This document shows positions 1-64,000 of a DNA stretch of 64,000 nucleotides, one piece after another (positions within the stretch are counted from its first letter, which is position 1; every line of letters begins with the position of its first letter). Both the position numbers and the translations under genes were made by a program. A model generated the notes under the pieces. That model had not been told where the DNA came from. It worked only from the letters and a program-made list of their open reading frames with translations, and did no database searches. The stretch is from positions 1 to 64,000 of the IMG/VR virus record IMGVR_UViG_3300035181_000357. One strand, written 5' to 3'.

Positions 1-2224
1 CTGTTCTTGAATTGAATGAATCTACCTTTGTTCCAGTTAGATAGGTGCTATTGTCATAACTAATTGTAGTTCCACTAGCCTTTACAAACCCAGTTCCGTT
101 TAAGGCCGCTTGTCTACTTGTATCTACAGGATGAACATGGTCTTGTCTTGCGGTTAAAGTAGAAGTTCCTACTGCTACTGTTCCATCCATTAAGGGAGCT
201 ACAGAAGCTAAACCAGTAATGGCATTAAATGAAACAGCTAAAACATTGCCAGTAGTATCTAATGTCATACCATTAGCGGCATCAATAGTAGCATCAGTGT
301 AATTTGCTAACCCATTACTCTGGAATAATTTTATTTTAGAACCGGAACCAATTGCTAAACCTCCTTCAGTATTACCAGTTTTAAGTAGTGATAATACTGG
401 AGCATTATTAGTTGCAACCCCACCATAAATACGAACATAGTTTTGTTGAGACCCTACATTAGTTCCAACATTAATACTTCCTGTTGAACTAGCTGCTGTA
501 GAAACAGTAAAATTGGTTCCAGATAAATACGCCAACGCTAATGTTTGAGCTTGATTAGTCCATTGAAATCCACCAGCATCTACACCACAGATAAATCTAG
601 TTATATTATTAGCATCGGAAGATAAGCTAAAGAGGTTAACTGTTGTTCCACCGCTTGTCTTACCTTGAAAATAAGTGGAGTTTGTTGCTAGAATTATATT
701 GCCGGAAAAACTACCATATCCACCACAAACAATTGGAATATAACCTGAGGTAGTTAAGGAGTTAGAATTCAAAGTCATTAATGTGTAAGGAGTTACTATA
801 GCATCGGCAGTTACAGAAGCGGATAGACCATAGAATGTAAAAGAGCCGCTCTTCATTGATAAATAAGTGTGGCCATAACTAGCATGAGTATTTAATGTTC
901 TAACTTGGTCAGAAACGGTATCAGCAGGATTTACATAAATATTATTACCAATAATAGTAGAAGCGGCTGAATATGTTTGACCAACAAAGCTATACAAAGT
1001 ACCATTAAGTGTTAATTTTATACCCCCATTAATATTACCACTAATATCAAATACTCCAGCTTGCGCTTGATTTAAATGATAGTGACCATTAGTAGCATCA
1101 CCACCTAATAGACCACTTAAACCTTCATGGTTAGTAATAGAGGCTTGACTAATTGAAGTCTTAGATCCAGTTACTGCTTCAATGCGACAAGAACCAGTAG
1201 CACCACTATATGCAGCACCAGTTCCTGTTCTTAGTGTAATCTGGTAAAGAGGAACGATTTCTTGAAAAGGTAAATTTCCAAGAGACAGATTTGCATAAGT
1301 TTCAGCCTGAGCTAAAGCTAATGATGTAAATATGTTTTGGCCTGGAATAATGATGTATTGGAATAAAGGATCCAATGAAGTTGTAGCAAATACGAAATAA
1401 TTAATATAACGTGATGCTATACCTTCTGTTAACTGCCAAGTTGCTCCAGTATATTGATTGTATTGTGGGAATGTAGTTCCAACTCCAAATGGAATAGTAT
1501 TTGTTTTAGTCCAGGTCCAGGTTCCTGTTGCGCCCGTTCTATTAAAAATAGTGTATGGACCATTATCAGCTAATACTGATGTATCAAAGATAATATCTTC
1601 ATCTGCTACCTTACCAGTAGCGATAGAATACGTATTAAATGCGTTAGTTGCGTTACCACCAGCGCCAGCTAAGTCGTAACCAGAAATAGCAAATCCGCTT
1701 AATGCCTCAGTTCCATTTACATTATGTAGGTAATAATGTGTCGACGGATCCATGGTATCACCATGGCGTTCTTCAAAGCAGAACCCATCAGCTAGGGTTG
1801 AATCCCAATAAACATATGCTACTTGAGCAGTTGTCAGAATGTTCCAAGGTGTGGAAGACTGCTGGAAAGTACCTGTATTATCAAAATAAATGAAATACCC
1901 ACCAGTTACATTAGGTAATGTAGTAGTCTGTGTAGTCTTAGTATAAACTACACCATTTACAGTGAATGTAAAATTAGATCCTGTAGGAGCTAGAGTAACT
2001 ACTCGAGTCGTTGAGTTAAATGTTAGAGTAGTACTTGTCCTATCAGGGAATCCTGTCTTTAGAGCTGTTTGATTTGTTAGAGCTAGGGTGCCAGTTAAAC
2101 TAGGTAGCGTATAAACTTGATCAGCTGTTAGAGTTGAGGGATCGAATAGTCCACCAAATCCTCCTCCTGTCTTTCGGACAGTTAAGGATGTAGAGATTTC
2201 CGTTGGATTTTTAATACGATACAT
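1..2224 (-). CDS. Tail fibre / long structural protein, runs off the window edge (C-terminus missing)
   Basis: Not in the ORF track because it has no stop in the window. Manual translation from ATG at 2224 (MYRIKNPTEIST...) stays open to base 1. It is G/T/S/N-rich, with HEGLSGLLGG..GHYHL and TARQDHVHP motifs typical of phage fibre proteins. Confidence 0.75.
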   Translation of the reverse strand, partial: MYRIKNPTEISTSLTVRKTGGGFGGLFDPSTLTADQVYTLPSLTGTLALTNQTALKTGFPDRTSTTLTFNSTTRVVTLAPTGSNFTFTVNGVVYTKTTQTTTLPNVTGGYFIYFDNTGTFQQSSTPWNILTTAQVAYVYWDSTLADGFCFEERHGDTMDPSTHYYLHNVNGTEALSGFAISGYDLAGAGGNATNAFNTYSIATGKVADEDIIFDTSVLADNGPYTIFNRTGATGTWTWTKTNTIPFGVGTTFPQYNQYTGATWQLTEGIASRYINYFVFATTSLDPLFQYIIIPGQNIFTSLALAQAETYANLSLGNLPFQEIVPLYQITLRTGTGAAYSGATGSCRIEAVTGSKTSISQASITNHEGLSGLLGGDATNGHYHLNQAQAGVFDISGNINGGIKLTLNGTLYSFVGQTYSAASTIIGNNIYVNPADTVSDQVRTLNTHASYGHTYLSMKSGSFTFYGLSASVTADAIVTPYTLMTLNSNSLTTSGYIPIVCGGYGSFSGNIILATNSTYFQGKTSGGTTVNLFSLSSDANNITRFICGVDAGGFQWTNQAQTLALAYLSGTNFTVSTAASSTGSINVGTNVGSQQNYVRIYGGVATNNAPVLSLLKTGNTEGGLAIGSGSKIKLFQSNGLANYTDATIDAANGMTLDTTGNVLAVSFNAITGLASVAPLMDGTVAVGTSTLTARQDHVHPVDTSRQAALNGTGFVKASGTTISYDNSTYLTGTKVDSFNSRT

Positions 2225-2562
2225 TACTTACCTCTGGCCTTTCTAAGTATCCAGGCCTTTTTCATATTTTCTATATATTCTTCAGTGAATTTCTTTGATT
2301 TACCTTTGGTTGCTCCCCTAACAGGTTCACATTTCTCTAAAACATGAAATTCCCAATCAGATTCATTATATTTATTCCAAGAATTCTGTAATTCAGGATT
2401 GTGTCTATAACTTCTCAACCGTCTTATATGTGTTAAGATTCTTCCCCTAATATCTACTGAGCTTCCTATATACCATTTATCATTCTGAGTATTTTTAATT
2501 CCATATACACCAGATATTTTAGGTATATGTGTAATTGTATCTATGTGGTATAATAGGGCCAT
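2224..2562 (-). CDS. GIY-YIG homing endonuclease, internally truncated
   Basis: ISGVYGIKN...KWYIGSS.DI.GR...H...L....HN..LQ.SWNKY....WEF.VLE is the I-TevI/Seg-type catalytic N-terminus. It jumps straight to a short basic tail. Confidence 0.8.
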   Translation of the reverse strand: MALLYHIDTITHIPKISGVYGIKNTQNDKWYIGSSVDIRGRILTHIRRLRSYRHNPELQNSWNKYNESDWEFHVLEKCEPVRGATKGKSKKFTEEYIENMKKAWILRKARGK

Positions 2563-2589
2563 GTCGTTTCCTAAATCGTCTGGCTAGGA

Positions 2590-2609
2590 CGGGATACCGA
2601 AGTATCCCG
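2590..2609 (-). promoter_or_regulatory. Stable cUUCGg hairpin upstream of the GIY-YIG gene
   Basis: CGGGATAC-TTCG-GTATCCCG, perfect 8-bp stem, no U-tract. Confidence 0.55.
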
Positions 2610-2627
2610 ACTTAGGGAAGCTCTAAA

Positions 2628-5393
2628 TTATAATAAGAAGGCTTTTACTCTAAAGTACATTGTTACTGCTGTTCCAGTTGCTGTAGAAGCGGCTAGCAAT
2701 CTCATAGATCCAGCACTAACATCAGATGTGAATGTTACACCATGAGTACCGATTGAATCATCTTCTATAACCATCAACTGGGTTGTTGATGCAGAAGTCT
2801 GGAGAACCGTTAAATATCCTACTGTATAATTTCCAGCGCCTCTTGATAATTGATACTCTATTCTAACACTTCTGTACGTTGCTACTGCCCAAGAACATCC
2901 AGTGACTAAAGCTGCTGCCTGGTTATCAGCAATCGTAGCTGTGTTGTTCTGTAGGCCTAGGTCATTTATAAGTATGTTATTGACTTTAGAGATCGTTGTC
3001 GCAAAGCTGTTAGCTGCTGTAGTCACATCTCCTGTCATTGCTACTGTTTGGATCACAGTACCAGAGAAAGTAAATGTAGCACCTAACGTCAGAGCCTGGG
3101 CAACCGCAGTTCCACCAGTAGAGTTACCTACTATCGATACAGTAGGTACAGATTGGAGATCTGTGTAAAGAACAGTAGAATAGGCTGGGGCATTTGCAAC
3201 TGTACCAGTACCAGTAGAAGTTAGGAACTGTTTAGCATTGGTAGTGTTACCAGCTAATCTTGTAGGTACGCCACCAGTACCACCATAAGTGATATCACCA
3301 ATAGCAGCCATTGGGGTATTTAGATTGGCATTCCACTTACTAACGCCATTGGCAATCAAAGTACATGAACCATATGGTGCTGTGATATTGATTGAAGTCA
3401 AAGCACTATTTACAGTATCAGTACCATTACGTGCAATCGTGATAAACACGGTTGGTGTAATAGAACCAGACATATCTACGATGGTAACACGCTGGCCTGT
3501 GGTAGTAGCAGGTGGGAGAGTGATAGTACGAGTAGCTGTTAAAGAAGTGATATATACAATAATATCGTTCCTTAAAGTCACAGTATAGTTTGCATCAGCA
3601 ACAGCTACAGGAATTTCCTCATATACGAGGATAGTCCATTTACCAGCTCCGTTGCTTTCTAGGCAAGTAGCACCATAAGCAGATGATATAACATTAGTGG
3701 TCTGACCTTCGATAGTATCAGTACCAGCTCTTGTAATCGTGATAGTATTAGTCGATGTTACAGATCCAGATTCGTCAAATATCCAGAGGATCTGACCAGC
3801 AGTCGTTGCGGCTGGGAGCGTGATGGTTCTAGCTGCTGTGATAGAGGTAACAGCTACATATGCATCCTGAGTAGTAGCGATCGTGTAAGCAGTATCTACT
3901 ACCGTCAAACGATTCTTAGTAGCAGGAGTGTAACCAAGGTCTGACCAGGTGTAGGCTAATAACGTCTTAGCCTGGGCTACAGTCATATCTGTTGGATTTG
4001 TCACACCAGCTGTATTGTTACCTTTGAAGGTATTGGCTGGGGCGGTTGCTAACTTTGCATTCGTTACAGCATTAGCTGCAATAGTTAATACAACCGAGTT
4101 AGCAGGTGAGGTTACATCACCACCAGTAAATGCTACTGTTTGGAGTGCAGAACCAGAGAATGTTAATGCTGCACCGAGTGTGATATTGGTGGCATTAGCT
4201 GATCCGGCAGTTGGATTACCTACTAAGCTTGAAGCTGCGACAGTTTGGAATTTACCATAAGTAACCGCGTTATTTAATATAGTAGCAATACCAGTAGCAC
4301 CAACGGTAAAATCACCTGAAAACCAGGTGTTATCTATACTTACTGTGGTCGTAGTTAATTTAACACCGTTATTGAAGGTATAAGAAGCAGCTACTGAATA
4401 CTGTACCCACTGAGTTCCATTATATGCCCACTGCTGATCCGCATTTGAACCAGATCTGATAAAGATCAGGTCTCCATCTACTGCCACACCTGTCCCAGAC
4501 TGGCCTTCTAATGGAGTCGTAGGAGTTGAGCCACCACCAACCCAGGTTACATTTCCTGTGATACCTGCTACTACGAATACCTTATTATTGTATGAGGCCA
4601 TCGCACCAGTTAAATTGGTATATAGTACTCTATCACCGATGGCATAAGTATATGACTGAGCAGCGTTAGTTAATGCTGTTGGGAGAGCCGTGGTATAATT
4701 TACAGTATCAATTATTGCTACAGGAGGTCTGACGCTGATCCCTACCTTAGCTGCATTAACCTGCCCCACAGTAGCGAGAGCCTGCACATTAGTAGAAGTA
4801 TTAGTTACTAGGGGAGGATATGCTAGAGTCTGACCATCTAGGCCAGGATCTTTCTTAACCAGATTTGCATACTCTGCATTAGTTAGAAGACCACCAACAG
4901 ATGTTGCAGCATTAGAAGCTAATGGGATATTGAAAGTATGGGTATTGACATTGTTGTTGACACTCACCCATGTTGGGCCAGTATTTGTACCAGATACTAC
5001 TGTAGCAGCGAACGTCTGAGCATTGTAAGTAGCAGTTGAAATGCCATTTAATGAACTTAAACTGGCTGTTCCAGCTGGAATCCAAGATAAAGTAGTACCA
5101 CCATTATTAGATAGAACATATCCGCTGTTACCAGTTGTAGTAGGTAACATAGCTAGGAGAGATGTATTATCTTCTAAAGCCAGGGTACCAGATCTGTTTA
5201 CAAACGAGAAGGTTTTATCAGAAGTGGTTATGTTCGCAGCACTGACGATTGCTTTAAAAGCTGAAGCTACAGCCCCAGTACCACCTTGTAAACTTATAGT
5301 ACCATCAGGATTATAGGCGAAGGATCTTACTAACGTTCCGTTATTGGCTACGACGGACCATGATGAGTTTAGACTAAGAATCTGTTTAGCCAT
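2628..5393 (-). CDS. Tail fibre-like virion protein with internal duplicated modules
   Basis: 921 aa, T/A/G-rich. Two copies of a TITLPxATT.GQ...D.SGS......GTD.......YG...L..NG..KW module and two copies of a VGN.T.G.A.A...TLGA..TFSG...QTVA.TG.DVT module. Confidence 0.75.
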   Translation of the reverse strand: MAKQILSLNSSWSVVANNGTLVRSFAYNPDGTISLQGGTGAVASAFKAIVSAANITTSDKTFSFVNRSGTLALEDNTSLLAMLPTTTGNSGYVLSNNGGTTLSWIPAGTASLSSLNGISTATYNAQTFAATVVSGTNTGPTWVSVNNNVNTHTFNIPLASNAATSVGGLLTNAEYANLVKKDPGLDGQTLAYPPLVTNTSTNVQALATVGQVNAAKVGISVRPPVAIIDTVNYTTALPTALTNAAQSYTYAIGDRVLYTNLTGAMASYNNKVFVVAGITGNVTWVGGGSTPTTPLEGQSGTGVAVDGDLIFIRSGSNADQQWAYNGTQWVQYSVAASYTFNNGVKLTTTTVSIDNTWFSGDFTVGATGIATILNNAVTYGKFQTVAASSLVGNPTAGSANATNITLGAALTFSGSALQTVAFTGGDVTSPANSVVLTIAANAVTNAKLATAPANTFKGNNTAGVTNPTDMTVAQAKTLLAYTWSDLGYTPATKNRLTVVDTAYTIATTQDAYVAVTSITAARTITLPAATTAGQILWIFDESGSVTSTNTITITRAGTDTIEGQTTNVISSAYGATCLESNGAGKWTILVYEEIPVAVADANYTVTLRNDIIVYITSLTATRTITLPPATTTGQRVTIVDMSGSITPTVFITIARNGTDTVNSALTSINITAPYGSCTLIANGVSKWNANLNTPMAAIGDITYGGTGGVPTRLAGNTTNAKQFLTSTGTGTVANAPAYSTVLYTDLQSVPTVSIVGNSTGGTAVAQALTLGATFTFSGTVIQTVAMTGDVTTAANSFATTISKVNNILINDLGLQNNTATIADNQAAALVTGCSWAVATYRSVRIEYQLSRGAGNYTVGYLTVLQTSASTTQLMVIEDDSIGTHGVTFTSDVSAGSMRLLAASTATGTAVTMYFRVKAFLL

Positions 5394-5398
5394 TTTTA

Positions 5399-5419
5399 CA
5401 TTCTCCTACTAAGAGAATG
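5399..5419 (-). promoter_or_regulatory. Hairpin sequestering the AGGAG ribosome-binding site of the 921-aa gene
   Basis: Minus strand CATTCTC-TTAGTAG-GAGAATG, 5 nt before the ATG. Confidence 0.45.
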
Positions 5420-5425
5420 AAAGTC

Positions 5426-6106
5426 CTAGACTGGCAATGAGATTCTAAATAGCTGAATTATTCTAGAAAATGCCCCAGAGTTATCCGTGGTCACACGTAG
5501 ACTGAGATTCCCAACAGAAATAATGGAATCGAAGGATGTTCCACAGGCAACGCCTATTGCACATCCAACAGTCTGGAATATGTTTACGTTTGTACCATCG
5601 TGAATTAGATAAATTTGACCTGTCTCATATCCAGAATTATCAGAATTTCTAATAGAATAAGTATATTGGACTGCTCTATAAACTGCTATTGCCAACGAAT
5701 CGATAATAATATTTGGAGAATTGGTGTTCACTGTTGCAGAAAAATTACTGGTGAAGATTGGAGCTTCTACTGATCCTGTAAATTCTGTAGTTCGATCTGC
5801 ATTTATTCTGGCTATGTCAGCATTAGAAGAATCACGAACAACAAATACAGTATTTAAAGTATCATAGCCTTTAAAACTAACAGGACCAAGCGCATTAGTA
5901 ATGGTGATGTTGGTACCACCATTATATGCTCCCTGTAGACTTCCACTAGTTCCAGAACCACCGACGACCAACGATGGATCGATCTTCCCATCGACCCCTG
6001 TGATTACTACTTTACCAGCATCCGCTATTCCAGTACTAACGTCAACAGTAAATATCTGTCCAAACGTAGCTGGGTTATTGGGATTCCTGGTAAGAAGAGT
6101 ATACAA
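5426..6106 (-). CDS. Virion structural protein
   Basis: C-terminal YRAVQYTYSI...ETGQIYLIHDG...F...I..GNLSL domain resembles the C-terminal YRSVRIEYQL domain of the neighbouring 921-aa protein. Confidence 0.55.
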   Translation of the reverse strand: MYTLLTRNPNNPATFGQIFTVDVSTGIADAGKVVITGVDGKIDPSLVVGGSGTSGSLQGAYNGGTNITITNALGPVSFKGYDTLNTVFVVRDSSNADIARINADRTTEFTGSVEAPIFTSNFSATVNTNSPNIIIDSLAIAVYRAVQYTYSIRNSDNSGYETGQIYLIHDGTNVNIFQTVGCAIGVACGTSFDSIISVGNLSLRVTTDNSGAFSRIIQLFRISLPV

Positions 6107-6136
6107 CGGTTCCTCACTTAATTAGATACGAGAAAC

Positions 6137-6646
6137 TTATTCTCTTCGTCTCATTCTTTCCAGGACTATCTCAGCAATGGACACAGATACGAATTCATCA
6201 ATGTTCCTACCGAAATTTCCGAGGGTCTTAATCAGAGAGCTCGATACCTCGACATACTTGGGACTTGGTGTGATATAGATAGTGCTTACGAATGGATTTA
6301 AGTGATGGTTTATATTTTCGATAGAGCGTTCGTAATTGAAATCTTCAGAAGATCTCAATCCCCTCAACATTACCCATATCTCTCTAGATGCGGCATAATC
6401 TACACAAAGATCACCATCTGTTAGCACATCTATGGTTATCCTACTTAGATCATCTGGACTAAATTTACTATCTAGAGATCTGTAGATTAAATCCATTCTT
6501 TCATGTTTTTCAAACAGATATTTTTTACCAGGATTATCAGCAATAAGAATAGTCAGGTGCTTAAATAGTATAAGACCTTGTCTTATAGTATCTATATGTC
6601 CTAGATGAACTGGATCAAACGACCCAGCATATAATCCCTTCTCCAT
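6137..6646 (-). CDS. coaD: Phosphopantetheine adenylyltransferase
   Basis: LYAGSFDPVHLGH (HxGH), NPGKKYLF...ER, RGLRSSEDFNYE and VSSSLIK match the PPAT signature set; 169 aa is the typical length. Confidence 0.88.
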   Translation of the reverse strand: MEKGLYAGSFDPVHLGHIDTIRQGLILFKHLTILIADNPGKKYLFEKHERMDLIYRSLDSKFSPDDLSRITIDVLTDGDLCVDYAASREIWVMLRGLRSSEDFNYERSIENINHHLNPFVSTIYITPSPKYVEVSSSLIKTLGNFGRNIDEFVSVSIAEIVLERMRRRE

Positions 6647-7628
6647 ACAACGCCTCTTCTATCAAGCTAAAGATAGTCCTACTAGTATGGAGTCTGAATC
6701 CTGCAGCACGATCATGGCCTCCACCACCTTTGAATGTACTAGCTATATATCCTGCACTAATTTTATCATTAGAACGTAAGCTAACAGATAAACCTATCTC
6801 GGTCTTACCATCTAATGTAATGTTCCTAAGTTCCCAACCTACGATCAAGTCCATGCCATCTAGACGCAACATCTCGGCCAGATCACTGATACTCGAGTCT
6901 CCATTATAGAAGGCCACATTGAAACCATTTATAGTTTTTAGTATACAGTTCTTTTTACGATTTAATGTTCTTAACTGATCTGTCTTGAACATGATAGAAG
7001 CCAGCTGTCTGTCATGTGGGGTTGGAATCCCATAGTATGAATTACCAAGCAGATTTAGATATAGAGATTGAGATCTAGACTCCTCGAATCTGGGATCATC
7101 AGATAGGAAACAATCAGCAATCCCTGCTAGCTCAGCTGCAGAAGTATCATCGCTAGAAATCCACGAAAACTGTAGTGCGACTTCATAAGCAAGAACAGCC
7201 CCAGACTCACCCTTACTATTAAGTCCGAACAGAATCTGGTTGGGATATTTTTCAATATAAGGAGCCAGATCAGCCAATCTACTGACATGGTGATCCAAAA
7301 TCTTCGCACCAGCTTTTAAGAAATCCTCTAACTGATCTGCTGGAGGACATGTATCCACAAACAGAGAATTCTCTGTAACGGATATTTTCTTATATGCTGT
7401 AACAGGATATAAGAAATCTGCATTATCCATGTTCTCGAACGGGACATACTTAAGTAGAAGATTTCTACCCATGATACCATCAGGACAGTAACTGTGAAAA
7501 TATAGTCTCTTAGTCTTCTCAATATTCTCTGAGAAATCCGACAACATGTCATCATTAATTATCTCTAACTGGTCTAATCTTAACATATCATCCTCAGATA
7601 ATAAGTACGGGACCGAAATCCCGTACAC
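6615..7628 (-). CDS. DHH/DHHA1 phosphoesterase (NrnA-like)
   Basis: HSYCPDG, FVD, ILDHH, and C-terminal SLRS...GGGGHDRAAGF. Confidence 0.85.
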   Translation of the reverse strand: MYGISVPYLLSEDDMLRLDQLEIINDDMLSDFSENIEKTKRLYFHSYCPDGIMGRNLLLKYVPFENMDNADFLYPVTAYKKISVTENSLFVDTCPPADQLEDFLKAGAKILDHHVSRLADLAPYIEKYPNQILFGLNSKGESGAVLAYEVALQFSWISSDDTSAAELAGIADCFLSDDPRFEESRSQSLYLNLLGNSYYGIPTPHDRQLASIMFKTDQLRTLNRKKNCILKTINGFNVAFYNGDSSISDLAEMLRLDGMDLIVGWELRNITLDGKTEIGLSVSLRSNDKISAGYIASTFKGGGGHDRAAGFRLHTSRTIFSLIEEALYGEGIICWVV

Positions 7629-7641
7629 ATAATCCTTCTAT

Positions 7642-7806
7642 TTATTTAGATATCGTACATTCCTTACATTCACAATATTCACATTTGACACAGTAGAAAT
7701 AGTCACCCTCTTTATCATGAACTAAAGGAGCATCTATAGTAACTTCCTGACCTTTGTATCTGGCATGAATTTCACAACCGTTAGGGCAAACTCGATCACT
7801 GTCCAC
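7642..7806 (-). CDS. Small Cys-rich protein (54 aa, GTG start)
   Basis: Manual translation MDSDRVCPNGCEIH...YCVKCEYCECKEC fills the intergenic gap; it is below the ORF-track length cutoff. Confidence 0.45.
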   Translation of the reverse strand: MDSDRVCPNGCEIHARYKGQEVTIDAPLVHDKEGDYFYCVKCEYCECKECTISK

Positions 7807-8551
7807 TTAAGATCTCGTTAATGAAGTCTTTAGCTTCCTGCCAAGTCAACACAGCACTAGCAGCAGCGACTTCATCATAATCCATATCTAATTTGCTGGC
7901 AATGTATCGGATAGCAGCTTCAGGACCGTTCTTGACTTCGATGAAGAACTTACTGAGATTCCCTTCTGCGAAGGATACGAATTGGTTACTCTTATTAGAA
8001 TCTTCGATTCTTTCAAGCATCTCTAGATTGGATTGTTTGTCATCTTCATTCCAGGAATTACCAGCTTCATCAAGCACACGTACAATTCTGGAATTAGGGG
8101 ATGAAGTCTTAGTGTTACCTGCTGTCAGGAATTCTGAGACAGCCTCAGACTCAGTGGCCAAACTAACTCGACCGAGTGAGCCAAACTTGATACGACCTAG
8201 GGAACGTAAGTGGAGATCAAGAGTAACTACTTCTGTCCCGACTTGCAATGCACATTCCTCATTGTCTAGAAGCAGACCACCAGATAGAAGGTAGTAGAGC
8301 TGGTCTGAGCTAACCTGAATACTAACAGCCACAGACTTAACATCTGGAGAAGCAATCTCTTCGTCGTCCTCGGCATAGTCTTTAAGGTGCTCAGCATAGA
8401 TATCAGCGACTTCTTTGTTGTGCTTAGAGTCTAAGATTCCAACGATATAGTAAGTTGGGAGCTCATCACTATCTTTCAGATGCTGGAAAAGATTCCAGCT
8501 AATCTCTAGTGCCTCAGCTTGTTTCTCGGTAATTGGTGTAAATTGATACAT
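7796..8551 (-). CDS. Hypothetical acidic protein
   Basis: 251-aa ORF in the operon with an upstream GAGG RBS; no recognised motif. Confidence 0.6.
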   Translation of the reverse strand: MYQFTPITEKQAEALEISWNLFQHLKDSDELPTYYIVGILDSKHNKEVADIYAEHLKDYAEDDEEIASPDVKSVAVSIQVSSDQLYYLLSGGLLLDNEECALQVGTEVVTLDLHLRSLGRIKFGSLGRVSLATESEAVSEFLTAGNTKTSSPNSRIVRVLDEAGNSWNEDDKQSNLEMLERIEDSNKSNQFVSFAEGNLSKFFIEVKNGPEAAIRYIASKLDMDYDEVAAASAVLTWQEAKDFINEILSGQ

Positions 8552-8589
8552 ATGTATGCCTCACTATTAACTGAATCTAGAAGTCTAGC

Positions 8590-8913
8590 TCAGATATGAT
8601 GGATTACCCCTTGCGAATCTGGTTTAGACCACATTCGCTTTTTATTTATCTCCATTTTACGGAGTACTTCATACTCCATATCGAAGCCCATCTGACCAGC
8701 TAAGTTCAGTGCGACGATTACAATATCGGCTAATTCTTCCTTCGCCTTGTCCAAGTCTTGTACTTCCCACTCTACTTTAAGCTCATTTAGCTCTTTTTCG
8801 AGGTGAAGCATCTGCCCATCAGGTGTACGATCTGGGATCTTGGCATCTGCCCAGGTCTTTATACCATCTTGAATATTTTTCAATCTTCTCTTACTTTTGA
8901 ACAAAGAAATCAT
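8590..8913 (-). CDS. MazG-like / DUF550-type dNTP pyrophosphohydrolase
   Basis: HLEKELNEL...EELADIVIV (ExxE..ExxD) and KMEINKKRMW...G.IHH C-terminus. Confidence 0.75.
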   Translation of the reverse strand: MISLFKSKRRLKNIQDGIKTWADAKIPDRTPDGQMLHLEKELNELKVEWEVQDLDKAKEELADIVIVALNLAGQMGFDMEYEVLRKMEINKKRMWSKPDSQGVIHHI

Positions 8914-9091
8914 TCCTTATCTCCCCAAACATGTCTAGTAGGTTTCTAGCTAATAGGATCTCACCATCATTAACACCTTCGTCATAAGCAGACGAATTAT
9001 CTGTGTACTGCTCAGCCAAGAAATATGGATCATCACAGGCTGCAGTTTCAGCTGCTTTAGTCTTAAGGTAGTCTAGTAATCGTTCATTCAT
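8891..9091 (-). CDS. Hypothetical protein
   Basis: 66 aa, overlaps both neighbours in operon fashion. Confidence 0.55.
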   Translation of the reverse strand: MNERLLDYLKTKAAETAACDDPYFLAEQYTDNSSAYDEGVNDGEILLARNLLDMFGEIRNDFFVQK

Positions 9092-9932
9092 AATCTGATC
9101 CTAAGAGCCATCGAGTAAACTTGTAATCCTTAGGAACATCTTCGATAGGATTGATTCCATATGCTTGAAGGAATCCACATTCTGCAGCACAACTTATTCT
9201 CGGAACTACCAGATCTGCATACATAGACTCATCCCCGGTTCCTACGATATTTCTGACTAGATCAAAGTGACGCTCATACACATGAAAGCTATCTGCTGTA
9301 TGATAGTATGTACCCAACCCTAACTCAGGGTAAACTTCTTTGAGATAAACAAATACCATCTCGTGGATAAAACTGAAACATGGTGCGTCATTTCCCATAC
9401 CAAACACAGCATCCTGTGATCGCATGTGCACACTCATGTTGACTCTGTTGTCTCTAATCCTGAAATTGAGACTATAAGTACATGGAACATCCTTTGCTTC
9501 ATCAATAAAATGTTCTGGCTCAGAGCCTAGGATAATAATACTGGCTCTACGACTATCTCTGTCTTTTATCAATTCCCTGACGACTCGTGTCATACCACCT
9601 TTGGTGAAGACATAGTGTCCGTAGTTGGAGTTAATATATGGGAGACCTCTAGAGTCTAGAACCTTAACATCTCCCCATATCTTTGCATGATCACAGATAG
9701 ACATATCATATCTGTCACCACGAAGATACCATAGGAATTCTTTCTTAATGTAATTGATATTTAATTTTCTATCTTTGAAATTGGTGAATCGAACGTATGG
9801 TTCTAACTCATAACTAAAATGTTCACACTCTAAGACAGGAAGGCCTCGAGGAGTTGACATCTTCCCTTTATCGATAAGCCTGGTATACACTTTATAGAAC
9901 TCGTTCCAGCTAACATATGAATCTAATGTCAT
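9084..9932 (-). CDS. Thymidylate-synthase-family enzyme, probable dCMP hydroxymethylase/methylase
   Basis: EFLWYLRG, NSNYG, DSRRA, DVPCT (catalytic Cys), MRSQDAVFGMGND, HVYERHF. Asp sits at the ThyA Asn177 position, as in T4 gp42 (MRSNDVVFGFRND). Confidence 0.8.
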   Translation of the reverse strand: MTLDSYVSWNEFYKVYTRLIDKGKMSTPRGLPVLECEHFSYELEPYVRFTNFKDRKLNINYIKKEFLWYLRGDRYDMSICDHAKIWGDVKVLDSRGLPYINSNYGHYVFTKGGMTRVVRELIKDRDSRRASIIILGSEPEHFIDEAKDVPCTYSLNFRIRDNRVNMSVHMRSQDAVFGMGNDAPCFSFIHEMVFVYLKEVYPELGLGTYYHTADSFHVYERHFDLVRNIVGTGDESMYADLVVPRISCAAECGFLQAYGINPIEDVPKDYKFTRWLLGSDYE

Positions 9933-10165
9933 TCTCTAGTCCTCAACCTAGTCAAAAGCGCAACATCCTCTAACCTGATACCCTCTGTAACATGCGCGAT
10001 CACAGACTCTATAGTAGCACTAGGTACTTTATTTCTTTTATAATTCTCTCTAATAATACCTAATAAAGTTGGAATAATCTCGTCTCTGTTATTAGACACT
10101 AGAGTATTCCAACTTCCATCTGTTTTATCTATTAGAGCTGACTTAACTTGTTCAGAAGTTATCAC
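9929..10165 (-). CDS. Hypothetical protein
   Basis: 78 aa, ATGA-type overlap with the downstream gene. Confidence 0.55.
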   Translation of the reverse strand: MITSEQVKSALIDKTDGSWNTLVSNNRDEIIPTLLGIIRENYKRNKVPSATIESVIAHVTEGIRLEDVALLTRLRTRE

Positions 10166-10622
10166 ACTGCTCTCTAATCTTTAGTACGAAGGTATCCCAA
10201 TCAGTTACTACTTCTTGACCATAATACTTAGCAGTGACATCAATATTACCTTTCCTGAAATACTTATCTGTACAGTATATCAAGACAGGAGCATTAGAAC
10301 CTAGACCCAATCCTAATTCCAGTAACGTGATTGGAGACTGGCTCCCATCTGCAAAATAGTATACAATCAGATCTGCATCTTCTTGTCCCTTTAGTTCCCA
10401 CTCAACCTGCTGTCTGAACTGTGGATCGTCAATACTCTGCTTCCAGCTACTATCCCAGTCATCTCGTCTTGGGTTAAGTAATAGAACATTCTCATCACTC
10501 AATTCTGAAGATAGCTTAGTCTGCCAATCTTCAGCGGATCCCATGTCGATAGAACCAGCTAAGAAGATGGTGAATTGAGCATCATTGTTATATGTTCCTG
10601 GTGCTTTTACTATCTTGGCCAT
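10152..10622 (-). CDS. Nucleoside 2-deoxyribosyltransferase-like / nucleotide N-glycosidase
   Basis: IFLAGSID...WQ...LLNPRRDDWD...QVEWEL.....AD.I..YF...SQSPITLLELG. Confidence 0.8.
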   Translation of the reverse strand: MAKIVKAPGTYNNDAQFTIFLAGSIDMGSAEDWQTKLSSELSDENVLLLNPRRDDWDSSWKQSIDDPQFRQQVEWELKGQEDADLIVYYFADGSQSPITLLELGLGLGSNAPVLIYCTDKYFRKGNIDVTAKYYGQEVVTDWDTFVLKIREQCDNF

Positions 10623-11530
10623 TACAGTTCTCCTATATCGATACTCTTAGACATTGCTCTCTGAAAATCATCCATTATAGAATCAGGCATAGAGTCGTTC
10701 CCGATAATTGTTAAGGAATTTAACCTGGGATAAACATTTAATACCTCTGGATACGCATATGCGAAGACAGTTAATTTTCTAGCCAACAGCGAGCGGCCCA
10801 AAATATCCCCACCAGACTTTGAGAAGAACTTGGTATGGATCTTGGGAACCGCGATCCAGCCATCTGAGTTCTCCATCTGCATGGGGACAGTAAACTCGGT
10901 AGGCCACAGAAGTTGAAGAAGTTTGTGATGCGGTTGATGAAGTTTCATGTATTTCTCAACTTCAAACCGAAGCATAGACATATTCTGACTATCTGCGAGT
11001 GCAGGAGTCTGGTTCTTTGCAGATAGTCTCCAACTGATGTTGTTCGAGAACTTACCTGCAATACGTTCAATAGCTACTAGGTTAACAGCTTTGTTGTACG
11101 TCTCTGACCAAGGTGATTCACTCTTATCAATCTTCCCCTTAACCAATGGATCTGGAGATCCTAGTTTAACAGCATCAGCAGCCGTCTCCATGATGTCTCG
11201 TCGAAGACTATCTAGATCAAATTGGAACTGGGGAGCAGCCTGTAGATTTAGTATACACTGTGATGCAATGTTATAGTCTAGAAGATCTGTATTAGCCAAC
11301 TGTTTAGACAACAGGATCCCATCATATGTAACAGGTCTCTCTCGCTTAACTGATTCAAAGATATCAGAGAAGATAGTCCATACGAACTGTCTAGCATGGT
11401 CAGTCCGATCGAAAGCAATAGGAAGTTTACTCGACCAGTAATCAGCCATAGTTTCTTCAGTGGCCATAACAATTCCTACGACTTCACAGAATTGCTTTAA
11501 GATAACGTCATTAAGATTTTTAGAGCTCAC
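10622..11530 (-). CDS. Hypothetical protein
   Basis: 302-aa coupled ORF, no recognised motif. Confidence 0.6.
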   Translation of the reverse strand: MSSKNLNDVILKQFCEVVGIVMATEETMADYWSSKLPIAFDRTDHARQFVWTIFSDIFESVKRERPVTYDGILLSKQLANTDLLDYNIASQCILNLQAAPQFQFDLDSLRRDIMETAADAVKLGSPDPLVKGKIDKSESPWSETYNKAVNLVAIERIAGKFSNNISWRLSAKNQTPALADSQNMSMLRFEVEKYMKLHQPHHKLLQLLWPTEFTVPMQMENSDGWIAVPKIHTKFFSKSGGDILGRSLLARKLTVFAYAYPEVLNVYPRLNSLTIIGNDSMPDSIMDDFQRAMSKSIDIGEL

Positions 11531-12509
11531 AATAATCCTTTACCAGGTCTTTAACCGTTTTATCATCACAGATGGCATCTAGAATTTCTAGAGGATCATC
11601 TGACTCAACTTCTGATACTTGCTCTTCCATGTCATCTAGGAACATCTTCATCTCTTCAGATTTAGCTACTTTCTTCATAGATGAATCAGCTATCTGAAAA
11701 CATGCCTCTAATGGAACTGTTGGTACTATCTTCTCTACTACCTTAATCCCTTCTGCAGAAAAAGAGATTACTGGAACCACGATGTCACGATCGACTTCAT
11801 CGATTGACAAGCTGGCACGAGACAAGGATCCATAATGTAGGTGATGAGTCTTCCCGACTTTCTTTGGTTCAACTCGTGAATGGTCGTGTCCCCATAACAC
11901 TACATCAAACCCGTATGGTTCTAAAGTATTGTATCCAATAGTTCTTTCACCAAAGAAATCACCATCTTCACCAGGACGTCCTACCTGGTGGATCACAGCT
12001 ACACGGTAGCAATCATCATACTTGTCAATCTCTGGTTTAGAGGCTTTTAGTGCCTCTAACGTAGTCTCAGTGTCTCTGTAATCAAACCCAATTACCATAA
12101 CCCTGACACCCTCGTCCTGACACCTGAATACTGTAGGTTCAGTTATTGGGCGATAGACATGTGATGCAATCAGGACACCTAGGGGTGAGTTGTCTAGCGT
12201 TGATATGTTATGATTAAAATCGTGATTTCCAACAATCCCATAAATATTTCCCCCAGGAAAAGAAGAAAAAACCTCTATAGCCTGATTGATCATACTTGGA
12301 GGATTGGCTAGAGATTGCCACCTCTTAACATGAAACACATCCCCGCCACATATCGCAGCACCTTTAACTTTATGGGTGAGGGCACTGGCAAACCTTATCT
12401 TGCCCAGGATGGTCTGTTCATAATTATCTCGTCGTCTTCCAGGAGGAGTAGCGGATAGATGAATATCGGTAATGAAGGTTAGATTTATTTTATGATGATT
12501 TAGTATCAT
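11520..12509 (-). CDS. SbcD/Mre11/gp47-like metallophosphoesterase nuclease
   Basis: TDIH, GGDVF, GNHD, H, GHDH and YGSL calcineurin-like motifs. Confidence 0.85.
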   Translation of the reverse strand: MILNHHKINLTFITDIHLSATPPGRRRDNYEQTILGKIRFASALTHKVKGAAICGGDVFHVKRWQSLANPPSMINQAIEVFSSFPGGNIYGIVGNHDFNHNISTLDNSPLGVLIASHVYRPITEPTVFRCQDEGVRVMVIGFDYRDTETTLEALKASKPEIDKYDDCYRVAVIHQVGRPGEDGDFFGERTIGYNTLEPYGFDVVLWGHDHSRVEPKKVGKTHHLHYGSLSRASLSIDEVDRDIVVPVISFSAEGIKVVEKIVPTVPLEACFQIADSSMKKVAKSEEMKMFLDDMEEQVSEVESDDPLEILDAICDDKTVKDLVKDYCEL

Positions 12510-12525
12510 AACTTCCGGAACAAAA

Positions 12526-12605
12526 GAGAAGAGAAGAGAAGAGAAGAGAAGAGAAGAGAAGAGAAGAGAAGAGAAGAGAAGAGAAGAGAAGAGAAGAGAA
12601 GAGAA
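12526..12605. repeat. Perfect (GAGAA)16 pentanucleotide tandem repeat, intergenic
   Basis: 16 units counted directly, between the dCMP deaminase stop and the SbcD start. Confidence 0.95.
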
Positions 12606-12615
12606 GAAATCTTGA

Positions 12616-13206
12616 TTAATCGATAACTCTTATGAATTTCATACCAGAATTCCTAGATATCCAGGATAATGCTGGTCTATCATACTCGGGTTGAGGTCTA
12701 TCTGTTTTATATATGACTGTATTAACATTCCGAACTACACATTGTTTAGCACAATCTAAACAGGGGACAGCTGAGCAGAATAACACATACCCATCTTTGT
12801 CATTCAGATTAGATACCCTTGAAAATGCATCTATTTCTGCATGTATAGTCAGTCTACAGGTTCTTTCAGGTTGACATCCTATATCATTACATGAGAGTTC
12901 GTTGTCTTTTGAATATGGATAACGATTATATCCATATTCAGATTCTCTACTTTGGATAGAATAGATACATGACCCTATCTTAGCTCTACAGCATGGGGAG
13001 AAAGAACTTGTGATCTCTATATCCTTGAATATTTTAGATGTAAATTCATCTAGTTCAGCCAAGCCACCTAGCCCGAGAAGACCTGTTAAATAACTAGCCA
13101 TATCAAATTCTGGTTCCACTGGATACCAGATTATATTGTCACTATAGTCTAACTTTAGTTTAGACTCAGTTAAAGGATCACCGAATTCTTCTTGGACGAA
13201 TCGCAT
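12616..13206 (-). CDS. dCMP deaminase-like protein
   Basis: SPC....IG, GYN, HAE, PCLDC Zn-deaminase motifs, after a ~65-aa N-terminal extension. Confidence 0.8.
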   Translation of the reverse strand: MRFVQEEFGDPLTESKLKLDYSDNIIWYPVEPEFDMASYLTGLLGLGGLAELDEFTSKIFKDIEITSSFSPCCRAKIGSCIYSIQSRESEYGYNRYPYSKDNELSCNDIGCQPERTCRLTIHAEIDAFSRVSNLNDKDGYVLFCSAVPCLDCAKQCVVRNVNTVIYKTDRPQPEYDRPALSWISRNSGMKFIRVID

Positions 13207-13484
13207 TAGAGCTCCTTGAACTTAGATACCAAGGTCTCGGCCTTTTCAAGCGTCTCTTCTATCTCAGCCAGTACTTTTTCAGATTCAGCTTGAAGCTTCT
13301 CCTGCAGTTCCTTTATCTCCTGAACAGATAGTTCTTCTACATCATATCCAAGATCAGAAAGTTCTTTCATAGCTCTCTTCTTATTCTGCTCTTCGACAGC
13401 AATCTTACCTACGATCGCTTCTTTGCTTTTAGTGAGAGTCACTACTCTCTTCTCAACGGCTGCAATTCTCTCTTGAGTATCCAT
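13206..13484 (-). CDS. Small coiled-coil protein
   Basis: 92 aa, heptad-rich and E/K/L-rich; directly follows SbcC-N. Confidence 0.6.
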   Translation of the reverse strand: MDTQERIAAVEKRVVTLTKSKEAIVGKIAVEEQNKKRAMKELSDLGYDVEELSVQEIKELQEKLQAESEKVLAEIEETLEKAETLVSKFKEL

Positions 13485-14660
13485 TTAAACCTCTACTTTA
13501 AACATGTAACCACACTTAGGGCATTCTACTTTTGACGCTTGTTCTATCTGTTCTTGCTTACGGAGATCCTTTAAATCTCCTGATGTAGATTCTAAATCTG
13601 ATGATACTGTATCTAAGTCATTTTTGAGCAGCTTCAATAACCTGATATATCCGATGTAGTTGGGAAGTAACAGACACGCCGTATCTAGGTCTAGCAATTT
13701 CTTCTTATCTTTATTCAAGGAATCAGTGTCTAGAGCCTTAGTATCCAGGGTCACACTCTTTTTATTATATACATCTAAGAGGTATACAATAGAAGATAGT
13801 CTGGATTGTTTGTTTACAAGCTCCACTAGTTCCTTGAATGTTTCTAAACTTTTAGAAGATAAAGAATACGCGTACCTTGAATATCTATATGTGGATAGTA
13901 GACTAGATACCTTAGAGTTATTGGCTACAGGAGTCAAATCAAAATCTAGAACATCTATCTCAGATTTAGTCTCTACTAACTTATCTAGTTTATCAGATGT
14001 GATTAAAAATGTATCGACACAATCTACTGTGTCTAACAGTTCATTGTTCCTAGAATCCAATTTCTTTAAAGTTTTGGAAACAGGTTTAGCTTGTTCCAAG
14101 AACATACTTAGTTTATGTGCTTTAGCCTCTGCATCAGTTATCATCTTAGCCGTTACTTTAGCCTCTACATCTAGTTCTTTTATCTTCGTACCGATCCTTT
14201 TCTTACCTTGATCTAATTTCTCTGTTGAAGAAAATGCACCCAACACAGTGTTCAAATCAGCTGGTGAACTACAAAGAAGGAATTGATTATCAAACTGACC
14301 ACCAAAGATGGGATCAAGCTCGACATTCCCAATATGGATAGAAGAGTACCCCATCTTAGCAACAGCTTCTGGGATATTCCCTGCGAGCTTCCCATACTCT
14401 ACACCGTTCACGGTATAAGTAGTAGCAGCCTTCGTAGTTCTTTTAGCAACGACAGTGTTCTTATCAAAAGAGATAGAAACAGCTAATTCTGTCTCACCTA
14501 TCTTGATCTTGTTAGCACCGATATCATTCCTAAATGTTCCACGAATCATTCGAAATACAGAAGACTTACCAATATCTGAGGGACCCACTATAGCAGTGAA
14601 TCCCTCGATATCAAGAAATGCATCTGACCAAGATTGAAAGTTAGATGCTTGTACTCGCAT
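13485..14660 (-). CDS. SbcC/Rad50/gp46-like ATPase, N-terminal half only
   Basis: NFQS, Walker A GPSDIGKS, Q-loop GQFD, coiled coil, ends in CPKC zinc hook. No signature motif or Walker B. Confidence 0.85.
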   Translation of the reverse strand: MRVQASNFQSWSDAFLDIEGFTAIVGPSDIGKSSVFRMIRGTFRNDIGANKIKIGETELAVSISFDKNTVVAKRTTKAATTYTVNGVEYGKLAGNIPEAVAKMGYSSIHIGNVELDPIFGGQFDNQFLLCSSPADLNTVLGAFSSTEKLDQGKKRIGTKIKELDVEAKVTAKMITDAEAKAHKLSMFLEQAKPVSKTLKKLDSRNNELLDTVDCVDTFLITSDKLDKLVETKSEIDVLDFDLTPVANNSKVSSLLSTYRYSRYAYSLSSKSLETFKELVELVNKQSRLSSIVYLLDVYNKKSVTLDTKALDTDSLNKDKKKLLDLDTACLLLPNYIGYIRLLKLLKNDLDTVSSDLESTSGDLKDLRKQEQIEQASKVECPKCGYMFKVEV

Positions 14661-15913
14661 TAGAACTCGTCTTCATCGTCTAAAATATCAGCGGATCCAT
14701 CGAATTCAGCGATATCTACACCATCTTCTTTGTGACCAGCCACTAACATCTCACCCTCGGTCAATACCGTATCAAAGGCTCCAGAATTATCAGAACGAAT
14801 GACTTCAACGAGCTGAGCTTTCAATCTGGTTAAGACCTCGAGATTTTCATCATAGACTAGATCTCTTACAGCCTGTTCCTTGTTGTCGTAGGTAGCGATG
14901 ATGTCTTCGTCGATCCCGACGAGCCACTTCTGACCCTTGTTCCTAATAAGACCATAACTACGAGCAAGCTCACGAACAGACATCCAATCATCAAGGCCAC
15001 GACCAGTTCTAAGATAGATAGAGTATTCTCTGTAGCTACCCATCGTAACCTTGTTCTTAAGAACTCGAACCTTGACCTTGGTAGCTTTGACACTCTTTGA
15101 GCTATTACTGTCAGACTCTGCTTCCATCAAGAAAGGATCGTCCACAGCACCCTTTAAAGCCTTCTGAGCATTGACTTCGATCATCAAAGATGGGACGTAG
15201 CGAACACTGTTTCCACCAGGTAGAACATATGGTAGATTGGTGTAAGATGGGTACTTTTGAGCCATAGCAGCCTCTTGACTACCATCGATACGAGCACGAA
15301 TCTGATTAACCATCAAGAATGAACAATCATGCTGCATTGCATATGGTAAAAGAATATCGAAGAAACGAACCATCATACGAGCGTGTTCTCCGACGCTTGC
15401 CTTGAAAGCTTGACCACTGCGGATGTCCTTCTTGTCTCGCTTCTGCTTCATCTTTGGAATGGAGTCGAATACGAACAGCTTACATCCGGCTTCAATGTAC
15501 TCCACAGCCTTCTGAATACAGTCCTCAATATCCGAGATCTTGAATACAGCGAGACCTGGACCAGTATTAACACCGACATTCTTAAGGTATTCGAAGGTGA
15601 CAGTTCCTTCAAAGTCGAAGATTACTGCAGGTAATCCAGTTTCTTTCTGGTAATTCTTCACCAAGTGATAACAGATAGTTGATTTACCGCCATGTTCTTT
15701 ACCATGAATATGGATTACACGACCACCAAAGGGGATACCTTGTAATCTTAGAACTTCATCCCAGACAATCGAATTGGTTGGGACCTTATGTTCTTGGTAA
15801 TTCTCGTCGATTAGGAACGAATTCGCATCATCTTTATACGATGCAGATAAAGAGGCAAACCTTGTCATCACATCACCACTAAGATCTTCTGATTTTGTTT
15901 TCTTTCTTGCCAT
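14660..15913 (-). CDS. recA: RecA/UvsX recombinase
   Basis: GIPFGGRVIHIHGKEHGGKS, FDSIP, NQIR, GGNSVRY..S, KNKV. Confidence 0.9.
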   Translation of the reverse strand: MARKKTKSEDLSGDVMTRFASLSASYKDDANSFLIDENYQEHKVPTNSIVWDEVLRLQGIPFGGRVIHIHGKEHGGKSTICYHLVKNYQKETGLPAVIFDFEGTVTFEYLKNVGVNTGPGLAVFKISDIEDCIQKAVEYIEAGCKLFVFDSIPKMKQKRDKKDIRSGQAFKASVGEHARMMVRFFDILLPYAMQHDCSFLMVNQIRARIDGSQEAAMAQKYPSYTNLPYVLPGGNSVRYVPSLMIEVNAQKALKGAVDDPFLMEAESDSNSSKSVKATKVKVRVLKNKVTMGSYREYSIYLRTGRGLDDWMSVRELARSYGLIRNKGQKWLVGIDEDIIATYDNKEQAVRDLVYDENLEVLTRLKAQLVEVIRSDNSGAFDTVLTEGEMLVAGHKEDGVDIAEFDGSADILDDEDEF

Positions 15914-15925
15914 GCTATCTCCCAG

Positions 15926-16735
15926 TTACACTGTGTATGATACTTTGAGAAGACGCTTCTTAGGTGGAATCCTAGCATCTTTAACCACAACCGAATATTC
16001 TGATCTAGTATAATCAAACCAATATATGGGATTATGAAATAATCCTTTAGTAGTGGTTTTCATATTTCGACCCTTGCCTTTCAATACTTCTTTATCTTCG
16101 CATAGAATCTTCACTATATTCTGAGGGACGCTTTCAATCTTCTCCTGAAGAATCAAGGCTGCATATATACCCATCTGGGTTAATAACACTCCATCACAAG
16201 AATCACTATCAAGACCTGGATATTCTATTAAGGGTATGAAGGAGAATGCTCTTTCTATATTTTCTTTTTTGTTCCCTGCTCCTCTTTGGATTAGACCCAT
16301 AGCTGATCTAAGTGTTGAGGCATTGACGCTCAATGTCCACACTTTATACTTATGTAGAATTGAAGTTTCTGAAAACAGGACAGAGGTAACTACCCTGTTT
16401 AGTGATGTTAAAAAATCATTCATTGGAGTTGGAGTTTCCATTGATAGAATAATTATCGGAGTTACCTGGATAGTCTCAATGGCAGATTCTATCTCTTTTA
16501 GTATAGATATACCTATCAATGTGCTCCGTACCCAGATCGGATCTGAAGATTTCTCAGGTTTGAATGAACCTATCTTAATGATCTCTGGTACATCTTCTCC
16601 CCTACGCATTAGAGATATAGAATAACCAGTCCTAGATAAACTAAGATCCATCCCAACAATCAGAAAATCTCCGTGTATAGGATTCGGATAGAGAATGGAC
16701 ACCTTTGAATTTTTACTTTGTTTAGACTCCTTCAT
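15926..16735 (-). CDS. RuvC-like Holliday junction resolvase
   Basis: IVGMDLSLSRTG, SMETP and DSDSCDG acidic RNase H-fold triad. Confidence 0.75.
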   Translation of the reverse strand: MKESKQSKNSKVSILYPNPIHGDFLIVGMDLSLSRTGYSISLMRRGEDVPEIIKIGSFKPEKSSDPIWVRSTLIGISILKEIESAIETIQVTPIIILSMETPTPMNDFLTSLNRVVTSVLFSETSILHKYKVWTLSVNASTLRSAMGLIQRGAGNKKENIERAFSFIPLIEYPGLDSDSCDGVLLTQMGIYAALILQEKIESVPQNIVKILCEDKEVLKGKGRNMKTTTKGLFHNPIYWFDYTRSEYSVVVKDARIPPKKRLLKVSYTV

Positions 16736-17027
16736 AAACTGCTAGAACTCTCTTGATATCTGCTGGGTGTTCAGGATGCTCAGGAAGATCAGAGGTATCC
16801 TTACAAATTACGATATACCCTTCTTCGAGATCCTGTCCTTTGAATACCTTGTATCCATCGAATTCACCAATATGTGGTGTTCCCAAATCTGTAGGATTGA
16901 AGCCTGAATCAGCTGCTAATACTTCCAGTTCTTCAGAATTGGCTACGATTGAACTATTCTCTAGATTTGCACCACCATGTTCTTGTTGAAACCTAGCTAC
17001 ACTATTCTTAAACCACGTCATATCCAT
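16722..17027 (-). CDS. Hypothetical protein
   Basis: 101 aa with an AGGAG RBS. Confidence 0.6.
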   Translation of the reverse strand: MDMTWFKNSVARFQQEHGGANLENSSIVANSEELEVLAADSGFNPTDLGTPHIGEFDGYKVFKGQDLEEGYIVICKDTSDLPEHPEHPADIKRVLAVYEGV

Positions 17028-17028
17028 A

Positions 17029-17076
17029 GTATTCTCCTATGAGAATACCCAGACCCTGATCGCAGAGTCTGGGTAT
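17029..17076 (-). promoter_or_regulatory. Two overlapping hairpins, one occluding the RBS of the 16722..17027 gene
   Basis: 14-bp stem including a G.U pair (17045-17076) overlaps by 4 nt with GTATTCTC-ATAG-GAGAATAC (17029-17048). Confidence 0.5.
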
Positions 17077-17089
17077 AATTTCTTGCATC

Positions 17090-17920
17090 TTAGATGTCTT
17101 CAATCTCGTCGATATCAGACTCGTCGTCATCACCCTTGTTAGCAGCGGTGAGGTAGCCATTCAGCTCAGCCTTGGTGATCTTCTTAGGAAGACGCTTGCT
17201 CAACTTAACACCATCAAGATGAGATACTAACTCTTCCTTGACAGCAGAAACGAGCTCAGGATTTGACAGATACTTGGCCTTTGAACTGATCCTAGTGTAG
17301 TCATACCCAATACCAGAATTTGGCTGGAACATCAAGATATCGATACCATATACAGTTCCATCTTCCTCAGCAAGTCTGCTGATCTTGGCATACTGCGTTC
17401 TGGAAAGCTTGATGTATTTGATCTTGAACTCAACAGGCTGATCCTTGCGAAGCTTACCATCCTTGAGACTGGCGTTCGTATAATGAAGAACCAGTGCCAC
17501 GATGTCTAAACCTGGATCTCCGAGAGCTACACAGCACTTGGCCTTTGGAGCCTTCTTGTCAGAATGATCGGTTAAGCAGCGGAAACTACCCTTGCCCTCG
17601 ACATAGTGACTATATGCTCTCTTTGGCTTGACTTCAGAAAGAATAGTGAATCTTGCGAACTGCTCTTTCTCCTTGACTTCCAGACGTTCCAGGAAGCCAG
17701 TATTCTTCATTAACTCTTCGTCACCGAAGTCAACATCATCTTCGTCATCGATAGCTGGCTTTGATGATTTCTTAGGCTTAGGACTCTCATCCTCGTCATC
17801 GTCGATGACGACTTTCTTCTTCTTGACGACTACTTCCTCTTCATCCTCGTCACGGACTTGTTTCTTCTTAGGCTTCGGAGTGATTTCCTCATCCTCTAAG
17901 TCTTCATCATATTGTGCCAT
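17090..17920 (-). CDS. Single-stranded DNA-binding protein (gp32-like), probable start MAQYDED
   Basis: Central H..C...CC putative Zn site, aromatic beta-strands and acidic C-tail DDDESDIDEIEDI. AAGGAG RBS precedes ATG 17920. Confidence 0.6.
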   Translation of the reverse strand: MAQYDEDLEDEEITPKPKKKQVRDEDEEEVVVKKKKVVIDDDEDESPKPKKSSKPAIDDEDDVDFGDEELMKNTGFLERLEVKEKEQFARFTILSEVKPKRAYSHYVEGKGSFRCLTDHSDKKAPKAKCCVALGDPGLDIVALVLHYTNASLKDGKLRKDQPVEFKIKYIKLSRTQYAKISRLAEEDGTVYGIDILMFQPNSGIGYDYTRISSKAKYLSNPELVSAVKEELVSHLDGVKLSKRLPKKITKAELNGYLTAANKGDDDESDIDEIEDI

Positions 17921-18028
17921 CGTTGGCTCCTTTTGTTGGCTGGTTCTCAATTCTGAGAACGATGTCGGTATAAGCTTGATACTCTTCTTTAACATCGTTC
18001 TCAGACCTTTTCATAAATCCAGTCTAGA

Positions 18029-18352
18029 TTAAGCCTGGACCTTTTCTAGTTCACGAAGCTGTGAGCTAGCTAGGAACTTGATCTTACGCTTTGGCTGGCC
18101 CATCTTCTGCTCGCCAGTCTTAGGAACCTTAACCATCTTAGCTGGCTTGTGGGTTACACGGAACTGACCGAATCCATGGATCTTGAACTTGAAACCATCG
18201 GTAGCAACGTTAGCAGCTAGGATGTCATGGACGGCAGAGAGTACGGCTTCTACGGTTTCAGTAGCGGCCTTGGCGGTAGGAAGGTTTAGCTTTTCCTTTA
18301 CGAGAGCCTCTAGCTCTTTACGGTTAGCTTCTGTCTTTAGTAGTTCAGTCAT
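18029..18352 (-). CDS. HU/IHF-like DNA-binding protein
   Basis: NRKEL...V, IHGFGQFRV..KPAK...PKTGE......KRKIKF. Confidence 0.9.
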   Translation of the reverse strand: MTELLKTEANRKELEALVKEKLNLPTAKAATETVEAVLSAVHDILAANVATDGFKFKIHGFGQFRVTHKPAKMVKVPKTGEQKMGQPKRKIKFLASSQLRELEKVQA

Positions 18353-18392
18353 TTAAGACTCCTTTAAAATGAGGTACGACCTCTGGGTGAAA

Positions 18393-19688
18393 TCAGATGA
18401 TGTCTTCCAAATCATCATCGTTGAATACAGGTTTAGGGCTGATACCCTTTGCTGGCTTTTCCACTTGCTTTAATTTGAATTGTTCTTGAGCCATTGAAAT
18501 TGCAGGAAAATCATCGTCGTCATCAGCAACTGGAATAGCATCCTTTGAAGAACTAGCAGATACCTCGAAATCCTTAGGAGGTGCTGTTACCTTAGTTGCT
18601 TTCTTAAAGAGGATAGGCTCGTCATCATCTTCTTCTACAGGAGGTAGCGATTTTCCTTCTGTCTTTGTTACCTTGTTATCCTCAACCTTTATCTTACCAA
18701 GGAATGGATCATCGACCACAGCAACTACGATTGGAGATACCTCTTGAACCGTTCTCTTGACGATCTTTTTGTGGGCTTCGACCATTGCTACTTGATCTTC
18801 AGAGAAGTCAACGGCTGGAGAGAATTCGGTTTCTTCCTTTTCGAAGACTACATCTTGTTCAGGATCGGCCATTTGATTCTTGAAAGCATCATCAATCACA
18901 TGATTCTGAATAATGATATCTTCTGGATCTTCCTCATCATTAAGAGCCTTATACAATACAGGCTCGTCGTCATCTACCTCTTCTTCAGGTAGAGGTGGCT
19001 GCTTAAAATGTTCCCCATATCTTTCTTGAAGCTTCTGATATTTAGGTAATCTGACAGCTTCATTTCCAAACTCAGAAGGAGGAGCTATGTTAGAGATCGA
19101 GGCATTAACCTGATCCTTAGCCATCTTGTACTTCTCTTGAGCCAGATTCTTGTGTGACTTTAACATACCAAGATGAATCTCAACTGACTGAATCATAGCC
19201 TCAATATCTAGGTCCTGACCCTTCATCAATCGGCTGAATTCTGAGTCTCCGAGAGACTTGATCGCTGAGATAGGAATCTTGATCTCGTTTGATCTAAGAG
19301 CCTGTGATAACGCGATTTGATACCAGGCACTGAATGTAGCACCAACATTTTCAACACTCTTCTGAATACTCTTTAGACGAGACTGAAAGAATACTGCCTT
19401 TACTGATACCTGTTCTAATTGGTCTAGAACTTCTTGTAACGTGTTCGTAACAGACAGAATGTAAGCATATTCAGTACCAGGTGCGATCGTAGAATTTAGA
19501 TCGAAGGACTTAAGATTACCAATATCCTTTCGGAGTAGATTGAAATAGTCTCCGACAGATACTTGACCATCTTCTGTTTGATAATTCAAACTCTCGCAGA
19601 TCTGATTTATCTGATCCAAAATAGGAGCACCAGACAACAGGACTTCAGCAGAAAATAATTGTACATTTATGTTCATACGAACTTCCAT
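18393..19688 (-). CDS. Hypothetical protein (coiled-coil N-half, acidic low-complexity C-half)
   Basis: 431-aa ORF, no family recognised. Confidence 0.6.
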   Translation of the reverse strand: MEVRMNINVQLFSAEVLLSGAPILDQINQICESLNYQTEDGQVSVGDYFNLLRKDIGNLKSFDLNSTIAPGTEYAYILSVTNTLQEVLDQLEQVSVKAVFFQSRLKSIQKSVENVGATFSAWYQIALSQALRSNEIKIPISAIKSLGDSEFSRLMKGQDLDIEAMIQSVEIHLGMLKSHKNLAQEKYKMAKDQVNASISNIAPPSEFGNEAVRLPKYQKLQERYGEHFKQPPLPEEEVDDDEPVLYKALNDEEDPEDIIIQNHVIDDAFKNQMADPEQDVVFEKEETEFSPAVDFSEDQVAMVEAHKKIVKRTVQEVSPIVVAVVDDPFLGKIKVEDNKVTKTEGKSLPPVEEDDDEPILFKKATKVTAPPKDFEVSASSSKDAIPVADDDDDFPAISMAQEQFKLKQVEKPAKGISPKPVFNDDDLEDII

Positions 19689-19984
19689 TTAATTGGATCA
19701 CAATCTGTTAATACATACTGGCTACCAATTCCTTTACTTTCTTTACATGGACCTAGTGCCCATACCACCTTAGTAACTAACTCCACAGGGGTTACAAATT
19801 CTGCTACAGGTACCGTCTTTTCATACACTAGAACGATCTCTCTGGTCTCGAAACCATCGGTAACCAGAGTCCCTGGAACTACCATTCTTTCTTCAAAGAA
19901 ATCTAGAACAGGTCTAAGAGTCTCCTTGCTTGCATATCCACAGAAGACATTGGATACTAAATTATACAATTCCTTAGTTTTCAT
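19673..19984 (-). CDS. Hypothetical protein
   Basis: 103-aa coupled ORF. Confidence 0.55.
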   Translation of the reverse strand: MKTKELYNLVSNVFCGYASKETLRPVLDFFEERMVVPGTLVTDGFETREIVLVYEKTVPVAEFVTPVELVTKVVWALGPCKESKGIGSQYVLTDCDPIKWKFV

Positions 19985-20279
19985 ATTGCTTCTCCTTTAC
20001 ATAAGTTCTAATCTTCTCTATTCTATTTAGAGTTACTTTCATAGCGTGCCCTGTAGTCTCAGCATCAGCACTCTTGTCAGCATATCGAGCAGCTATGACA
20101 AGCTTCCAGGCTTCTGTCAACATATCTAGGCTTTGATCGAACGCTTCTTCAATCTCGAGACCCTTTGTACCCTCAGGACTATCTGAACGGAGATGAATGA
20201 ATCGGCCATTACCAGCACCGTATTCCATGTCTCTAACGTCTAATCCTATAGTGATCGATGTGATCGGTAATTTACTCAT
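19974..20279 (-). CDS. Hypothetical protein
   Basis: 101-aa coupled ORF. Confidence 0.55.
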   Translation of the reverse strand: MSKLPITSITIGLDVRDMEYGAGNGRFIHLRSDSPEGTKGLEIEEAFDQSLDMLTEAWKLVIAARYADKSADAETTGHAMKVTLNRIEKIRTYVKEKQYEN

Positions 20280-20286
20280 ATCCTAC

Positions 20287-21030
20287 CTATTTGTAGTTTG
20301 TAATACGGAGCCACACTGGGTCATCAAAATCAACGAGGTCCCGATTGACTTCTGATACCGATGATCCAAGCTCCAAGACAGTTTCTTGTCTGGTATTAGT
20401 TTTCTGTTCCTTGCGTAAGGCTCTAGTAGAAGATTCTGTAATCCTTATTGGCTTAGTCCCTAGTAGTTTTCTGAACTCACTGGTCATTGATTTCAGATCG
20501 GCTCTATTATTCAATTCAGCTAAGTTGTGGGTACAGAACCATGTCTGCTTACCTAGACTCTTCCTCGTTTTGATAACATACTCATGTTGTTTTCCAGCCG
20601 CTTCATAGAATGGAAAAGCCGAGGCTATAATGATGAGGAGATCGGTACGATATAGCTCTCGTCTCTGCTCATCCTCTTTAGAAAAGGATCTAGACATAAT
20701 CTCATCAGGAGTCATTACCTTCCAAGTCTTAGTCCAGATCTTTCTATGTAGTAAAGCGGTCTTTAAATGTGCATACAAATTCGGAGCGTTCTCAAACTCG
20801 ATAGTTATATCTTTATTTTTCTCCAACGGTTCTAGAAGAGGTGTTGACTTCAGTGATCCATATCTCTTTAACTCACCGAGGTACTTCAAGATCATCTCTT
20901 TGATAACACACTGACAAGGACTATAACTCCCGTCTTCATTTGCTAACGATCTAGATCCACGACATTTTGGACATACCTTTGCAGCTAAAAGAAATACATT
21001 TTCAATGTCTCTCTGGCTACTCGTCGTCAT
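20287..21030 (-). CDS. DnaC/IstB-like helicase loader, degenerate
   Basis: N-terminal CPKC...CQC Zn motif, then a ..DLLII..., R....K.TWFCT/N pattern of DnaC-like AAA+. No intact Walker A. Confidence 0.5.
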   Translation of the reverse strand: MTTSSQRDIENVFLLAAKVCPKCRGSRSLANEDGSYSPCQCVIKEMILKYLGELKRYGSLKSTPLLEPLEKNKDITIEFENAPNLYAHLKTALLHRKIWTKTWKVMTPDEIMSRSFSKEDEQRRELYRTDLLIIIASAFPFYEAAGKQHEYVIKTRKSLGKQTWFCTHNLAELNNRADLKSMTSEFRKLLGTKPIRITESSTRALRKEQKTNTRQETVLELGSSVSEVNRDLVDFDDPVWLRITNYK

Positions 21031-23041
21031 CTAATACCCCACCACCTAGACTTGATACCTTTTGTTGTAAGGCTGAGTATGAATCCGTGTTCCACAGTTC
21101 TTTCTCTTCCACACGCTTCTTGGGTTTCTTAGTCTCGAGAATTGTCTTTCTGACACCAATTTTATTCATAGTCAAATTGGTACCATCAATAAAGTTCTTT
21201 AATTTCAGCGTCTTCACATGAGCCTTCAACATATCTTCGAAATCGTTCTCATCATCAATCTTATCCATACCAGATGTCATATCGAGAAGTTCTGTACCAT
21301 CATCTAGTACACCAGCCGAATATGTCTCACCGAGGATGACTTCAAAGACGCCTTTCTTAGACCTCAGAGTCTCAATGACATACTCATCAATAGTACCTTT
21401 AGCCATTAAGATATGGAGAGTACAAGCGGAATGTGGACTGGCCATACGTAACATTCTTCCTACGAGCTGAAGCATATCTCCCCATGACCAAGGACAATCT
21501 AAGACGATCATGTGAGCAGCTTGTTGAAGATTGATACCTTCTATACCAGCTGCATTGATGAAGATGAGATCATGTTCATCAGACTCCTGGAATAGTCTAC
21601 GATTTATTTCTCTCTTCTTCTCATTCTCAGCACCAGTAATTCTAAGGAAATTTCTATCTGTGAAATGCCCTTCTTTACTGAGCCACTCTAATCTATCGAT
21701 CCAGGATCTGTACTTCGTGAATACAATGACTTTCTGTCCAGATAACTCACCATCAAGCAGATCTAGTAATTCTTCCTCTTTGGACGACAGAGCCTTATTA
21801 TGGAATATCTTTGGATCATCCCTATCTAGTAACGCACTCGAATTCGCTACTAACTGGAAGACAGACATAGCTGTCATCATGTTGTCGATGCTTCTGTCCT
21901 TGACCTCTACTACTTCCCCAGCTACTTTCTTTATACTCGGTGGTAGAACATAGTCGCCATTCGGAATATCCTTTAGGAGCAACTTATATTCTTTGTCACT
22001 GAGATCAAAGGGATGGAATATTGTTGCTAACTTGGGTAGCTTTTCTTTAACTTGTGCCTGGGATCTTCCATAGTAGAATGGACGGATAGCCATCTTGAAA
22101 TCACGGACATTTTTATATCCAACGATGTCCCACTTATATCTGCCTCTACCAATGTGTTTCTTTTTCTGAACACAGAAATTATATTTGAAACTGAACTCTG
22201 TTCCGAACGGACGAATACCAACAGCCCAGGCAATGGAATAGAACTCATCTAGTTTGTTTTTCAATCCTGTGGCTGTCATAACGTGAACACGATGAGCATG
22301 TTTCTGGATATTTTCTACCAACGTTCTAATACTGGTCCCAGCAGATTTAAACTTCTGTCCTTCGTCTAGAATCAGATAGATATGCTCACCATGTGGTGCC
22401 ATCAACTCACATAGTTTTAGGATCTCTTGACTAATTACTTCTTTCTTGTCATCTGGAGCAGGATCGCCATTATCATCAAACTCGCCCTCGATCCTCTTTC
22501 GTTTCCCAATGAGAGATGTGTACTTAGCAATCAACACATCTTTCTTCTTACCATTGAGGAAATGTTCTACCTGTTTTAATCTCGCTTCATTACTCTTTAA
22601 ATCTCTGTATTTATCCTTCATTACCCAGACATTTAAGTCAGAAAATTTCTCGAACTCTGAAGCCCACTGGTACACAGTAGATCTCGTAGTTAGAACTATG
22701 ACCTTAAGATTCTCTACTCTGTCGTAGTGGTAACACGAACTGGCAATGGCACAAATCGTCTTACCTAACCCTACTGCATCTCCAATGATGAGCCTAGGTA
22801 GGATCGCCATATGAGCTATCATCATCGTCTGGTAGTTTCTTGGAGGAATCTGTCCGTATTTGGATCCCATCTTTATGGGGATTGGACCAGATTCAGGATC
22901 ATGCTTTCTGATCCTCTCCAATTTTTCCAGATCTTTATCGGCTATACCCTTATACTGGGTATACCAAGTTACTAGGCCACAGTTTGGATTTGGTACAAAC
23001 CGTTCCTTGAGCTCTCTTATACTGACTTTCTTTTCTGCCAT
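21017..23041 (-). CDS. SNF2-family superfamily 2 helicase
   Basis: GDAVGLGKT, ILDE, MTATGLKN, KVIVFT, GIEGINLQ, QLVGRMLR. Confidence 0.9.
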   Translation of the reverse strand: MAEKKVSIRELKERFVPNPNCGLVTWYTQYKGIADKDLEKLERIRKHDPESGPIPIKMGSKYGQIPPRNYQTMMIAHMAILPRLIIGDAVGLGKTICAIASSCYHYDRVENLKVIVLTTRSTVYQWASEFEKFSDLNVWVMKDKYRDLKSNEARLKQVEHFLNGKKKDVLIAKYTSLIGKRKRIEGEFDDNGDPAPDDKKEVISQEILKLCELMAPHGEHIYLILDEGQKFKSAGTSIRTLVENIQKHAHRVHVMTATGLKNKLDEFYSIAWAVGIRPFGTEFSFKYNFCVQKKKHIGRGRYKWDIVGYKNVRDFKMAIRPFYYGRSQAQVKEKLPKLATIFHPFDLSDKEYKLLLKDIPNGDYVLPPSIKKVAGEVVEVKDRSIDNMMTAMSVFQLVANSSALLDRDDPKIFHNKALSSKEEELLDLLDGELSGQKVIVFTKYRSWIDRLEWLSKEGHFTDRNFLRITGAENEKKREINRRLFQESDEHDLIFINAAGIEGINLQQAAHMIVLDCPWSWGDMLQLVGRMLRMASPHSACTLHILMAKGTIDEYVIETLRSKKGVFEVILGETYSAGVLDDGTELLDMTSGMDKIDDENDFEDMLKAHVKTLKLKNFIDGTNLTMNKIGVRKTILETKKPKKRVEEKELWNTDSYSALQQKVSSLGGGVLDDDE

Positions 23042-23056
23042 CAGTTAACTGATACT

Positions 23057-23323
23057 CTATGATAGTTTGGGAAGGTTCAAAAGTCTTCCATACGGAATCT
23101 GTTCCCATTTCTTTTCAGGATCTTCGATGTGGCACACTTCAATGAGTAATTTGTCATCAAGAGGTAGCCAACCAAATTTGTTATCAAGGAAATAGGGATG
23201 ATTGTCTTCAGTTATCTTTATAGAACTTACAAAGACCCCATTTATTTTTAAGAGATGTCTACTGTGTTGGATCATTTTAGTTATCATATAATTTATGGTT
23301 GGAATCACTGAGATCCCAACCAC
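23057..23323 (-). CDS. Hypothetical protein
   Basis: 88-aa ORF. Confidence 0.45.
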   Translation of the reverse strand: MVGISVIPTINYMITKMIQHSRHLLKINGVFVSSIKITEDNHPYFLDNKFGWLPLDDKLLIEVCHIEDPEKKWEQIPYGRLLNLPKLS

Positions 23324-23489
23324 TAGCGGTTAATTCATATATCATCCCAGTACGTGTAATTTCCACTGGTCTGATTAGTTTACGAGATTTTAGAGATAGA
23401 AGAGTAAGGTCATCCAGCATAGGATGTCCTTCATGGATTCCTTCTGGGTGATAATCTGCAATCTTGCATAACGTTTTGATTGGATCCAT
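23277..23489 (-). CDS. Hypothetical protein (possible winged helix)
   Basis: 70 aa; LKSRKLI...G..YELT..G pattern. Confidence 0.45.
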   Translation of the reverse strand: MDPIKTLCKIADYHPEGIHEGHPMLDDLTLLSLKSRKLIRPVEITRTGMIYELTASGWDLSDSNHKLYDN

Positions 23490-23492
23490 AAA

Positions 23493-23909
23493 TCACTTCT
23501 CTAATGAAGGATCAGGGAATCCGTGAATTGGGCAAGAACCATTAATATAACGACGGCCAGTACCGTATGAATCTTGATTATCCATTTGAGGACAGCGACA
23601 ATTAGGGATCTGGTTCCACCAAGTATGAAAATCACTATTTAGAGGAAACTTCCAAGCCTTCTGGAGTTCGAATTCCAGATTATGAAGAACTTCTGCTAGA
23701 AATCGAAGCTCGGAAACAGCCTTACTCTTTCTGTCTGGCAATCCATCTGGAGCAACTTGAATACTAGCAGCTCGTTCAAACAAAAGATGACGATAGATAT
23801 GAAGTTTTTTAATTTCTTCTACCCGTTTGGCACTGAGTCTCTTGGATTTCACCAGAGCTGGATTTAGCTCCATCAATTCAAGGTCACCATATCGAACAAC
23901 AAGATCCAT
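23493..23909 (-). CDS. Phage protein with Cys/His C-terminal motif
   Basis: ELQKAWKF...FHTWW...CRCP.MDN...G....I...CPIHG; AGGAGG RBS. Confidence 0.65.
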   Translation of the reverse strand: MDLVVRYGDLELMELNPALVKSKRLSAKRVEEIKKLHIYRHLLFERAASIQVAPDGLPDRKSKAVSELRFLAEVLHNLEFELQKAWKFPLNSDFHTWWNQIPNCRCPQMDNQDSYGTGRRYINGSCPIHGFPDPSLEK

Positions 23910-23963
23910 GTATCCTCCTACACATATCTTATTACCCTATAGCTATCTAAATGAACTAATTAA

Positions 23964-23986
23964 AAGGGCCACGTTTAGTGGCCCTT
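23964..23986 (-). terminator. Intrinsic terminator
   Basis: AAGGGCCAC-TAAAC-GTGGCCCTT followed by TTAATT. Confidence 0.65.
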
Positions 23987-24051
23987 GGTCAGATATATCT
24001 GACGTACACTTTATAGTGCCTACTAGTTGATGTGGAATCCAACTATCTTAC

Positions 24052-24942
24052 CTAAGTGAACTCAAGTTCCTTTTTATTTATCCAATATTCATATGGGTCT
24101 TTGAACTTATCTTTCAACATCCATACCCTATGACCATCAGCTTTAAGTCTATTACTGTATTCAGCCCCTACTTCGTCAGAATCTAATATAAATACTAATT
24201 TCAGACCCTCGAGTTGCTTCCAGTGCATGTCAGAAATGAATGCACTACCCAATCCAACCGATTGCATCCCAAGCTGATCACAAGCTACATGATCAAAGAA
24301 CCCTTCTACTACGTAGACAGTCTTGTTGGGATCTATTTTATGAAGACCGAACGTAGCCGATCTACCATGAGAGAATAGCCACTTTGCCCAGAACTTGCTG
24401 ACATGTTCATCCACATATCTGAATACCAGGTTATTTAGATTCCCTTGTCTATCGTAACTAGGCATAACTATCTGCTCTTGAACTAACATATCGGTGGGTT
24501 CACCTAATTGTTCTAACTTGTAGCTAGCGTATTCTAGCTCTTCTTTATAGAATGGGAAATATCTAGATAACGATTTATAATCATGATCTCGGTATCGCCA
24601 TGAACTCATTTGGTATTCATGGATCAGGTCCATTGGAAATGACCTAGCCTTTAGATAGTCCGAGCATATTTCTGACATAGGTTGGCTCAAGATATCGTTA
24701 ACTTCATCTATACATAAATCTGGATGTCTAGGGACATAGTCAGGATACCCGAATTTCGTAGCTATAGACTTGGCATAATCTCTGTTTACGGTATGATGAT
24801 CTAACGCTGCTTTCATCTCACCATGAGGAACTAGTAACTTGGCTAGTTCAATACCCTCTTCTGGTACGAAGTACTCCAGAAATGGTAGAGGATCAATAAC
24901 CAATTTATACCGTAACTTTTTCTTAGGTCCAGGATTCAACAT
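24052..24942 (-). CDS. DnaG-type primase catalytic (TOPRIM) protein 1, no Zn finger
   Basis: VYVVEGFFD...G....V...G.A, ILDSDEVG, KDP.E. Confidence 0.75.
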   Translation of the reverse strand: MLNPGPKKKLRYKLVIDPLPFLEYFVPEEGIELAKLLVPHGEMKAALDHHTVNRDYAKSIATKFGYPDYVPRHPDLCIDEVNDILSQPMSEICSDYLKARSFPMDLIHEYQMSSWRYRDHDYKSLSRYFPFYKEELEYASYKLEQLGEPTDMLVQEQIVMPSYDRQGNLNNLVFRYVDEHVSKFWAKWLFSHGRSATFGLHKIDPNKTVYVVEGFFDHVACDQLGMQSVGLGSAFISDMHWKQLEGLKLVFILDSDEVGAEYSNRLKADGHRVWMLKDKFKDPYEYWINKKELEFT

Positions 24943-24956
24943 ACGTCGTTAATACC

Positions 24957-24990
24957 TATAAAAATAGGCTCCGAAGAGCCTATTTTTATA
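24957..24990. terminator. Bidirectional intrinsic terminator, UUCG loop
   Basis: TATAAAAATAGGCTC-CGAA-GAGCCTATTTTTATA, 15-bp perfect inverted repeat. Confidence 0.85.
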
Positions 24991-25004
24991 CCTACCTAGG
25001 CAGA

Positions 25005-25817
25005 TTAATCGATCAGACCACCACCGTACTGTTCCACGAACATATCGTATAGGAACTCATTTCTAGTTCTCCAAGATGCTAATCTATCTTCTGGAATGTT
25101 TCTCCACCACTGCTTGACAGCGTTGGCACCATAGAGATCGACTAGATCCCCAGGTCCAATGATCTGTCTGCTAGTCTCGGCTGCTGCGGTATCATGGAAC
25201 ATGAAATCATCAAGCTGTCCAAAATGCTGCTTTAACTTAGTTCCAACGGCCTCTTTGAAATCTTCATCAAATCTGGATTTTAATCTGCTTGGTTGATAGC
25301 AGGTTCCGAAGTATTCATCAACCATACTATCAATATCTAGTGACAAGATACAAGAGGTTGGAACCTTAATACCATAATCCTCTAGGAGAGAACCACAGAG
25401 ACAATAAGGAAGGTCTTGAGATTTAGCTAAGTGGGCAAACTTCTTGTACAGGCGAGGAAGCATAGCCTGATATCTCTTCCTCATCTGAACTTGTGTATCT
25501 TCTGGAGGAGCAGCATCGTTCTTCCATGAACGAGTGCCAAACATGGTCTCTAATTCTTCTGTGAGAGTTCCATCACCATATGGTGATGTAGATCCTGGAC
25601 CTTGTACCCAATCACATACTTCTTCGAAGCCAGCCTTTAAAGCTTCTGCTAGGGTTCCAGTATACTTAAATGGTTTTCTAGGCATAGCTTGCTTCTCCAC
25701 AGGAACAGCAACGGAATCATTATCGAAATCATCCTTGAAAGGGGCACGGGCACCTAACCTATACTTATTTAGGGCTACTTTAAATTTATCTAACTTCGAC
25801 ATATTAGGCTCCGCCAC
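25005..25817 (-). CDS. Hypothetical protein
   Basis: 270-aa ORF. Confidence 0.6.
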   Translation of the reverse strand: MAEPNMSKLDKFKVALNKYRLGARAPFKDDFDNDSVAVPVEKQAMPRKPFKYTGTLAEALKAGFEEVCDWVQGPGSTSPYGDGTLTEELETMFGTRSWKNDAAPPEDTQVQMRKRYQAMLPRLYKKFAHLAKSQDLPYCLCGSLLEDYGIKVPTSCILSLDIDSMVDEYFGTCYQPSRLKSRFDEDFKEAVGTKLKQHFGQLDDFMFHDTAAAETSRQIIGPGDLVDLYGANAVKQWWRNIPEDRLASWRTRNEFLYDMFVEQYGGGLID

Positions 25818-26223
25818 CTAGATCATCTGCTTTATCCATTAATCTCTTACCCTTATCGAGTTGAGCCTTCATTACATTTAAAACAACTTGTACGTCGTCT
25901 TCCCACTGGTGTGGATCGGTCATCAATACAGGTTCACCATGCTGTTTTAATACAACCATGACACAGAAAGCAGTATTTCCGAAATGAATAGGAGCACCTG
26001 CTAATCCATATGAACTGTCTTTTCCCATATTTACTAGCTCGATGTCGGCAGACCACTCTTCATCAGAGCCAGAACCAAACATAGCTGGTACATCAGTATA
26101 AGTTCTTAGAGGGATCCCAAGAACCTTAGCGTACTCTTCTGGGGATTCTGGTTTTTCTGATCGGCCGAAACCAGGTAGATCACTAGAATCCAATGCCGTT
26201 TTACGGGTCGTGAGTTTAGACAT
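25804..26223 (-). CDS. Hypothetical protein
   Basis: 139 aa, N-terminal MSKLTTRKTA, AGGAG RBS. Confidence 0.6.
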   Translation of the reverse strand: MSKLTTRKTALDSSDLPGFGRSEKPESPEEYAKVLGIPLRTYTDVPAMFGSGSDEEWSADIELVNMGKDSSYGLAGAPIHFGNTAFCVMVVLKQHGEPVLMTDPHQWEDDVQVVLNVMKAQLDKGKRLMDKADDLGGGA

Positions 26224-26267
26224 TAAAATCTCCTAAAAATATATCACTCAGCTTAGTATTACAAAGT

Positions 26268-27116
26268 TCACGGTTTTATATCGAACTTATACCCAAGACC
26301 AATAACTGAAGTCGTGCCTATGAATCCAGCAGTTAACTCCATTTTATTATTAACTCTGTAGCCACCGAGAATTCCAGCTGTCCATTTCTTGGTATCAAAA
26401 TTGTAACCAGCTACTGGTGATACTGTAAATCTAGGCAACGCTTTATCAAGGCCAAACGCACTCGGTGTGAACATATTTTTAGCAGATTCTAATGGGATCT
26501 CTTCTTTACCGATCAGCACGTTATTCTCATCATAGACTTCTCTAGACATTTTAGCAGCTGATCTGTACCCACCGTCTTCTAACTTCCATTCACCAAAAGA
26601 GGTTGTAAACAGCTCTTTGTTGTTCTTCCATTTGGAACCAGTAAAGGCCAGACCTAGGGGTTTTGATGGATCATAATTGAGATTAAGACTAGTTAGTGCT
26701 GGGGCATTTGGTCGTTCTTGAACCAACTTCACATCTTTTACCACACCAGTTGCATCTCGAGATCCACCAATAATCTTGGTCAAATCCATCATATTTGCAT
26801 TAATCTTACCCACAGTAGTAAACAAACTCTGCAACTGCGCATTGTTTGCATTCATGTACTGAACCATTTGATTGCCTAGAAGCTTAGTAGCTTCTGTTTG
26901 GGCTTCAGAATTCTTCTTCAGTATCTCATTGGTAGATTGATATGCCTCTCCAACTTTCTTGAAGTCAGATTGAAGAGTGGAAGTCATTGCTACTTGTCGC
27001 TTTAACTCATTCTTAGCATCGATATAATCGTTAATGAAGAAGGTGACAGCTAATACAGCTGCCACCCCTAATATGATCTTTATCTGTAGCGCATAAGCTT
27101 TGATTGTTTCTAGCAT
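26268..27116 (-). CDS. Membrane-anchored coiled-coil protein with C-terminal beta strands (spanin-like?)
   Basis: N-terminal TM helix IILGVAAVLAVTFFI, coiled coil, amphipathic beta C-terminus ending LGYKF. Confidence 0.45.
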   Translation of the reverse strand: MLETIKAYALQIKIILGVAAVLAVTFFINDYIDAKNELKRQVAMTSTLQSDFKKVGEAYQSTNEILKKNSEAQTEATKLLGNQMVQYMNANNAQLQSLFTTVGKINANMMDLTKIIGGSRDATGVVKDVKLVQERPNAPALTSLNLNYDPSKPLGLAFTGSKWKNNKELFTTSFGEWKLEDGGYRSAAKMSREVYDENNVLIGKEEIPLESAKNMFTPSAFGLDKALPRFTVSPVAGYNFDTKKWTAGILGGYRVNNKMELTAGFIGTTSVIGLGYKFDIKP

Positions 27117-27121
27117 ATTTC

Positions 27122-28174
27122 CTACTTATTGATTAGCCTTGCGAAATTAAGAGCACCTCTTGCAGTAGCATCGAGGGGATACGTAGCGGAACGAGCTGTC
27201 CCGACACGGAAACGAACATTGAGATTCTTCATAAAGATGTCATTGAACATCTTATCGAAACCAGGAATTAAGCTAGTACCACCAGAATAAATAACTGGTA
27301 CCAGTTCCTTAATCTCAGTACGATTTGCTGGCATTGCAAAGAACTCATTTACAGCATCTACTAACTTAGTTAGAAGTTCCTTGTACATCAAGGAGATAGC
27401 TTCTGCCTGTCTCTCTGACTGGGCATCATGTGATGTATCAGGGTTGATAATTCTGCCAGTAACAACATCTACTCCATGTTCCTTCAACATTGTAATGTGA
27501 GAGGAAAGAGAGTTAGTGGCCTTGGCTGCACCATCATCGATGAAATCACCACCGAAAGGAATGCTGAACATTCTAACAGGTAGAGATTTGTACGTGCATG
27601 CTACGTTAATCATACCAGCACCAAGAGATACACTAAGTGCGGTTAATGGTAGTTCATCCGCGTTCTTTGGAGACATAGTCTCACTGTAGGTTACAGCTAC
27701 GGCCTCGTTAATTGCTCTAGCCTTGAAACCTAATCCGTTGATGAGTTCCTGGAAAAATCTGCTGTGAAAGTTTAGATCGTTCGACTGAATGACTCCGTTC
27801 TCAAAAATTGGACCCGGAATAGAGAAAGCAGCTACTTCTCCTGTTCCTTTGCCTAAGATCTTCTCAAGAATCAGAGATACTACAGCCTTACCATCCTCTT
27901 CCTTAGAACTTATGAAACCCTTAGATAGTGGGCGACGCAGTTCACCACCGAGAGCCCCAGCAAGCTCAACAGCATCTGCACCTACTACATAAAGGTTCTC
28001 TGCACCTTGTACGAAAGAGATTCCGGACATCTCGAGCATAGGTGCTTGCTCCAACGGAAGTGATAAGAAGCAATCTCGTACGCTGCTAATCTCTACCTTT
28101 GCGTCAGTGCTTTGTACTGCGGCCACCATGAACGCAGTTCCAACGTCAACGCCTTGGGGATTTACTTTAGACAT
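27122..28174 (-). CDS. Actin-like ATPase (MreB/ParM/FtsA superfamily), probable start MSKVNPQ
   Basis: Phosphate-1 GVDVGT, connect-1 NEAVAV, phosphate-2 SLGAGMINV, GGDFID, adenosine YSGGTSLIPGF, connect-2 ARG. Confidence 0.85.
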   Translation of the reverse strand: MSKVNPQGVDVGTAFMVAAVQSTDAKVEISSVRDCFLSLPLEQAPMLEMSGISFVQGAENLYVVGADAVELAGALGGELRRPLSKGFISSKEEDGKAVVSLILEKILGKGTGEVAAFSIPGPIFENGVIQSNDLNFHSRFFQELINGLGFKARAINEAVAVTYSETMSPKNADELPLTALSVSLGAGMINVACTYKSLPVRMFSIPFGGDFIDDGAAKATNSLSSHITMLKEHGVDVVTGRIINPDTSHDAQSERQAEAISLMYKELLTKLVDAVNEFFAMPANRTEIKELVPVIYSGGTSLIPGFDKMFNDIFMKNLNVRFRVGTARSATYPLDATARGALNFARLINK

Positions 28175-29276
28175 TCTTTCTCCTTTTAACTTGGATGTCT
28201 TTTCTAGATTTCTTACTACGCCCATCATTACATACTTCTTCTGAAGTTACTGATAGCCAAGGAGCCATCTTAGACAGCTCTTTTATAGAGATTTTATAAG
28301 AATTCCCGTACTTGGTAATGACGTCTTTATATGACTTAATGTCCTTATCTTGCCCATACATAGTCTTAGTAATGTGATATTTAAGGACGCACCAGGCAAT
28401 GACTAGATTCTTAGGTCGTTTGATCTTATCTTCTTTGATAGCTTCAAACAACTTGGCAGCGATCGCTCTCACATCTTTCTCACCAGCGAAGATCATGTTC
28501 TTGACGAAGGCAGTAATCATCTGCTGATTTGTTCTCTTTACCTTAGGTTTGATCTTCTTATCCACATGCTCGAGATCTTTGACAGCATCTTGGAATTCAT
28601 AGTCATCAACAGTCTTAATCTTAATATTTATCACTCGTTCTCCTACCAGATCTTCTATCAACAGAGATTTCAACTCTGGACCATCCTCTAAGATAGGTGA
28701 GTAATAGAATACCCTTAGATCTTTGGGAATAGTGTCTAAATTCAATAAATTCTTAAGTGGGGTCTGAACCATCATTGATGTTGTCTTGAGATCGACTTGT
28801 ACCACAGCTCTAGTTGCTGCTATGCTCTTTACTATACCACAGAAGTCTCGAGTATGACCATCTAAGATTCTGACAAAGGAGCCAGGTACTATCCCGATGT
28901 TCCTATGATCATACGTTTCCTTACATTTAGTAACAAGTCCTTGGATATAACTATCTTCTATGTTTATGAGACGATTTGGATGGGTTCCCTCACCATGGCA
29001 TACCAACCATACTACACCTGTCACAGATCGCAATTTCACAATCTTCTTAGGATCTAGGGAACGGACGAATATATAGCAATCCGTCATGAGTTCGAAGGAT
29101 TCAAGATTCCTATCAGAGACGGGAATAAAGATTTCTGCTGGGTCTTCTCTGAAGATGTTCTTGAGACTTTTCCCAATTCTCTTTATAGTCTCTTCACTAG
29201 TCTTTTCAGAACGAAGCTCAATAACATTCCATATTTTGCCAGTTAATTTAGAGGTATCACCGTATGTTAATATCAT
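28167..29276 (-). CDS. NusG-family transcription factor (NGN + KOW) with C-terminal extension
   Basis: WNVIEL...EIFIP......YIFV.....VTGV NGN domain; PGSFVRILDG..RDFCG.V KOW motif; ~190 extra C-terminal residues. Confidence 0.8.
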   Translation of the reverse strand: MILTYGDTSKLTGKIWNVIELRSEKTSEETIKRIGKSLKNIFREDPAEIFIPVSDRNLESFELMTDCYIFVRSLDPKKIVKLRSVTGVVWLVCHGEGTHPNRLINIEDSYIQGLVTKCKETYDHRNIGIVPGSFVRILDGHTRDFCGIVKSIAATRAVVQVDLKTTSMMVQTPLKNLLNLDTIPKDLRVFYYSPILEDGPELKSLLIEDLVGERVINIKIKTVDDYEFQDAVKDLEHVDKKIKPKVKRTNQQMITAFVKNMIFAGEKDVRAIAAKLFEAIKEDKIKRPKNLVIAWCVLKYHITKTMYGQDKDIKSYKDVITKYGNSYKISIKELSKMAPWLSVTSEEVCNDGRSKKSRKDIQVKRRKNV

Positions 29277-30190
29277 ATATCTCCCAATACTTTAATTCTA
29301 CCCTTAAACATCTGCATGATATCAGAGTTATCTTCGGGTTCGACATTTTTCTGAGGTGAATCCTCTAGCACTACCTGCTTGACCTGAGCCTTTATCTTGG
29401 TCACACATTTAGACAACTCATACAAGAACAGAGGTAGAATATCGACAGATGTCTGGACATTCCACTTTAGGAATAATGTGGTAACTTTCTCAGTTTCAGG
29501 AAAAGAACTCCTGATGGCTTCCCTGATCCTAGTTTCTTCTTTGGATATATACTCATCTTTGTCGAAGAAGCATTTTCCATAGTATGAGAACATATAGTTG
29601 ATAACTGTTTTATCTTCTTGTTCTTCACAGATAGCCATAGCCTCTTCTAGATTTCCGGTAGCCACAGCAGTGAAAGTTTTATATGCGATCTCATCTTCGT
29701 TGTTTTCCAGATTATCGTTCACTGATTCCCTGGATATCTTTCCTATCTTAGACAGAGTAGCTATGAAATTCTTAGCTTGTCTAATATTCCCTCTCGACTT
29801 CCTTACTACGCGATTCAAACCCTCTACAGTAAATCCAATGTTATTCTTAGAACAGAGAGCCATCAAGTACCCAACCATGTCTTTTTGATTTACCTTATTA
29901 AGATGAATCCTACAAGCTCTGGATCTGGTTGTTTCAGGTAATTTATCGTAATCCTGAACTTCCATAAAAGTCGTATGATGCTCAGAACTCAGTTCATTGG
30001 AGATAGTATAGGATATATTTTCTTTATCCAGTACTGAAGCTAGGTAGTTTATTATACTAGTTTTACCAGTACCTGGAGGTCCATCAAGGATTACCAATCT
30101 CGGGAATCTCTTTATATCAGTAAGTAGACCTCTGATGAGTTTCAGAGGTCTATCTTGCCCGATTATCTGGTCTAGACTTAGTAGTTCCAT
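29273..30190 (-). CDS. DnaX/clamp-loader-like AAA+ ATPase
   Basis: LDQIIGQD, GPPGTGKTS, SRA (SRC-like), SRGNIRQA sensor-2. Confidence 0.8.
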   Translation of the reverse strand: MELLSLDQIIGQDRPLKLIRGLLTDIKRFPRLVILDGPPGTGKTSIINYLASVLDKENISYTISNELSSEHHTTFMEVQDYDKLPETTRSRACRIHLNKVNQKDMVGYLMALCSKNNIGFTVEGLNRVVRKSRGNIRQAKNFIATLSKIGKISRESVNDNLENNEDEIAYKTFTAVATGNLEEAMAICEEQEDKTVINYMFSYYGKCFFDKDEYISKEETRIREAIRSSFPETEKVTTLFLKWNVQTSVDILPLFLYELSKCVTKIKAQVKQVVLEDSPQKNVEPEDNSDIMQMFKGRIKVLGDI

Positions 30191-31459
30191 TTACTCTTCT
30201 GATTCCGTTAAGAACGATACAGGCTTCATACCAGTAGTGGTATCATCGGCTTCGATCTCTAGTACACGCTTGATCAGTGATACATATAGATCTTCGAAGA
30301 TCGATAGACAATTTAGGTAAGCTAATGTATACTCACTGTAAGAGTGGCTATCTTCAGAATGACTATCGATAAAATTCTTGGTCAATTCAACATTCTTCAG
30401 AACCTGAGTCAAGCTAGTGCAGATATTAACATTGACTTTCCAAGACTTTGGACCATCTTCGATACCAACTGAGACATCAGAAGCCAAGACATTCCAAGAT
30501 TCGATCTCAGACAGAATCTCCCAACAACTAATGTTATCGGTTGCACCTACAGATGCCTTCAACTTCTCATCACAGATGACAGAAGGGGTCTGTAGGTCAA
30601 CGACATAACTGTCGTCTGAATACTGGCAGTACGTCTTTTTCTTCTTATATAGAAGACCGATTAATGGATAACGCTCCTGTAACTCAGCAAACTTGACATC
30701 GTCAAGATATGAACCCACGAGTTCATCCATCTCTGTGTTGATGATGTTCCCAGCTAGAATCTTCTTGAAGAAGTCGTATTGCCATGGTGTCCCATTAGGT
30801 CCAAAATACAGTGTAGTAGCTTTGAGTTCAATATCGAAAGACGACTTAAAGAAATCATTAAGATACATCAGTGACTTATCGTCCGTCATATCTGTGTAGA
30901 TTCTTCCAGTCTCGAAATCAACGAGCACCACGTTCTGCTTTCTATCAGAAGTAATCTCCTTGTCTAACATATCTTTAACTTCATTCTTGTCATCAGAATA
31001 GAGAAGACGGAAAGGCATATGATACATGTTAGCAGCGATCTGTTCCTTCTGTGATTCCTGATCCTCAAGGTCGATACGTTTACGCTTTACAAACCAGAAA
31101 GCAGCGGCAGTATCGGATAGCATCATAGACTCTAAACCGCCATAGCAAGGACTGAAATCTACCTCGTCACCACCAACATCCAATACTGAATTTCCAACGA
31201 CTCTGTCAACAAGGGCATAGAAGATATCTTCGGCATCCTTGTTTGTTGGGTTGATTGGGTTGATAACATCTAATCTTGCCTGACTGATGGGATTGATCCC
31301 GACCGTCATTTCATTGGCTTCATCCCAAAGTCGCACATTAGCTGCAGCAGCTGAGATACCTAGCCAATCATTAAAATTCTTAAACTTCTCTAAATCGTCT
31401 TCCTTCGTATCTTGAGCTAACTCTAGTCTAGCCCATGAAGATTTCCCGTATAAAGACAT
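30191..31459 (-). CDS. Hypothetical protein, possibly RdgC-like
   Basis: Central DKNEVKD.L...VVLVDFETGRIY......L.DFFKSSF resembles the RdgC core by eye; weak. Confidence 0.35.
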   Translation of the reverse strand: MSLYGKSSWARLELAQDTKEDDLEKFKNFNDWLGISAAAANVRLWDEANEMTVGINPISQARLDVINPINPTNKDAEDIFYALVDRVVGNSVLDVGGDEVDFSPCYGGLESMMLSDTAAAFWFVKRKRIDLEDQESQKEQIAANMYHMPFRLLYSDDKNEVKDMLDKEITSDRKQNVVLVDFETGRIYTDMTDDKSLMYLNDFFKSSFDIELKATTLYFGPNGTPWQYDFFKKILAGNIINTEMDELVGSYLDDVKFAELQERYPLIGLLYKKKKTYCQYSDDSYVVDLQTPSVICDEKLKASVGATDNISCWEILSEIESWNVLASDVSVGIEDGPKSWKVNVNICTSLTQVLKNVELTKNFIDSHSEDSHSYSEYTLAYLNCLSIFEDLYVSLIKRVLEIEADDTTTGMKPVSFLTESEE

Positions 31460-31460
31460 G

Positions 31461-32258
31461 TTACTCCTCTTCCTCTAAAATGGTTATGTTTGTAGCCATC
31501 ACTGACTCGTTCTTATCTATAATACGTCTTAAAGTGTCCCTAAGTATCAATGCGTGTTTCCTATTCTCTAAGGCAAGGCTGGCGTCCTTCCCAGGTGTCT
31601 TCACTATCTCCACAGTCATAGACTTGAAGGTTCTGGCTACGATCGTCATGGCTTCAATACCGACAGGATCCTGGTCGAACATGAGATATAGGGTCTTGAC
31701 TCCAAGCATCTGGAGATAGGCTTCCTGTTTTCTACCGATCTTCTTTGTTAGCGAGCAGAGAACTGGAATATCTGCATTTAGTGCTCTAACAGCTACGAAA
31801 TCGAAAGTACCTTCCACGACTAAAACATATCCTAGTTTCTGGATCCTGGCGAGCATCTCATTACTGTTCCCAAGCCAACTTGGTCCTAGAAAATTATCTC
31901 TATCCCCTGCGATCCAATATTTTGCACCATCTTCACCTAGAGGTTTTGTCTGTGCCTTCATTGCTACATCGTTAAGATCATATTGTGGGAATACGAATCT
32001 TGGACCAGGTTCAAATCCCTTTGGTACATACATAATAGTATGATCTGATACACATTTGGTCAAGTTAGGTTTGATCAAGTCCTCAACCTGTCCCCAATTA
32101 CGTTCTTTAATGATCTTTATGACACTTGCTTGTACCCAACCAGACTTACCCTTCTCTTCTAACCTCTTGTACAAGCCCTTGACTTTCCTGATCAAGAACT
32201 CTACATCATCCCACCACTTTTTACTCATTCTTCCCCATCCAACATTCCTAATACCCAC
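31461..32258 (-). CDS. TOPRIM primase-like protein 2
   Basis: VLVVEGTFDFVAV, LYLMFDQDPVG, PGKDAS. Confidence 0.7.
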   Translation of the reverse strand: MGIRNVGWGRMSKKWWDDVEFLIRKVKGLYKRLEEKGKSGWVQASVIKIIKERNWGQVEDLIKPNLTKCVSDHTIMYVPKGFEPGPRFVFPQYDLNDVAMKAQTKPLGEDGAKYWIAGDRDNFLGPSWLGNSNEMLARIQKLGYVLVVEGTFDFVAVRALNADIPVLCSLTKKIGRKQEAYLQMLGVKTLYLMFDQDPVGIEAMTIVARTFKSMTVEIVKTPGKDASLALENRKHALILRDTLRRIIDKNESVMATNITILEEEE

Positions 32259-32593
32259 AGGAGAACGGCTACGTCGCGATATTCACGAGGTAGGATTTGT
32301 GGATCCTTTATCTCTTCTCTGAAACCTTCGAGCAATTCTTCTTTTGTATATTTAGGTTGGAACAGATCATGATCTTTGCAAGAATCGGGATCTTTAGATT
32401 TACAGAAAGTACATCTATCCTCACCAAAATCTAGGTGTTTCACCATATCAGGATTTACGAAAGATAGTGCACCTTTACAGTTACCGACACATGGTTCAGA
32501 ATTTCTTTTAAGAAACTTCTTCTTGTGTCTGTGGATCAGGTCTCTTAGCCTTTTCTGTATTTCCTGACTTGATTTTATTTTTATCTCTGCCAT
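32225..32593 (-). CDS. Hypothetical Cys-rich protein
   Basis: C..NC ... C.FC....SC motifs. Confidence 0.5.
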   Translation of the reverse strand: MAEIKIKSSQEIQKRLRDLIHRHKKKFLKRNSEPCVGNCKGALSFVNPDMVKHLDFGEDRCTFCKSKDPDSCKDHDLFQPKYTKEELLEGFREEIKDPQILPREYRDVAVLLWVLGMLDGEE

Positions 32594-33230
32594 CTGTGGT
32601 TATTTCCATAATGGATTGTGGATCTATTTCTTTAATCGTAGGACCAGTCGGTCCTTCTGCTACTTGATACACTCTGTCAGCAGCAGAAGCTAATTCAGGT
32701 TGATGTGTTACGGCCAGAATCTTGAACCCATGGTCATTTGTGAGAGTTTGTATCAATTCCGATACCTTTGGTAAATACTCTTTACTGACATTATTAAAAC
32801 TCTCGTCAACTGCCAGGAACTTAGCCATTTTAAATCTTTTAATCATGATTACACGAAGAAGAAACGAGGCTAGATTGACAACCCCACCACCAAATGAATC
32901 GAAAGGATCACCAACGAGATCACCTTTCTTAATCTGGATCTTGTAGGTAGTTCCTTTAGCTCCATCTTTCTTTTCGATGACTAAACTGGTCTTCTTACCG
33001 AAGACTAGACGTATACCACCAGTTACAATGGATTCAATCTTACCGATCCCCTTGGAACTGACTATCTGTGTCATCTTGTCGATAGTTCCCTGGGCCTTGA
33101 CCAGATTTACTTTGGTCTCTAGCAAGGAATCCACCCTCTTTCTGAGAGAATCTATATTACTGTTCTCCGAATCGAGGACACGGGATTGGGAATCTACAAA
33201 ACTACTGAACTCTTGAATGTTTATCATCAA
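32508..33230 (-). CDS. SbcC/Rad50-like ATPase, C-terminal half only
   Basis: Short coiled coil, signature SFGGG, Walker B FLAVDE, H-loop VTHQ. No Walker A. Confidence 0.85.
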   Translation of the reverse strand: MMINIQEFSSFVDSQSRVLDSENSNIDSLRKRVDSLLETKVNLVKAQGTIDKMTQIVSSKGIGKIESIVTGGIRLVFGKKTSLVIEKKDGAKGTTYKIQIKKGDLVGDPFDSFGGGVVNLASFLLRVIMIKRFKMAKFLAVDESFNNVSKEYLPKVSELIQTLTNDHGFKILAVTHQPELASAADRVYQVAEGPTGPTIKEIDPQSIMEITTDGRDKNKIKSGNTEKAKRPDPQTQEEVS

Positions 33231-33245
33231 ATTACATGATACTCA

Positions 33246-36200
33246 TTAAGTTAGTATGCATGAGGTATTCGTGTACACAGCGATGTAACGAATCCCATCA
33301 TAAGCCACATCATTGAATACTGTCATCCAAGAAGGACCAGTAGCATACGTAGTCCAGGAAGTTCCATTAGAAGATCTCTGTAGGATGTTGCTACCAACTC
33401 TGACGAAGTAGGTACCATCAAAGAACACTCTCTTATAGATGTATGGTTGGGCTGCTGCAACTGCTGTCCAGGATCCACCATCTGGTCTTGTCATGGTAGA
33501 AGGTGTCTCTCCATCATAACTCTGACCGATTGCTACGAACTTACCTGCTCCATAGCATATGGTATCAAATCCAGTATTTGCTCCTGCTGGTTGAGAACTA
33601 GTCCAAGTAACACCACCATTAGTAGATGTCGATATGGAATTAGTTGGAGCACCATAACCTGTTGAAACAGCTACAAACTGACTATCCCCATATGCTACAT
33701 CTACCCATGATTTGGCTTCAATGGTTTTAGATGTCCAAGTAACAGCATCTGTAGATGTGACACAAACAGAATTACCTACAGCAACGTAAGTTCCAGCACC
33801 ATAGGTTACAGAATAGTAATCCCCAACAGGTACAGTAGTAGAAGCTACCCAAGTAGTGCCATCTGTGGAGTGATAGATGACATTTGTACCAACAGCGATG
33901 AAGATACCGTTGATGAATCTAACAGTTCTGATGGCCAATGTGGATCCAGTTACTAGGGTCCAGGGGACATCTCCGTTTGAGGAAGTGATGAACTTGTTAG
34001 ATCCCATGGCTACAAACTTAGAAGCACCATATGCTATTGATCCCCATGGTCCGATAGGAGAATGCACTGTGATATTAACCGTTGCAGTCACCTGTGTCCC
34101 AATACTATTGGTAGCTGTTAAAGTATAGGTTGCTGGATTTACAGCTGGGGGATATACATTAACTAATTGATATGCCCCACTTGCTGATAGAGGTTTAGTA
34201 GCACCTAAATAATCTGTTACCACAGCTGATACAGTATTCGTTGTATTATATCTTAGAGTTACAGGTGTGCCATTTGAGTCAAAATCATAAGCATTCTGTG
34301 AAGCATGAGTGTACACAGTCATATTACTAGTACTATACACAGAATCGAACAGCACGATAGTTGGAGCAGCTACCACAGTTACAGTTACAGTTTGTGTAGC
34401 AGATGTAGCGCCAGCAGCAGAACCAGTTAGTGTATATGTCGTAGTAGTCACTGGAGATACACTAGTAGTCCCAGACAGTGCCACAGATCCTACTCCCTGG
34501 TTTATAGAAGCTGTTTCAGTATCAGCTGTTGACCATGATAACGTAGATGACCCACCAACAGAAATAGTGGTTGGATTTCTAGTAAAACTCAAAATAACAG
34601 GAATACCCCAAGATAATCCACTATCTGCGGAGACATAGGCTGTTGTACCATTATATACTGTTATCAATTTAGTTCCAAGAGTAGCGAACTTTGAGAATGA
34701 GGATGAAGCCAAATTTCCAGGAATCTTAGATAATGTAGTACCTACAAAATTTAAGTTCGGTACTACTAAAACCCTCATATCTACATTTGAAGAACCCTCG
34801 AAAACGATTACAAAATCTCCATTGACATATGCTAATGCTGTTGTTGCGCCCCAGGCAGTTAGGCCATGCCCTGCTCGATCGGCATTGTATAAAGAATCTA
34901 TGTTTACCCAAGTATCCCCATCATCAACACTCTTGAAGAGGCCGTCCCACATATTATAAGCTAACCAAGTCCCTGCACCATCAGCAGTTATATAGCTTGA
35001 AACGGAATTCACAGTATATCCGGAAGGTATTAGATATGCTCCTGTGGAATCTATTTTTACCATCCTGTCTCCAAGACATGCTATAGTAGTCCCATTAGCT
35101 GTATGTAAATCACAATAGGCATAGTATCCATTCCCGACATATGTGTTGAACTGATCATTTAGTAAATGCCAAGACGACAGATCTGTCGATACACCTACAA
35201 CATTAACATATTGGGATCCACCGAAGCTAAGGATAGCTATATAGCGTTGTCCATCATAAACCATCTTCCATATATTAGGATATTCTATCACCTTAGGGAT
35301 AATAGTACCAGTTAATGTGTATGCTCCGACATCACCTGTCATGCCACTCTGTGGTAGGACATAATATGTACCAGGGTCTAGAGACATATTTAGAGAGGAC
35401 CCCGAACTTACGGCATTTATTTCAACATATGTGTAGGCTCCATCTGTTCCTACCAATTTATTGAGGGTCATATACCCTGTACCAACCCAGGTACCATTCA
35501 ATGTCATCATGAATGAGACATCTGTTGGTTTTGTTATTCTAAAACTATATATATCACAATTCACATTGTATTCTGGATATATTGGATCTAATACTGTGAT
35601 AGTACCAGATACATTTACATCATTTCCTGTTAAAACAAGAGGAGTAGCCAACCCAAAGGGTGTTGGTAATGGTGGAACAGGAACAGGAGGTACTGTAAAA
35701 GTACCAATATATACAGGGATCTGCTGCCAGTAGCCATTCTTTCTTTGAATTCCATATTCCCCGAATGCTATAGGTGCTGGAGCATTTTCACAGATACCTA
35801 GATGAGTGGCTGGAGACCAACCAGTAAATAGATTATTAACATTTATAAGTGGATTAGTATACGTGTCCTCTATAACCCATGTCAACCCATCAGTTGTAGA
35901 GCATACACCATCACCAGAAGCGAATACAGAAGATCCCTGTCTGGATAGGTAATAGGATTGGATTGGAGTATTCTTAGATGTTGGAACAGGTGGAACGAGA
36001 ATGTTAAACGTATGTGTGGCGTTCGCAGTACTTGTAAACGATCCACCAGGTGCTACATCAAGTGTGAACGGCATTGCAGTAGATACAGGAGCAGATACTC
36101 CGACATCTACTTTCATACTAACACCTGTTGTGTTCATATCTTGAACCGTAACAGTAAGATTAGAATCTACACTAGTTAGTCTAGCTACCATTGGGACAGC

Positions 36201-38480
36201 ACTATCCGTTTGAATTGGTATAGGACCCAGATAGAAGCTAGAATTTACTTTTGTATTTGGAATCGCTGTATAATCATATATTTCTGTAGAGAAATATATT
36301 TCTGAATTTCTAATCAAGCAGTATAATTGGAGATCATTTTTAAAGAACAACCTAGCTTCAGCATACACTCTCATATCATTTCTAAATGTTCCAGGAGCAG
36401 GATAGGTTGGATCTGATGCTCCAATAGTTACAGAAGCTGTTAACATATTACTATACTCAAACGGGACAGATGGAGCACCAACACCGTTAAACTCATATCC
36501 GTCATCTGGATTGTTTAATAAGATAGATCCAGTAAATGTCTGTGTAGCATGATTATATTTTGTCACCGATGATAGTGAATCCCGCATCATAAGTAGTTCT
36601 AAGCTGTCATTTAGATATCTGCTAGCCATAAGTAGGGGTGTATATGACATCCATGTCCCACCCTGTCCTTCTCCCCAATATTCTATGGCTTCAAAATCCA
36701 TTGAATGGTCTAATATATCATATAGTATAGTCCAGGCACTTCCATCCCAATAAAATATAGAGGAATTCTGTGAATAGGTCAACCCATTAGCTAATGCTGT
36801 CAGACAGTATACTTCTGTCGGAGATATTGCAGTTACAGCTTGCATGTTAGCTATAGTTGGGACCATCTCGGACACGTTGGATGATATAGCCCAGATATTT
36901 ATATATCTATTTGGGGATCCCATACTATTTCTTATTGAATATATTCCAGTTGAAGATTTCCTTGTTATACCATCATAGATTGTATTATTATTCAACATAT
37001 CATTATTCTGTACGAGAGTTCCTGTTACGAAATTAATGATGGTGTAAGAACCACCAGATGATTGATGAATATTAGGATAGTTCATGACACTTGTAGAAGA
37101 AGTAGATGGCCCGAGCGATTGAGAAGATACCAAAGTATGGGATGTCGGATCATATATATGATATGTATATCCATTTGCTGCTGTTCCAGTTAGGAGAATA
37201 TCACCATCATATGTATTACCTGGGGAGGTTACTAATGATAATTTCCCAGACCAAGACTCTTGTGGCAGAACATTCATATATTGTATCCATGTACCAGTCC
37301 CAGGAACATAGTGCACTATATGTCTATCAGGACCAGAAGATCCCCCTCCAAATACTAAAGTACCATCTAACAGCGTAGTATATGCTACTCTAGATTCAGA
37401 ATTATACAGAGTACCATGTCCACTGTCAGTGGTAACACCTGTAGTCGGATTGAATATATATGATAATGTGGAAGAAGATAATATCAGAATATTTCCATCT
37501 TGAAGTGCTACGAAATTCAATATCCTACTGTTGTTTATATTCGTATCTAGAGTCCCTGTAGTTACACTGCTTAGATCTCTAGGATATGTTCTAAAAGAAT
37601 AAGGAGTAGTAGAATGGAATCCACTGTCATCTATGATCGCAACTACGTGAGTTGTAGATATAGTTAATCTAACAGTGTATCCGTCAGGGATTGTAAATTG
37701 TCTGCTTAATGCAACCCCACCTGCTACTATCGTAGGAATATTTATATGTACTATCTCAGCATTTGTACCTTGATATTGGAGAAAATATAAGTCATCCAAA
37801 CTATCAGGAGTTTCATACCAGATATTGTAATTGAAATTCTGAATAGATATAGTAGCTGCATCAGAAACAGCTGGTCTGATTACATTAGTGGGTGCTGTTA
37901 TCTCTGTAAGAGTAGTTCCTTGATACATCCTTAATCTATTACAATTGAGTTTTACCTGTTCCACATCCTGAGAATCATTATCAAGATTTAAGTCACTAGT
38001 CTTTAGACCTATGAGATTAGTGTTATAGTTTAAATCTACCAGCCCCATAAATTTACTATTATAAAATACACCTAGGATTGACCAAGGTTCTGTTTCAGAA
38101 TAGTGTAGCATAGTAACCCTAGAATTTGTATATGTTTGAGAGATTACTACATATACATTTCCATCTTTTGTTACTATCTCAGATCGTTTCTTACTATTTT
38201 GTCCATTTAATGACTCTAGACCACTACCAGCAAGGGCAGTTTGACTAGTACTATTTAGAATTGTGGTCCAGGATCCACCAGATATAGGCCTTTTGAGGAC
38301 TAATGCTGTATCACCAAAGAGATACATATGAGTGTCACTCAATTGTAGATTTACTAGTGTCTCAGATCCTCCGAGACTAGAAACATCTTCTATAGCAACT
38401 GAATTTGTATTAGTTGAATTTGTTTTATATATTACTTTAGTGAATTGATCTAGATAATAAATGTTTTCTATAGCTGCCAT
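33246..38480 (-). CDS. Giant tail/receptor-binding protein: beta-propellers, PPC-like and Ig-like domains
   Basis: 1744 aa; repeated YG.G.FVAVG and S.DG.TW blades, DIYSF...LDPGTYYV PPC-like domain, TLSWS...TTTYTLT Ig repeats. Confidence 0.7.
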   Translation of the reverse strand: MAAIENIYYLDQFTKVIYKTNSTNTNSVAIEDVSSLGGSETLVNLQLSDTHMYLFGDTALVLKRPISGGSWTTILNSTSQTALAGSGLESLNGQNSKKRSEIVTKDGNVYVVISQTYTNSRVTMLHYSETEPWSILGVFYNSKFMGLVDLNYNTNLIGLKTSDLNLDNDSQDVEQVKLNCNRLRMYQGTTLTEITAPTNVIRPAVSDAATISIQNFNYNIWYETPDSLDDLYFLQYQGTNAEIVHINIPTIVAGGVALSRQFTIPDGYTVRLTISTTHVVAIIDDSGFHSTTPYSFRTYPRDLSSVTTGTLDTNINNSRILNFVALQDGNILILSSSTLSYIFNPTTGVTTDSGHGTLYNSESRVAYTTLLDGTLVFGGGSSGPDRHIVHYVPGTGTWIQYMNVLPQESWSGKLSLVTSPGNTYDGDILLTGTAANGYTYHIYDPTSHTLVSSQSLGPSTSSTSVMNYPNIHQSSGGSYTIINFVTGTLVQNNDMLNNNTIYDGITRKSSTGIYSIRNSMGSPNRYINIWAISSNVSEMVPTIANMQAVTAISPTEVYCLTALANGLTYSQNSSIFYWDGSAWTILYDILDHSMDFEAIEYWGEGQGGTWMSYTPLLMASRYLNDSLELLMMRDSLSSVTKYNHATQTFTGSILLNNPDDGYEFNGVGAPSVPFEYSNMLTASVTIGASDPTYPAPGTFRNDMRVYAEARLFFKNDLQLYCLIRNSEIYFSTEIYDYTAIPNTKVNSSFYLGPIPIQTDSAVPMVARLTSVDSNLTVTVQDMNTTGVSMKVDVGVSAPVSTAMPFTLDVAPGGSFTSTANATHTFNILVPPVPTSKNTPIQSYYLSRQGSSVFASGDGVCSTTDGLTWVIEDTYTNPLINVNNLFTGWSPATHLGICENAPAPIAFGEYGIQRKNGYWQQIPVYIGTFTVPPVPVPPLPTPFGLATPLVLTGNDVNVSGTITVLDPIYPEYNVNCDIYSFRITKPTDVSFMMTLNGTWVGTGYMTLNKLVGTDGAYTYVEINAVSSGSSLNMSLDPGTYYVLPQSGMTGDVGAYTLTGTIIPKVIEYPNIWKMVYDGQRYIAILSFGGSQYVNVVGVSTDLSSWHLLNDQFNTYVGNGYYAYCDLHTANGTTIACLGDRMVKIDSTGAYLIPSGYTVNSVSSYITADGAGTWLAYNMWDGLFKSVDDGDTWVNIDSLYNADRAGHGLTAWGATTALAYVNGDFVIVFEGSSNVDMRVLVVPNLNFVGTTLSKIPGNLASSSFSKFATLGTKLITVYNGTTAYVSADSGLSWGIPVILSFTRNPTTISVGGSSTLSWSTADTETASINQGVGSVALSGTTSVSPVTTTTYTLTGSAAGATSATQTVTVTVVAAPTIVLFDSVYSTSNMTVYTHASQNAYDFDSNGTPVTLRYNTTNTVSAVVTDYLGATKPLSASGAYQLVNVYPPAVNPATYTLTATNSIGTQVTATVNITVHSPIGPWGSIAYGASKFVAMGSNKFITSSNGDVPWTLVTGSTLAIRTVRFINGIFIAVGTNVIYHSTDGTTWVASTTVPVGDYYSVTYGAGTYVAVGNSVCVTSTDAVTWTSKTIEAKSWVDVAYGDSQFVAVSTGYGAPTNSISTSTNGGVTWTSSQPAGANTGFDTICYGAGKFVAIGQSYDGETPSTMTRPDGGSWTAVAAAQPYIYKRVFFDGTYFVRVGSNILQRSSNGTSWTTYATGPSWMTVFNDVAYDGIRYIAVYTNTSCILT

Positions 38481-38493
38481 CTCTGTTCCTACC

Positions 38494-41400
38494 TTATAGA
38501 ATATTTCCTGGAGACTGGATTAAGATCATCTGTGGTGGAATAGAAGGTAGAATACCAATCTGTACGATATTGCTATATGGTGATATCCCATCCTTGTTTC
38601 CAGATATCATCCTGAACTTATATTGATGATTTATGATATCGAATCCATCTGTTGCAGTTGTCAGAATGATTCCAGAATTTACTCTCTTAAGGAACAGGAA
38701 TGTCCCGGAGTCTGTAGCCATCTCAATATCATAATAATCTACGAGATCACTACGAACTTGAGACCAGGATAAGACGATTATAGAACCAGAAGACAGAGGA
38801 GAATTTAGAACAGGTGCTTGAGGGGTACCGAGATATGTATTATTAGTCTTGAACAGAAGTTCACCAGTGAAGATATTCTGATTGATGGTGTTACCTTTGT
38901 CCCATGCCCCTATTACTCTCTTATTTGATAATTCCAACAGAGTCTCATATGAATTTCCATTGGTATCCAGGGATCCTATTAGGATTCTCCCTGAGTTGAG
39001 ATTCTCCATATCTGCGAATCTTATAAACTGAATGTTATTAGCACCTACAAGAGTTTCTGTTTCTGTAGAGATAAACATATTCTGTCTGACATCTTCTAAA
39101 TTTGTAGTAGATACTTGAAATAGGAATATCCCAAACTCCCCAGATAGCGCGAAGACACGAGCACCTTGAAATGGGAATGTAGCAGATATTCTATTAAATG
39201 TTCCAGATACTAGGGTAGTCAGTAGTAATTCCTGATCTGGATAATCACTGATGTTATTGAACCCAGGAGATGAGTACTTGAATATAGAGAGCCCATCAAC
39301 ATCTGAGATCAATAGATATGTAACATCATCTTCTGTATGAACAGCATCTAAGATATTTCCTCTATAACTGATTCTTCTTCTATAAAATGTAGGTGCACCG
39401 ACACCGTAATCATCCATTACCAGGACAGATTTACTACTTATAAATAATTTTCTAATTAATCCATTAGTATTAGTACCTGACTTGAACAGGAACGCATCTG
39501 ATAGAGATGTTGGAGTTATTGCTGCTGGTTCAGTCCATGAGCTGGAAGTATTTCTTAATGCTATTCTATTAGGATTTGGTCTAGTTTTTGTTAGAGTACT
39601 AGAATCTAGTAACCATCCTCCGATAGCAGGTACGACAATATCCATCTCCGCTATTACAGCAGTATTTATCTCATCAGTTACAGTCAATTGAAATGTTAAA
39701 ATCTCACCAACCGGATTAGTTCTATATAATTTTACTTCCAAATCCTTTAATGTTTTAGATGATGTCTGAACAACTGTGCCAGCAGTTTGTAACCAAGAAT
39801 ATGATAAAACATCTCCATCGACATCTGTCACCGTCGGTACTATTGTATATATGTCATTTCTAGCAGCATTGTGAGTACCGAGAGTTGGCATCGTTATCAC
39901 AGGAGCATGATTTAAAGTTAGATAGAGGGGGACTGTTGCTACTTGTGGTGTGTTAGCTGGAACTCCTGCTGGTACAGTGTCAGTAACTGTAAGTGTCAAC
40001 GTTATAGTACGAGCAGCAGGTCCTATAGCTTTTTCTGCTATCACAGAGATGGTTGGTCCAGATCCAATCACATGGAATTTACCAGTGATATCATCACTAG
40101 TCCATACGAAATCCATAGGGTCTAAATCTGGATCATAGGTTGTAGAAGCATCTACGATATGCTCTATACCTCTTACTAAATTTACAGATGTAGGAGATAT
40201 AGATACTACAGGCGGGAGGTTAAGATGTGATATGTAATAGACATCTCCCGCTTTCGTAGTCCTATTGTATTTATACCCTAAAATATACCAATCTGACAGA
40301 TTATCAGAATAGTCTTTACTTCCTCTTAACCCAGTATACGATGATTGAGAAACATTAGTAACGATTGGAGTTATCCCCATCGTCAGAGGATCTAGAAGAT
40401 ATGTCTGCAGGAATCCAGACTCAGCTACGACTTTATTCGTTATCGGAAATTCTAGAACACTTATAAATATTTCAGATACAGCATTTATTGAAGGGGTTGG
40501 TTCTGCCCATGATACTGTGTTAGTTCCATTAAATGTTTTATAATTCCAGGTAGATAAGGGAGCTACAGATAAATAACCTACGAGTGAAGAAGATGTTAGA
40601 GTTCCTTCTTTAGTCTGAATACTATATGATTGAGTGATTACCAGATCGTCTGTAGCTGTCTTTAATACTGTCAACTTATCATCTGTATATCTAGCTGAAG
40701 TACTCTGTATTGTTTGAATGGATCCTGTGACGAAAGTCCCTGCTCCTGGTGTAGTCTTTATCCTATTAACAAGAATATTTTTATCTTTAAATAGAAGAAC
40801 TCTTGGATGTTCAGTATAGAATATATCTACGGAAGTCGTATCTCCTGGTGTTATTACCATAGATAGACCGCCAATAGTTGTGTCATCCTTTATCACTTGT
40901 CCACCAGATACCCAGGTTCCAGGATCTGTAACAGAAGAGACACTGAAAGTATCTAGGGTAGTACTAGTGATGGTATGGATCCCATTATATGTAGTAGGTG
41001 TGGCACTTTCTACGACAACCTTATCACCCACCACATATGTATGTGGTAGGAGAGTCTTATATGTCGTGACTCCTGCAGACCATAGTGTTCCAGTTCCCAA
41101 TTTAGAATTTAAAATAGCTGAATAGTTTATGGCAGTATCTGTATTATCCAGTGTATAACATAAAATACCTGCTGGTACGGCTGGTGTAACAGATTCCAAA
41201 ACCGATATAGCTGCTTGAAAATTTCCATCTGTCGTGCGAATTAGGTCGTAACCACCATGACTCTTGCTCCCAGTCATAAGAGTGGTTTGAGTCAGAGTAT
41301 CTGTGGCAACGACATACTTGTACTTATGTACATCATATCTTAAGAAATCAAAATAAGCTGTAGATCCTAGGAAATGTAGGTCAGTCCCATCTGTTATTAA

Positions 41401-41610
41401 CACTGGATCGAATTTCTTGGTCCCAGCAGGGAGTGTTATAGTGTGGATGATAGAAAAGGTTTGACCTTGATCGCTAGACTTATATATAACAGCATTTCCA
41501 TCTACTCTAATATTACTTACTACATATATATCTGTTGCAATTTTGACTATAGAAGAATTCCCAGTAAGATCTGGAAACGTAGAACTTACTGGGTCAATCC
41601 TTGTAATCAT
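38494..41610 (-). CDS. Large virion protein with PKD/Ig-like and FN3-like domains
   Basis: VDASTTYDPDLDPMDFVW, DVDGDVLSYSWLQTAG PKD motifs; C-terminal LSW...Y.I...YKFR...N..G.S FN3. Confidence 0.65.
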   Translation of the reverse strand: MITRIDPVSSTFPDLTGNSSIVKIATDIYVVSNIRVDGNAVIYKSSDQGQTFSIIHTITLPAGTKKFDPVLITDGTDLHFLGSTAYFDFLRYDVHKYKYVVATDTLTQTTLMTGSKSHGGYDLIRTTDGNFQAAISVLESVTPAVPAGILCYTLDNTDTAINYSAILNSKLGTGTLWSAGVTTYKTLLPHTYVVGDKVVVESATPTTYNGIHTITSTTLDTFSVSSVTDPGTWVSGGQVIKDDTTIGGLSMVITPGDTTSVDIFYTEHPRVLLFKDKNILVNRIKTTPGAGTFVTGSIQTIQSTSARYTDDKLTVLKTATDDLVITQSYSIQTKEGTLTSSSLVGYLSVAPLSTWNYKTFNGTNTVSWAEPTPSINAVSEIFISVLEFPITNKVVAESGFLQTYLLDPLTMGITPIVTNVSQSSYTGLRGSKDYSDNLSDWYILGYKYNRTTKAGDVYYISHLNLPPVVSISPTSVNLVRGIEHIVDASTTYDPDLDPMDFVWTSDDITGKFHVIGSGPTISVIAEKAIGPAARTITLTLTVTDTVPAGVPANTPQVATVPLYLTLNHAPVITMPTLGTHNAARNDIYTIVPTVTDVDGDVLSYSWLQTAGTVVQTSSKTLKDLEVKLYRTNPVGEILTFQLTVTDEINTAVIAEMDIVVPAIGGWLLDSSTLTKTRPNPNRIALRNTSSSWTEPAAITPTSLSDAFLFKSGTNTNGLIRKLFISSKSVLVMDDYGVGAPTFYRRRISYRGNILDAVHTEDDVTYLLISDVDGLSIFKYSSPGFNNISDYPDQELLLTTLVSGTFNRISATFPFQGARVFALSGEFGIFLFQVSTTNLEDVRQNMFISTETETLVGANNIQFIRFADMENLNSGRILIGSLDTNGNSYETLLELSNKRVIGAWDKGNTINQNIFTGELLFKTNNTYLGTPQAPVLNSPLSSGSIIVLSWSQVRSDLVDYYDIEMATDSGTFLFLKRVNSGIILTTATDGFDIINHQYKFRMISGNKDGISPYSNIVQIGILPSIPPQMILIQSPGNIL

Positions 41611-41612
41611 TC

Positions 41613-43868
41613 TTAAACGCCTTCACCGCTACCTTCTAATCCAACTTCATCAGAATCTTTTTCTTCTAATCGTAAGCCCTTTGCAATCTTGGATTTCAGA
41701 TCAGTAGTATCGAGGAGCTGCTCATTAACACCTCCACCATAAATTGAGTCGAGAAGTTGATTAAACTTAGAGTCGTTGACTGTGAACAAATCCTCTTCCA
41801 GCTTTCTTCTGCAGGTCTCAGGATCAATGTTTAAGAATTCGTAGATAATCTCGATTGGTACAGCACCCTTTGAATAGAGGTTGAACAGCATCTCATATAC
41901 GTCACCAGAATCTCTTAAAGCTAATCTGGAGAAGTTGATCTTAGGATAGATCCAACGAGGTCTGTTGTAATTATCTAGTTCGAAGAATCCCTTCTTCATA
42001 GCGATCGGTTTGAAGAAATCCTTCTCCATCAGATTGGAGATCGTCTCTCTATATAAGACATATGTGGTATTTAAGAGTTCTAAATGAATTCTGTTACCAG
42101 AATAGAATCCTTCACCAGTAAGGAGATCAGGACTGAACCCCAAACCAGTGGATAAGTCGGCATTTGTATGAGTCCACTCAGAGTCTAGTGCTAGAATACG
42201 ACCCTCAGATCCGATCTCATTCCATGTTGCATCGTAGTTAACGACGATTGTGTAATCTGGATCAGATTTAGCCTCGTCAATATGGGCTCGAAGGGCCATA
42301 GTCTCAGTGCTGGATATATCTGGGGCTACCACCAGTGTCTTTGGTGTCATATTTCTACTGACAATGGTTGTCTGAACCTGCCTGAGCTTGTCACGATATA
42401 TTACAGTACGAAGACAACGCTGTAGAATTGAACGTCCATGGTCTTCATATGGAGCTTTCTTTCTAGCGAAATGGATTAAGAAGCTACCCTTTAAAGGATC
42501 TTGATTGAGTGGGATCTTCCCATCTGTTTCCAAGACATCTCTAGTATCTTTATCGATATTAGGATCCTTCATGAATGCTTCCTTCTGGAATTCAGAAGGT
42601 TCATAGAACACGACAGGACCATCACCGAATCTAGCATCTCTTCTGATCTCAACTCTATCAGGTGGGATCATCTGAATTCTGGACCAGCCGCTGTAATCTT
42701 TGTTTACAATGTGGGAAAACAGCTCGTACTCGTGTTCTCTAGCTTCTCGGATTACCTTTAACTCAGATAATAGTTCCTTTTTCTTCTCCAAGAGAACGAG
42801 GAGCTTCTGAAGATCAGCAATTTCTTCTTTATCATCACTTAATTCATCGTCGTCTTCTGGTGTTGGAGAAAGATCTGGATCCTCAGAATCAGGACTGGTC
42901 TGTTGTTGGAGGTTATCTCCTACACCTTGTTCCTGCTCCTGATCTTTCTCTTGCTGAATCTCTAATGGAGATCTCATCTCCTTAGCTGCATCAGCATTAC
43001 TATCTTCTTTGTCTGCCTCGTCACCAGGAAGAGCGATTTTCATCGCAGCTACCTTTGATTTTACTTTAGCGATCTTTGTCTTGAGCTTTAGATGTGCACT
43101 TCTTATCTGTTTTAGGAGATTACTCTCTGTTTCAGTAGAAAGGCCTAGTTTCTTAGCTTCACGTATCCTTGAAGACTTAGCTGGATTGATGAACTGAATG
43201 ATGTCCATGTCATCAATACCATTAGCAGGATGCATATCTCCTTCACCAGAAGATTGATCTCGATCTCCACCCTCTCCACGACCACCTCTAGCTTTGATCT
43301 GCTTAGCAGCCTCTTCGCAGAGTGGCACATCTTCTTCTGAATCTTCTACGTACAAGAAGGCCTCTCCAATCAACCAGTATTCTTTAGTTGCTTGAAGCAA
43401 AGAATCGAATAACTCGGTATCTGATACGAGAGCCTGATAGAAATCATAAATGTAATCGGTGAATGCCTCAGAACTAGATTTTGGCTTCTCCAAAATCATC
43501 TTAGACATAGGCAATTCAGTATGAAGATCGATTGCTCGGGATACGATAGGATCTCTATCATATGAGAGTCTGTAGAACTTTAATTCTTCTTTTCTAGATT
43601 GAGGTAATTCCAGGGAATCTACTGGAAATTCAAAATTATAGTATCCAATATTCTGTGAATCAGCGATGTCAGCAGAACCCAAACCACCATCACCAAAGAG
43701 AATAGCCTGTTTACGAATGCCACCAGTCTTGGAGACTCCTAAAGCTATCGATCCATCTTCATTTTGATAAGTATATGAACCTGCAGAAAATGGTTCAGGT
43801 TTCTTATTTCGAGAAGTTGGTCTAGCAGCAGTTTTTCTCTTCACAGGTTGTTTCTTTGGATCTGCCAT
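41613..43868 (-). CDS. Portal protein with large acidic/coiled insertion
   Basis: DPIVSRAIDLHTELP, EYWLIGEAF, GRSILQRC; helical content and position near terminase and head genes. Confidence 0.72.
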   Translation of the reverse strand: MADPKKQPVKRKTAARPTSRNKKPEPFSAGSYTYQNEDGSIALGVSKTGGIRKQAILFGDGGLGSADIADSQNIGYYNFEFPVDSLELPQSRKEELKFYRLSYDRDPIVSRAIDLHTELPMSKMILEKPKSSSEAFTDYIYDFYQALVSDTELFDSLLQATKEYWLIGEAFLYVEDSEEDVPLCEEAAKQIKARGGRGEGGDRDQSSGEGDMHPANGIDDMDIIQFINPAKSSRIREAKKLGLSTETESNLLKQIRSAHLKLKTKIAKVKSKVAAMKIALPGDEADKEDSNADAAKEMRSPLEIQQEKDQEQEQGVGDNLQQQTSPDSEDPDLSPTPEDDDELSDDKEEIADLQKLLVLLEKKKELLSELKVIREAREHEYELFSHIVNKDYSGWSRIQMIPPDRVEIRRDARFGDGPVVFYEPSEFQKEAFMKDPNIDKDTRDVLETDGKIPLNQDPLKGSFLIHFARKKAPYEDHGRSILQRCLRTVIYRDKLRQVQTTIVSRNMTPKTLVVAPDISSTETMALRAHIDEAKSDPDYTIVVNYDATWNEIGSEGRILALDSEWTHTNADLSTGLGFSPDLLTGEGFYSGNRIHLELLNTTYVLYRETISNLMEKDFFKPIAMKKGFFELDNYNRPRWIYPKINFSRLALRDSGDVYEMLFNLYSKGAVPIEIIYEFLNIDPETCRRKLEEDLFTVNDSKFNQLLDSIYGGGVNEQLLDTTDLKSKIAKGLRLEEKDSDEVGLEGSGEGV

Positions 43869-43921
43869 ATAAATACCTCTATCATAATAGGAAATGACAG
43901 TCTATTAATGTAATGCTGTGA

Positions 43922-44260
43922 TTACTTGACTTCTTTTTCCAGATCAGCTTCTAAAGTAGCTAATTCCCTGATACTCTTCTCGTAATCTGCATCAAGCTTT
44001 GACATCTGCTGTCTGGCTCGAAGGTCCAGATCTAACATTTGTTTGAATAGAGGATCTAGTTCCTGAGGATGTGGTCTCTTAGAAAGAGCTTGAAGCATAG
44101 AAGTTCTATCAGCGATACTCCTCTTAAGATGGACTAGGCCAGATCGTAATGGTATTAAAGCACTTACAATCTGCTGAACTTCCTGGTATCTGGCTACCTT
44201 CTTTTTGAGTTCTCTAGTCTTCTTTTCAGCTTCTCTCTTTAACGCAGCTTCTGTTTTCAT
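43922..44260 (-). CDS. Coiled-coil hypothetical protein
   Basis: 112 aa, heptad-rich. Confidence 0.55.
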   Translation of the reverse strand: MKTEAALKREAEKKTRELKKKVARYQEVQQIVSALIPLRSGLVHLKRSIADRTSMLQALSKRPHPQELDPLFKQMLDLDLRARQQMSKLDADYEKSIRELATLEADLEKEVK

Positions 44261-47200
44261 TTCTTCCTTTTCTTAAACTCATCAGGAATATCTTTCTTAA
44301 AAACCTTATCGATAGCACTTCTCTTACCTTTGTAACCGAACACTACCTTTGAGTTTCCGATCCCCAGATACTTAATAAGTTCTTCGAAATCCTCTGGTCT
44401 TAGATCATCTCGAAGAAATGGAAACCCATCCTCATGATATTCATATTCAACAGGTTCTTCATCTTCTCTTCTTGGGATATGTGCTGGCTCTGCTACTTCT
44501 ATCTCCTCTTCCACCTCATCTGTCTCTACTACGAGTTTCATAACAGGTTTGATGATCGTAACATTAGGATTGCTAAGAGTTCCTAGGCGACCACCTGCTG
44601 GTAACTCTGGTCTATTCTTTGGATCTAATCCCATTCTCTCTTCATATTCAGCTATGGTTTCTAATTTTGAGTCATCTAGTTCCTGGTCTATACCCCAGAA
44701 CTCATCTAGTTGATAACATACGATCAATTTAATCCTGAGGGTTTTAACATCCTTATCCAGGTAGGATTTTAGCACCTGCTGGGCAGATTGGGTACGAGGA
44801 TGTAGGTTCTTCTCTAGATAAGATAAAGCCTTATCCCTCTTGTCCGGATCTTGTAGAGCCTCAAAAATCTTATTAAAGGATTTAGTCCCACCTGGTATAT
44901 ATTCTTCCAGGCCAGAAATTGCTGTCCAGGCCATTGGTTCATGTCCATCATCACCCGTCAGATGTTCTGTGACGTCCCAAGAACGACCATATTCTGTATC
45001 ACACTCAATAGGAACGATCCATTTCATCTTCTCGTGAAGATCACGAAGTCTCATCAACCTAGTCAACCTAGGAATGACGAATGGGACATATTCATTCTTT
45101 ACAGAATAGTCGATTTCATCGTGAACGCTACCGTGTAGCTCATAGACATTCTCTATACCTGGATCAGACTGGGACCAGTGTCGAATCCGATTCAAAGCCA
45201 TACGCATGAAATCACCAGCCAGACCCTGAAGAGGGATATTGATACTAACTCTCTGGATCTTACCGATAAACTTCTTGTAATCCTGCATATTTCTTACACC
45301 AGTAGATTTATCATAATACATGGTGTCTGCAGCTTTACGCAATCTGGCAATAGCACCTGGTGGAACATCTTCACCAGCCTTTTCTTGAGATTCTAGTTCT
45401 TTCAGAGAATTCTTTATCTCCCACCAACGGCGATAGTTCCTAGCATGCTCAGCATTTGGGTAATAAATCTTCTGAGCAGCCATTGCGGATTCAAATTTAA
45501 TGATTCTACCCGTTGCTGTCTTGCAGATCATACTCTCTTTAGCAATCTTCTGCTTATGATATACCCATTCTGCAAACTGTGGGACACCTTCCCAATACTT
45601 ATCAACCATGACTTTACACTCGTCGAAAGTAATTTCTTTGATTACCTTCTTCATCGACTCAAAGATGGTGTAGGCCGTACCACCATACAAAAGAGCGAAG
45701 TTCAAGATCTTGGCGAGCGATCTTAAGAATTTCTTTCTATCCTTTGGTGTCTTAGGATCAGAGAATTCAGGGAATACAGCTCTTGCTGTTAACGAGTGGA
45801 AGTCACCCTCACCTTCAAGGAATTCCTTAACGAAATTATCTTCTTTAGAGATATTAGCAGCCACACGCATTTCAATGTTGGAATAGTCTGTCGTAAAGAA
45901 TGTCCATCCAATCTTAGCAATGAACAAACTTCTAATATTCAGAATTTCTTCTGAATCGACCTTTTCAGACGTCGTATCTGGACCCTGAATGAACTCACAT
46001 GATGTACAAGATGGTACTAGACAGAACAAATCACCAAAGTATTCACCATAATGATTCCCTTTGATCCCTTTAGCTAGTTTCAAGGTCCCATCATCTTCTT
46101 TATTATAACAGGAAGGATGGAGGTCTTTTATATCATATTGGGCTTCTGGAACTGAGTTGATTCGTCGTCCCTGAACCCACTTATTACCTTCCACTCTCTT
46201 AATGGCTTGGATGTTAAGACCGAACCCTCCATCTTTCTCAAACTCACCACCAGTAGCTGACAAACGACCACCAGCTACTACGCACTGTCGAAGGTAGATT
46301 CGTGCCGTATGATCAACAGGATCATATGATAGATTTCCAGGATGAAGAGCAGCATATTCACGATATTCCATCAATTTCTTCAAGAACAGGTCATCTGGAT
46401 GAATCTTTAGCAATTCTTCTAAAGTCTCTGCATCGGTGGATGGTACCTTTGTCTTTTCACTCACTCTGAAAGGTTTAAATCCTTTATGCTTGAACAGAAT
46501 CTTGACTAACTGGATAGGAGAAGATGGATTAAAGACATCCCCGTCTTCACCTTCAATCTTCTTCCATTCTGCAATCTCTTCTAGCTCTTTCTTCAGAACT
46601 TCTAGTTTCCCGCCATGCCACTTGATTGTCTTCTTAAGCTTCTTCACATCAACATGGAAACGCTGACGCTCAATCCAGGTGATTGTGTCAATCAACTCAT
46701 GATCAATCTTATGTGCTAATTTTAATTCTCTGGAACTGTCTCGAAGCTCATCCCATAGGAGCCAAGTGCAGATAGCGTCACCTGCTGCATACCAGAGAGC
46801 GATGTCAGTGGGTACCCAGTTAAATGGAGCATGCTGTGATCGTAACGTAGTTTTTCCAGTTTCTGAGTTATAATAATCTGCCTTGACACTAGTCAAGGTC
46901 TTTAACTCAATCTGATCCATATCCAATCTTGTCTTGGACTGGAACTTCAAACCATCTGCAGCATGTCCTTTATCTCCCATATCTGCCTTGGGATCATCTA
47001 AGTATGCATCTACTTGAACATCTTCAATATATGGGTATTCTCTAATCAGAATGTTCATTAGAAGTTTAAGGACTTCTTTGTCGTATTTAGCATTGTAGAA
47101 GATCAAGAGACACTTATCGAAGAGTTCCTGTAGGATCTGCCTACATTCCTCTCTGTCTATATTGTTCCCATCCTCGTGAGTAATTGGAACATAGATACCT

Positions 47201-47589
47201 TCATACCCATTAGAGCTTAAACAGATACCTGCAATCTCATTCCTAATCTTATAGGAACCATCTGGTTGCATAATGATTCTGTTATCCAGACCAGTGGTCT
47301 CAGTATCCACTGCGATCGCTGGCATTCTTTCACCAGTACGAGCTACCTCATACTTCTCTCCAGACATAACTGATTCTGCCCAGACATGGAGTTCCTTGGC
47401 ACTAGTTATTAGTCTGAACGCCTTCTTATTCATCCATGGGAATTTGATTGAATCGATTCCGGCCTTCTGAATAGCGTCTACGTGTCTGTTGAACACAGAC
47501 CTTAGATCGTTGGGCAATTTTTCTTTCTTGGCTTTCTTGACCAACTTCATATCGTCAATAGATATGTCCTCGGTGACTACTCTAGACAT
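44257..47589 (-). CDS. polA: DNA polymerase family A with 3'-5' exonuclease
   Basis: Exo DTETTG, YNAKYD and YAAGD; motif A DYSNIEMR; motif B KILNFALLYG; motif C HGSVHDEI. Confidence 0.93.
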   Translation of the reverse strand: MSRVVTEDISIDDMKLVKKAKKEKLPNDLRSVFNRHVDAIQKAGIDSIKFPWMNKKAFRLITSAKELHVWAESVMSGEKYEVARTGERMPAIAVDTETTGLDNRIIMQPDGSYKIRNEIAGICLSSNGYEGIYVPITHEDGNNIDREECRQILQELFDKCLLIFYNAKYDKEVLKLLMNILIREYPYIEDVQVDAYLDDPKADMGDKGHAADGLKFQSKTRLDMDQIELKTLTSVKADYYNSETGKTTLRSQHAPFNWVPTDIALWYAAGDAICTWLLWDELRDSSRELKLAHKIDHELIDTITWIERQRFHVDVKKLKKTIKWHGGKLEVLKKELEEIAEWKKIEGEDGDVFNPSSPIQLVKILFKHKGFKPFRVSEKTKVPSTDAETLEELLKIHPDDLFLKKLMEYREYAALHPGNLSYDPVDHTARIYLRQCVVAGGRLSATGGEFEKDGGFGLNIQAIKRVEGNKWVQGRRINSVPEAQYDIKDLHPSCYNKEDDGTLKLAKGIKGNHYGEYFGDLFCLVPSCTSCEFIQGPDTTSEKVDSEEILNIRSLFIAKIGWTFFTTDYSNIEMRVAANISKEDNFVKEFLEGEGDFHSLTARAVFPEFSDPKTPKDRKKFLRSLAKILNFALLYGGTAYTIFESMKKVIKEITFDECKVMVDKYWEGVPQFAEWVYHKQKIAKESMICKTATGRIIKFESAMAAQKIYYPNAEHARNYRRWWEIKNSLKELESQEKAGEDVPPGAIARLRKAADTMYYDKSTGVRNMQDYKKFIGKIQRVSINIPLQGLAGDFMRMALNRIRHWSQSDPGIENVYELHGSVHDEIDYSVKNEYVPFVIPRLTRLMRLRDLHEKMKWIVPIECDTEYGRSWDVTEHLTGDDGHEPMAWTAISGLEEYIPGGTKSFNKIFEALQDPDKRDKALSYLEKNLHPRTQSAQQVLKSYLDKDVKTLRIKLIVCYQLDEFWGIDQELDDSKLETIAEYEERMGLDPKNRPELPAGGRLGTLSNPNVTIIKPVMKLVVETDEVEEEIEVAEPAHIPRREDEEPVEYEYHEDGFPFLRDDLRPEDFEELIKYLGIGNSKVVFGYKGKRSAIDKVFKKDIPDEFKKRKK

Positions 47590-48223
47590 TAAATTCTCCA
47601 GCTCTCAACCTTTGTTCCTTCAATCTCAAGATACTCCGAACCTTACTCAATCCCAGGACTCTTGCACAGGGTAATGGATCGTTAGATTTCTCACCTAGGA
47701 AGTAGAATCGCATAAGTTCCTTTACTAAACCAACCTTGTCTTCAGTCTCTGCAGCGACTAGTTCCGAAACTCGCCTAATATAAAGATCCTTCACATCAGT
47801 GAATTCCAAGAGGATGATATTCTCTTCTTCCACATCCTCTAAGTCGTCTTCCATCTTTGGAAGATTATATTTCTCTTCTAACCATTTAAGGGCTGCAACT
47901 CTTGTGGTGCCCATAAGTCGGGATACTAGTTTAGTATGATCCCAATATTGATCGCCAGGAGGACAACCGTAGCAATACGCGTCGTTAGATCGTTGGTACA
48001 AATGGAAACTTGGATTTGAATCACGTCCGTGAAATGGACATGAAATTGAATCACCTTTCGGAATCTTCCCAGTAACTTCTAGTGCCAGATCTCTGAAATC
48101 AATCAATTCTCTTATACGATCCCATCTCTTCTCAGAGATCTGCTTGTATGAAGAACCTAACAGTAATCTCGCTTCTTCTCTACTAAATTCTACATCCTCA
48201 ATGTCCTTGAAGTCTTCTGACAT
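47582..48223 (-). CDS. Stand-alone CHC2 (DnaG-type) zinc-finger protein
   Basis: CPFH....PSF......YCYGC, no TOPRIM domain. Confidence 0.8.
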   Translation of the reverse strand: MSEDFKDIEDVEFSREEARLLLGSSYKQISEKRWDRIRELIDFRDLALEVTGKIPKGDSISCPFHGRDSNPSFHLYQRSNDAYCYGCPPGDQYWDHTKLVSRLMGTTRVAALKWLEEKYNLPKMEDDLEDVEEENIILLEFTDVKDLYIRRVSELVAAETEDKVGLVKELMRFYFLGEKSNDPLPCARVLGLSKVRSILRLKEQRLRAGEFNV

Positions 48224-48258
48224 TTATTTCCTCTTAAGTCTTAGATACTTTAAAGGCT

Positions 48259-48293
48259 TGGACCCCGAGGTCGTTTAATTTCCTCGAGGTCCA
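48259..48293 (-). terminator. 12-bp RNA hairpin downstream of the sigma-like gene
   Basis: UGGACCUCGAGG / CCUCGGGGUCCA pairs fully (one G.U) only on the minus strand; weak U-tract. Confidence 0.5.
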
Positions 48294-48322
48294 TCTTGTC
48301 TTAATTAGCGTATTCTTTCCGG

Positions 48323-49144
48323 TTATACCTTACTAGTCTTACGTGTGTAGATCTTCCTCTTGTTGGGGATCTTCTGAAGTCCCTTAGAGTACACACTAGC
48401 CAAGATACGGAGTCTCGACTTGAGTCTATTTAGTTCTTCCATCTTGAGTCCGGCAACTTCACAGATCTCAGACATAGAATTATTCTGCATGAACAAGGTA
48501 GCCGTCTTCAGCGTATCTGGCTCGTTCTTCTTAAGGAATTTCACGAATCCTTTAACGAAGTGGGTAGTATCCATAGAATCTGCAAAATTCAAATCGACCA
48601 AGTGGGAACAGTTGTGTTTGGTGAACAGGTCTTCAAGAGTCACTGTTCCTGGAACATAACTTTCTGCTGATTCTGGAGCATCGAAGGAGATCATCAAGGT
48701 ATTGCGTTGAGTAATCGGCTCTCTGGTTCTCTTTCTGATACAAATCATATACTTTCTAGTAAGTAGAAGATTGATGTAGAAGAAGAATTTTCCAGCAGAT
48801 TTGCCACCAATTCTGTCACCCGAGAATGACATGATTCGATCTTTGATTCCCTTGGCCTGGCCATTTTTAGAGACTGTAAGAATATATTCTACCATATCAT
48901 GGGTGAAATCTTCTAACAGTTCGTTCGGACAGCGGTGTCTGATAAGCCAAGTCTTTATATACTTTGGATATCTGTTATTAAACTCTTCGAAATTCATTGG
49001 AACAACAAAGTCATCATCAACAGACACGACTTCCTTGTAACTGAAATCCGATTTCTTCGTTGCTAAATCCAGTTCCTTCTTATCTTCTTCTGTCATCTCT
49101 TCGTCAAGGATAACATCATTTAGGTCTGACAAGCGTTCCTCCAT
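48323..49144 (-). CDS. Sigma70-family (ECF-like) sigma factor
   Basis: LLEDFTHDM...KFFFYI...Y...IRK region-2-like; SMSEICEVAGL...L.RLKSRL region-4 HTH. Confidence 0.6.
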   Translation of the reverse strand: MEERLSDLNDVILDEEMTEEDKKELDLATKKSDFSYKEVVSVDDDFVVPMNFEEFNNRYPKYIKTWLIRHRCPNELLEDFTHDMVEYILTVSKNGQAKGIKDRIMSFSGDRIGGKSAGKFFFYINLLLTRKYMICIRKRTREPITQRNTLMISFDAPESAESYVPGTVTLEDLFTKHNCSHLVDLNFADSMDTTHFVKGFVKFLKKNEPDTLKTATLFMQNNSMSEICEVAGLKMEELNRLKSRLRILASVYSKGLQKIPNKRKIYTRKTSKV

Positions 49145-49171
49145 GGAGTTTGAAGTTGATACTCCTTGCTC

Positions 49172-49180
49172 ATTATATCA
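49172..49180 (-). promoter_or_regulatory. Extended -10 (TGnTATAAT) host-type promoter upstream of the sigma gene
   Basis: Minus strand TGATATAAT followed by an AAGGAG RBS. Confidence 0.55.
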
Positions 49181-49205
49181 GGGAGAATGAAATTCTAAAC
49201 AATCT

Positions 49206-50078
49206 TTATTTAGTTGGTACTCTCTTAAGCTGACTCTTCTGTTTTAGTTCTTCGAGGAGTCTCTTGTTGGCTTCTTCTAGAGTAGATAGTTTTCCCCTTA
49301 CCTCATCTAGTTCAACCTTCTGAGTTGTAGTCACAGTTTTGTTGGTAGAACTTAACCAACTATTTACTAACAACATCATCATTAATGATGCTAAAATCCC
49401 AATGAAATTAGTCTTTATCTGGGACAAGATCAGGTTGGATAGAATGATTATGGGTTCTTTCTTCTCACCAGTAAGGGGATTAAATCCTCGTTCTTTTAAC
49501 AATTCAGCAATAGCTATTTGTAGTGTAGGTAGTAATCTAAGGACTTCATCGTCTTTCATGTTCTTGAAGAACAGAATTATAGGAGAATGAGCTTGTAACG
49601 CAGTATATATAAGATCGATTTTAGCCATCGCTTCTTTTAACGTGACATCTATTTTTCTTCTATCTGCCATAGCTTCGTCTAATGATGCTTTTATTGCGAC
49701 GAGTTGATTATATATCGTTTTATATGTCCCAGCTACCCCAGATAATATACTTCTATTCTTTCTGGTCTCTTCTATCTGAGTCTCGGATTCAGTTGAAAGA
49801 GTTTCTACCAGTCGTTCGAAGCTATCACTAATACTAGAACAGAACTGGATAATTTGGTTTAGTTTCTCATCACCATCTTCCATATTATCAGACGAATTTT
49901 CTGTATAAGCTGAGAGCATACTCTGCAGTTTCTCCAGAGCCTTCTCCATATCGTTAGTGATTGATAGAATGTCTCTTATGTCTAGATATGCGGCTTCTGT
50001 AGAAGCATAGATCTCCTGAAGATCCTCTTTTACTTCTGAATTTGCAGGGAGAAACCTTCTTCTTCTATCGTCGGCCAT
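49206..50078 (-). CDS. Coiled-coil protein with C-terminal TM helix
   Basis: Long heptads, then FIGILASLMMMLLV. Confidence 0.55.
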   Translation of the reverse strand: MADDRRRRFLPANSEVKEDLQEIYASTEAAYLDIRDILSITNDMEKALEKLQSMLSAYTENSSDNMEDGDEKLNQIIQFCSSISDSFERLVETLSTESETQIEETRKNRSILSGVAGTYKTIYNQLVAIKASLDEAMADRRKIDVTLKEAMAKIDLIYTALQAHSPIILFFKNMKDDEVLRLLPTLQIAIAELLKERGFNPLTGEKKEPIIILSNLILSQIKTNFIGILASLMMMLLVNSWLSSTNKTVTTTQKVELDEVRGKLSTLEEANKRLLEELKQKSQLKRVPTK

Positions 50079-50087
50079 TGTCTCTTC

Positions 50088-50612
50088 TTATAGATGTTGG
50101 GGAACTAGAGATCGTCGGCGGATAATATTCTCTTTACTTTCGCTGGACAGAGAATCCATTCTAACTTTTATTAAAGATTCTAATCGCTCATTTGTTATTT
50201 TTATTTTAGCAATCGAATCTTCTAGAATTTTTGAACTCCTCCGAGGATTGACCTCTACTAAGGGGTTTATAACTTCACTTTTAAAAGGCAGTTCTCTATT
50301 AACAGGAAATATAACATCAAACGTTATCTTCTCATTCTTGAAATCTCTGCTGAACTGCCATAAAACATCCCCACCTTCCATGACATACACTTTCTCTTTG
50401 TCATCTAGGAGGGGATCATCATTTACATAAGATAATATCAATTCTTGGTCAGCAATCTTACATCTTGAATTTTTAAACAGAATCTTTGGGACACCACCAT
50501 CGTCGGCGATGACTACGATTGGAAACGGAACAGAATTTATGATCTCGATTAGGGAAGCTATAGGATCCTTGAGCCTCAGAATTTCTGTTGTTCGATGTCG
50601 TAACCTAAGCAT
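50088..50612 (-). CDS. Hypothetical protein with PAS-like N-terminus
   Basis: IINSVPFPIVVIADDG..KILFKN resembles the start of a PAS domain. Confidence 0.35.
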   Translation of the reverse strand: MLRLRHRTTEILRLKDPIASLIEIINSVPFPIVVIADDGGVPKILFKNSRCKIADQELILSYVNDDPLLDDKEKVYVMEGGDVLWQFSRDFKNEKITFDVIFPVNRELPFKSEVINPLVEVNPRRSSKILEDSIAKIKITNERLESLIKVRMDSLSSESKENIIRRRSLVPQHL

Positions 50613-50652
50613 AGTAATAGCCCGTAGATATTCTAATTATAAGGTAGGAAAC

Positions 50653-51108
50653 TTATTTATTACCCTGGAATAGGATTTCTAAAAATGGGAGCTGCGGTAG
50701 GAAAAGAATCCAGCAATAGAAGAGTGTGTTGAAAAACAAAGGGCAAGACATATCCATTCGATATGGGGAATTGTTATCTTTGTATATTTCTGGGACATAT
50801 TCTCCTGGAAACAACTGGGCTTCTAAAGATGACCTCTTTAGGATATATAGACCGACGGTCATCATACCTACTAGAAAGTAGATAGACACTGTCTTCCAAG
50901 ATAATCCGAGATTTAAAAACCATTCTAAGTACAAATGGTCATAATTATAATTAAATATCGAGTATAATACTAAGGCTATCGCGAGTTTAAATGGGGTCTT
51001 AGTCCAGAAGGGTTCTTTATTATTCTCAGACATACCCAACTTGTTATGTCTAGTGATTAGAAATGTAAATGACGAGGCTATAGATATGGCTATAAAAGCG
51101 TTTATCAT
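50653..51108 (-). CDS. Multi-pass membrane protein
   Basis: Three to four hydrophobic segments in 151 aa. Confidence 0.55.
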   Translation of the reverse strand: MINAFIAISIASSFTFLITRHNKLGMSENNKEPFWTKTPFKLAIALVLYSIFNYNYDHLYLEWFLNLGLSWKTVSIYFLVGMMTVGLYILKRSSLEAQLFPGEYVPEIYKDNNSPYRMDMSCPLFFNTLFYCWILFLPQLPFLEILFQGNK

Positions 51109-51135
51109 TGAAATGCTCCTACATCTTATTACGTG

Positions 51136-52992
51136 TTAGAAGCGACGACCAGCCAACCTACCAGGACGACCTGGGACATCCTCTCGAGTCATGGCCTTTA
51201 TTCTCTCAGACATCCTATAATTTGATAATGAAGATACTTCAGGATCGAAGTCAAGCCCATGTAGTAAAGGATCTATATTATTACCAGAAATAATATCATC
51301 CATTTTATTAGGTTCATCTTTCATAAATTGGTTAGCTAGATATGCAACTAACGCTACGACATCACACATGTCATCGTGGGCACCCTTTTCATTGGGAGCC
51401 TGTACTCTAATCTGGTACTTACTGACTATGGTGGCTTCTACAGATTTTATTTCTTTCTCGAAAATAGGAACATCTGGGAACCTGATTGTACCTTGATCGA
51501 TGAATCCCTTAAGTGTATAATACATTTGAGAATTGATACCAGTATTTAAATGTACCAATTCAAAATTCTCAATATCATTCATCTTCAAAAGCTGGGTGAG
51601 CATAGACCCACCATGTTGGTCAGTACAACCCTTATAACAAGGCAGAACAGAATTAAGCCCGATCATCCAGTTGAGGATATCCTCTAAAGGAATCTCTGTA
51701 ACATGTTCATATGGAGCCTCACCAACCATCTTGCGGCCGATATAATCATAGTATAATTGAATCCCAACACCATCAACATATTCAAGATGCCCAATAGCTA
51801 GAGCCGTGGCATCGTGTTTCATACCAAGATCTAGTGCCCAGAAGTACAGCTTTGAAAATTTCTCTTCTTGATATCTAACAGTATTCTCTCGTCCTCTATC
51901 TATAGCTCGTTCAATAGATAGAACAGGTACGTAAGATTCAGCAGAGTCTAGAAACTGTCCACCATACTCAGCTTTCCAGGTTAGGGAAGCAGATATGGCC
52001 TTCTTTCTCAGGTATTCAGAGTTAGAACGAGGGTTCATCTCAGCAGATGAACACATGAGGGTAAAAATTCCAGAATCTGGGCCATGTTTCATAGCCTCGG
52101 CATGAAGATCGTAGGCTTTACCTTCACGCTTCCATGGGCTGGTAATGGTTAAGATCAGAGATTCTAATAATCCTGTCTCAGTACTGGTGAAGTTCATGGT
52201 AGCTGGAGCTGCTGCTTCATATACTTCATCAGAGTTTGAACCCTTCTCATTCCTGAAGTGAGCAAACTCGTCTAGTGCCAAGAAATATGAGCTGGGACCA
52301 CGTACAGCATTCGTGGTACAAGGCCAGGCACCTATCTTAATAGATGGGATAACATCACGTTTGTCTTTATCAGCTTCAGTTACGAACTCCATGCTCTTAG
52401 ATCCCGGAGTCTTTCTAAGGTATGGACTAAAGAATGGACAGGAGTTAATGTCTGATTTAAATTTATCGTATAGACGGTTAGCACCAGAATTATCTTGTGC
52501 CAGGAAAGTGAATTCTATTGGAGAACCTTCAACCAGACCGAAATGTTCATGAGGAGATCGTATAGATAGAAGTTTATATAGTTTGAAATCTGCGATAGCA
52601 GATACTAACTGGGATTTACCACCACGTCGGCCAGCAAAGATAACAGCTTCGTTGAATCCTCGTTCTGGGAGATCTTGCCAATCTTCTACGTTTATTCTAC
52701 CTTCACTATATAGATAATCTAGATATTCTCGTTCAGTAAAGGTGTAGAGAACTTCTTCTGCGAACTTATCTTTTACAATTATGGTCCCCTCTTTATAATC
52801 CAGGGGAACTCCCAAGATGCACTTGTATATAAATCTTTGAACTGGATATAGAGTTACCTTTGGTCCAGAATCCCCTTCTAAAAAATCTATACCATTTAAT
52901 ATATTAGAATTAACAGATATTTCACTATCTACGATTTGACCTAAGATTGATGATCTAGCCTGATGAGAAAATTTATTAATCTTTACTGCCAT
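51136..52992 (-). CDS. Terminase large subunit
   Basis: Walker A AGRRGGKS, Walker B LALDEF, ITSP coupling motif, nuclease WALDLG...DATA and HDD..D. Confidence 0.9.
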   Translation of the reverse strand: MAVKINKFSHQARSSILGQIVDSEISVNSNILNGIDFLEGDSGPKVTLYPVQRFIYKCILGVPLDYKEGTIIVKDKFAEEVLYTFTEREYLDYLYSEGRINVEDWQDLPERGFNEAVIFAGRRGGKSQLVSAIADFKLYKLLSIRSPHEHFGLVEGSPIEFTFLAQDNSGANRLYDKFKSDINSCPFFSPYLRKTPGSKSMEFVTEADKDKRDVIPSIKIGAWPCTTNAVRGPSSYFLALDEFAHFRNEKGSNSDEVYEAAAPATMNFTSTETGLLESLILTITSPWKREGKAYDLHAEAMKHGPDSGIFTLMCSSAEMNPRSNSEYLRKKAISASLTWKAEYGGQFLDSAESYVPVLSIERAIDRGRENTVRYQEEKFSKLYFWALDLGMKHDATALAIGHLEYVDGVGIQLYYDYIGRKMVGEAPYEHVTEIPLEDILNWMIGLNSVLPCYKGCTDQHGGSMLTQLLKMNDIENFELVHLNTGINSQMYYTLKGFIDQGTIRFPDVPIFEKEIKSVEATIVSKYQIRVQAPNEKGAHDDMCDVVALVAYLANQFMKDEPNKMDDIISGNNIDPLLHGLDFDPEVSSLSNYRMSERIKAMTREDVPGRPGRLAGRRF

Positions 52993-53190
52993 TCTCTTCT
53001 CTCCACTTAGCCCATCGTTTTATTTGAATGACATCCGACATCTTTTTCTTAGACTCTTCTGAATGTTTCTTTCCTAGATTGGCATCTCGTAATTTCTGTC
53101 TAGTATCTACAGATGGATTTTTCTTAGATTCTGACATCTTTTTCTAGCTTCCTCGGACCATATTCTAGTTCTATTGAGTGTGGTGTTATT
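52976..53190 (-). pseudogene. Frameshifted NUMOD3-type homing-endonuclease DNA-binding remnant
   Basis: Reads WSEEARK[-1]MSESKK...LGKKHSEESKKKMSD; residual 53-aa ORF 52976..53137; no catalytic domain. Confidence 0.7.
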
Positions 53191-53193
53191 ACT

Positions 53194-53964
53194 TTAGCTG
53201 CCATGGGTCACATCTACTACCTTTATCTGGTCTTTTACTGAATTCCAGTATTTCATCAGACTATCAGAATTTACATCTTTTATACTATCTGGGTGATTCC
53301 ATACCCAAGGTATGATATATAGCTTAGTAGGCCATATCACTCCATCTGAAGTAATAGCTGACGGCATCGTCTCTATCAACTGAATAGTTAGAGAATCTGG
53401 AATGATTTCGTCTTCTATGGCTTTTTTAGCATACCATACTAAGTCATCATAGAACACGGACTTCTTTTCGAACAGACCCTGCAGAATCGAATGAAATTTA
53501 TAATCTTTTATATTCTGATCCAAGGTGTCAATCAACCGTCTTACTAATGCTCTGTTCTTAGCGACCTCTTTACGAAAAGTCAGAGGTGTGGTATTGTGTA
53601 CATCGCTGACTACACCCTCATCCATGTCATAATAGCATAGTATGATATCTGCTATAGAATCTTCATCCATAGTCAAGTCATTAAATGCAGAACCTGGTAT
53701 TTCAAAGATATACAGATTATCATCATCTATAACCTGAGATATCCTGGTTACAGAGTATGACAGAGCCTGCTTAATAGAATTAGCAAAGTATATTCTGCCC
53801 TTTTGAGGCTCCATTTGCCCAGCTTCAAAGGAAATATCCTTAGATTTTAATCCTTCTTTTAGGATATTATCTGCAGCCTCTTTAGTAGTCCCGTGCCACC
53901 AGGTCCTAGATTTTATATTAGGAGTTGGAGATACAGCGATTCTTCTGGTGAAGAGTCTGGACAT
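53194..53964 (-). CDS. ADP-ribosyltransferase-fold protein
   Basis: WWHGT....I..EGL ... GRIYFANS...A..Y ... YIFEI ... DED, the H-Y-(E) ART pattern. Confidence 0.55.
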   Translation of the reverse strand: MSRLFTRRIAVSPTPNIKSRTWWHGTTKEAADNILKEGLKSKDISFEAGQMEPQKGRIYFANSIKQALSYSVTRISQVIDDDNLYIFEIPGSAFNDLTMDEDSIADIILCYYDMDEGVVSDVHNTTPLTFRKEVAKNRALVRRLIDTLDQNIKDYKFHSILQGLFEKKSVFYDDLVWYAKKAIEDEIIPDSLTIQLIETMPSAITSDGVIWPTKLYIIPWVWNHPDSIKDVNSDSLMKYWNSVKDQIKVVDVTHGS

Positions 53965-53969
53965 ACATT

Positions 53970-56588
53970 CTAATCTTTCTTCTTGATGATGTACTTGACC
54001 TTTAAAGTCATAGTCTCTATATCGAGTTTCTCAGCACGAACAAATACTTCATATGTGAATCCAGCATCGCCTTCATCATTCCATACAGCAGCTTGTGCCC
54101 AGGCACCATTCAATGCATCAATCATATCAGTATCATTTAGACCATCAGCGAGGGCCTTGAAGCCAAAACCAGTCTGATCAACGGGGAGTATTCCAGCATT
54201 AGCTAGCAGAAGACCAGTCTCTAGATCGTTGAGTCTGAGAGTCCATTCCATTGGAGTGTCAGTGAATAATGGCTTTTGTGTAACCTGGAATCCAGAAACT
54301 AGAGTGGCAGCAATCTGGCCGCAGATTCTCTTAAGAACATCAGCTAATTTTACTTTGTTCTCTGCTGAAGCAGTCTTCGAAGCCTTTTTAGAAGCCATCA
54401 ATAGCGAACTAGGATTGATATCATCATGTGGGGCATTAAACATGTTGGTGAATCCAGGACCACGGAGGTTGAGTTCCTTACGTAGAGGAGCACCTTGTGG
54501 TTGACTTGGTCCGAGACCCATACCTGCTGGACCCTTTGTAGCATCACCTTCATCGGTCTTCTCTAACTGCATCTGTAACATTTCAGGTGTTGGAGAATGG
54601 GTGAATTCTCTTCCAACTGGTTGAATAGCAAGCTGTTCTGCCATTTCAGGATAGAAACCTTCTAGAACCTGACCAGGAACCATCAACGTGAAAGCTTTCT
54701 TCTCCAGGAATGATTCTTTCTTATCTACAGGAGGATCAGACCATGCTTCAAATCTCCTAAAGTTGTTCTTGTCAGAAAGCCCCTTGGTGAACTTCTCTCT
54801 TGCCTTTTCTGTCGAGAACGTACGTTCTTTGTTTACGACCTGATCCTTTTTATTAAATTCAGACCATTGAACCCCCCAATTACCATCAGCAGAGGCTGTT
54901 ACAGGTTTCTTTTCTTCCTCTTCCTCATGTTGGAACCAATCATCAGCTGACATTGGTAGTTCTTCTCTCAAAATCTCTTCAGAAGAAGCTTCTTTTAACA
55001 GTCCATGCATTTGTGCATACTCGATTGCAGATCCAAGCCAATCATTAGGGTTTAGATATCCGTCTTCGACGAGTTCTCCAACTTCTTCATCAGACCAGGA
55101 AGCAATCTCGGTGTCACCCTTATACAGGGTTACTTGAGCACGATCTCTCTCAAACCAGGTATCAACTCTGTATTCATCAGAGTCAGCAGATTCTACTCTC
55201 TTCAACTCGTCCTTCTGATCTTCGCCTTCAGCGAACTGATCTTCATCAGTTCCTTCTTCTAAGACATCTACTAGCTTCTTGTGTTCTTCTATGAATTCAT
55301 CAGCTGGCATTTCAACCACGATCTTAGCACCATGATCATCAGCAAGAGTTAGAGCTCCAGGAAGACCCTTTACCTGAGCAATCTCATCAGAGGCTGAAGG
55401 CATGTTGGAGTAATAATCCTGGATGATGTGTTGTACATCGAGAGAACCATTCTTGCCACCCGACAGGATCCAATCCTCTAAGGTTAGGAGATCATTCTGC
55501 ATCTTCTCGTAACGAGGTCCTTGACTCTCGTCTCCAGACTTATCCATCTTTCTAAGTTCTACTCTCAGATACTTGGTCACCATCTTTGCATCAGCTTCTA
55601 CATCATCAGATGCTTTCTTTGGATCTGGACCATCAACCATCTCTGGTCCAACAGTTTCCTTAGATCCTGGGGCACCATAATCTGGACGATTACGAAGGCC
55701 AGTTTCAGCAGATATTTTAGTCTTAGTATCTAAGATATCTTCAATCTTACTGAATAGCTTAAGTTCTTCTGGCTCCATGATACTCTCTTCGAGTTCTTCG
55801 ATGTGAGCAGCGGATAATCTGATCTTCTTTCTCTGAACTTCAGCTTTTACCAAGGAAGAAGCGATGAGTCTGAATGTGGTCTTAATTTTAAGATCCTTAA
55901 GTGCATCTTTTCCGATCGACTTGCCTTCTCCTAGACTGACCTTAATGTCCTCAGCTTCCACCTCAGATCCTTTACCAAGTTCTGGGTAAGCGTTGCCATA
56001 ACTAGGAGTCTTAAAGACATGCTGTTGAAGTGGGATAGATTCCACACGGAATGCACCAGTCAAGGCTTTGATCTGTTCGAAAGAGTTTGATAAGGCTGGG
56101 TTATACATGGCACAGAATACCTTGTCTCTAAGGTCTAGGAACAGGGTGTCTTCGTTGAAGTGGATGACCTTAATATCTGAGATATTTGCCCAAGCTGGAT
56201 GGAAGACTACTAAATCACATACTTCACCATTGGAATTGGTGAATAACATTTCTTTAGCCATCTTTAAAGTGTCTTTTGACATATCTTCAGAGGCTAGAAA
56301 CTGTAGTCTGGCTTCAATGGCTTCTTCCTGATTTAAGGAAGAGAATACACCAGAAGCTAGGAGAGCGATTGGGAAGTTTTCTGCTTTCTTACATACAGAG
56401 GCTGGTACTACATAGATATCACCAATAACGATATCTTCTCTATATGATTTTTTGCAGATCTCTAACTTAGCTACATTTCCTTTGTTAGCTTCTTTAGCAC
56501 CCTGAGTCTTGATAGCCTCAGCTACCTGGGCGATCATCTCGTCAGGTGCAGTGAAAGAAAGATATGATCTATATGCCTTAGTTGCCAT
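53970..56588 (-). CDS. Large acidic mosaic head/internal protein
   Basis: 872 aa of discrete segments separated by KKAS, KISA, LKEAS, VTASA, EKKAF and KKASKTASA. Confidence 0.55.
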   Translation of the reverse strand: MATKAYRSYLSFTAPDEMIAQVAEAIKTQGAKEANKGNVAKLEICKKSYREDIVIGDIYVVPASVCKKAENFPIALLASGVFSSLNQEEAIEARLQFLASEDMSKDTLKMAKEMLFTNSNGEVCDLVVFHPAWANISDIKVIHFNEDTLFLDLRDKVFCAMYNPALSNSFEQIKALTGAFRVESIPLQQHVFKTPSYGNAYPELGKGSEVEAEDIKVSLGEGKSIGKDALKDLKIKTTFRLIASSLVKAEVQRKKIRLSAAHIEELEESIMEPEELKLFSKIEDILDTKTKISAETGLRNRPDYGAPGSKETVGPEMVDGPDPKKASDDVEADAKMVTKYLRVELRKMDKSGDESQGPRYEKMQNDLLTLEDWILSGGKNGSLDVQHIIQDYYSNMPSASDEIAQVKGLPGALTLADDHGAKIVVEMPADEFIEEHKKLVDVLEEGTDEDQFAEGEDQKDELKRVESADSDEYRVDTWFERDRAQVTLYKGDTEIASWSDEEVGELVEDGYLNPNDWLGSAIEYAQMHGLLKEASSEEILREELPMSADDWFQHEEEEEKKPVTASADGNWGVQWSEFNKKDQVVNKERTFSTEKAREKFTKGLSDKNNFRRFEAWSDPPVDKKESFLEKKAFTLMVPGQVLEGFYPEMAEQLAIQPVGREFTHSPTPEMLQMQLEKTDEGDATKGPAGMGLGPSQPQGAPLRKELNLRGPGFTNMFNAPHDDINPSSLLMASKKASKTASAENKVKLADVLKRICGQIAATLVSGFQVTQKPLFTDTPMEWTLRLNDLETGLLLANAGILPVDQTGFGFKALADGLNDTDMIDALNGAWAQAAVWNDEGDAGFTYEVFVRAEKLDIETMTLKVKYIIKKKD

Positions 56589-56599
56589 CTTGTCTCCAA

Positions 56600-57088
56600 T
56601 TAATTTGTAATTTCTACTTTTTCTACTTCTCTTCTTAGTTCTGGTTCTCTTATAGCCATCATATCTCTGAATGCTCTAAGAATTTCGTTTGCCTTGTCTT
56701 CAGTATACCCAGATTGAATAATGGACTTTTTCATCATCGTTACTATTTCTCGTACAGCATACTGGAACTTTGGTCCATCGAAGTTTAGGACATCTCGTCT
56801 AGCTAACAGATCGTTATCTTGAAGGGTTTTACTAAGTTCTCTTAAGGCCTTTACCTGTGCTTCTCTTGTCTTCAGGCTGACTTGAGCCAGTGGGCTAGCT
56901 GCAATACCAGAGATCTCTCGGATGACATTAGCCATCTCAACAGCGATCATTCTATTAATGAGTGTTAATGGAACGTTGGGATCATCCACCATTTCCATTA
57001 TTTTACTATAGTTTACTGCTCTAGGATCTTTCAATCCATCGACATAAACTTGATCATTCTCATCAAAGGATATTTCAGAAGTTGCCAT
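56600..57088 (-). CDS. Hypothetical helical protein (terminase small subunit candidate)
   Basis: 162 aa, all helical; context only. Confidence 0.35.
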   Translation of the reverse strand: MATSEISFDENDQVYVDGLKDPRAVNYSKIMEMVDDPNVPLTLINRMIAVEMANVIREISGIAASPLAQVSLKTREAQVKALRELSKTLQDNDLLARRDVLNFDGPKFQYAVREIVTMMKKSIIQSGYTEDKANEILRAFRDMMAIREPELRREVEKVEITN

Positions 57089-57091
57089 ATA

Positions 57092-58414
57092 TTACTCTAT
57101 GTCTCCAACGTTCCCATAGGAACCGAGGTCAATGTCATGACCCTTTAATTCCTTGATCTCAACATCGAAATCTTGAAGCTTAGAAGAGTCTAATCCGACT
57201 TGTGTATTTAAGGTGTTTCCATCATAAGAAGGATCGCCGTTGGCAATCTTATTTGATGATACCTTATCTAGACCAGGGAAAGTAAGAAGAGTTCCACCGG
57301 TTAGACCACAATGCATACCATTACGATATGTGCAAGAAGCACATTTCTTGGCACCGACGATGGCATTCTTAGAAGCCAGTTTACCATGTAGGTACTTACA
57401 ATCAACACGATCAAGATTGATCTTTGACCCGGTCTTCTTTAGGTCATCGATATATCTCTTAGCAGCTACTTTAACCTTTAAGGTTCCGAACTTCTCACGA
57501 GCTTCTACGAAAGCAGCCTCAAAGGATTTCCCACTATCAATATCCTGTCTGAAATTATCAGAAGAGATACTATCTTCAGTGAATGTAACCTTGTCTCCAG
57601 CACTTCTGATAGAATATTGCTCATCTTGAGCTCTTGGAGCCTGGACCTGAACCTCATCCTGAACACCATTATGAATATCAGTCATAGCCTTCTTGCTAAC
57701 CTGCTTACCCAACTGGGCTGCTATTTTATTGACAACTTCCTGCAATTCTTTCTTGCTTGCTACGATAGGAAGTTTATAAAGATTACAACGTCCACCAGCA
57801 CAATGGCTGCATGAGTCACAAGCTGATATCTTCTTAACAGAAGCGGCTTTAACTGAACCTTCTCGCTTAATCTTATTGAAGGTTTCGATACAACCCTTAG
57901 AACCAGAACTCTTCATAAAGTGGTTTGGCTCAATGAAAGAAAGACCAACCAGGCCAGCTCTGTCGTTGAGATAATCGGCTGACATAGTCTTATTGAAGAT
58001 AGCCAACTCTGCGAGTTTATTCATCTTGGATTCGATCTTTTCAGGACTAAATCCTAGGTGAAGGAGGTCATCAATTCTCTTCAATACTTCAGAATCTGTT
58101 AACATCTTCTTCTCTAGACCCTCAATACTGGATCCAGACGCAGCCTTTAAAGCAGAGGCTAAGACAGATGTATCATCGTCGATAGCTTTCTCTGCTCGAC
58201 CTTGCCAGTCCTCATGATTGGGGATATTGGTTGCAGTTCTACCAGTGTTGGTGTGGTGACTCTTTCCACCTAACTCTTGTACCAAGTTATCAGATTTATC
58301 CTGAGATATGGCTTTGAATCCATCGCCACTCTTCTTCTCTTCCTTTGTATTTTCATACGAAGGAGCTACATCGTCAAGGATTTGATCTATAATAGATGCG
58401 TAAAATTTTGTCAT
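57092..58414 (-). CDS. Head-region protein with duplicated Cys4 motifs
   Basis: ACDSCSHCAGGRC and KCASCTYRNGMHC repeats. Confidence 0.55.
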   Translation of the reverse strand: MTKFYASIIDQILDDVAPSYENTKEEKKSGDGFKAISQDKSDNLVQELGGKSHHTNTGRTATNIPNHEDWQGRAEKAIDDDTSVLASALKAASGSSIEGLEKKMLTDSEVLKRIDDLLHLGFSPEKIESKMNKLAELAIFNKTMSADYLNDRAGLVGLSFIEPNHFMKSSGSKGCIETFNKIKREGSVKAASVKKISACDSCSHCAGGRCNLYKLPIVASKKELQEVVNKIAAQLGKQVSKKAMTDIHNGVQDEVQVQAPRAQDEQYSIRSAGDKVTFTEDSISSDNFRQDIDSGKSFEAAFVEAREKFGTLKVKVAAKRYIDDLKKTGSKINLDRVDCKYLHGKLASKNAIVGAKKCASCTYRNGMHCGLTGGTLLTFPGLDKVSSNKIANGDPSYDGNTLNTQVGLDSSKLQDFDVEIKELKGHDIDLGSYGNVGDIE

Positions 58415-58424
58415 TTCATATCCC

Positions 58425-58751
58425 TTAATCGTAAAATTCTAAATCGTCTAAAATATGTTTTAAAGAAGATTCAGGATCTCTTGAATCAGCTGCCATGAGA
58501 GTCTCAGAGTTATCTACTTCATTTGCAGAAGTTAAACGCATGATCTTACCTTCTTTTACTTCCCAGAAATCCTTAGAACTTGGGCACTCATATACATTTC
58601 CTGCTACTCTCATCAATCCTAGTCTCTGGATTACCGTATTGGCTGAAGCCATAATAGGTAAAAGGGCATCATGAGCCTCAGATGCCATATCAGACTGTTT
58701 TGGTATAGACAGGGAATGAATACTGGCTTCCACTCTCTTTTTCATTGACAT
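58425..58751 (-). CDS. Hypothetical head-region protein
   Basis: 108 aa, AGGAG RBS. Confidence 0.6.
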   Translation of the reverse strand: MSMKKRVEASIHSLSIPKQSDMASEAHDALLPIMASANTVIQRLGLMRVAGNVYECPSSKDFWEVKEGKIMRLTSANEVDNSETLMAADSRDPESSLKHILDDLEFYD

Positions 58752-58815
58752 CCTAACTCCTAAATCTACAGATATAAGTCATCATAATAGGTAAGAGAAG
58801 TTATTTACATGTCTG

Positions 58816-59562
58816 TTAATGGTTAGCTCTGGATACCATAATGTGATCGAAAGCTGGATCTTCTACGTCAATGTAGAAGGAACCTAGTAAATCAGGATCT
58901 TCTTTAAACAAGAAACTCATCTTTTCTAGTTTCCGTTTACTGTATCCCTGACCATTAGCACTCGCTTTGTCAATGAGGCCATATATCATTGCACCTAACG
59001 ACAGACTTAGTTCGTCATCCTTATCTAATAGAGCCTTTGAAACCTGCGATAGAACTCTTCGTACATCAGGTCTGTGTACATTGCTCTTCTTGGCTACAAT
59101 GTTAAAACTTCTATACTTTCTATAGTCTTCTATCAGAGTAGAAGTTTTTACACCTTTAAGCACATTCTCTAGTCCATTTGTAGACAGAACAGTACTAATT
59201 AGACCAGAATCAGGATTGGCCCCATATATAATTATGGCCCCAAGCTTCTTGATGGCCATACGAATCTTAAAGCTGCATATTGTTTGAGTGGATCTGTGTA
59301 TCTTTGCCAGGCACCATTGAGGCTTATTGATCATGTAATAACTTAGGAGTAATTCCTGGTCTTCAATCGAGATATTTCTTAAAATCTTTAGAAAATCTGG
59401 AAAATTCTCCTTTATATACATTGAGATATGTTCTTCAATCAAATCATTTTGAGTCTCTAACGAGACTGTTTGATCTTGAAACTTCTCATCACCACTCTCT
59501 TCGTATGCATCTACTGATCGTTTAGAGATTATTGCGTCGAAGTACGGGCTGATTTCGGGCAT
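58816..59562 (-). CDS. Sigma70 region-4-like / tandem HTH regulator
   Basis: LRNISIEDQELL..YY...KPQ..LAK.....Q.......RMAIKKL, plus a second HTH SFNIVAKKSNVHRPDVRR. Confidence 0.6.
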   Translation of the reverse strand: MPEISPYFDAIISKRSVDAYEESGDEKFQDQTVSLETQNDLIEEHISMYIKENFPDFLKILRNISIEDQELLLSYYMINKPQWCLAKIHRSTQTICSFKIRMAIKKLGAIIIYGANPDSGLISTVLSTNGLENVLKGVKTSTLIEDYRKYRSFNIVAKKSNVHRPDVRRVLSQVSKALLDKDDELSLSLGAMIYGLIDKASANGQGYSKRKLEKMSFLFKEDPDLLGSFYIDVEDPAFDHIMVSRANH

Positions 59563-59663
59563 ATAGTTAGTTCCTAACCTGGATAACTACTTTATTCATT
59601 CTAAAACTCCATGTACGCCAACGTTTACACGTTATCATTCACTTTAATTATTACCGATAAATA

Positions 59664-59697
59664 ATAAAAAGTCTCACATTTTAGTGAGACTTTTTAT
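59664..59697. terminator. Bidirectional intrinsic terminator
   Basis: ATAAAAAGTCTCAC-ATTTTA-GTGAGACTTTTTAT. Confidence 0.85.
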
Positions 59698-59714
59698 ATC
59701 CTACTTTTAAAGTT

Positions 59715-62342
59715 TTACTCAGCTACTAATTCAGGAGCTAGTTCAACATCCGATACAAATTCGCTTTCAGAACCTTCTTCAGAATCCTCTAGTTCCACAC
59801 CGAGATTATCGGCTAGATTCTCAACACCCTCAGCGAGATGGTCTAGATTACTATAGATCTCATTTAAGGACAAGCTAACTTCTTCTGGTTCCTCATCGGC
59901 TACACGTCTGAGACCAACAGCAAACTTCTTAGCAATACGCTTCTTAGCAATACGCTTCTTAGCAATACGCTTCTTAGCAATACGCTTCTTAGCTAGTTTG
60001 CCTTCCTTGGCTTCACCTTCTAGAGCCTCTTCCTCTAAGGATTCACCCTCTTCAGGAACAAGATCGTCAGGAGTCAGATTTAGATTCTCAGCAAGAGCAT
60101 CTAGAGCTTCTACCTGTTCCATGAACTTATCACGGAGTTCGGCAATGGCTTCACCTAGAGCTTCTGGCTCTTCCTCAGCAATACGCTTTAAAGTAGCGAA
60201 CTTGGAGGCAGCAGTCTTGGCTTCAGACAAGGCTTCTGCTTTTGCAGCTGCTTCCTTTTTCTTGGCGATAATCTGTGATAATCTTCCCATTGGTTTCTCC
60301 TGTGAACTGGTTACAGCGCTATCTTGCTTTTTAACAGACTTTTCTTCGTCTTCCATCTTGACTAGTTTCTTGGTATAATCGTTGACCAATTTGACCAGCA
60401 GATTGCTCTTATCGATGTTACCTTCTTTAATGAACTTGGTGATGCACTCTCTTAGGTTTACAATGGCCTTCTTGTAATATGAGAATGACTTCTGAGTCTT
60501 AGCTTCGAAATCCTTCCAGATCTCGTCGCTGACTTCATTTGTCAGAGTAGCATCAAAGAGAATAGCTAGATTTGGACCAACTTTCTTACCCATTGTTCTG
60601 GTAAGCCATGGGAAGAATTCAGCCTTGAACTCTTTAAGATCAGAAGAGCTCTCTAACTCAGTGTGGTCGTCAAGAGTTGGCTTGGTATCGAAAATATTAT
60701 AGGTCTCGTCACCAGTTCCAAATTCTGGCTGTACTTCCTGGTTCTTGATCTCAACCTTCTTCTTCTCTTCACCAGTCTCTGGATCGATCTCAACGGTCTT
60801 GTAAACCTTACCATAACCATAGTGTTCTCCGACCCAATCTCTGGCCTTGGATACAGAATAGCTGAACATCTTCTTCAAGAAAGTCGTTACCTGCTTCTCT
60901 AGTGGGTTGTCCTTGTCAGGAGCTCTGTTAGGATCAAACTTTAACAGAGTCTTCAACTGATACAAGTGAGTAATGATCATGTGGTGAGCAGCTTCGTCAC
61001 GCAGATCCTGGTCAGCAATAACCTTCTTGTAGATACTCTCCAAGTATGAACTCCAGTTCATATCCTCATCTACAGGGAGCCCAGCTTCCCTGATAGCAGT
61101 CTTGACATACAAGTCAAAGTCTTTGTTGTAGGAGGTGATCATGAGGTTTGAGAATCTTCTTAAGGTAGAGCCGAGGAGATTTGTTAAACTTGCTAGATGG
61201 GTTTTATTTAAGGTTTCTATTGAGCCGTCAAGATATCTTGCTTGAATTCTGAGATCATCAGTGGTTCGGGCAGCAGCGAGTACGCGGAACGGACGAGAGC
61301 CTGATGGCACCACATAGGACCCAAGCTTAAAGGCCTTCTTTAGACTTGCAATATTGGGTTCCATTGTTTCTAAGAAATTAGAAACTTCTTGGAAGTACTC
61401 TTCTTCATTCTGTGTAGCATTATAATAGGCCGAATCATAATTGTCTAAGTTCTCTTCGAAGTCACCAGCTTGGCCGTATTCTTCATACTTATCAAATGCG
61501 TGTAAGAATTCATATAGTTCAGATAAACCTAATTGGAAATCACTATATTCACTCTCTGTCATATCAAGCCACTGCATTACCTGAGCATCGTCGTTGGCAT
61601 CGATGAAATTCTGCCAGGCTTCACAGTCAGATGTTTCTTCCAAATCCTGAGGTAGATTCTTGACTACCTCTACTGGAATTTCATCCATATCGATATCTAA
61701 TGACATCTGGTGGGATTCTAGATCGAATCCTGGGAATCTCTCCTCGATTTTTCCTACATCATGGGAATTATCATCACAGAAACGGGACCAGGCATTACTC
61801 GTACCACTAATGTCAGTGTTATTCATGACGTCTTCAGCATCATCAAAGGAATGATATTCCTGGCCTGACTCTTCTGCATAATTCTCAAAAGCGGCATTGA
61901 CCAGTACTAATACTTTATTCACTTCTCCGAGAGTGCCCTCTTTAGGTAACTCGTTGAGGAGCATATCCCCTTGCCCATTTCCAGCATAGCCGTTTCCAAC
62001 CCACTGGCCGAATCCACCATTCTGAACCTGATAATGAAGCTTGGCGAGTGCAAACAACATCTTATGGGTATCGGAAGGAAGCTGCTTAAGCATCTCCTGC
62101 ATACTTTTATCACCCATCTGTTGCCAGTTCTTGTGAATCTCGCTGAGGGCCTTCTGAAGATAATCTTCATAGAACCCTGCGAACTTCGCATGAGGATTTA
62201 CAGCCTTAGACGATACAGGCTTCTCACGACCTTCTAGACCACGGTCTACAGAACCATCACTGGTTTCCTTTGCTTTCAGATGCTCGAAAGCTTCCGATGC
62301 AACAACGGTCTTAAATATATCTGCGGATAGTTTGTGACGCAT
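59715..62342 (-). CDS. Multidomain acidic protein: DMP19/DUF4375-like + sigma-like + scaffold-like repeats
   Basis: YQVQNGGFGQWVGNGY...DNYDSAYY; DEAAHHMI...KFDPNR...TTFL; duplicated EEPE..L.E......LA.NL C-terminal helices. Confidence 0.55.
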   Translation of the reverse strand: MRHKLSADIFKTVVASEAFEHLKAKETSDGSVDRGLEGREKPVSSKAVNPHAKFAGFYEDYLQKALSEIHKNWQQMGDKSMQEMLKQLPSDTHKMLFALAKLHYQVQNGGFGQWVGNGYAGNGQGDMLLNELPKEGTLGEVNKVLVLVNAAFENYAEESGQEYHSFDDAEDVMNNTDISGTSNAWSRFCDDNSHDVGKIEERFPGFDLESHQMSLDIDMDEIPVEVVKNLPQDLEETSDCEAWQNFIDANDDAQVMQWLDMTESEYSDFQLGLSELYEFLHAFDKYEEYGQAGDFEENLDNYDSAYYNATQNEEEYFQEVSNFLETMEPNIASLKKAFKLGSYVVPSGSRPFRVLAAARTTDDLRIQARYLDGSIETLNKTHLASLTNLLGSTLRRFSNLMITSYNKDFDLYVKTAIREAGLPVDEDMNWSSYLESIYKKVIADQDLRDEAAHHMIITHLYQLKTLLKFDPNRAPDKDNPLEKQVTTFLKKMFSYSVSKARDWVGEHYGYGKVYKTVEIDPETGEEKKKVEIKNQEVQPEFGTGDETYNIFDTKPTLDDHTELESSSDLKEFKAEFFPWLTRTMGKKVGPNLAILFDATLTNEVSDEIWKDFEAKTQKSFSYYKKAIVNLRECITKFIKEGNIDKSNLLVKLVNDYTKKLVKMEDEEKSVKKQDSAVTSSQEKPMGRLSQIIAKKKEAAAKAEALSEAKTAASKFATLKRIAEEEPEALGEAIAELRDKFMEQVEALDALAENLNLTPDDLVPEEGESLEEEALEGEAKEGKLAKKRIAKKRIAKKRIAKKRIAKKFAVGLRRVADEEPEEVSLSLNEIYSNLDHLAEGVENLADNLGVELEDSEEGSESEFVSDVELAPELVAE
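59926..59993. repeat. Perfect 15-nt coding repeat x4.5 encoding (KKRIA)4
   Basis: TTCTTAGCAATACGC repeated exactly. Confidence 0.95.
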
Positions 62343-62370
62343 ATTATCAGTCCTTGAAGAAGTAAGAGAT

Positions 62371-62568
62371 TTAGTCTAGGATTAGATCGTTTGGATCCCA
62401 AGACTGTTTGTCATCAGAAGATAACACTTCATCTAATACACCTAGAAACTCTTCGTGATCCTTGAAAGCAACATCACTGTGACCTTTGTCAGTAGCAGCA
62501 GTCTTTCCCTGTGCACTAGCATAGAGTCTGTTTAGAATAGTTGCATCTGGTTCTTGAATTTTAGCCAT
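62371..62568 (-). CDS. Small hypothetical head-region protein
   Basis: 65 aa, GGAG RBS, RLYAS/KTAA motifs. Confidence 0.6.
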   Translation of the reverse strand: MAKIQEPDATILNRLYASAQGKTAATDKGHSDVAFKDHEEFLGVLDEVLSSDDKQSWDPNDLILD

Positions 62569-62634
62569 GGTTATTTCTCCGAATAGTTATACCATCAATT
62601 AAAGTTCTGGAAGTCTAAATTGTATTTATTATGA

Positions 62635-63414
62635 CTAATGCGACTTCACAGGAGTTGTTCGTTCTACGACCTTTTCTTCTACCTCTACGGGTTTCTTTAC
62701 TACCTTCTTTTTCTTCTCTGGAACAGGTTTTTCTTCTACAGGCTCTTCCACTTCTTCCACTACTGGTATCTCTTCGATAGGCTCTTCTACAGGAGGGGGT
62801 TGTTCTACTAATTTCTCTTTTACGACAGGCTTGTTAATCTCAACAATTTCGTCGTCATCATCCTCAATAGGTTTGATAGTCGGAACCGTGTCATCATAAC
62901 GCTCTAACGTCTTCTCCACATTCTTATCCTTGAATTTCTCTAACAGCCTCTTTAGAAATGGATTTACTCTATCACTAACGATTTTGAGGTGTTTACAGAT
63001 TACGAACTGGAATCGTCTTGGATCAGTTGGAGCCTGATACTTATCTCGGGGAGTTCCTTCTAATGAGTCTCCTTGACCTAAGTTCCATTGTGCTCCCCAA
63101 TATAAGAAAGCTGGACAGCTACAACTGACTTTAACATCTAGATCTTTGATTGTAGATTTGTCAACAACCTGAGCCGTATCAAATCTGATTAATACAGTGT
63201 GGCCTCTGGGGTCAGAATCTTTCTCTTTGCATTTTACTTTGTATGTTAGTAGCATCTCATCAAGATCTACATTCTTAACAGACATATTACAGTTCTTAGC
63301 CTTAGCTACTGAGAAATCAGAAGTTAGTTGAACCAGATCTTTGATACTAAAAGCCACTTTATACCGGGATTGAGCTACCCAGTCACCGACTTTTGTTGTA
63401 ATCCAGACACTCAT
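62635..63414 (-). CDS. SWIM-type zinc-finger protein
   Basis: VSCSCPAF.YWG......CKH. Confidence 0.75.
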   Translation of the reverse strand: MSVWITTKVGDWVAQSRYKVAFSIKDLVQLTSDFSVAKAKNCNMSVKNVDLDEMLLTYKVKCKEKDSDPRGHTVLIRFDTAQVVDKSTIKDLDVKVSCSCPAFLYWGAQWNLGQGDSLEGTPRDKYQAPTDPRRFQFVICKHLKIVSDRVNPFLKRLLEKFKDKNVEKTLERYDDTVPTIKPIEDDDDEIVEINKPVVKEKLVEQPPPVEEPIEEIPVVEEVEEPVEEKPVPEKKKKVVKKPVEVEEKVVERTTPVKSH

Positions 63415-63431
63415 CTAACCCACCTATTAAA

Positions 63432-63454
63432 TCGGCCTTCATATAGAAGGCCGA
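63432..63454 (-). terminator. Terminator-like hairpin
   Basis: TCGGCCTTC-TATAT-GAAGGCCGA followed by TTT. Confidence 0.6.
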
Positions 63455-63473
63455 AATCCCAAAGCTATCTGAA

Positions 63474-63884
63474 TTACTTCTTCTTTGGGCGACCACCACG
63501 TTTTACGACGGCTTCAGTCTTAGCTTCTTCAGTGGTTTCTGTTTCAACTTCTTCAGTATTTTCGCCAACTTCTTCAACTTCTTCAGTGGTTTCATCTTCA
63601 ACCTCAACGACAGGAACGACGGAATCCACAGCAGGAACGACGACGGTCTCTACAACAACCTCAGGAGTCTTTACAGGCTCTTTAGATGCGGTCTTTAACC
63701 AGCCCTTCTCTTCCATTGAATCAACTGCGACATTTCTAATTTGGAATTGGGTTAGAAGATTATCTTCTCTATATACCACTAGGCTTTCTGTATCGGCATT
63801 GTAGACACAAGTATCTCCAACCTTTGACTGATAGCTGTGGTCCGTGAATGCTACAGAATATGCGAACGTATAAGATTTCATCAT
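63474..63884 (-). CDS. Hypothetical protein with acidic tail ending RGGRPKKK
   Basis: 136 aa, GGAG RBS. Confidence 0.6.
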   Translation of the reverse strand: MMKSYTFAYSVAFTDHSYQSKVGDTCVYNADTESLVVYREDNLLTQFQIRNVAVDSMEEKGWLKTASKEPVKTPEVVVETVVVPAVDSVVPVVEVEDETTEEVEEVGENTEEVETETTEEAKTEAVVKRGGRPKKK

Positions 63885-63944
63885 GGTTACTCCATTTATA
63901 TAATATAATACTCTACACTTATATGTACGTAAGTCATTTAATAT

Positions 63945-63970
63945 AAAAGGCTCTCCGAAGAGAGCCTTTT
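63945..63970. terminator. Bidirectional intrinsic terminator, UUCG loop
   Basis: AAAAGGCTCTC-CGAA-GAGAGCCTTTT. Confidence 0.85.
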
Positions 63971-64000
63971 AAGTTTGCTTAATCAGGGATTAAGGACGAG

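What the first reader, a model, noticed from the sequence alone, without database searches (positions are those of the whole stretch)
6137..7628. Phage-encoded CoaD overlapping a DHH/DHHA1 phosphoesterase
Seen: a complete PPAT motif set, with the gene overlapping a DHH gene by 32 nt. Known: CoaD makes dephospho-CoA from phosphopantetheine and ATP; NrnA-type DHH enzymes hydrolyse pAp (a by-product of phosphopantetheinyl transfer) and short or cyclic oligonucleotides; dephospho-CoA can serve as a non-canonical RNA 5' cap. Inference: a two-gene CoA module for cofactor boosting, recycling, RNA capping or counter-defence. To my knowledge CoaD is not a commonly described phage auxiliary gene.
Basis: partly seen in the sequence, partly recalled or inferred. 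Interest (0 to 1): 0.65.

Follow-up and report, generated by a model that had tools for sequence, protein, structure and literature searches.

The report
Phage CoaD next to DHH phosphoesterase
A large uncultured phage from sediment and microbial mats carries a well-conserved coenzyme A biosynthesis gene (coaD) directly behind a divergent DHH phosphoesterase gene; the pair is inherited in part of a small phage clade, but coaD looks like a dispensable cofactor-salvage extra rather than an obligate partner of the DHH enzyme.

Summary
Both genes are present as described. coaD is at 6137-6646(-). The DHH/DHHA1 gene is at 6615-7586(-), or to 7628 from an upstream GTG. They overlap by 32 nt.

The CoaD protein clears NCBI's coaD equivalog cut-off, matches only PPAT structures, and keeps every catalytic and substrate residue checked. 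It is not the phage's NMNAT, because the genome has a separate NadM-Nudix and NAMPT pair.

The DHH protein folds confidently as a two-domain DHH/DHHA1 enzyme. It belongs to a subfamily with an invariant Cys where the first Asp of motif I normally sits.

DHH followed by CoaD is found in four of eight lineages of one phage clade, and the divergence of the two proteins tracks. The three closest relatives and one further lineage lack coaD but keep DHH inside a conserved MazG-unknown-DHH block.

The nearest other CoaDs lie in phage NAD+-salvage clusters (NadM-Nudix, NAMPT, sometimes CoaE). The 210 kb held has no CoaE, phosphopantetheinyl transferase or carrier protein.

Verdict: a true phage PPAT auxiliary gene, already known from annotation and viromics, that shares an ancestral gene order with DHH. 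A functional CoA-recycling pair is possible but unproven. Interest is moderate to low.

The parts
6137..6646 (-). coaD: 169-aa phosphopantetheine adenylyltransferase (PPAT) homologue
   Evidence: ORF. TIGR01510 equivalog scores 140.7 bits against a 103.3 cut-off. All 34 PDB sequence hits are PPAT. All 12 key residues are consensus.
6615..7586 (-). DHH/DHHA1 phosphoesterase, 323 aa from ATG 7586 (337 aa if GTG 7628 is used). Subfamily with HxxCxDG in place of the DxD motif I.
   Evidence: Invariant residues: H31 C34 D36 G37 D78 D98 H99 H100 D158 R271 G288-H291. AF2 pLDDT is 93.9. Foldseek matches NrnA, TmPDE, DhhP, GdpP and RecJ2.
6615..6646 (-). 32-nt overlap. It encodes CoaD residues 1-10 and, in another frame, a non-conserved, low-confidence C-terminal tail of DHH (YGEGIICWVV).
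   Evidence: Sequence. DHH homologues end about 9 residues earlier. pLDDT drops to 73 and 44 over the last residues.
6653..6656 (-). GAGG Shine-Dalgarno-like site 6 nt upstream of the coaD ATG, inside the DHH coding sequence
   Evidence: Read directly from the sequence.
7592..7595 (-). GAGG Shine-Dalgarno-like site 5 nt upstream of the DHH ATG at 7586
   Evidence: Read directly from the sequence.
7605..7626 (-). 9-bp (5 GC) hairpin between the 54-aa Cys-rich gene and the DHH ATG; terminator-like with a weak T tail. Function unknown.
   Evidence: sequence.
7642..7806 (-). 54-aa Cys-rich (zinc-ribbon-like) ORF upstream of DHH
   Evidence: No Pfam or PHROG hit. A 54-aa gene occupies the same place in L005.
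7796..8551 (-). Conserved 251-aa protein of unknown fold that precedes DHH in seven of the eight relatives
   Evidence: Seven-sequence alignment A4. The same position is occupied. No family hit. AF2 pLDDT is 84.7 with no fold match (Foldseek E >= 0.085; VIA Z <= 4.2).
8590..8913 (-). MazG-like nucleotide pyrophosphohydrolase; start of the conserved MazG-unknown-DHH block
   Evidence: Present.
5426..6106 (-). First gene of the variable tail-fibre-like module immediately downstream of coaD (30-nt gap)
   Evidence: The N-terminal 48 aa are 52% identical to the gene after coaD in L019. The downstream 921-aa protein hits DUF5907 weakly.

Best explanation
Two separate enzymes sit at the 3' end of the phage's nucleotide-metabolism and replication gene block.

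The DHH/DHHA1 gene is a fixed member of that block (SbcD-like, dCMP deaminase, deoxyribosyltransferase-like, ThyA-like, MazG, unknown, DHH). I infer that it is a Mn2+-type phosphoesterase that trims short oligonucleotides, and perhaps pAp-type nucleotides, to mononucleotides for reuse.

coaD is a genuine PPAT. I infer that it makes dephospho-CoA from 4'-phosphopantetheine and ATP, and that the host's CoaE finishes the pathway.

The order DHH then CoaD was most likely already present in the ancestor of a small clade of sediment and mat jumbo phages. coaD was later lost two or three times while DHH stayed.

The 32-nt overlap reflects tight packing and probably translational coupling. It does not show a physical or catalytic partnership.

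Related phage CoaDs lie inside NAD+-salvage clusters. The gene is therefore best read as a dispensable adenylylated-cofactor maintenance gene (an AMG) that keeps CoA supply up during infection.
For: PPAT identity (shown): TIGR01510 is over its cut-off for the window protein and for the CoaDs of L019, L053, L058, L059 and L060. The PDB sequence search returns only PPAT. All residues shown by mutagenesis and structures to matter are consensus in the window protein (PMC12784347).

Not the NMNAT: a separate NadM-Nudix and NAMPT lie at 168.5-171.3 kb.

DHH is the core gene and coaD the accessory: all 8 clade members keep DHH, 7 of them with the unknown before it and a MazG-like gene in the block. 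coaD follows DHH in only 4 of them.

The pair is inherited:
- It has the same position and orientation with tight junctions: 32-nt overlap, 22-nt overlap, 1-nt gap, and one ORF overlapping the DHH stop.
- CoaD-positive lineages lie on both sides of the basal split of the DHH tree.
- CoaD and DHH pairwise identities track across all six pairs: 48/46, 31/35, 34/37, 27/35, 28/36 and 57/77.
- Monophyly of the four CoaDs is not rejected (AU p = 0.52).

Cofactor-salvage affinity: the nearest other CoaDs are in NadM-Nudix, NAMPT, CoaE, CoaD (L059) and NadM-Nudix, NAMPT, CoaD next to an endolysin (L060). Mx1 has CoaD, an NMNAT-like gene and NAMPT together.

Overlaps are routine in this operon.
Against: - No enzyme activity or expression data exist, and no RNA runs hold the sequence.
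- Retention of the adjacency down to about 30% identity could reflect selection for co-expression of a functional pair.
- Parsimony on presence and absence alone does not separate repeated loss from repeated gain: 3 changes either way on the ML tree.
- The CoaD tree is poorly resolved.
- The genome record is only about 69% complete, so CoaE or other CoA genes could lie in the missing part.
- The substrate of the DHH enzyme is not determinable from sequence.
- Four CoaD-bearing records (two Lak phages, one uncultured phage and one unverified phage clone) show no NAD genes within 10 kb of coaD, and a Brevundimonas phage shows none within about 4 kb, so the NAD association is not general.
Confidence: 0.6

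Rival explanations
1. Functional two-gene CoA recycling module. Cleavage of CoA by a Nudix CoA pyrophosphatase, or transfer of its phosphopantetheine arm, yields 3',5'-ADP (pAp) and, in the first case, 4'-phosphopantetheine. The DHH enzyme, acting as an NrnA-like pAp phosphatase, would remove inhibitory pAp. CoaD would re-adenylylate 4'-phosphopantetheine. Together they would rebuild or boost the CoA pool, possibly against a host response.
For: The adjacency with tight coupling persists in four lineages down to 31-35% identity. Some DHH/DHHA1 enzymes are bifunctional nanoRNase and pAp phosphatases: PDB titles for NrnA and an archaeal PAP phosphatase appear among the fold and sequence hits. CoaD sits in cofactor-reconstitution-like clusters in other phages.
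Against: Four lineages, including the three closest, keep DHH without coaD. The wider CxDG-DHH family occurs in jumbo phages without any CoaD over the cut-off. Phage CoaDs elsewhere have no adjacent DHH. No CoaE, ACPS or carrier protein is found in the 210 kb held. No CoA-depleting defence is known to me.
Confidence: 0.2
2. The DHH protein is a RecJ-like single-strand DNA/RNA exonuclease that serves phage recombination or replication, alongside the SbcCD-like and UvsX/RecA-like genes. It would not be a nucleotide-salvage or pAp enzyme, and CoaD would be unrelated to it.
For: The N-terminal domain profile matches archaeal RecJ best: PfRecJ 5x4h at E = 0.003, then MjRecJ2. RecJ2, RecJ and RecJ-Cdc45 are among the fold hits. 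The surrounding region encodes Metallophos/SbcD-like, AAA/SbcC-like, RecA-like, SNF2 helicase and Toprim proteins.
Against: At 323 aa with only two domains, it has the stand-alone NrnA/TmPDE architecture and lacks the OB-fold and extra domains of RecJ. The best whole-protein sequence and fold matches are the dinucleotide and nanoRNA enzymes TmPDE, NrnA and DhhP. Its immediate neighbours are nucleotide-pool enzymes (MazG, ThyA-like).
Confidence: 0.2
3. The CoaD homologue has been recruited for another adenylyl-transfer reaction. Examples are NMN or another phosphorylated acceptor, or supplying dephospho-CoA as a non-canonical initiating nucleotide for 5' capping of phage RNA, rather than supplying CoA.
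For: Three phage CoaDs sit beside NAD+-salvage genes. Relatives carry substitutions at R88 (L053), Y98 (L053, L058), and D95 and S130 (L019).
Against: The window protein is consensus at all 12 PPAT positions. It clears the PPAT equivalog cut-off while NMNAT models score 15-23 bits. The genome has its own NadM. L059 pairs CoaD with CoaE, which is the canonical two last CoA steps. Nothing in the sequence bears on capping.
Confidence: 0.07
4. Independent insertions: coaD was captured three separate times at the same DHH/tail-fibre junction, which would be a hot spot for morons. The pairing would then have no history and no meaning.
For: The junction borders a hypervariable fibre module that differs in every relative. 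The presence/absence pattern needs 3 changes under either scenario. The window CoaD is no closer to the L053 CoaD (31%) than to bacterial CoaDs (36-39%).
Against: CoaD identity tracks DHH identity in all six pairs. Window and L019 are sisters (97-99) and each other's best hits among 1.8 billion representatives. A tree holding all four together is as likely as the free tree. Orientation and coupling to DHH are identical throughout.
Confidence: 0.12

Closest known systems
Bacterial phosphopantetheine adenylyltransferase CoaD/KdtB (e.g. T. maritima 1VLH, E. coli 1B6T/1QJC, H. pylori PPAT)
   Same: Single-domain protein of about 160-170 aa. It has the (T/S)FDPxxxGH motif, K42, RGLR (R88, R91), D95, Y98, E99, N106 and the SSS (128-130) motif. 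It scores over the TIGR01510 cut-off and 4.7e-26 to 1VLH.
   Different: It is only 36-39% identical to any cellular CoaD found. It is encoded by a phage with no other CoA pathway gene in the 210 kb held. Activity, hexamer formation and CoA feedback inhibition are untested.
Phage-encoded coaD auxiliary genes (Brevundimonas Dolichocephalovirinae jumbo phages, Myxococcus phage Mx1, Lak phages, Microcystis phage PhiMa05; coaD/coaE AMGs in snow viromes)
   Same: The same family, in large phage genomes, annotated as PPAT (PMC8093824; PMC11097641). In Mx1, L059 and L060 it sits with NAMPT and NMNAT, and the window's genome also carries those genes.
   Different: It is 29-35% identical to those in GenBank phages. 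The Brevundimonas and Mx1 proteins fall on the other side of a 95% split in the tree. Only this clade places coaD directly behind a DHH gene.
Stand-alone DHH/DHHA1 phosphoesterases: NrnA (B. subtilis, mycobacterial CnpB/Rv2837c), T. maritima TmPDE (TM1595), Borrelia DhhP, GdpP catalytic domain
   Same: Two-domain fold of about 320 aa. It has motifs II (D78), III (D98-H99-H100) and IV (D158), and the DHHA1 S-x-R-S and GGGH motifs.
   Different: Identity is about 15%. There is no Pfam DHH (PF01368) or NCBIfam hit. Motif I reads H-x-x-C-x-D-G, with an invariant Cys where the first metal-binding Asp of DxD is expected (the placement is inferred from spacing). The substrate is unknown.
Phage NAD+ salvage/reconstitution genes (NadM-Nudix or NMNAT plus NAMPT; called NARP2 in the counter-defence literature, cited from my own knowledge and not checked here)
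   Same: These are also adenylyltransferase-based cofactor rebuilding genes in phages. They are physically clustered with CoaD in L059, L060 and Mx1, and present in this genome.
   Different: The cofactor is different. In the window's phage the NAD genes lie about 160 kb from coaD. No evidence links CoaD to any defence system.

Membership tests
PPAT / CoaD (NCBIfam TIGR01510 equivalog) | Whole-protein score above the curated equivalog cut-off | tested here: met
   140.7 bits against a cut-off of 103.3. Relatives score 117-157 bits.
PPAT / CoaD (NCBIfam TIGR01510 equivalog) | Nucleotidyltransferase (T/H)xGH motif with the catalytic His18 | tested here: met
   G8-S-F-D-P-V-H-L-G-H17. H18 is invariant in all 135 aligned rows, including the window. 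Role taken from PMC12784347.
PPAT / CoaD (NCBIfam TIGR01510 equivalog) | 4'-phosphate and ATP phosphate ligands T10, K42, R88, R91 and S128-S130 | tested here: met
   S9, K41, R95, R98 and S135-137 of the window protein, all family consensus. Mutagenesis roles are in PMC12784347.
PPAT / CoaD (NCBIfam TIGR01510 equivalog) | Catalyses 4'-phosphopantetheine + ATP -> dephospho-CoA + PPi | not testable with these tools
   Needs an enzyme assay or complementation.
NMN/NaMN adenylyltransferase (NadD, NadR, NadM) | Score above the curated cut-off of any NMNAT model | tested here: not met
   Best scores are 15-23 bits against cut-offs of 112-409. A separate NadM-Nudix in the genome scores 432 bits against 409.
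DHH/DHHA1 phosphoesterase superfamily | Two-domain DHH + DHHA1 fold | tested here: met
   AF2 pLDDT 93.9. Foldseek probability 1.0 and E about 1e-9 to TmPDE, NrnA, DhhP, RecJ-like and GdpP.
DHH/DHHA1 phosphoesterase superfamily | Motif III DHH, motif II and IV Asp residues, and the DHHA1 GGGH motif | tested here: met
   D78, D98-H99-H100, D158 and G288-G-G-H291 are invariant in 24 family members. Pfam DHHA1 scores 27 bits against 25.9.
DHH/DHHA1 phosphoesterase superfamily | Motif I DxD (two metal-binding Asp residues) | tested here: not met
   The family invariant is H31-x-x-C34-x-D36-G37. Archaeal RecJ has H-R-D-A-D-G at the aligned place. No Pfam PF01368 hit.
NrnA-type bifunctional nanoRNase / pAp phosphatase | Hydrolyses pAp and 2-5-mer RNA | not testable with these tools
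   No NCBIfam match, and no sequence signature known to me separates pAp from oligonucleotide specificity.
Conserved two-gene DHH-CoaD module | Adjacency retained in relatives | tested here: inconclusive
   Present in 4 of 8 lineages of the clade and absent in the 3 closest plus L056.
Conserved two-gene DHH-CoaD module | Co-occurrence outside the clade | tested here: not met
   Five jumbo phages with distant CxDG-DHH proteins have no CoaD over the cut-off. The Brevundimonas phage has the two genes 230 kb apart, and Mx1 has no DHHA1. No DHH lies within about 4-10 kb of coaD (as far as each locus reaches) in the seven other loci tested by tblastn.
Complete phage CoA end-pathway (CoaD + CoaE) | Dephospho-CoA kinase encoded as well | tested here: not met
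   No PF01121 match in the 210,611 bp held. The record is about 69% complete. L059 does have CoaE-CoaD.

The most novel reading that the evidence does not exclude
The DHH-CoaD pair is a phage 'CoA reconstitution' device, analogous to phage NAD+ reconstitution. A host response, or infection stress, would cleave CoA into pAp and 4'-phosphopantetheine. The unusual Cys-containing DHH enzyme would detoxify pAp while the phage PPAT, possibly insensitive to CoA feedback, re-adenylylates phosphopantetheine. The recurrent clustering of phage CoaD (and CoaE) with NadM and NAMPT would mark a general cofactor counter-depletion toolkit.
Probability: 0.08. Interest if true: 0.75.

Novelty: new member of a known kind. 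Interest (0 to 1): 0.35.

Why it matters
If the phage PPAT is active, it adds CoA to the short list of cofactors, NAD+ above all, that large phages maintain themselves. PPAT is described as a key step of CoA synthesis, so one gene could plausibly raise flux. The repeated clustering of phage coaD with NadM-Nudix, NAMPT and sometimes coaE suggests a wider cofactor-salvage toolkit that could be tested experimentally. The DHH subfamily with an invariant Cys in motif I is a small enzymological curiosity. As it stands, the finding is a well-supported annotation with a modest evolutionary story (an inherited pair with repeated loss of coaD). It is not a new system.

Tried and rejected
Searches that found no close relatives:
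- Megablast of the region, and tblastn of the DHH protein, against 50,697 GenBank phages gave no match.
- Single-sequence scans of IMG/VR for both proteins found no relatives.
- Alignment-based scans of IMG/VR and of JGI metagenomes returned only distant (23-26% identical) or generic GGGH hits.

A false negative in the word search:
- The word-based homologue search missed the closest CoaD, L019 at 47% identity.
- I therefore ran the exhaustive profile search once. It showed no closer relative than L019. The next hit, P0085, is only a tandem-duplicated CoaD.

Other dead ends:
- The genome search cannot reach the Logan or JGI records behind L002, L004 and L005. Absence of coaD elsewhere in those genomes is therefore untested; only the syntenic site was examined.
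- The AU test on the 133-row CoaD set did not finish in two 288-s runs. I repeated it on 42 rows.
- A loop insertion I suspected to be clade-specific in CoaD proved common in the family.
- The 63-aa ORF that replaces coaD in L002 does not look like a CoaD remnant by eye (no GSFDP/HxGH motif).
- The conserved 251-aa neighbour gave no family or fold match.
- The promoter scan was not above shuffles.

Tools not used:
- No RNA runs hold the locus.

Full report
**Source.** The window is the first 64 kb of a 210,611-bp IMG/VR virus record that is linear and about 69% complete by CheckV. The same phage occurs on nine contigs from a series of JGI samples and on Logan assemblies. The runs that hold it are sediment and microbial-mat metagenomes, and none is an RNA run. 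GC content is about 40%, and nearly all genes are on the minus strand.

**Observation.** One search confirms a 169-aa ORF at 6137-6646(-) and an ORF at 6615-7628(-), which share 32 nt.
- The coaD ATG at 6646 has GAGG 6 nt upstream. It yields M-E-K-G-L-Y-A-G-S-F-D-P, which matches the N-terminus of bacterial PPATs.
- The DHH stop codon falls inside the F-D codons of that motif.
- The DHH start is better placed at ATG 7586, giving 323 aa. Gene callers use it on 7 of 8 contigs, homologues align from it, and GAGG lies 5 nt upstream.
- The 14 extra codons from GTG 7628 coincide with a 9-bp hairpin.
- The last nine or so residues of DHH, encoded by the overlap, are absent from homologues and modelled with low confidence.
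- Overlaps are the rule in this operon: 14 of 26 junctions overlap by 1-32 nt.

**CoaD identity.**
- The protein scores 140.7 bits on the coaD equivalog TIGR01510, whose cut-off is 103.3. NMNAT models reach only 15-23 bits against cut-offs of 112-409.
- All 34 PDB sequence hits are PPATs, the best being 1VLH at 4.7e-26.
- In a 135-row alignment the window protein carries the consensus residue at T10(S), H18, K42, R88, R91, D95, Y98, E99, N106 and S128-130. These residues bind the 4'-phosphate and the ATP phosphates, and several abolish activity when mutated (PMC12784347).
- The genome separately encodes a bifunctional NadM-Nudix (432 bits against a cut-off of 409) and a NAMPT-type enzyme (620 bits against 405) at 168.5-171.3 kb.
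- 'It is really an NMNAT' is therefore rejected. PPAT activity itself remains an inference.

**DHH identity.**
- Sequence evidence is thin. Pfam DHHA1 scores 27 bits against 25.9, there is no PF01368 or NCBIfam hit, and phrog_4771 scores 6e-18.
- Thirty homologues were found. An alignment of 24 of them shows invariant H31, C34, D36, G37, D78, D98-H99-H100, D158, R271 and G288-G-G-H291.
- The AF2 model is confident, with pLDDT 93.9. It matches TmPDE, mycobacterial and Bacillus NrnA, DhhP, the GdpP catalytic domain and archaeal RecJ2 with Foldseek probability 1.0. A profile search of PDB sequences gives the same set.
- Motif I is H-x-x-C-x-D-G. Against archaeal RecJ (H-R-D-A-D-G) the Cys falls where the first Asp of DxD is expected. 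That placement is inferred from spacing.
- The fold and four of the five motifs place it in the superfamily. The substrate (nanoRNA or nanoDNA, pAp, ssDNA) cannot be read from sequence.

**Context.** Upstream on the same strand lie, in order:
- a RecA/UvsX-like gene and an AAA/SbcC-like gene;
- a dCMP deaminase and a Metallophos/SbcD-like gene;
- an unknown gene and a Nuc_deoxyri_tr2 protein;
- a very divergent ThyA-superfamily protein and a MazG-like gene;
- a conserved 251-aa unknown and a 54-aa Cys-rich ORF;
- then DHH and CoaD.

Downstream begins a variable tail-fibre-like module.

**Is the pairing conserved?**
- The three closest relatives by DHH identity (L004 63%, L002/L003 60%, L005 56%) keep the whole syntenic block up to DHH. 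It is then followed directly by fibre genes or a 58-63-aa ORF, with no coaD.
- L019 (DHH 45%) has a 166-aa CoaD overlapping DHH by 22 nt. It is 47% identical to the window's CoaD and is followed by a homologous fibre N-terminus.
- L053-55 (DHH 32%) have a 171-aa CoaD 1 nt after DHH.
- L057/58 (DHH 33%) have a CoaD ORF overlapping the DHH stop. It has an intact GTFDPFTNGH motif but no canonical start codon; ATA follows AGGAAGG.
- L056 (DHH 38%) has an unrelated gene after DHH.
- On the DHH tree the eight form a 100/100 clade, and CoaD-positive lineages lie on both sides of its basal split. Three changes are needed under either a gain-only or a loss-only history.
- Three lines of evidence favour an ancestral pair with later losses:
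  - The site, orientation and coupling are identical.
  - CoaD and DHH identities co-vary across all six pairs.
  - Window plus L019 and L053 plus L058 are strongly supported pairs, and joint monophyly of the four is not rejected (AU p = 0.52).
- The exhaustive search of 1.8 billion representatives found nothing closer than L019.

**Is the pairing functional?** Several observations argue against an obligate module.
- DHH is always kept and coaD is lost repeatedly.
- Five jumbo phages with distant members of the Cys-type DHH family have no CoaD above the cut-off.
- A Brevundimonas phage has coaD and a DHHA1 gene 230 kb apart, and Mx1 has no DHHA1.
- No DHH lies within 10 kb of coaD in two Lak phages, an uncultured phage and an unverified phage clone, or within the contigs L059 and L060.
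- The record has no CoaE, phosphopantetheinyl transferase or PP-binding carrier.

The CoaDs nearest in the tree instead lie in NadM-Nudix, NAMPT, CoaE, CoaD (L059) and in NadM-Nudix, 107 aa, NAMPT, CoaD with an endolysin nearby (L060, from the same sample as the window). Mx1 has CoaD, an NMNAT-like gene and NAMPT, and that NAMPT is 59% identical to the window genome's. This points to cofactor salvage as the functional neighbourhood of phage CoaD.

A mechanistic link with DHH remains conceivable. pAp and 4'-phosphopantetheine are the two products of CoA pyrophosphatase, which I state from general biochemical knowledge. I give that reading about 0.2.

**Comparison with what is known.**
- tblastn finds CoaD homologues in 67 of 50,697 phage records. 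They are annotated as PPAT in Brevundimonas jumbo phages and in Mx1, and are present in Lak phages.
- At least some of the 67 are bacterial flanks of prophages.
- PhiMa05 lists a PPAT among its metabolic genes (PMC8093824).
- coaD and coaE were reported among abundant viral AMGs in snow viromes together with NAMPT, nadM and nadR (PMC11097641).
- Phage coaD is therefore uncommon but described, and none has been characterised biochemically in the papers found.

**Verdict.** The gene is a true phage PPAT, a new member of a known kind of AMG. It is inherited together with, but dispensable to, a conserved and unusual DHH/DHHA1 enzyme of the phage nucleotide-metabolism block. Interest is 0.35. The most novel reading not excluded is a CoA-reconstitution pair, with probability about 0.08.

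**Limits.**
- All relatives are metagenomic contigs, and several are short.
- The whole genomes of the CoaD-less relatives could not be searched.
- The CoaD tree is weakly resolved.
- There are no expression or activity data.

Noticed in passing
G000:C1:168495-171261 (outside the window; loci L014, L062): The same phage genome carries a NAD+ salvage cluster: a bifunctional NadM-Nudix (337 aa, 432 bits against a cut-off of 409), a 103-aa ORF, and a NAMPT-type phosphoribosyltransferase (470 aa, 620 bits against 405).
   Followed up: partly
L059:2-3845; L060:1705-5206; L017 (Myxococcus phage Mx1):4001-7631: Phage CoaDs related to the window's lie inside NAD+-salvage clusters: NadM-Nudix, NAMPT, CoaE, CoaD in L059; NadM-Nudix, NAMPT, CoaD in L060; and CoaD, an NMNAT-like gene and NAMPT in Mx1. 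This may be a recurrent cofactor-salvage toolkit. No statistics were run.
   Followed up: partly
window 7474-7496 (-), DHH residues 31-37; alignment A1: The whole DHH subfamily (24 metagenomic and phage sequences) has an invariant H-x-x-C-x-D-G, with Cys where the first metal-binding Asp of motif I (DxD) is expected. This may indicate different metal chemistry.
   Followed up: partly
window 7605-7626 (-): A 9-bp, GC-rich hairpin with a weak T tail lies between the 54-aa Cys-rich ORF and the DHH start. It could be a terminator, an attenuator or a processing site that sets DHH-CoaD apart from the upstream genes. Conservation in relatives was not checked.
   Followed up: no
window 7796-8551 (-): A 251-aa protein precedes DHH in seven of the eight clade members (alignment A4). 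It has no Pfam or PHROG hit. Its AF2 model is confident (pLDDT 84.7) but has no significant fold match (Foldseek E >= 0.085; VIA Z <= 4.2).
   Followed up: yes
window 9084-9932 (-): The ThyA-like protein scores only 40-48 bits on thymidylate synthase equivalogs (cut-offs 108-405) and 54 bits on Pfam. It sits with a dCMP deaminase, MazG and a Nuc_deoxyri_tr2 protein. It may be a pyrimidine hydroxymethylase-type enzyme and hint at modified DNA.
   Followed up: partly
window 2224-2562 (-): A GIY-YIG homing-endonuclease-like ORF (112 aa) is wedged between large tail-fibre-like genes. Relatives carry GIY-YIG genes at other places in the block (L004).
   Followed up: no
L058:2645-3055; L053:3770-4285; L019:6891-7391: CoaDs of relatives show signs of relaxed or altered constraint. 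L058 has no canonical start codon (ATA after AGGAAGG). L053 has R88H and Y98H. L058 has Y98H. L019 has D95H and S130Y. All still clear the TIGR01510 cut-off.
   Followed up: partly
P0085, P0094, P0114 (metagenomic proteins): The exhaustive search turned up tandem-duplicated CoaD-CoaD proteins and CoaE-CoaD fusions of about 370-380 aa among the best hits.
   Followed up: no
window 7642-7806 (-): A 54-aa ORF with about nine Cys residues in C-x-x-x-C and C-x-x-C patterns (zinc-ribbon-like), with no family hit. A 54-aa gene occupies the same position in L005.
   Followed up: no
and 41/44 (method): The word-indexed homologue search missed the closest CoaD relative (L019, 47% identical). It was found only through the neighbour's context. 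Blank results from that tool at under 50% identity should not be read as absence.
   Followed up: yes

What the first reader, a model, noticed from the sequence alone, without database searches (positions are those of the whole stretch)
8590..13206. Predicted cytosine-modification pathway: dCMP-type TS homologue + dNTP pyrophosphohydrolase + NDT-like glycosidase + dCMP deaminase
Seen: the TS-family gene has RSQDAVFGMGND, with Asp where ThyA has Asn177. It is flanked by a MazG/DUF550-like gene and an NDT-like gene. Known: that Asn-to-Asp switch confers dCMP specificity in T4 gp42; T4 pairs gp42 with a dCTPase; a TS-family CMP hydroxymethylase (MilA) plus an NDT-family glycosidase (MilB) act together in mildiomycin synthesis. 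Inference: the genome carries 5hmC or 5mC, copied here by a family-A rather than T4-type family-B polymerase, with the NDT-like enzyme editing nucleotide pools. No glycosyltransferase is visible in the window, so any further modification is unknown.
Basis: partly seen in the sequence, partly recalled or inferred. Interest (0 to 1): 0.75.

Follow-up and report, generated by a model that had tools for sequence, protein, structure and literature searches.

The report
Predicted 5-hydroxymethylcytosine pathway in jumbo phage
An uncultured large phage from sediment carries the well-known gene set (a thymidylate-synthase relative specific for dCMP, a nucleotide pyrophosphatase and a dCMP deaminase) that should replace cytosine in its DNA by 5-hydroxymethylcytosine; this is a new example of a known trick, and the neighbouring NDT-like gene is probably not part of it.

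Summary
The 282-aa gene at 9084-9932(-) is a thymidylate-synthase homologue with Asp182 where E. coli ThyA has Asn177. It lies between a MazG-like gene and a PF15891 NDT-like gene, with a dCMP deaminase 2.7 kb away.

The product can be narrowed. At every published diagnostic position the enzyme matches T4 gp42, the dCMP hydroxymethylase. It does not match the 5mC synthase, the 5-hydroxy-dCMP synthase or ThyA. All 120 closest homologues share this signature.

In 57 loci with this TS family, the usual neighbours are a deaminase (31 loci), an NTP pyrophosphatase, a dNMP-kinase-like gene and often a glycosyltransferase. One of these is a true T4 beta-glucosyltransferase homologue. So 5hmC is the best prediction.

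The MilA/MilB-style pairing with the NDT-like gene is not supported. That gene occurs in only 5 of the 57 loci. Among the 80 best viral NDT loci, one has a TS (canonical), while 17 have NAMPT, usually next door.

No kinase, glycosyltransferase, ThyA/ThyX or DHFR was found in the 210-kb record, which is about 69% complete. This gene-set architecture is already known from the MetaGPA work, so this is a new member of a known kind. Nothing has been tested experimentally.

The parts
9084..9932 (-). Thymidylate-synthase homologue (282 aa), predicted dCMP C5-hydroxymethylase (5hmdCMP synthase)
   Evidence: PF00303. The best solved relatives are T4 gp42 (2.4e-16) and MilA (7e-16), far ahead of ThyA. 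The residues at E. coli positions 143/146/147/169/177 are D148, C151, T152, D174 and D182, the same as in T4 gp42. S102-N103-Y104 matches T4 S94-x-Y96. The family HMM scores T4 gp42 at 111 bits, against 55 for RB69 gp48, 55 for ThyA and 41 for PaMx74.
8590..8913 (-). MazG-like all-alpha NTP pyrophosphohydrolase (107 aa), the positional equivalent of the dCTPase; specificity unknown
   Evidence: PF12643, PF04447 and PF03819, each just over its cut-off. Best solved relative is MazZ 7ody (1.1e-9); DCTPP1 scores 0.006. It matches the HMM of the PRA-PH pyrophosphatases that sit 12 bp from the TS in 13 other loci (1.1e-5). ELNE41 and EELAD59 are present.
8891..9091 (-). 66-aa ORF between the TS and MazG-like genes; no homologue found, may or may not be a gene
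   Evidence: No Pfam or PHROG hit. It is a singleton in the 57-locus clustering.
9929..10165 (-). 78-aa ORF, conserved upstream of the TS in the closest relative
   Evidence: It shares a cluster with an ORF of L007. No family hit.
10152..10622 (-). NDT-superfamily protein (PF15891, 156 aa) with the catalytic-type Glu102 in LLELG; probably not a dedicated part of the cytosine pathway
   Evidence: PF15891 7e-33. The AF2 model (pLDDT 93.5) has TM 0.80 to 4mcj (uncharacterised) and 0.58-0.64 to NDTs, DNPH1 and MilB alike. There are at least 7985 homologues, including bacterial ones.
10622..11530 (-). 302-aa conserved protein of unknown function with a family-A-polymerase-like fold; not a kinase or a glycosyltransferase
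   Evidence: No family hit. 66 homologues were found. The AF2 model has pLDDT 94. The top 17 VIA-align hits are all family-A DNA polymerases or T7-like RNA polymerases, Z 9.5-5.9. ESM-atlas gives TM 0.55 to a PF00476 cluster.
11520..12509 (-). SbcD/Mre11-like phosphoesterase (recombination gene interleaved in the module)
   Evidence: PF00149 1.1e-8 and phrog_100 SbcD-like.
12524..12607 (.). Perfect (AAGAG)x16.8 microsatellite in the only sizeable intergenic gap of the module
   Evidence: TRF score 168, 100% matches. Sequence read. Absent from relative L008. Contigs of all four runs break here.
12616..13206 (-). dCMP-deaminase-family zinc deaminase (196 aa, with a roughly 65-aa N-terminal extension)
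   Evidence: PF00383 3e-8 and phrog_174. HAE122 and PCLDC148 are present. Best solved relatives are phage, bacterial, human and T4 dCMP deaminases. It belongs to the deaminase cluster found in 31 of 57 TS loci.
7796..8551 (-). 251-aa protein of unknown function, a conserved neighbour of the TS/pyrophosphatase genes in the jumbo-phage relatives
   Evidence: Clusters with ORFs of L007, L037, L043 and L050. Only about 110 N-terminal residues are conserved. No family hit.
44257..47589 (-). Family-A DNA polymerase (1110-aa ORF), the enzyme that would incorporate the modified dCTP
   Evidence: PF00476 in three stretches, best 3.5e-26.

Best explanation
The region encodes the nucleotide-pool half of a pre-replicative cytosine-replacement pathway of the T4 type. 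It lies in an uncultured jumbo phage related to Ralstonia phage RsoM2USA.

1. The MazG-like pyrophosphatase is proposed to hydrolyse dCTP to dCMP. This step is inferred from gene position only.
2. The TS homologue adds the methylene of 5,10-methylene-tetrahydrofolate to C5 of dCMP and hydrates it, giving 5-hydroxymethyl-dCMP. This step is inferred from a complete match to the experimentally defined hydroxymethylase signature.
3. An unidentified kinase raises 5hmdCMP to the triphosphate. The family-A polymerase then builds it into phage DNA in place of C.
4. The deaminase diverts part of the dCMP pool to dUMP for thymidylate synthesis by a host ThyA or an unseen phage ThyA, as T4 Cd does. It may also accept 5-substituted dCMP.

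Whether the 5hmC is decorated further is unknown. Relatives carry glycosyltransferases next to the TS gene, but this record shows none.

The SbcCD-like and UvsX-like genes, and the 302-aa protein with a polymerase-like fold, are replication or recombination genes that merely share the operon. The NDT-like gene is most likely a general salvage gene that travels independently.
For: **Signature.** At E. coli positions 143/146/147/169/177 the enzyme reads D-C-T-D-D, identical to T4 gp42. RB69 5hoC synthase reads E-C-T-N-D, PaMx74 5mC synthase N-C-P-D-D and ThyA L-C-H-D-N.
- INSNYG is identical to T4, supplying Ser94 and Tyr96. Val stands at the Trp83 position, as in T4.
- The meaning of these residues comes from experiments. 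N177D sets dCMP specificity. In T4, D145N, S94N and Y96F abolish 5hmdCMP formation. D169N marks 5hoC synthases (PMC6400193; PMC13326640; PMC8670742).
- All 120 closest homologues keep D177, D169, D/E143 and S-N-Y.

**Similarity.** T4 gp42 and MilA are the best solved relatives. The family HMM gives T4 gp42 111 bits, against 55 or fewer for the other classes.

**Context in 57 loci with this family**
- Deaminase in 31 loci, median 58 bp away.
- All-alpha NTP pyrophosphatases directly beside the TS: PRA-PH in 13 loci, dUTPase_2 in 10, MazG/DUF550 in 3. A trimeric dUTPase-family gene (PF00692) occurs in 5 loci, directly after the TS in 3 of them.
- dNMP-kinase-like genes: AAA_28 type in 19 loci, Tmk-like in 13.
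- GT2+TPR glycosyltransferases in 9 loci, median 198 bp away.
- In L009 the TS gene (55% identical to ours) overlaps a true homologue of T4 beta-glucosyltransferase (24% identity over 298 aa, 6e-19). A hydroxyl acceptor is what such enzymes need.

**Other points.** No DHFR was found in the record, which fits a reaction that does not oxidise folate; PaMx74 has frd in its 5mC module. The architecture of TS(D177) + deaminase + pyrophosphatase + PolA is statistically tied to cytosine-modified contigs. The tight, overlapping gene spacing suggests co-transcription.
Against: - No biochemical or DNA-composition data exist for this phage or for any member of its TS clade.
- In the tree the clade (44 rows, support 99/99) is separate from the T4 gp42 clade, so the function is carried over by residues, not by orthology.
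- No dNMP kinase able to phosphorylate 5hmdCMP was recognised in the 210-kb record. The only small P-loop kinase sits beside an RNA ligase and looks like a Pnk.
- The best solved relative of the MazG-like protein is MazZ, a purine-specific enzyme, and PF04447 members hydrolyse dATP/dGTP.
- No ThyA or ThyX was found, so the fate of dUMP depends on the host or on the missing ~31% of the genome.
- The L143 rule for methyl versus hydroxymethyl is correlative. The PaMx74 5mC enzyme has Asn there, not a hydrophobic residue.
Confidence: 0.62

Rival explanations
1. The TS homologue is a dCMP methyltransferase of the XP12/PaMx74 type. The DNA would carry 5mC, and the linked deaminase would convert 5-methyl-dCMP to dTMP. 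This would explain the absence of a ThyA.
For: - Asp at position 177 alone is also compatible with 5mdCMP synthesis.
- In MetaGPA contigs, five of seven TS genes linked in cis to a deaminase made 5mdCMP, and many linked deaminases prefer 5mC.
- No ThyA or ThyX was found in the record.
- PaMx74 has the same pyrophosphatase-TS-deaminase order.
Against: - The enzyme differs from the PaMx74 enzyme at positions 143 (D vs N) and 147 (T vs P), and in the S-x-Y motif (PaMx74 has AAY). It scores only 20 bits against PaMx74, compared with 63 against T4 gp42.
- T4 D145N loses hydroxymethylation, so the Asp is functionally tied to hydration.
- No DHFR was found, although a methylating TS consumes reduced folate.
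- Glycosyltransferases next to the TS in clade members need a hydroxyl group.
Confidence: 0.1
2. The TS homologue makes 5hmdCMP, but the linked deaminase converts much of it to 5hmdUMP. The phage DNA would then carry 5-hydroxymethyluracil (or a derivative) at T positions, with or without 5hmC. The NDT-like enzyme, like human DNPH1, would control the 5hmdUMP pool.
For: - Seven TS-linked phage deaminases produced 5hmdU when supplied with 5hmdC nucleotides.
- No ThyA or ThyX is in the record.
- DNPH1, an NDT-family enzyme, hydrolyses 5hmdUMP (PMC10483697 and PMC10603095, listed). The NDT-like protein has the same fold and the nucleophile-type Glu.
Against: - Known 5hmU phages use Asn177 dUMP hydroxymethylases, not this route.
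- The NDT-like gene is absent from 52 of 57 loci with this TS family.
- The genome has a second deaminase elsewhere, and the substrate preference of either is unknown.
Confidence: 0.08
3. The enzyme is a flavin- and O2-dependent 5-hydroxy-dCMP synthase, as in RB69 and DLP3, giving 5hoC for later glycosylation.
For: It shares N177D and an acidic residue at position 143 with those enzymes. Relatives have adjacent glycosyltransferases.
Against: The diagnostic D169N change is absent here and in all 120 homologues. The family HMM scores RB69 gp48 at 55 bits, against 111 for T4 gp42.
Confidence: 0.03
4. The NDT-like enzyme is a dedicated member of the cytosine pathway, in the manner of MilB. It would hydrolyse or transglycosylate a cytosine nucleotide, either to remove dCMP or to recycle 5hmC base.
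For: - It lies two genes from the TS in the same overlapping gene string.
- The arrangement is kept in L007 and L037, and the gene occurs within 10 kb of the TS in L050 as well. It also appears in an unrelated architecture in L053.
- L009 has a different NDT-clan protein (DUF7768/DUF4406) right after TS-deaminase.
- A phage NDT-family enzyme working in a modified-base pathway now has a precedent, DmtZ.
Against: - It occurs in only 5 of 57 TS loci.
- Of the 80 best viral PF15891 loci, 1 has a TS (signature LCHDN, canonical) and 4 a deaminase. 17 have NAMPT (median 79 bp away, same strand in 16 of 16) and 12 have NMNAT-Nudix.
- The family is also common in bacterial chromosomes.
- In L053 the gene sits next to the NAMPT/NMNAT pair.
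- Its structure is no closer to MilB than to NDTs or DNPH1.
Confidence: 0.15

Closest known systems
T4 gp42 dCMP hydroxymethylase, with gp56 dCTPase, Cd dCMP deaminase and gp1 dNMP kinase
   Same: - TS fold with the same catalytic and specificity residues: Cys, Glu58-equivalent, Ser-x-Tyr, Asp three residues before the Cys, Asp at position 177, Asp169 retained.
- An all-alpha NTP pyrophosphatase and a dCMP deaminase are encoded by the same phage.
- Beta-glucosyltransferase homologues lie next to the gene in a clade member.
   Different: - About 29% identity to gp42, and a separate, well-supported clade.
- The genes are clustered in one operon rather than scattered as in T4.
- The replicative polymerase is family A, not family B.
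- No gp1-like kinase, td, frd or glucosyltransferase is recognisable in the held record.
TS(D177) + deaminase + PRA-PH/MazG + PolA modules of cytosine-modified metavirome contigs (MetaGPA: eLife 2021 PMC8670742; bioRxiv 10.1101/2024.12.05.627091)
   Same: The same domain set and the same tight linkage. One clade member (L009) comes from an assembly labelled YANG21-1, apparently that project's sample.
   Different: - Most of the TS genes tested in that work made 5mdCMP, whereas this clade carries the hydroxymethylase signature.
- This example sits in a jumbo phage of more than 210 kb.
- Here the module is interleaved with SbcCD/UvsX recombination genes.
Ralstonia jumbo phage RsoM2USA ORF10, annotated 'putative thymidylate synthase'
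   Same: It is the closest cultured relative (53% identity) and has the same signature. A deaminase lies next to it, and NAMPT and NMNAT are nearby.
   Different: RsoM2USA also encodes a canonical Td and a DHFR elsewhere. Its DNA modification has not been examined.
MilA/MilB (CMP hydroxymethylase + hmCMP N-glycosidase of mildiomycin biosynthesis)
   Same: A D177-type TS homologue and an NDT-superfamily protein are encoded close together.
   Different: - The NDT-like protein belongs to a different family (PF15891) and is structurally equidistant from MilB, DNPH1 and NDTs.
- The pairing is not conserved.
- The context here is DNA replication, not antibiotic synthesis.
DmtZ of Z-genome phages (NDT-family dAMP hydrolase / deoxyribose-5-phosphate transferase; PMC12884076)
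   Same: It is a phage NDT-superfamily enzyme located among nucleotide-pool genes of a base-replacement pathway.
   Different: No sequence-level relationship was shown here. DmtZ is linked to PurZ and DutZ. The PF15891 genes are linked mainly to NAMPT and NMNAT.

Membership tests
dCMP hydroxymethylase (T4 gp42 type, 5hmdCMP synthase) | Thymidylate-synthase fold with the catalytic Cys (E. coli C146 / T4 C148) | tested here: met
   PF00303 1.8e-14. C151 aligns with C146 and is invariant in the family.
dCMP hydroxymethylase (T4 gp42 type, 5hmdCMP synthase) | Asp at the position of E. coli Asn177 (T4 Asp179), which gives cytosine specificity | tested here: met
   D182 here; Asp in 120 of 120 homologues.
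dCMP hydroxymethylase (T4 gp42 type, 5hmdCMP synthase) | [quoted passage not shown] | tested here: met
   D148-V-P-C151 here. Among the 120 homologues, 114 have D and 5 have E (one gapped). The rule comes from PMC6400193 and PMC13326640.
dCMP hydroxymethylase (T4 gp42 type, 5hmdCMP synthase) | Ser or Thr two residues before the catalytic-base Tyr (T4 Ser94-x-Tyr96) | tested here: met
   INSNYG is identical to T4. S-N-Y occurs in 120 of 120 homologues.
dCMP hydroxymethylase (T4 gp42 type, 5hmdCMP synthase) | Orthology: placement inside the clade of characterised T-even enzymes | tested here: not met
   The window's enzyme lies in a separate 44-member clade (support 99/99). T4 gp42 groups elsewhere on long branches. 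It is therefore filed as 'works like', a distinct clade with the same signature.
dCMP hydroxymethylase (T4 gp42 type, 5hmdCMP synthase) | Formation of 5hmdCMP from dCMP and methylene-THF | not testable with these tools
   Needs an enzyme assay, or an in vivo assay with LC-MS.
5-hydroxy-dCMP synthase (RB69 gp48 / DLP3 gp80) | Asn replacing E. coli Asp169 | tested here: not met
   D174 is retained here, and Asp169 is kept in 120 of 120 homologues.
dCMP methyltransferase (XP12 / PaMx74 type) | Active-site pattern of a 5mC-genome phage enzyme (PaMx74: N143, P147, A-A-Y), with a DHFR in the module | tested here: not met
   The window's enzyme has D148, T152 and S-N-Y. It scores 20 bits against the PaMx74 enzyme. 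No DHFR is in the record, whereas PaMx74 has frd beside cd-thyA. Only one reference sequence was available.
Canonical thymidylate synthase ThyA | Asn177, Leu143 and His147, and a score above the NCBIfam equivalog cut-offs | tested here: not met
   The residues are D, D and T at those positions. The best NCBIfam score is 47.6 bits against a cut-off of 327.
All-alpha NTP pyrophosphohydrolase acting as dCTPase (T4 gp56 role) | MazG-type fold with the acidic metal-binding motifs | tested here: met
   PF12643, PF03819 and PF04447 are at or just above their cut-offs. ELNE41 and EELAD59 are present. MazZ 7ody scores 1.1e-9.
All-alpha NTP pyrophosphohydrolase acting as dCTPase (T4 gp56 role) | Specificity for dCTP | not testable with these tools
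   The only support is positional: a pyrophosphatase lies beside the TS in at least 26 of 57 loci. The nearest solved relative, MazZ, is (d)GTP-specific. T4 gp56 scores E = 0.14.
dCMP deaminase family | Zinc-binding H-A-E and P-C-x-x-C motifs within a PF00383 domain | tested here: met
   HAE122 and PCLDC148. PF00383 3e-8. The best solved hits are dCMP deaminases. Substrate preference (dCMP versus 5-substituted dCMP) is not testable here.
MilA/MilB-type functional pair (TS homologue + NDT-family N-glycosidase) | Conserved co-occurrence of the two genes | tested here: not met
   The NDT-like gene is in 5 of 57 TS loci. Of 80 NDT loci, 1 has a TS, and it is a canonical ThyA type.
Nucleoside 2-deoxyribosyltransferase superfamily | NDT fold with the nucleophile Glu at the C-terminal end of a central strand-helix motif | tested here: met
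   PF15891 7e-33. The model has TM 0.80 to 4mcj and 0.58-0.64 to NDT, DNPH1 and MilB. E102 in LLELG is invariant. Assigning it as the nucleophile is by analogy only.

The most novel reading that the evidence does not exclude
The PF15891 NDT-like protein may be an uncharacterised N-glycosidic-bond enzyme of phage NAD+ salvage, not a cytosine-pathway enzyme.

- In viral contigs its commonest neighbour is NAMPT. NAMPT lies within 10 kb in 12 of 59 lineages and is the immediately adjacent gene in 8. It is on the same strand in 16 of 16 loci where both genes are present.
- A 'phosphatase' often lies directly upstream, and NMNAT-Nudix is often nearby.
- The protein could supply ribose-5-phosphate or nicotinamide. 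Alternatively it could exchange bases on a nucleoside monophosphate, much as DmtZ transfers deoxyribose-5-phosphate. Either role would make it a third component of the NAMPT/NMNAT route that phages use against NAD-depleting defences.
- In this phage the gene has moved into the 5hmC operon, where a DNPH1-like clean-up of 5hmdUMP is also conceivable.
Probability: 0.25. Interest if true: 0.6.

Novelty: new member of a known kind. Interest (0 to 1): 0.4.

Why it matters
If the prediction holds, the RsoM2USA-like jumbo phages and a large, widespread metagenomic clade of TS homologues (2054 homologues at E <= 1e-5) would join the viruses that fully replace C by 5hmC. They would do so with a family-A replicase and a hydroxymethylase clade distinct from the T-even one.

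That has three consequences:
- It affects how these genomes are sequenced, cloned and restricted.
- It bears on which host defences they evade or trigger.
- It offers a source of new hydroxymethylases, deaminases and polymerases that tolerate modified bases.

The analysis also gives a practical residue rule set for annotating such genes. At present they are labelled 'thymidylate synthase' or 'hypothetical protein'. Finally, it separates the NDT-like gene from the pathway and points it toward NAD salvage, which can be tested.

Tried and rejected
- **Near-identical phage record:** megablast of 6 kb against 50,697 phage records found nothing.
- **Missing pathway genes in the 210-kb record:**
  - No ThyX.
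  - No second TS.
  - No T4 beta-GT family match.
  - The GT1 search gave one 11-bit hit at 67004-67183 that Pfam does not support.
  - No GT2.
  - No DHFR.
  - phmmer or HMM searches with the following queries were all negative: T4 gp1, T4 gp56, the RB69 kinase and arabinosylation genes, the L009 neighbours, and HMMs of the kinase and GT clusters.
- **The AAA_33 P-loop kinase at 180119-180742** was considered as the dNMP kinase. It was rejected because it lies beside an RNA ligase, as Pnk genes do.
- **The CTP_transf_like gene at 6137-6646** was considered as a sugar-nucleotide enzyme for hypermodification. It was rejected because it passes the CoaD equivalog cut-off.
- **The 302-aa and 251-aa unknown proteins** were examined as candidate kinase or GT. 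The first has a PolA-like fold. The second has only a short conserved N-terminal part and no hits.
- **A tree to transfer function by orthology** was inconclusive because the reference branches are long.
- **Promoter and terminator scans** found no more sites than shuffled sequence.
- **Public runs** hold only assembled contigs, so nothing could be learned about base modification from reads.
- **Literature searches** for PF15891 or 4mcj, and for an NDT-NAMPT link, found nothing.

Full report
**What is there**

The window is the first 64 kb of a 210,611-bp IMG/VR virus record, estimated to be about 69% complete. The same sequence occurs in assemblies of four sediment and microbial-mat runs. Their contigs reproduce the gene order of the region with zero to a few differences.

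Nearly all genes from 2.2 to 64 kb lie on the minus strand. Reading down the coordinates from 16735 to 6137, the genes overlap or abut: the gaps are -32 to +38 bp, with one 106-bp exception. The string is as follows:
- an unannotated 269-aa gene;
- a UvsX/RecA-like recombinase (14660-15913);
- an SbcC/Rad50-like ATPase (13485-14660);
- a 92-aa ORF;
- a dCMP-deaminase-family gene (12616-13206);
- the 106-bp gap;
- an SbcD/Mre11-like phosphoesterase (11520-12509);
- a 302-aa unknown protein (10622-11530);
- a PF15891 NDT-like gene (10152-10622);
- a 78-aa ORF;
- the TS homologue (9084-9932);
- a 66-aa ORF;
- a MazG-like gene (8590-8913);
- a 251-aa unknown protein;
- a 54-aa ORF;
- a DHH/DHHA1 phosphoesterase;
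- a CoaD-like adenylyltransferase.

The peptide RSQDAVFGMGND is at residues 171-182 of the TS homologue. Asp182 aligns with E. coli Asn177.

**Which reaction the TS homologue catalyses**

Recent experimental papers give residue rules, in E. coli numbering:
- C146 is the nucleophile.
- N177D switches the substrate from dUMP to dCMP.
- An acidic residue at 143 (T4 Asp145), together with Ser94-x-Tyr96, positions the water that makes the product hydroxymethyl rather than methyl. The T4 mutants D145N, S94N and Y96F are all inactive.
- D169N marks the newly discovered flavin/O2-dependent 5-hydroxy-dCMP synthases of RB69, DLP3 and others.
- H147 differs between modified and unmodified contigs.

These rules come from PMC6400193, PMC13326640 and PMC8670742.

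I fetched T4 gp42, RB69 gp48, E. coli ThyA and the TS of PaMx74, a phage whose DNA is fully 5mC according to the 2024 preprint. I aligned them with the window's protein and its 120 closest database homologues.

| Enzyme | Positions 143/146/147/169/177 | Motif before the catalytic-base Tyr |
|---|---|---|
| Window's enzyme | D-C-T-D-D | INSNYG |
| T4 gp42 | D-C-T-D-D | INSNYG |
| RB69 gp48 | E-C-T-N-D | not compared |
| PaMx74 TS | N-C-P-D-D | AAY |
| E. coli ThyA | L-C-H-D-N | PVY |

All 120 homologues keep D177, D169, D/E143 and S-N-Y.

- By sequence score, the closest solved structures are T4 gp42 (2.4e-16) and the CMP hydroxymethylase MilA (7e-16). ThyA structures start at 1e-8.
- A family HMM gives T4 gp42 111 bits, against 55 for RB69 gp48, 55 for ThyA and 41 for PaMx74.
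- The protein falls far below every NCBIfam ThyA cut-off.
- A maximum-likelihood tree puts it in a well-supported clade of 44 sequences that includes RsoM2USA ORF10. This clade is distinct from the T4 gp42 clade, and the deep branches are long and unreliable.

So this enzyme should be described as a separate clade carrying the complete hydroxymethylase signature, not as a gp42 orthologue.

**Evidence from relatives**

I collected 55 IMG/VR loci encoding this TS family, plus two long metagenomic contigs and the window, and clustered all neighbouring ORFs. Representatives were annotated with Pfam. Recurrent neighbours within 10 kb, out of 57 loci:

| Neighbour | Loci | Distance from the TS |
|---|---|---|
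| Deaminase of the same family as 12616-13206 | 31 | median 58 bp |
| PRA-PH pyrophosphatase | 13 | 12 bp |
| dUTPase_2 pyrophosphatase | 10 | 20 bp |
| MazG/DUF550 type, as in the window | 3 | adjacent |
| Trimeric dUTPase-family gene (PF00692) | 5 | adjacent in 3 |
| P-loop dNMP-kinase-like, AAA_28 type | 19 | within 10 kb |
| P-loop dNMP-kinase-like, thymidylate-kinase-like | 13 | within 10 kb |
| GT2+TPR glycosyltransferase | 9 | median 198 bp |

- The window's MazG-like protein matches the HMM of the TS-adjacent PRA-PH group (1.1e-5).
- In the 405-kb contig L009 the TS gene is 55% identical to ours. It overlaps the end of a gene whose product is a genuine homologue of T4 beta-glucosyltransferase (24% identity over 298 residues, 6e-19), and a deaminase follows it. 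Enzymes of that kind need the hydroxyl of 5hmC.
- The closest cultured relative is ORF10 of the 344-kb Ralstonia phage RsoM2USA (53% identity). It is annotated only as 'putative thymidylate synthase'. That phage also has a true Td and a DHFR, and its DNA has not been analysed.
- The overall architecture is TS with Asp177, a linked deaminase, a PRA-PH/MazG pyrophosphatase and a family-A polymerase. It is already established as a statistical hallmark of cytosine-modified phage contigs.
- The window's family-A polymerase is at 44257-47589.

**What is missing**

Within the held 210 kb I found none of the following:
- ThyX, or a second TS;
- DHFR;
- any beta-GT, GT1 or GT2 family member;
- a relative of the kinases or glycosyltransferases seen in the other loci.

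The absence of DHFR fits hydroxymethylation, which returns tetrahydrofolate. The absence of a kinase is a real gap in the pathway: host CMP/dCMP kinases are not expected to accept 5hmdCMP, which is established for T4. About a third of the genome is unseen, so these absences are weak evidence.

**The deaminase**

It has the zinc motifs HAE122 and PCLDC148. Its best solved relatives are dCMP deaminases from a cyanophage, Streptococcus, human and T4. A second, smaller deaminase lies at 161013-161408, and that one is the gene resembling RsoM2USA ORF8.

The 2024 preprint shows that TS-linked phage deaminases often prefer 5-substituted cytosines, and that this preference arose many times. The substrate of this one therefore cannot be read from its sequence.

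**The NDT-like gene**

It is a clear member of PF15891. Its model superposes on the uncharacterised Parabacteroides protein 4mcj (TM 0.80). It superposes equally, and less well, on nucleoside deoxyribosyltransferases, DNPH1 and MilB (TM about 0.6). The family is very large and strongly conserved, with the motifs FLAGSIxMG, NPRRDDWD, QVEWE, SPITLLELG and RKGN. It occurs in bacterial chromosomes as well as in many jumbo phages.

Its linkage to the TS is weak from both sides:
- It is present in 5 of the 57 TS loci. Four of these are the window and its close jumbo-phage relatives.
- Among the 80 best of at least 566 viral PF15891 loci, only one has any TS within 10 kb, and that TS has the canonical LCHDN signature. 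Four have a deaminase.

By contrast, 17 of those 80 loci carry NAMPT (median 79 bp away) and 12 carry NMNAT-Nudix. After dereplication, that is 12 of 59 lineages, with NAMPT the immediate neighbour in 8 and on the same strand in 16 of 16 loci. A 'phosphatase' (phrog_335) lies directly upstream in 13 loci.

The window's own genome has NAMPT and NMNAT-Nudix at 168.5-171.3 kb. In RsoM2USA, NAMPT lies 2.3 kb from the TS homologue. The MilA/MilB analogy is therefore not supported. A role connected with nicotinamide-nucleotide or general nucleotide salvage is more likely, but it is unproven. DmtZ of Z-genome phages shows that NDT-family enzymes can serve base-replacement pathways, so a local role, for example removing 5hmdUMP as DNPH1 does, is not excluded.

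**Other genes in the interval**

The 302-aa protein has 66 homologues and no family assignment. Its model is confident (pLDDT 94). Foldseek finds nothing significant, but a search that does not depend on Foldseek returns only family-A DNA polymerases and T7-like RNA polymerases in its top 17 hits (Z 9.5-5.9). The ESM atlas gives TM 0.55 to a PF00476 cluster. It is not a kinase or a transferase, and its function is unknown.

The single intergenic gap holds a perfect (AAGAG)x16.8 microsatellite that is absent from the relative I checked (L008).

**Verdict**

- The NDT part does not stand.
- The dCTPase assignment is positional only.
- This is a new, uncharacterised member of a known kind of system. 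Its interest is moderate, and rests mainly on extending 5hmC-type replacement to a jumbo-phage lineage and to a large separate clade of hydroxymethylase-like enzymes.

Noticed in passing
window 12524-12607: A perfect pentanucleotide microsatellite, (AAGAG)x16.8, which reads (TTCTC)n on the coding strand. It fills the only sizeable intergenic gap of the operon, just upstream of the SbcD-like gene. It is absent from relative L008, and the assemblies of all four runs break there.
   Followed up: partly
window 10622-11530 (-): A conserved 302-aa protein with no family assignment. Its confident AF2 model resembles the fingers/palm of family-A DNA polymerases and T7-like RNA polymerases (VIA-align Z up to 9.5; atlas TM 0.55). 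It may be a degenerate or accessory polymerase-like protein.
   Followed up: partly
IMG/VR loci L082-L161; own genome 168495-171261: PF15891 NDT-like genes in viral contigs are most often next to NAMPT, and near NMNAT-Nudix, on the same strand. A phrog_335 'phosphatase' often lies directly upstream. This suggests an undescribed accessory of phage NAD+ salvage. The window's genome has NAMPT and NMNAT-Nudix about 160 kb away from its NDT-like gene.
   Followed up: partly
window 6137-6646 (-) and 6615-7628 (-): A phage gene that passes the NCBIfam equivalog cut-off for CoaD, pantetheine-phosphate adenylyltransferase (140.7 vs 103.3 bits). It overlaps a DHH/DHHA1 phosphoesterase gene. This is an unusual pair for a phage.
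   Followed up: no
window 27122-28228 (-): A Volactin/actin-like protein (PF25216 2.3e-45, with a weaker FtsA match): a phage-encoded actin homologue.
   Followed up: no
G000:C1 161013-161408 (+): A second, small (131-aa) cytidine/dCMP-deaminase-family gene. It is this one, not the deaminase in the module, that resembles the deaminase next to the TS homologue in RsoM2USA.
   Followed up: partly
G000:C1 180119-182225 (+): An AAA_33 P-loop kinase, a 131-aa ORF and a PHA02142-type RNA ligase in a row, which looks like an RNA-repair cassette.
   Followed up: no
proteins P0033, P0043, P0089, P0101: Several members of the TS-homologue family are 435-470 aa long and carry a NUMOD3 motif. This suggests homing-endonuclease fusions or insertions in this gene.
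   Followed up: no
window 59925-59993: A perfect 15-bp tandem repeat, x4.6 (CTTCTTAGCAATACG), inside the 875-aa ORF at 59715-62342.
   Followed up: no
L009 8706-8969 and 11245-11583: In the 405-kb relative, the beta-GT-TS-deaminase block is flanked by a DUF6378 protein and a DUF7768/DUF4406 protein. From memory, DUF4406 belongs to the NDT clan. If so, a different NDT-clan protein sits in the same kind of module.
   Followed up: partly

What the first reader, a model, noticed from the sequence alone, without database searches (positions are those of the whole stretch)
12526..12605. Perfect (GAGAA)16 microsatellite immediately upstream of the SbcD nuclease gene
Seen: an 80-bp pure polypurine/polypyrimidine tract in an otherwise gap-free operon, ending 16 nt before the SbcD ATG, with no upstream start in that frame. 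Known: long perfect SSRs are rare in phages and slip at high rates; homopurine tracts can form H-DNA. Inference: a contingency locus tuning SbcD translation, a recombination or replication signal, or an mRNA (UUCUC)n tract complementary to the GGAGAA-type RBSs this phage uses. An assembly artefact is also possible.
Basis: partly seen in the sequence, partly recalled or inferred. Interest (0 to 1): 0.6.

Follow-up and report, generated by a model that had tools for sequence, protein, structure and literature searches.

The report
Long microsatellite spacer before phage SbcD
A real, perfectly regular 84-base five-letter repeat fills the only untranslated gap in a jumbo phage's recombination operon, but relatives lack it, so it looks like a young slippage product at an insertion hot spot rather than a conserved signal.

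Summary
Window 12524-12607 is a perfect period-5 run of 16.8 copies, inside an 88-nt homopurine tract (12522-12609). It is the only long repeat of this kind in the 210-kb phage record.

- **Orientation and position.** All genes run on the minus strand, so the mRNA carries (UUCUC)n. The run fills a 106-nt untranslated spacer between a dCMP-deaminase-like gene and the SbcD nuclease gene.
- **Not an artefact.** Two independent assemblies give the same 84-nt run, which is shorter than their largest k-mers. Contigs from four sequencing runs enter it.
- **Copy-number variation is unproven.** An apparent 11-unit allele has exactly the 59-nt length that a k=55 graph collapse would produce.
- **Not conserved.** Relatives have overlapping genes, a 52-aa ORF or a GIY-YIG homing endonuclease gene at this junction. 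Near-identical strains carry foreign DNA joined exactly at the tract edge.

Best reading: a young slippage-born filler at an insertion hot spot. Its likeliest effect (inferred) is to uncouple SbcD translation and expose an 89-nt G-free, C-rich, unstructured RNA, the composition of a Rho loading site.

In passing: about 5-unit (GAGAA) and (GGAAA) tracts sit next to iteron-like repeats inside more than 200 phage replication-initiator genes.

The parts
12524..12607 (-). Perfect pentanucleotide run. It reads (TTCTC)n on the coding strand and (GAGAA)n on the + strand: 84 nt, 16.8 copies.
   Evidence: TRF gives period 5 and 100% matches. A regular-expression scan of the whole record finds no comparable SSR. 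The periodic run is 84 nt both in the phage's own record and in the independent contig L010.
12522..12609 (+). 88-nt homopurine/homopyrimidine mirror-repeat tract. Its transcript is G-free for 89 nt (12522-12610), with 40% C in the repeat unit.
   Evidence: Longest purine tract in 210 kb; the next is 21 nt. Longest such run in the record: 89 nt against 63 and 47 for the next-longest runs free of G or C on the + strand.
12510..12615 (-). 106-nt untranslated intercistronic spacer, almost wholly made of the tract: 9 nt, then the tract, then 12 nt.
   Evidence: ORF list and stop-to-stop frames show no ATG, GTG or TTG in any frame that enters the tract. There is no Rfam match. Promoter- and terminator-like sites do not exceed chance.
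12512..12516 (-). GGAAG, a weak Shine-Dalgarno-like site 2 nt before the SbcD ATG.
   Evidence: Read from the sequence. The phage's genes show AGGAG/GGAGA motifs with a G peak at -10 to -7.
12510..12521 (-). 12 nt shared by the repeat allele and the alternative allele. The rearrangement breakpoint lies exactly at 12521|12522, the edge of the purine tract.
   Evidence: Contigs L002, L005 and L006 are 99.7-99.9% identical to the window downstream. They diverge into unrelated sequence of about 50% GC at this point.
12616..13206 (-). dCMP-deaminase-like gene (196 aa); stop codon TAA at 12616-12618.
   Evidence: Pfam dCMP_cyt_deam_1 (3e-08) and PHROG 174.
11520..12509 (-). SbcD/Mre11-like nuclease gene (329 aa); ATG at 12507-12509.
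   Evidence: Pfam Metallophos and PHROG 100, SbcD-like. 101 homologues were found, many named SbcCD nuclease subunit by their source.
13485..15913 (-). Upstream operon context: SbcC/Rad50-like ATPase N-part (13485-14660) and UvsX/RecA-like recombinase (14660-15913).
   Evidence: Pfam AAA_15/AAA_23 and RecA; PHROG 16465 and PHROG 97. Weak Rad50 N-lobe match in the PDB.
10622..11530 (-). 302-aa ORF of unknown function that overlaps the SbcD stop; first gene downstream of SbcD.
   Evidence: ORF list. Relatives have the same 296-302-aa gene directly after SbcD. No Pfam, PHROG or PDB match.

Best explanation
This is a genuine, evolutionarily young pentanucleotide microsatellite. It fills an untranslated spacer at a recurrent insertion hot spot between the dCMP-deaminase-like gene and the SbcD gene of an uncultivated jumbo phage from sediment and microbial-mat samples.

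**Shown**
- In the compact relatives the two genes overlap, which fits translational coupling.
- In this lineage DNA has been inserted between them. What remains in the window strain is 9 nt, (TTCTC)16.8 and 12 nt carrying a weak ribosome site.
- The tract is not a conserved signal.

**Inferred**
- The tract most likely grew by replication slippage.
- Its physical consequences would be threefold. SbcD translation is uncoupled from the deaminase. After the deaminase stop codon the transcript exposes about 89 nt of ribosome-free, G-free, 40%-C, unstructured RNA with two YC dimers per unit, which is the composition and length of a Rho loading (rut) site. The duplex is an H-DNA-capable mirror repeat, which may be fragile.
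- I therefore expect the main effect to be Rho-dependent polarity, or at least reduced and uncoupled expression, on SbcD and the genes behind it. The strength should depend on tract length.
- Whether that effect is selected or merely tolerated is open.
For: **The tract is real**
- The same 84-nt run is found in the phage's own record and in contig L010 from another sample, which differs at 6 positions in 6.6 kb.
- 84 nt is shorter than the JGI k-mers 99 and 127 and gives no graph branching.
- Logan contigs of four runs end inside the tract.

**It is young and sits at a hot spot.** Syntenic relatives with 61-67% SbcD identity have other things at this junction:
- overlapping genes (L065, L066);
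- a 52-aa hydrophobic ORF (L003, L004);
- a reverse-strand GIY-YIG/NUMOD3 gene (L063, L064).

Fifty-one more distant loci have no SSR before SbcD. Strains 99.7-99.9% identical carry foreign sequence of about 50% GC joined exactly at 12521|12522. That sequence is 80% identical in protein to a 119-aa ORF on 53%-GC contigs from the same samples.

**It resembles a rut site**
- The transcript has an 89-nt G-free run, the longest such run in the record.
- The tract is unpaired in the centroid fold.
- It is untranslated.
- Rut sites need 60-80 nt of single-stranded, C-rich, G-poor RNA with YC dimers, and the Rho footprint is 57 +/- 2 nt (PMC6144790).
- A simple (UC)15 repeat terminates through Rho only when it is untranslated (Guerin 1998, as cited in PMC5021804).
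- No phage RNA polymerase or sigma factor was found in the held 210 kb.
Against: - No expression data exist; none of the four runs found is on record as RNA.
- The host is unknown, so the presence of Rho and the use of host RNA polymerase are assumptions. Only 69% of the genome is held.
- A ribosome starting at the SbcD site 12 nt after the tract could shield the RNA from Rho.
- Attenuating SbcD relative to the upstream SbcC-like ATPase makes little physiological sense. That argues for a tolerated rather than a selected effect.
- Slippage is inferred. No reliable copy-number series was obtained.
Confidence: 0.55

Rival explanations
1. Adaptive contingency locus. Frequent unit gain and loss tunes SbcD translation, either by masking purine-rich ribosome sites or by acting as a pyrimidine-rich S1/standby platform of variable length.
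For: - The unit length is not a multiple of 3, and the tract is perfect and long.
- It lies directly before a weak ribosome site.
- The same unit, (CTCTT)n, drives phase variation of Neisseria opa genes (PMC3745409).
- Contig L007 shows 11 units.
- The unpaired pyrimidine leader fits a standby site.
Against: - The tract lies in no ORF that has a start codon, and not between promoter elements.
- There is no stable pairing with the SbcD ribosome site; fold z is about 0.
- The 11-unit run of 59 nt is exactly the k=55 collapse value.
- Two strains that differ by SNPs share 16.8 copies.
- Every relative examined lacks the tract.
Confidence: 0.12
2. Replication or recombination signal. The polypurine tract acts as a DNA-unwinding element or origin component, or as an H-DNA structure that stalls forks and seeds recombination next to the recombination genes.
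For: - The tract is a homopurine mirror repeat (sequence).
- A rearrangement breakpoint lies exactly at its edge.
- The same unit, as (GAGAA) of about 5 copies, is constrained at the DNA level next to iteron-like repeats inside replication-initiator genes. This holds for at least 119 viral contigs and for phages phiPSA1 and epsilon15.
- (GGAAA) of about 5 copies behaves likewise.
Against: - There are no iterons within about 150 nt on either side.
- The held record has no DnaT-type initiator.
- The GC-skew minimum is near 110 kb, not at this locus.
- Origin-type tracts are 25-40 nt, whereas this one is 84-88 nt.
- Relatives lack the tract.
- The sense transcript is the pyrimidine strand, which forms the weaker type of RNA-DNA hybrid (established knowledge), so an R-loop origin is disfavoured.
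Confidence: 0.1
3. Coding element. The tract encodes a hydrophobic (FSSLL)n peptide, either as an opa-like leader, a small membrane protein like the 52-aa ORF of relative L003, or a readthrough tail of the deaminase.
For: - All three sense frames are open and read FSSLL repeats.
- Relative L003 has a small hydrophobic ORF at the same place.
- The collapsed spacer aligns weakly with that ORF: score 19 against 14.2 +/- 2.3, with 48 of 1000 shuffles reaching it.
Against: - No frame has an ATG, GTG or TTG upstream of the tract, apart from the deaminase ORF, which ends at TAA before it.
- The alignment with the L003 ORF is at chance level (p about 0.05).
Confidence: 0.04
4. Assembly or scaffolding artefact.
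For: - Low-complexity tracts are error-prone in assembly.
- Every k=31 Logan contig breaks inside the tract.
- One JGI contig carries a collapsed-looking 59-nt version.
Against: - Two independent assemblies carry an identical 84-nt run with identical flanks.
- That length falls in no collapse range of k = 33, 55, 77, 99 or 127.
- Contigs of four runs enter the tract. Both sides are seen in X1. X3's left-side contig overhangs by the same 35 letters as X1's, while its right-side contig carries the alternative junction.
Confidence: 0.03

Closest known systems
Neisseria opa coding repeat, (CTCTT)n
   Same: - Same repeat unit (a cyclic permutation of TTCTC).
- Same sense: the mRNA carries the pyrimidine strand.
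- A pentameric unit that shifts the frame with each slip.
- Slipped-strand changes at about 10^-3 per generation (PMC3745409).
- H-DNA capability (own knowledge).
   Different: The opa repeat lies inside the ORF, in the leader-peptide coding part, so unit number switches the frame on and off. Here the tract is untranslated: no start codon reads into it. Copy-number variation is not demonstrated here.
Rho utilisation (rut) sites and the artificial polypyrimidine (UC)15 terminator of Guerin et al. 1998
   Same: - Single-stranded, G-free, C-rich, pyrimidine-only RNA of 60-90 nt with dense YC dimers.
- Untranslated.
   Different: Natural rut sites are not microsatellites, and none is known to be length-hypermutable. 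No termination has been measured here, and the host and its Rho are unknown.
H-DNA-forming homopurine/homopyrimidine mirror repeats
   Same: A pure purine strand, mirror symmetry and a length of 88 bp.
   Different: The structure forms only under negative supercoiling or low pH (own knowledge), which was not tested. The phage may also carry modified bases, which could change the behaviour.
Iteron plus pentameric polypurine tract inside phage replication-initiator genes (seen here in phiPSA1, epsilon15 and more than 200 IMG/VR contigs). Lambda's ori within gene O has a comparable iteron plus purine-asymmetric A/T-rich layout (own knowledge).
   Same: Same (GAGAA) unit and the same homopurine character.
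   Different: Those tracts are 25-40 nt long, lie in the linker-coding middle of an initiator ORF and abut iteron-like repeats. The window tract is 84 nt, intergenic, without iterons and without such an initiator nearby.
Free-standing homing-endonuclease insertion sites between conserved genes of large phages, as with the T4 seg genes (own knowledge)
   Same: Two relatives carry a GIY-YIG/NUMOD3 gene at the same gene junction. The junction shows several alternative fillings.
   Different: The window allele contains no endonuclease gene. Any link between endonuclease activity and the birth of the repeat is speculation.

Membership tests
Phase-variable contingency locus (SSR-mediated) | The SSR lies inside the regulated ORF downstream of its start codon, or between or next to core promoter elements. 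| tested here: not met
   No ATG, GTG or TTG lies upstream in any frame that enters the tract. Promoter-like sites do not exceed chance and none flanks the tract.
Phase-variable contingency locus (SSR-mediated) | Unit number varies within or between closely related populations. | tested here: inconclusive
   Contigs show 16.8, 16.8 and 11.8 copies. The 11.8-copy run (59 nt) equals the k=55 minimal-loop length. Raw reads were not available, only k=31 contigs.
Phase-variable contingency locus (SSR-mediated) | Unit number changes expression of the adjacent gene. | not testable with these tools
   This needs reporter assays or transcript and protein data. None of the four runs found is on record as RNA.
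Rho utilisation (rut) site | 60-80 nt of C-rich, G-poor RNA with suitably spaced YC dimers. | tested here: met
   The transcript has 89 nt without G and 40% C in the repeat unit. Each unit has two UC dimers, giving spacings of 10-15 nt. The criteria come from PMC6144790.
Rho utilisation (rut) site | Single-stranded and free of ribosomes. | tested here: met
   The centroid structure leaves the tract unpaired. The tract lies after the deaminase stop codon and before the SbcD start.
Rho utilisation (rut) site | Rho-dependent transcript release downstream, in a host that has Rho and with a Rho-sensitive polymerase. | not testable with these tools
   The host is unknown. No phage RNA polymerase or sigma factor was found in the 69% of the genome that is held, which is compatible with host polymerase but not proof.
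H-DNA (intramolecular triplex) motif | Homopurine/homopyrimidine mirror repeat of at least about 15-30 bp. | tested here: met
   The tract is 88 nt of pure purine. The reverse of (GAGAA)n is the same periodic sequence.
H-DNA (intramolecular triplex) motif | Triplex formation under superhelical stress. | not testable with these tools
   This needs S1 or chemical probing of supercoiled DNA.
Phage origin module (iterons plus polypurine pentamer tract in an initiator gene) | Iteron-like repeats directly 5' of the tract on the purine strand. | tested here: not met
   The 144 nt on the 5' side hold only a 7-nt inverted repeat. The other side holds one 8-nt pair 65 nt away. In the origin-like loci, 97 of 107 have at least 3 copies of some 6-mer there.
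Phage origin module (iterons plus polypurine pentamer tract in an initiator gene) | The tract lies in the linker-coding middle of a replisome-organiser or DnaT-like gene and is 25-40 nt long. | tested here: not met
   The tract is intergenic and 84-88 nt long. The record has no DnaT-domain match.
SbcD/Mre11 nuclease (downstream gene) | Calcineurin-like phosphoesterase domain with conserved metal-binding motifs. | tested here: met
   Pfam Metallophos and PHROG 100 match. In 16 aligned homologues the columns D15, H17, D57, N95, H96, H174, H208 and H210 are invariant.

The most novel reading that the evidence does not exclude
The tract is a hypermutable Rho-loading site. The copy number of an untranslated (UUCUC)n spacer would set how efficiently Rho loads; 11 units is near the 57-nt footprint and 16 units is well above it. 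That would set the dose of SbcD and of the downstream nucleotide-modification genes. This would be a transcription-termination contingency locus, a kind not described in phages or bacteria.
Probability: 0.15. Interest if true: 0.7.

Novelty: new member of a known kind. Interest (0 to 1): 0.4.

Why it matters
Long perfect microsatellites are very rare in phage genomes. Pentanucleotide repeats were the rarest class in a mycobacteriophage survey (PMC6426759). Among four jumbo-phage records scanned here, only two such tracts were found.

This case gives a clean natural example in which a repeat has replaced translational coupling inside a recombination operon. It also produces an RNA with textbook Rho-loading composition. 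If tract length modulates polarity, that would be a new and simple way for a phage population to vary gene dosage. If not, the locus still documents how an intergenic hot spot turns over within a population that is more than 99% identical. At this one junction the survey found a homing endonuclease gene, a small ORF, foreign DNA and a microsatellite.

There is also a practical lesson. Tandem-repeat copy numbers taken from metagenome assemblies can be k-mer artefacts: 59 nt at k=55 here, and 128 nt at k=127 in a relative.

Tried and rejected
**Searches for relatives or the alternative allele that found nothing**
- Megablast and blastn of 11000-14000 against 50,697 phage records gave no match.
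- An exact-peptide scan of viral contigs with SbcD alone gave no relative. It succeeded only with an alignment.
- Two metagenome scans, one with the left flank and one with the alternative-allele sequence, gave 0 hits. Records near the window are left out of that collection.
- The alternative-allele pattern gave 0 hits in viral contigs.

**Reads**
- Read laying returned only k=31 Logan contigs, and it skipped 12514-12614 as repeats. Unit numbers and loose ends could therefore not be read.

**The 11-unit allele**
- I first took L007's 11 units as proof of polymorphism. I withdrew this after the k=55 collapse arithmetic and simulation.

- RNA folds of the 16- and 11-unit spacers show no significant structure and no masking of the ribosome site.
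- The sigma-70 promoter and intrinsic terminator scan was at or below chance.
- Rfam gave nothing at the tract.
- The origin reading was tested with iteron, DnaT and GC-skew checks and was not met.

**Side leads**
- Homology of the spacer to the 52-aa ORF of L003 is marginal (p about 0.05).
- The 302-aa ORF as the Rad50 C-terminal half: no PDB or Pfam support, and its only cultured homologue (Tunturi_5) is not adjacent to SbcD.
- Pfam and PHROG scans of the alternative-allele fragment gave nothing.
- The full text of Guerin 1998 is not held.

Full report
**1. The observation**

The + strand carries (GAGAA)16 at 12526-12605. Tandem Repeats Finder extends the perfect period-5 run to 12524-12607, which is 16.8 copies with 100% matches. 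The pure purine tract is 12522-12609, 88 nt.

The window is the first 64 kb of a 210,611-bp IMG/VR virus record that CheckV rates 69% complete. In that whole record this is the only perfect SSR longer than 30 nt; the next is an in-frame (ACA)10. It also gives the longest C-free run on the + strand: 89 nt, against 63 and 47 for the next-longest runs free of G or C on that strand.

All genes here are on the - strand, so the sense strand and the mRNA carry (TTCTC)n and (UUCUC)n.

The tract occupies a 106-nt gap between two genes:
- Upstream is a dCMP-deaminase-like ORF (12616-13206), ending in a TAA stop.
- Downstream is an SbcD/Metallophos ORF (11520-12509), starting with ATG.

Further upstream lie a 92-aa ORF, an SbcC/Rad50-like ATPase N-part and a UvsX-like recombinase. 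Downstream lie a 302-aa ORF, a Nuc_deoxyri_tr2 protein and a thymidylate-synthase-like protein.

Between 8590 and 17027 this is the only gap longer than 12 nt. No frame that enters the tract has an ATG, GTG or TTG.

**2. Real, or an artefact?**

Four public runs from sediment and microbial-mat metagenomes (four studies) hold the locus, but only as k=31 Logan contigs. In every run the contigs stop inside the tract, and the tool skipped 12514-12614 as repeats. That is what a k=31 graph must do with a perfect repeat, so it shows presence but not length.

Exact-protein look-ups then recovered JGI contigs that span the locus:
- the phage's own record (L008);
- L010 from another sample, which differs at 6 positions in 6.6 kb (99.91% identical);
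- L007, with 35 mismatches in 7.8 kb (99.24% identical).

L008 and L010 both have an 84-nt run. L007 has 59 nt.

The JGI workflow assembles 2x150 reads with metaSPAdes at k = 33, 55, 77, 99 and 127 (bioRxiv 10.1101/2020.09.30.320929). A de Bruijn simulation on the real flanks gives these results:
- An 84-nt run causes no branching at k=99 or k=127, so that length is resolved by reads.
- The shortest path at k=55 yields exactly 59 nt.

L007's 11 units are therefore what a collapse would produce, and they cannot count as a second allele. I conclude that the tract and its 16.8 copies are real, and that copy-number variation is unproven.

**3. Comparative anatomy of the junction**

SbcD has many homologues. 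The nearest, apart from the same phage, are 61-67% identical and lie in syntenic operons. At the deaminase|SbcD junction they show three other states:

| State at the junction | Loci |
|---|---|
| Overlapping stop and start (TAATG, or an 8-nt overlap), the compact state that fits translational coupling | L065, L066 |
| A 52-aa hydrophobic ORF | L003, L004 |
| A 219-225-aa GIY-YIG/NUMOD3 homing-endonuclease gene on the opposite strand | L063, L064 |

Fifty-one more distant jumbo-phage loci (23-45% SbcD identity; 47 of them 37-45%) have no SSR in front of SbcD.

Within the window phage's own population, three contigs (L002, L005, L006) are 99.7-99.9% identical to the window downstream. They replace everything 5' of the 12 nt before the ATG with unrelated sequence of about 50% GC. 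That sequence ends an ORF 30 nt before the SbcD ATG. The breakpoint is exactly 12521|12522, the edge of the purine tract.

The foreign sequence is absent from the held record. Its 31-aa end is 80% identical to a 119-aa protein of unknown function, which is encoded on 53%-GC contigs from the same samples. Those contigs share nothing else with this phage.

In run X3 the deaminase-side contig overhangs by the same 35 letters as in the source run X1. This suggests, by inference only, that the tract is still present to the left of the insert.

The junction is therefore a recurrent insertion hot spot, and the microsatellite is specific to this lineage.

**4. What the tract is not**

- *Structured RNA or a known RNA family.* The tract is unpaired in the centroid fold, and folding energy equals that of shuffles (z = -0.08 and -0.24). 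Rfam finds nothing there.
- *Promoter or intrinsic terminator.* Neither class of site exceeds chance.
- *Mask for the SbcD ribosome site.* The phage uses AGGAG/GGAGA-type ribosome sites. SbcD has only GGAAG, 2 nt before the ATG. Pairing of that site with the tract appears in the minimum-energy fold but not in the centroid.
- *Coding sequence.* This would need a start codon that is absent.
- *Replication origin.* There are no iterons beside the tract, the record has no DnaT-type initiator, and the GC-skew minimum is at about 110 kb.

**5. The most likely mechanism**

*Shown.* An untranslated, ribosome-free stretch follows the deaminase stop. Its RNA is G-free for 89 nt, has 40% C in the repeat unit, carries two UC dimers per unit and is unstructured.

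*Established knowledge.* Rho loads on 60-80 nt of single-stranded, C-rich, G-poor RNA through YC-binding clefts, with a footprint of 57 +/- 2 nt (PMC6144790). A plain (UC)15 repeat is an efficient Rho-dependent terminator only when it is not translated (Guerin et al. 1998, as cited in PMC5021804).

*Inference.* If host RNA polymerase transcribes this operon and the host has Rho, the tract should load Rho and impose polarity on SbcD and the genes behind it. No phage RNA polymerase or sigma factor was found in the held 210 kb. The strength of the effect should depend on tract length. The tract also breaks the translational coupling inferred from the overlapping genes of the compact relatives.

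The DNA is a mirror homopurine repeat and so is capable of forming H-DNA. The exact breakpoint at its edge fits fragility, but it is a single observation.

Because the tract is not conserved, I regard these effects as tolerated consequences of a young slippage product rather than a proven adaptation. My confidence differs between the parts of the claim:
- real and lineage-specific: about 0.9;
- the Rho effect specifically: about 0.3.

**6. Comparison with known systems**

- *Neisseria opa coding repeat.* The unit is a cyclic permutation of the (CTCTT)n repeat (PMC3745409). The opa repeat works inside the ORF, however, so that defining feature is not met here.
- *Rut sites.* The tract meets the sequence criteria of a rut site and of an H-DNA motif. 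The functional criteria could not be tested.
- *Origin-like modules.* It fails the tests for the origin-like module described in section 7.
- *Rarity.* Pentanucleotide SSRs are the rarest class in phages (PMC6426759). I found no paper describing such a tract in a phage.

I file it as a new member of a known kind, namely a microsatellite, with an untested and more novel possibility: a length-tunable Rho loading site.

**7. Noticed in passing: origin-like polypurine tracts**

This is possibly more interesting than the finding itself.

The features of these hits are:
- In 110 of them the tract lies in the middle of an ORF with a median length of 267 aa, read on the purine strand, giving the peptide REEKRREEK.
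- Four of the eight ORFs scanned against Pfam, and the annotated phage homologues, are replication initiators: Phage_rep_org_N, DnaT, Lin1244_N with Phg_2220_C, and (below the curated cut-off) DUF1376. In phiPSA1 and epsilon15 the gene is annotated as a replication initiation protein.
- The tract is almost always 26 or 28 nt long.
- Its Arg codons are AGA in 354 of 355 cases. Elsewhere in the same ORFs AGA makes up 9% of Arg codons.
- In 97 of 107 loci the 70 nt on its 5' side hold at least 3 copies of a locus-specific 6-mer. The comparison figures are 14 for sequence further upstream and 2 for shuffled sequence.

The composition-matched control (GGAAA)5 gave 97 contigs with the same layout. 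Of these, 81 have the tract inside an ORF, giving the peptide KGKERKGKE, and Lin1244_N was found in 9 of 10 ORFs tested.

This looks like a general module of iterons plus a pentameric polypurine tract, that is, an origin embedded in the initiator gene. Searches of the held papers found no description of it.

**8. Limits**

- No raw reads, no RNA data and no host are available.
- Only 69% of the genome is held.
- The alternative allele is known only for its last 113 nt.

Noticed in passing
L067-L185 (IMG/VR loci); L221:1897-1922 (Pseudomonas phage phiPSA1, NC_024365.1); L222:1876-1898 (Salmonella phage epsilon15, NC_004775.2): A (GAGAA) tract of about 5 copies (mostly 26 or 28 nt) sits in the linker-coding middle of phage replication-initiator genes. 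It lies directly 3' of locus-specific iteron-like repeats. Arg codons inside the tract are AGA in 354 of 355 cases, against 9% elsewhere in the same ORFs. The contigs range from 40 to 69% GC. This looks like an origin embedded in the initiator gene, with a DNA-level constraint on the tract. The held papers do not describe it.
   Followed up: partly
L223-L319 (IMG/VR loci): The composition-matched control (GGAAA)5 gave 97 contigs with the same layout. Runs are 25-40 nt, and 81 of 97 lie inside a mid-sized ORF, giving the peptide KGKERKGKE. Pfam Lin1244_N was found in 9 of 10 ORFs tested, and repeats are enriched on the 5' side. Both possible pentamers made of two G and three A therefore mark initiator genes.
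   Followed up: partly
L050:321-448 (= G001:C1:100789-100916; IMGVR_UViG_3300044823_000365): A distant jumbo-phage relative has a perfect intergenic (GGCGA)n run about 30 nt before a gene start and 2.5 kb upstream of its SbcD. The run is 128 nt long, which falls in the k=127 collapse range, so the true tract is probably longer.
   Followed up: partly
L006:1-122, L005:1-83, L002:1-70; L321:909-1268: Near-identical strains carry foreign DNA of about 50% GC joined at window 12521|12522. It ends an ORF that is 80% identical to a 119-aa protein of unknown function. That protein is encoded on 53%-GC contigs from the same samples, next to a DUF2201_N gene. The rest of the insert was not recovered.
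   Followed up: partly
L063:2281-2958 and L064:2293-2952; L003:4855-5013: Two relatives have GIY-YIG/NUMOD3 homing-endonuclease genes on the opposite strand at the deaminase|SbcD junction. A third relative has a 52-aa hydrophobic ORF there.
   Followed up: yes
window 7535-13206 (- strand) and the matching genes in L003 to L066: A conserved nucleotide-metabolism set surrounds SbcD: a dCMP-deaminase-like gene, a Nuc_deoxyri_tr2 gene, a thymidylate-synthase-like gene and a weak MazG / dATP-dGTP diphosphohydrolase-like gene. This suggests the phage has modified DNA bases.
   Followed up: no
window 13485-14660 and 10622-11530 (- strand): The SbcC/Rad50-like ATPase is only 391 aa, the Walker A half. 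The 302-aa ORF after SbcD contains SKSGGD and, 37 residues later, LTIIGND, so it might be a divergent C-terminal half. It has no Pfam or PDB support. Its one cultured homologue, in the 309-kb Tunturiibacter phage Tunturi_5 (27% identity), is not adjacent to SbcD.
   Followed up: partly
window 59925-59993: A perfect 15-nt tandem repeat of 4.6 copies with 100% matches lies within the span of the 875-aa ORF 59715-62342 (-).
   Followed up: no
G000:C1:113229-113258 and about 110 kb (outside the window): (ACA)10 lies in frame inside a 1081-aa ORF. It is just past the GC-skew minimum, the region where + strand ORFs begin, at about 110 kb.
   Followed up: partly
L007:3866-3924: An assembly caution. 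This contig's 59-nt version of the tract equals the minimal loop traversal at k=55 of the JGI assembler. Tandem-repeat copy numbers taken from metagenome contigs should be checked against the k-mer sizes used.
   Followed up: yes
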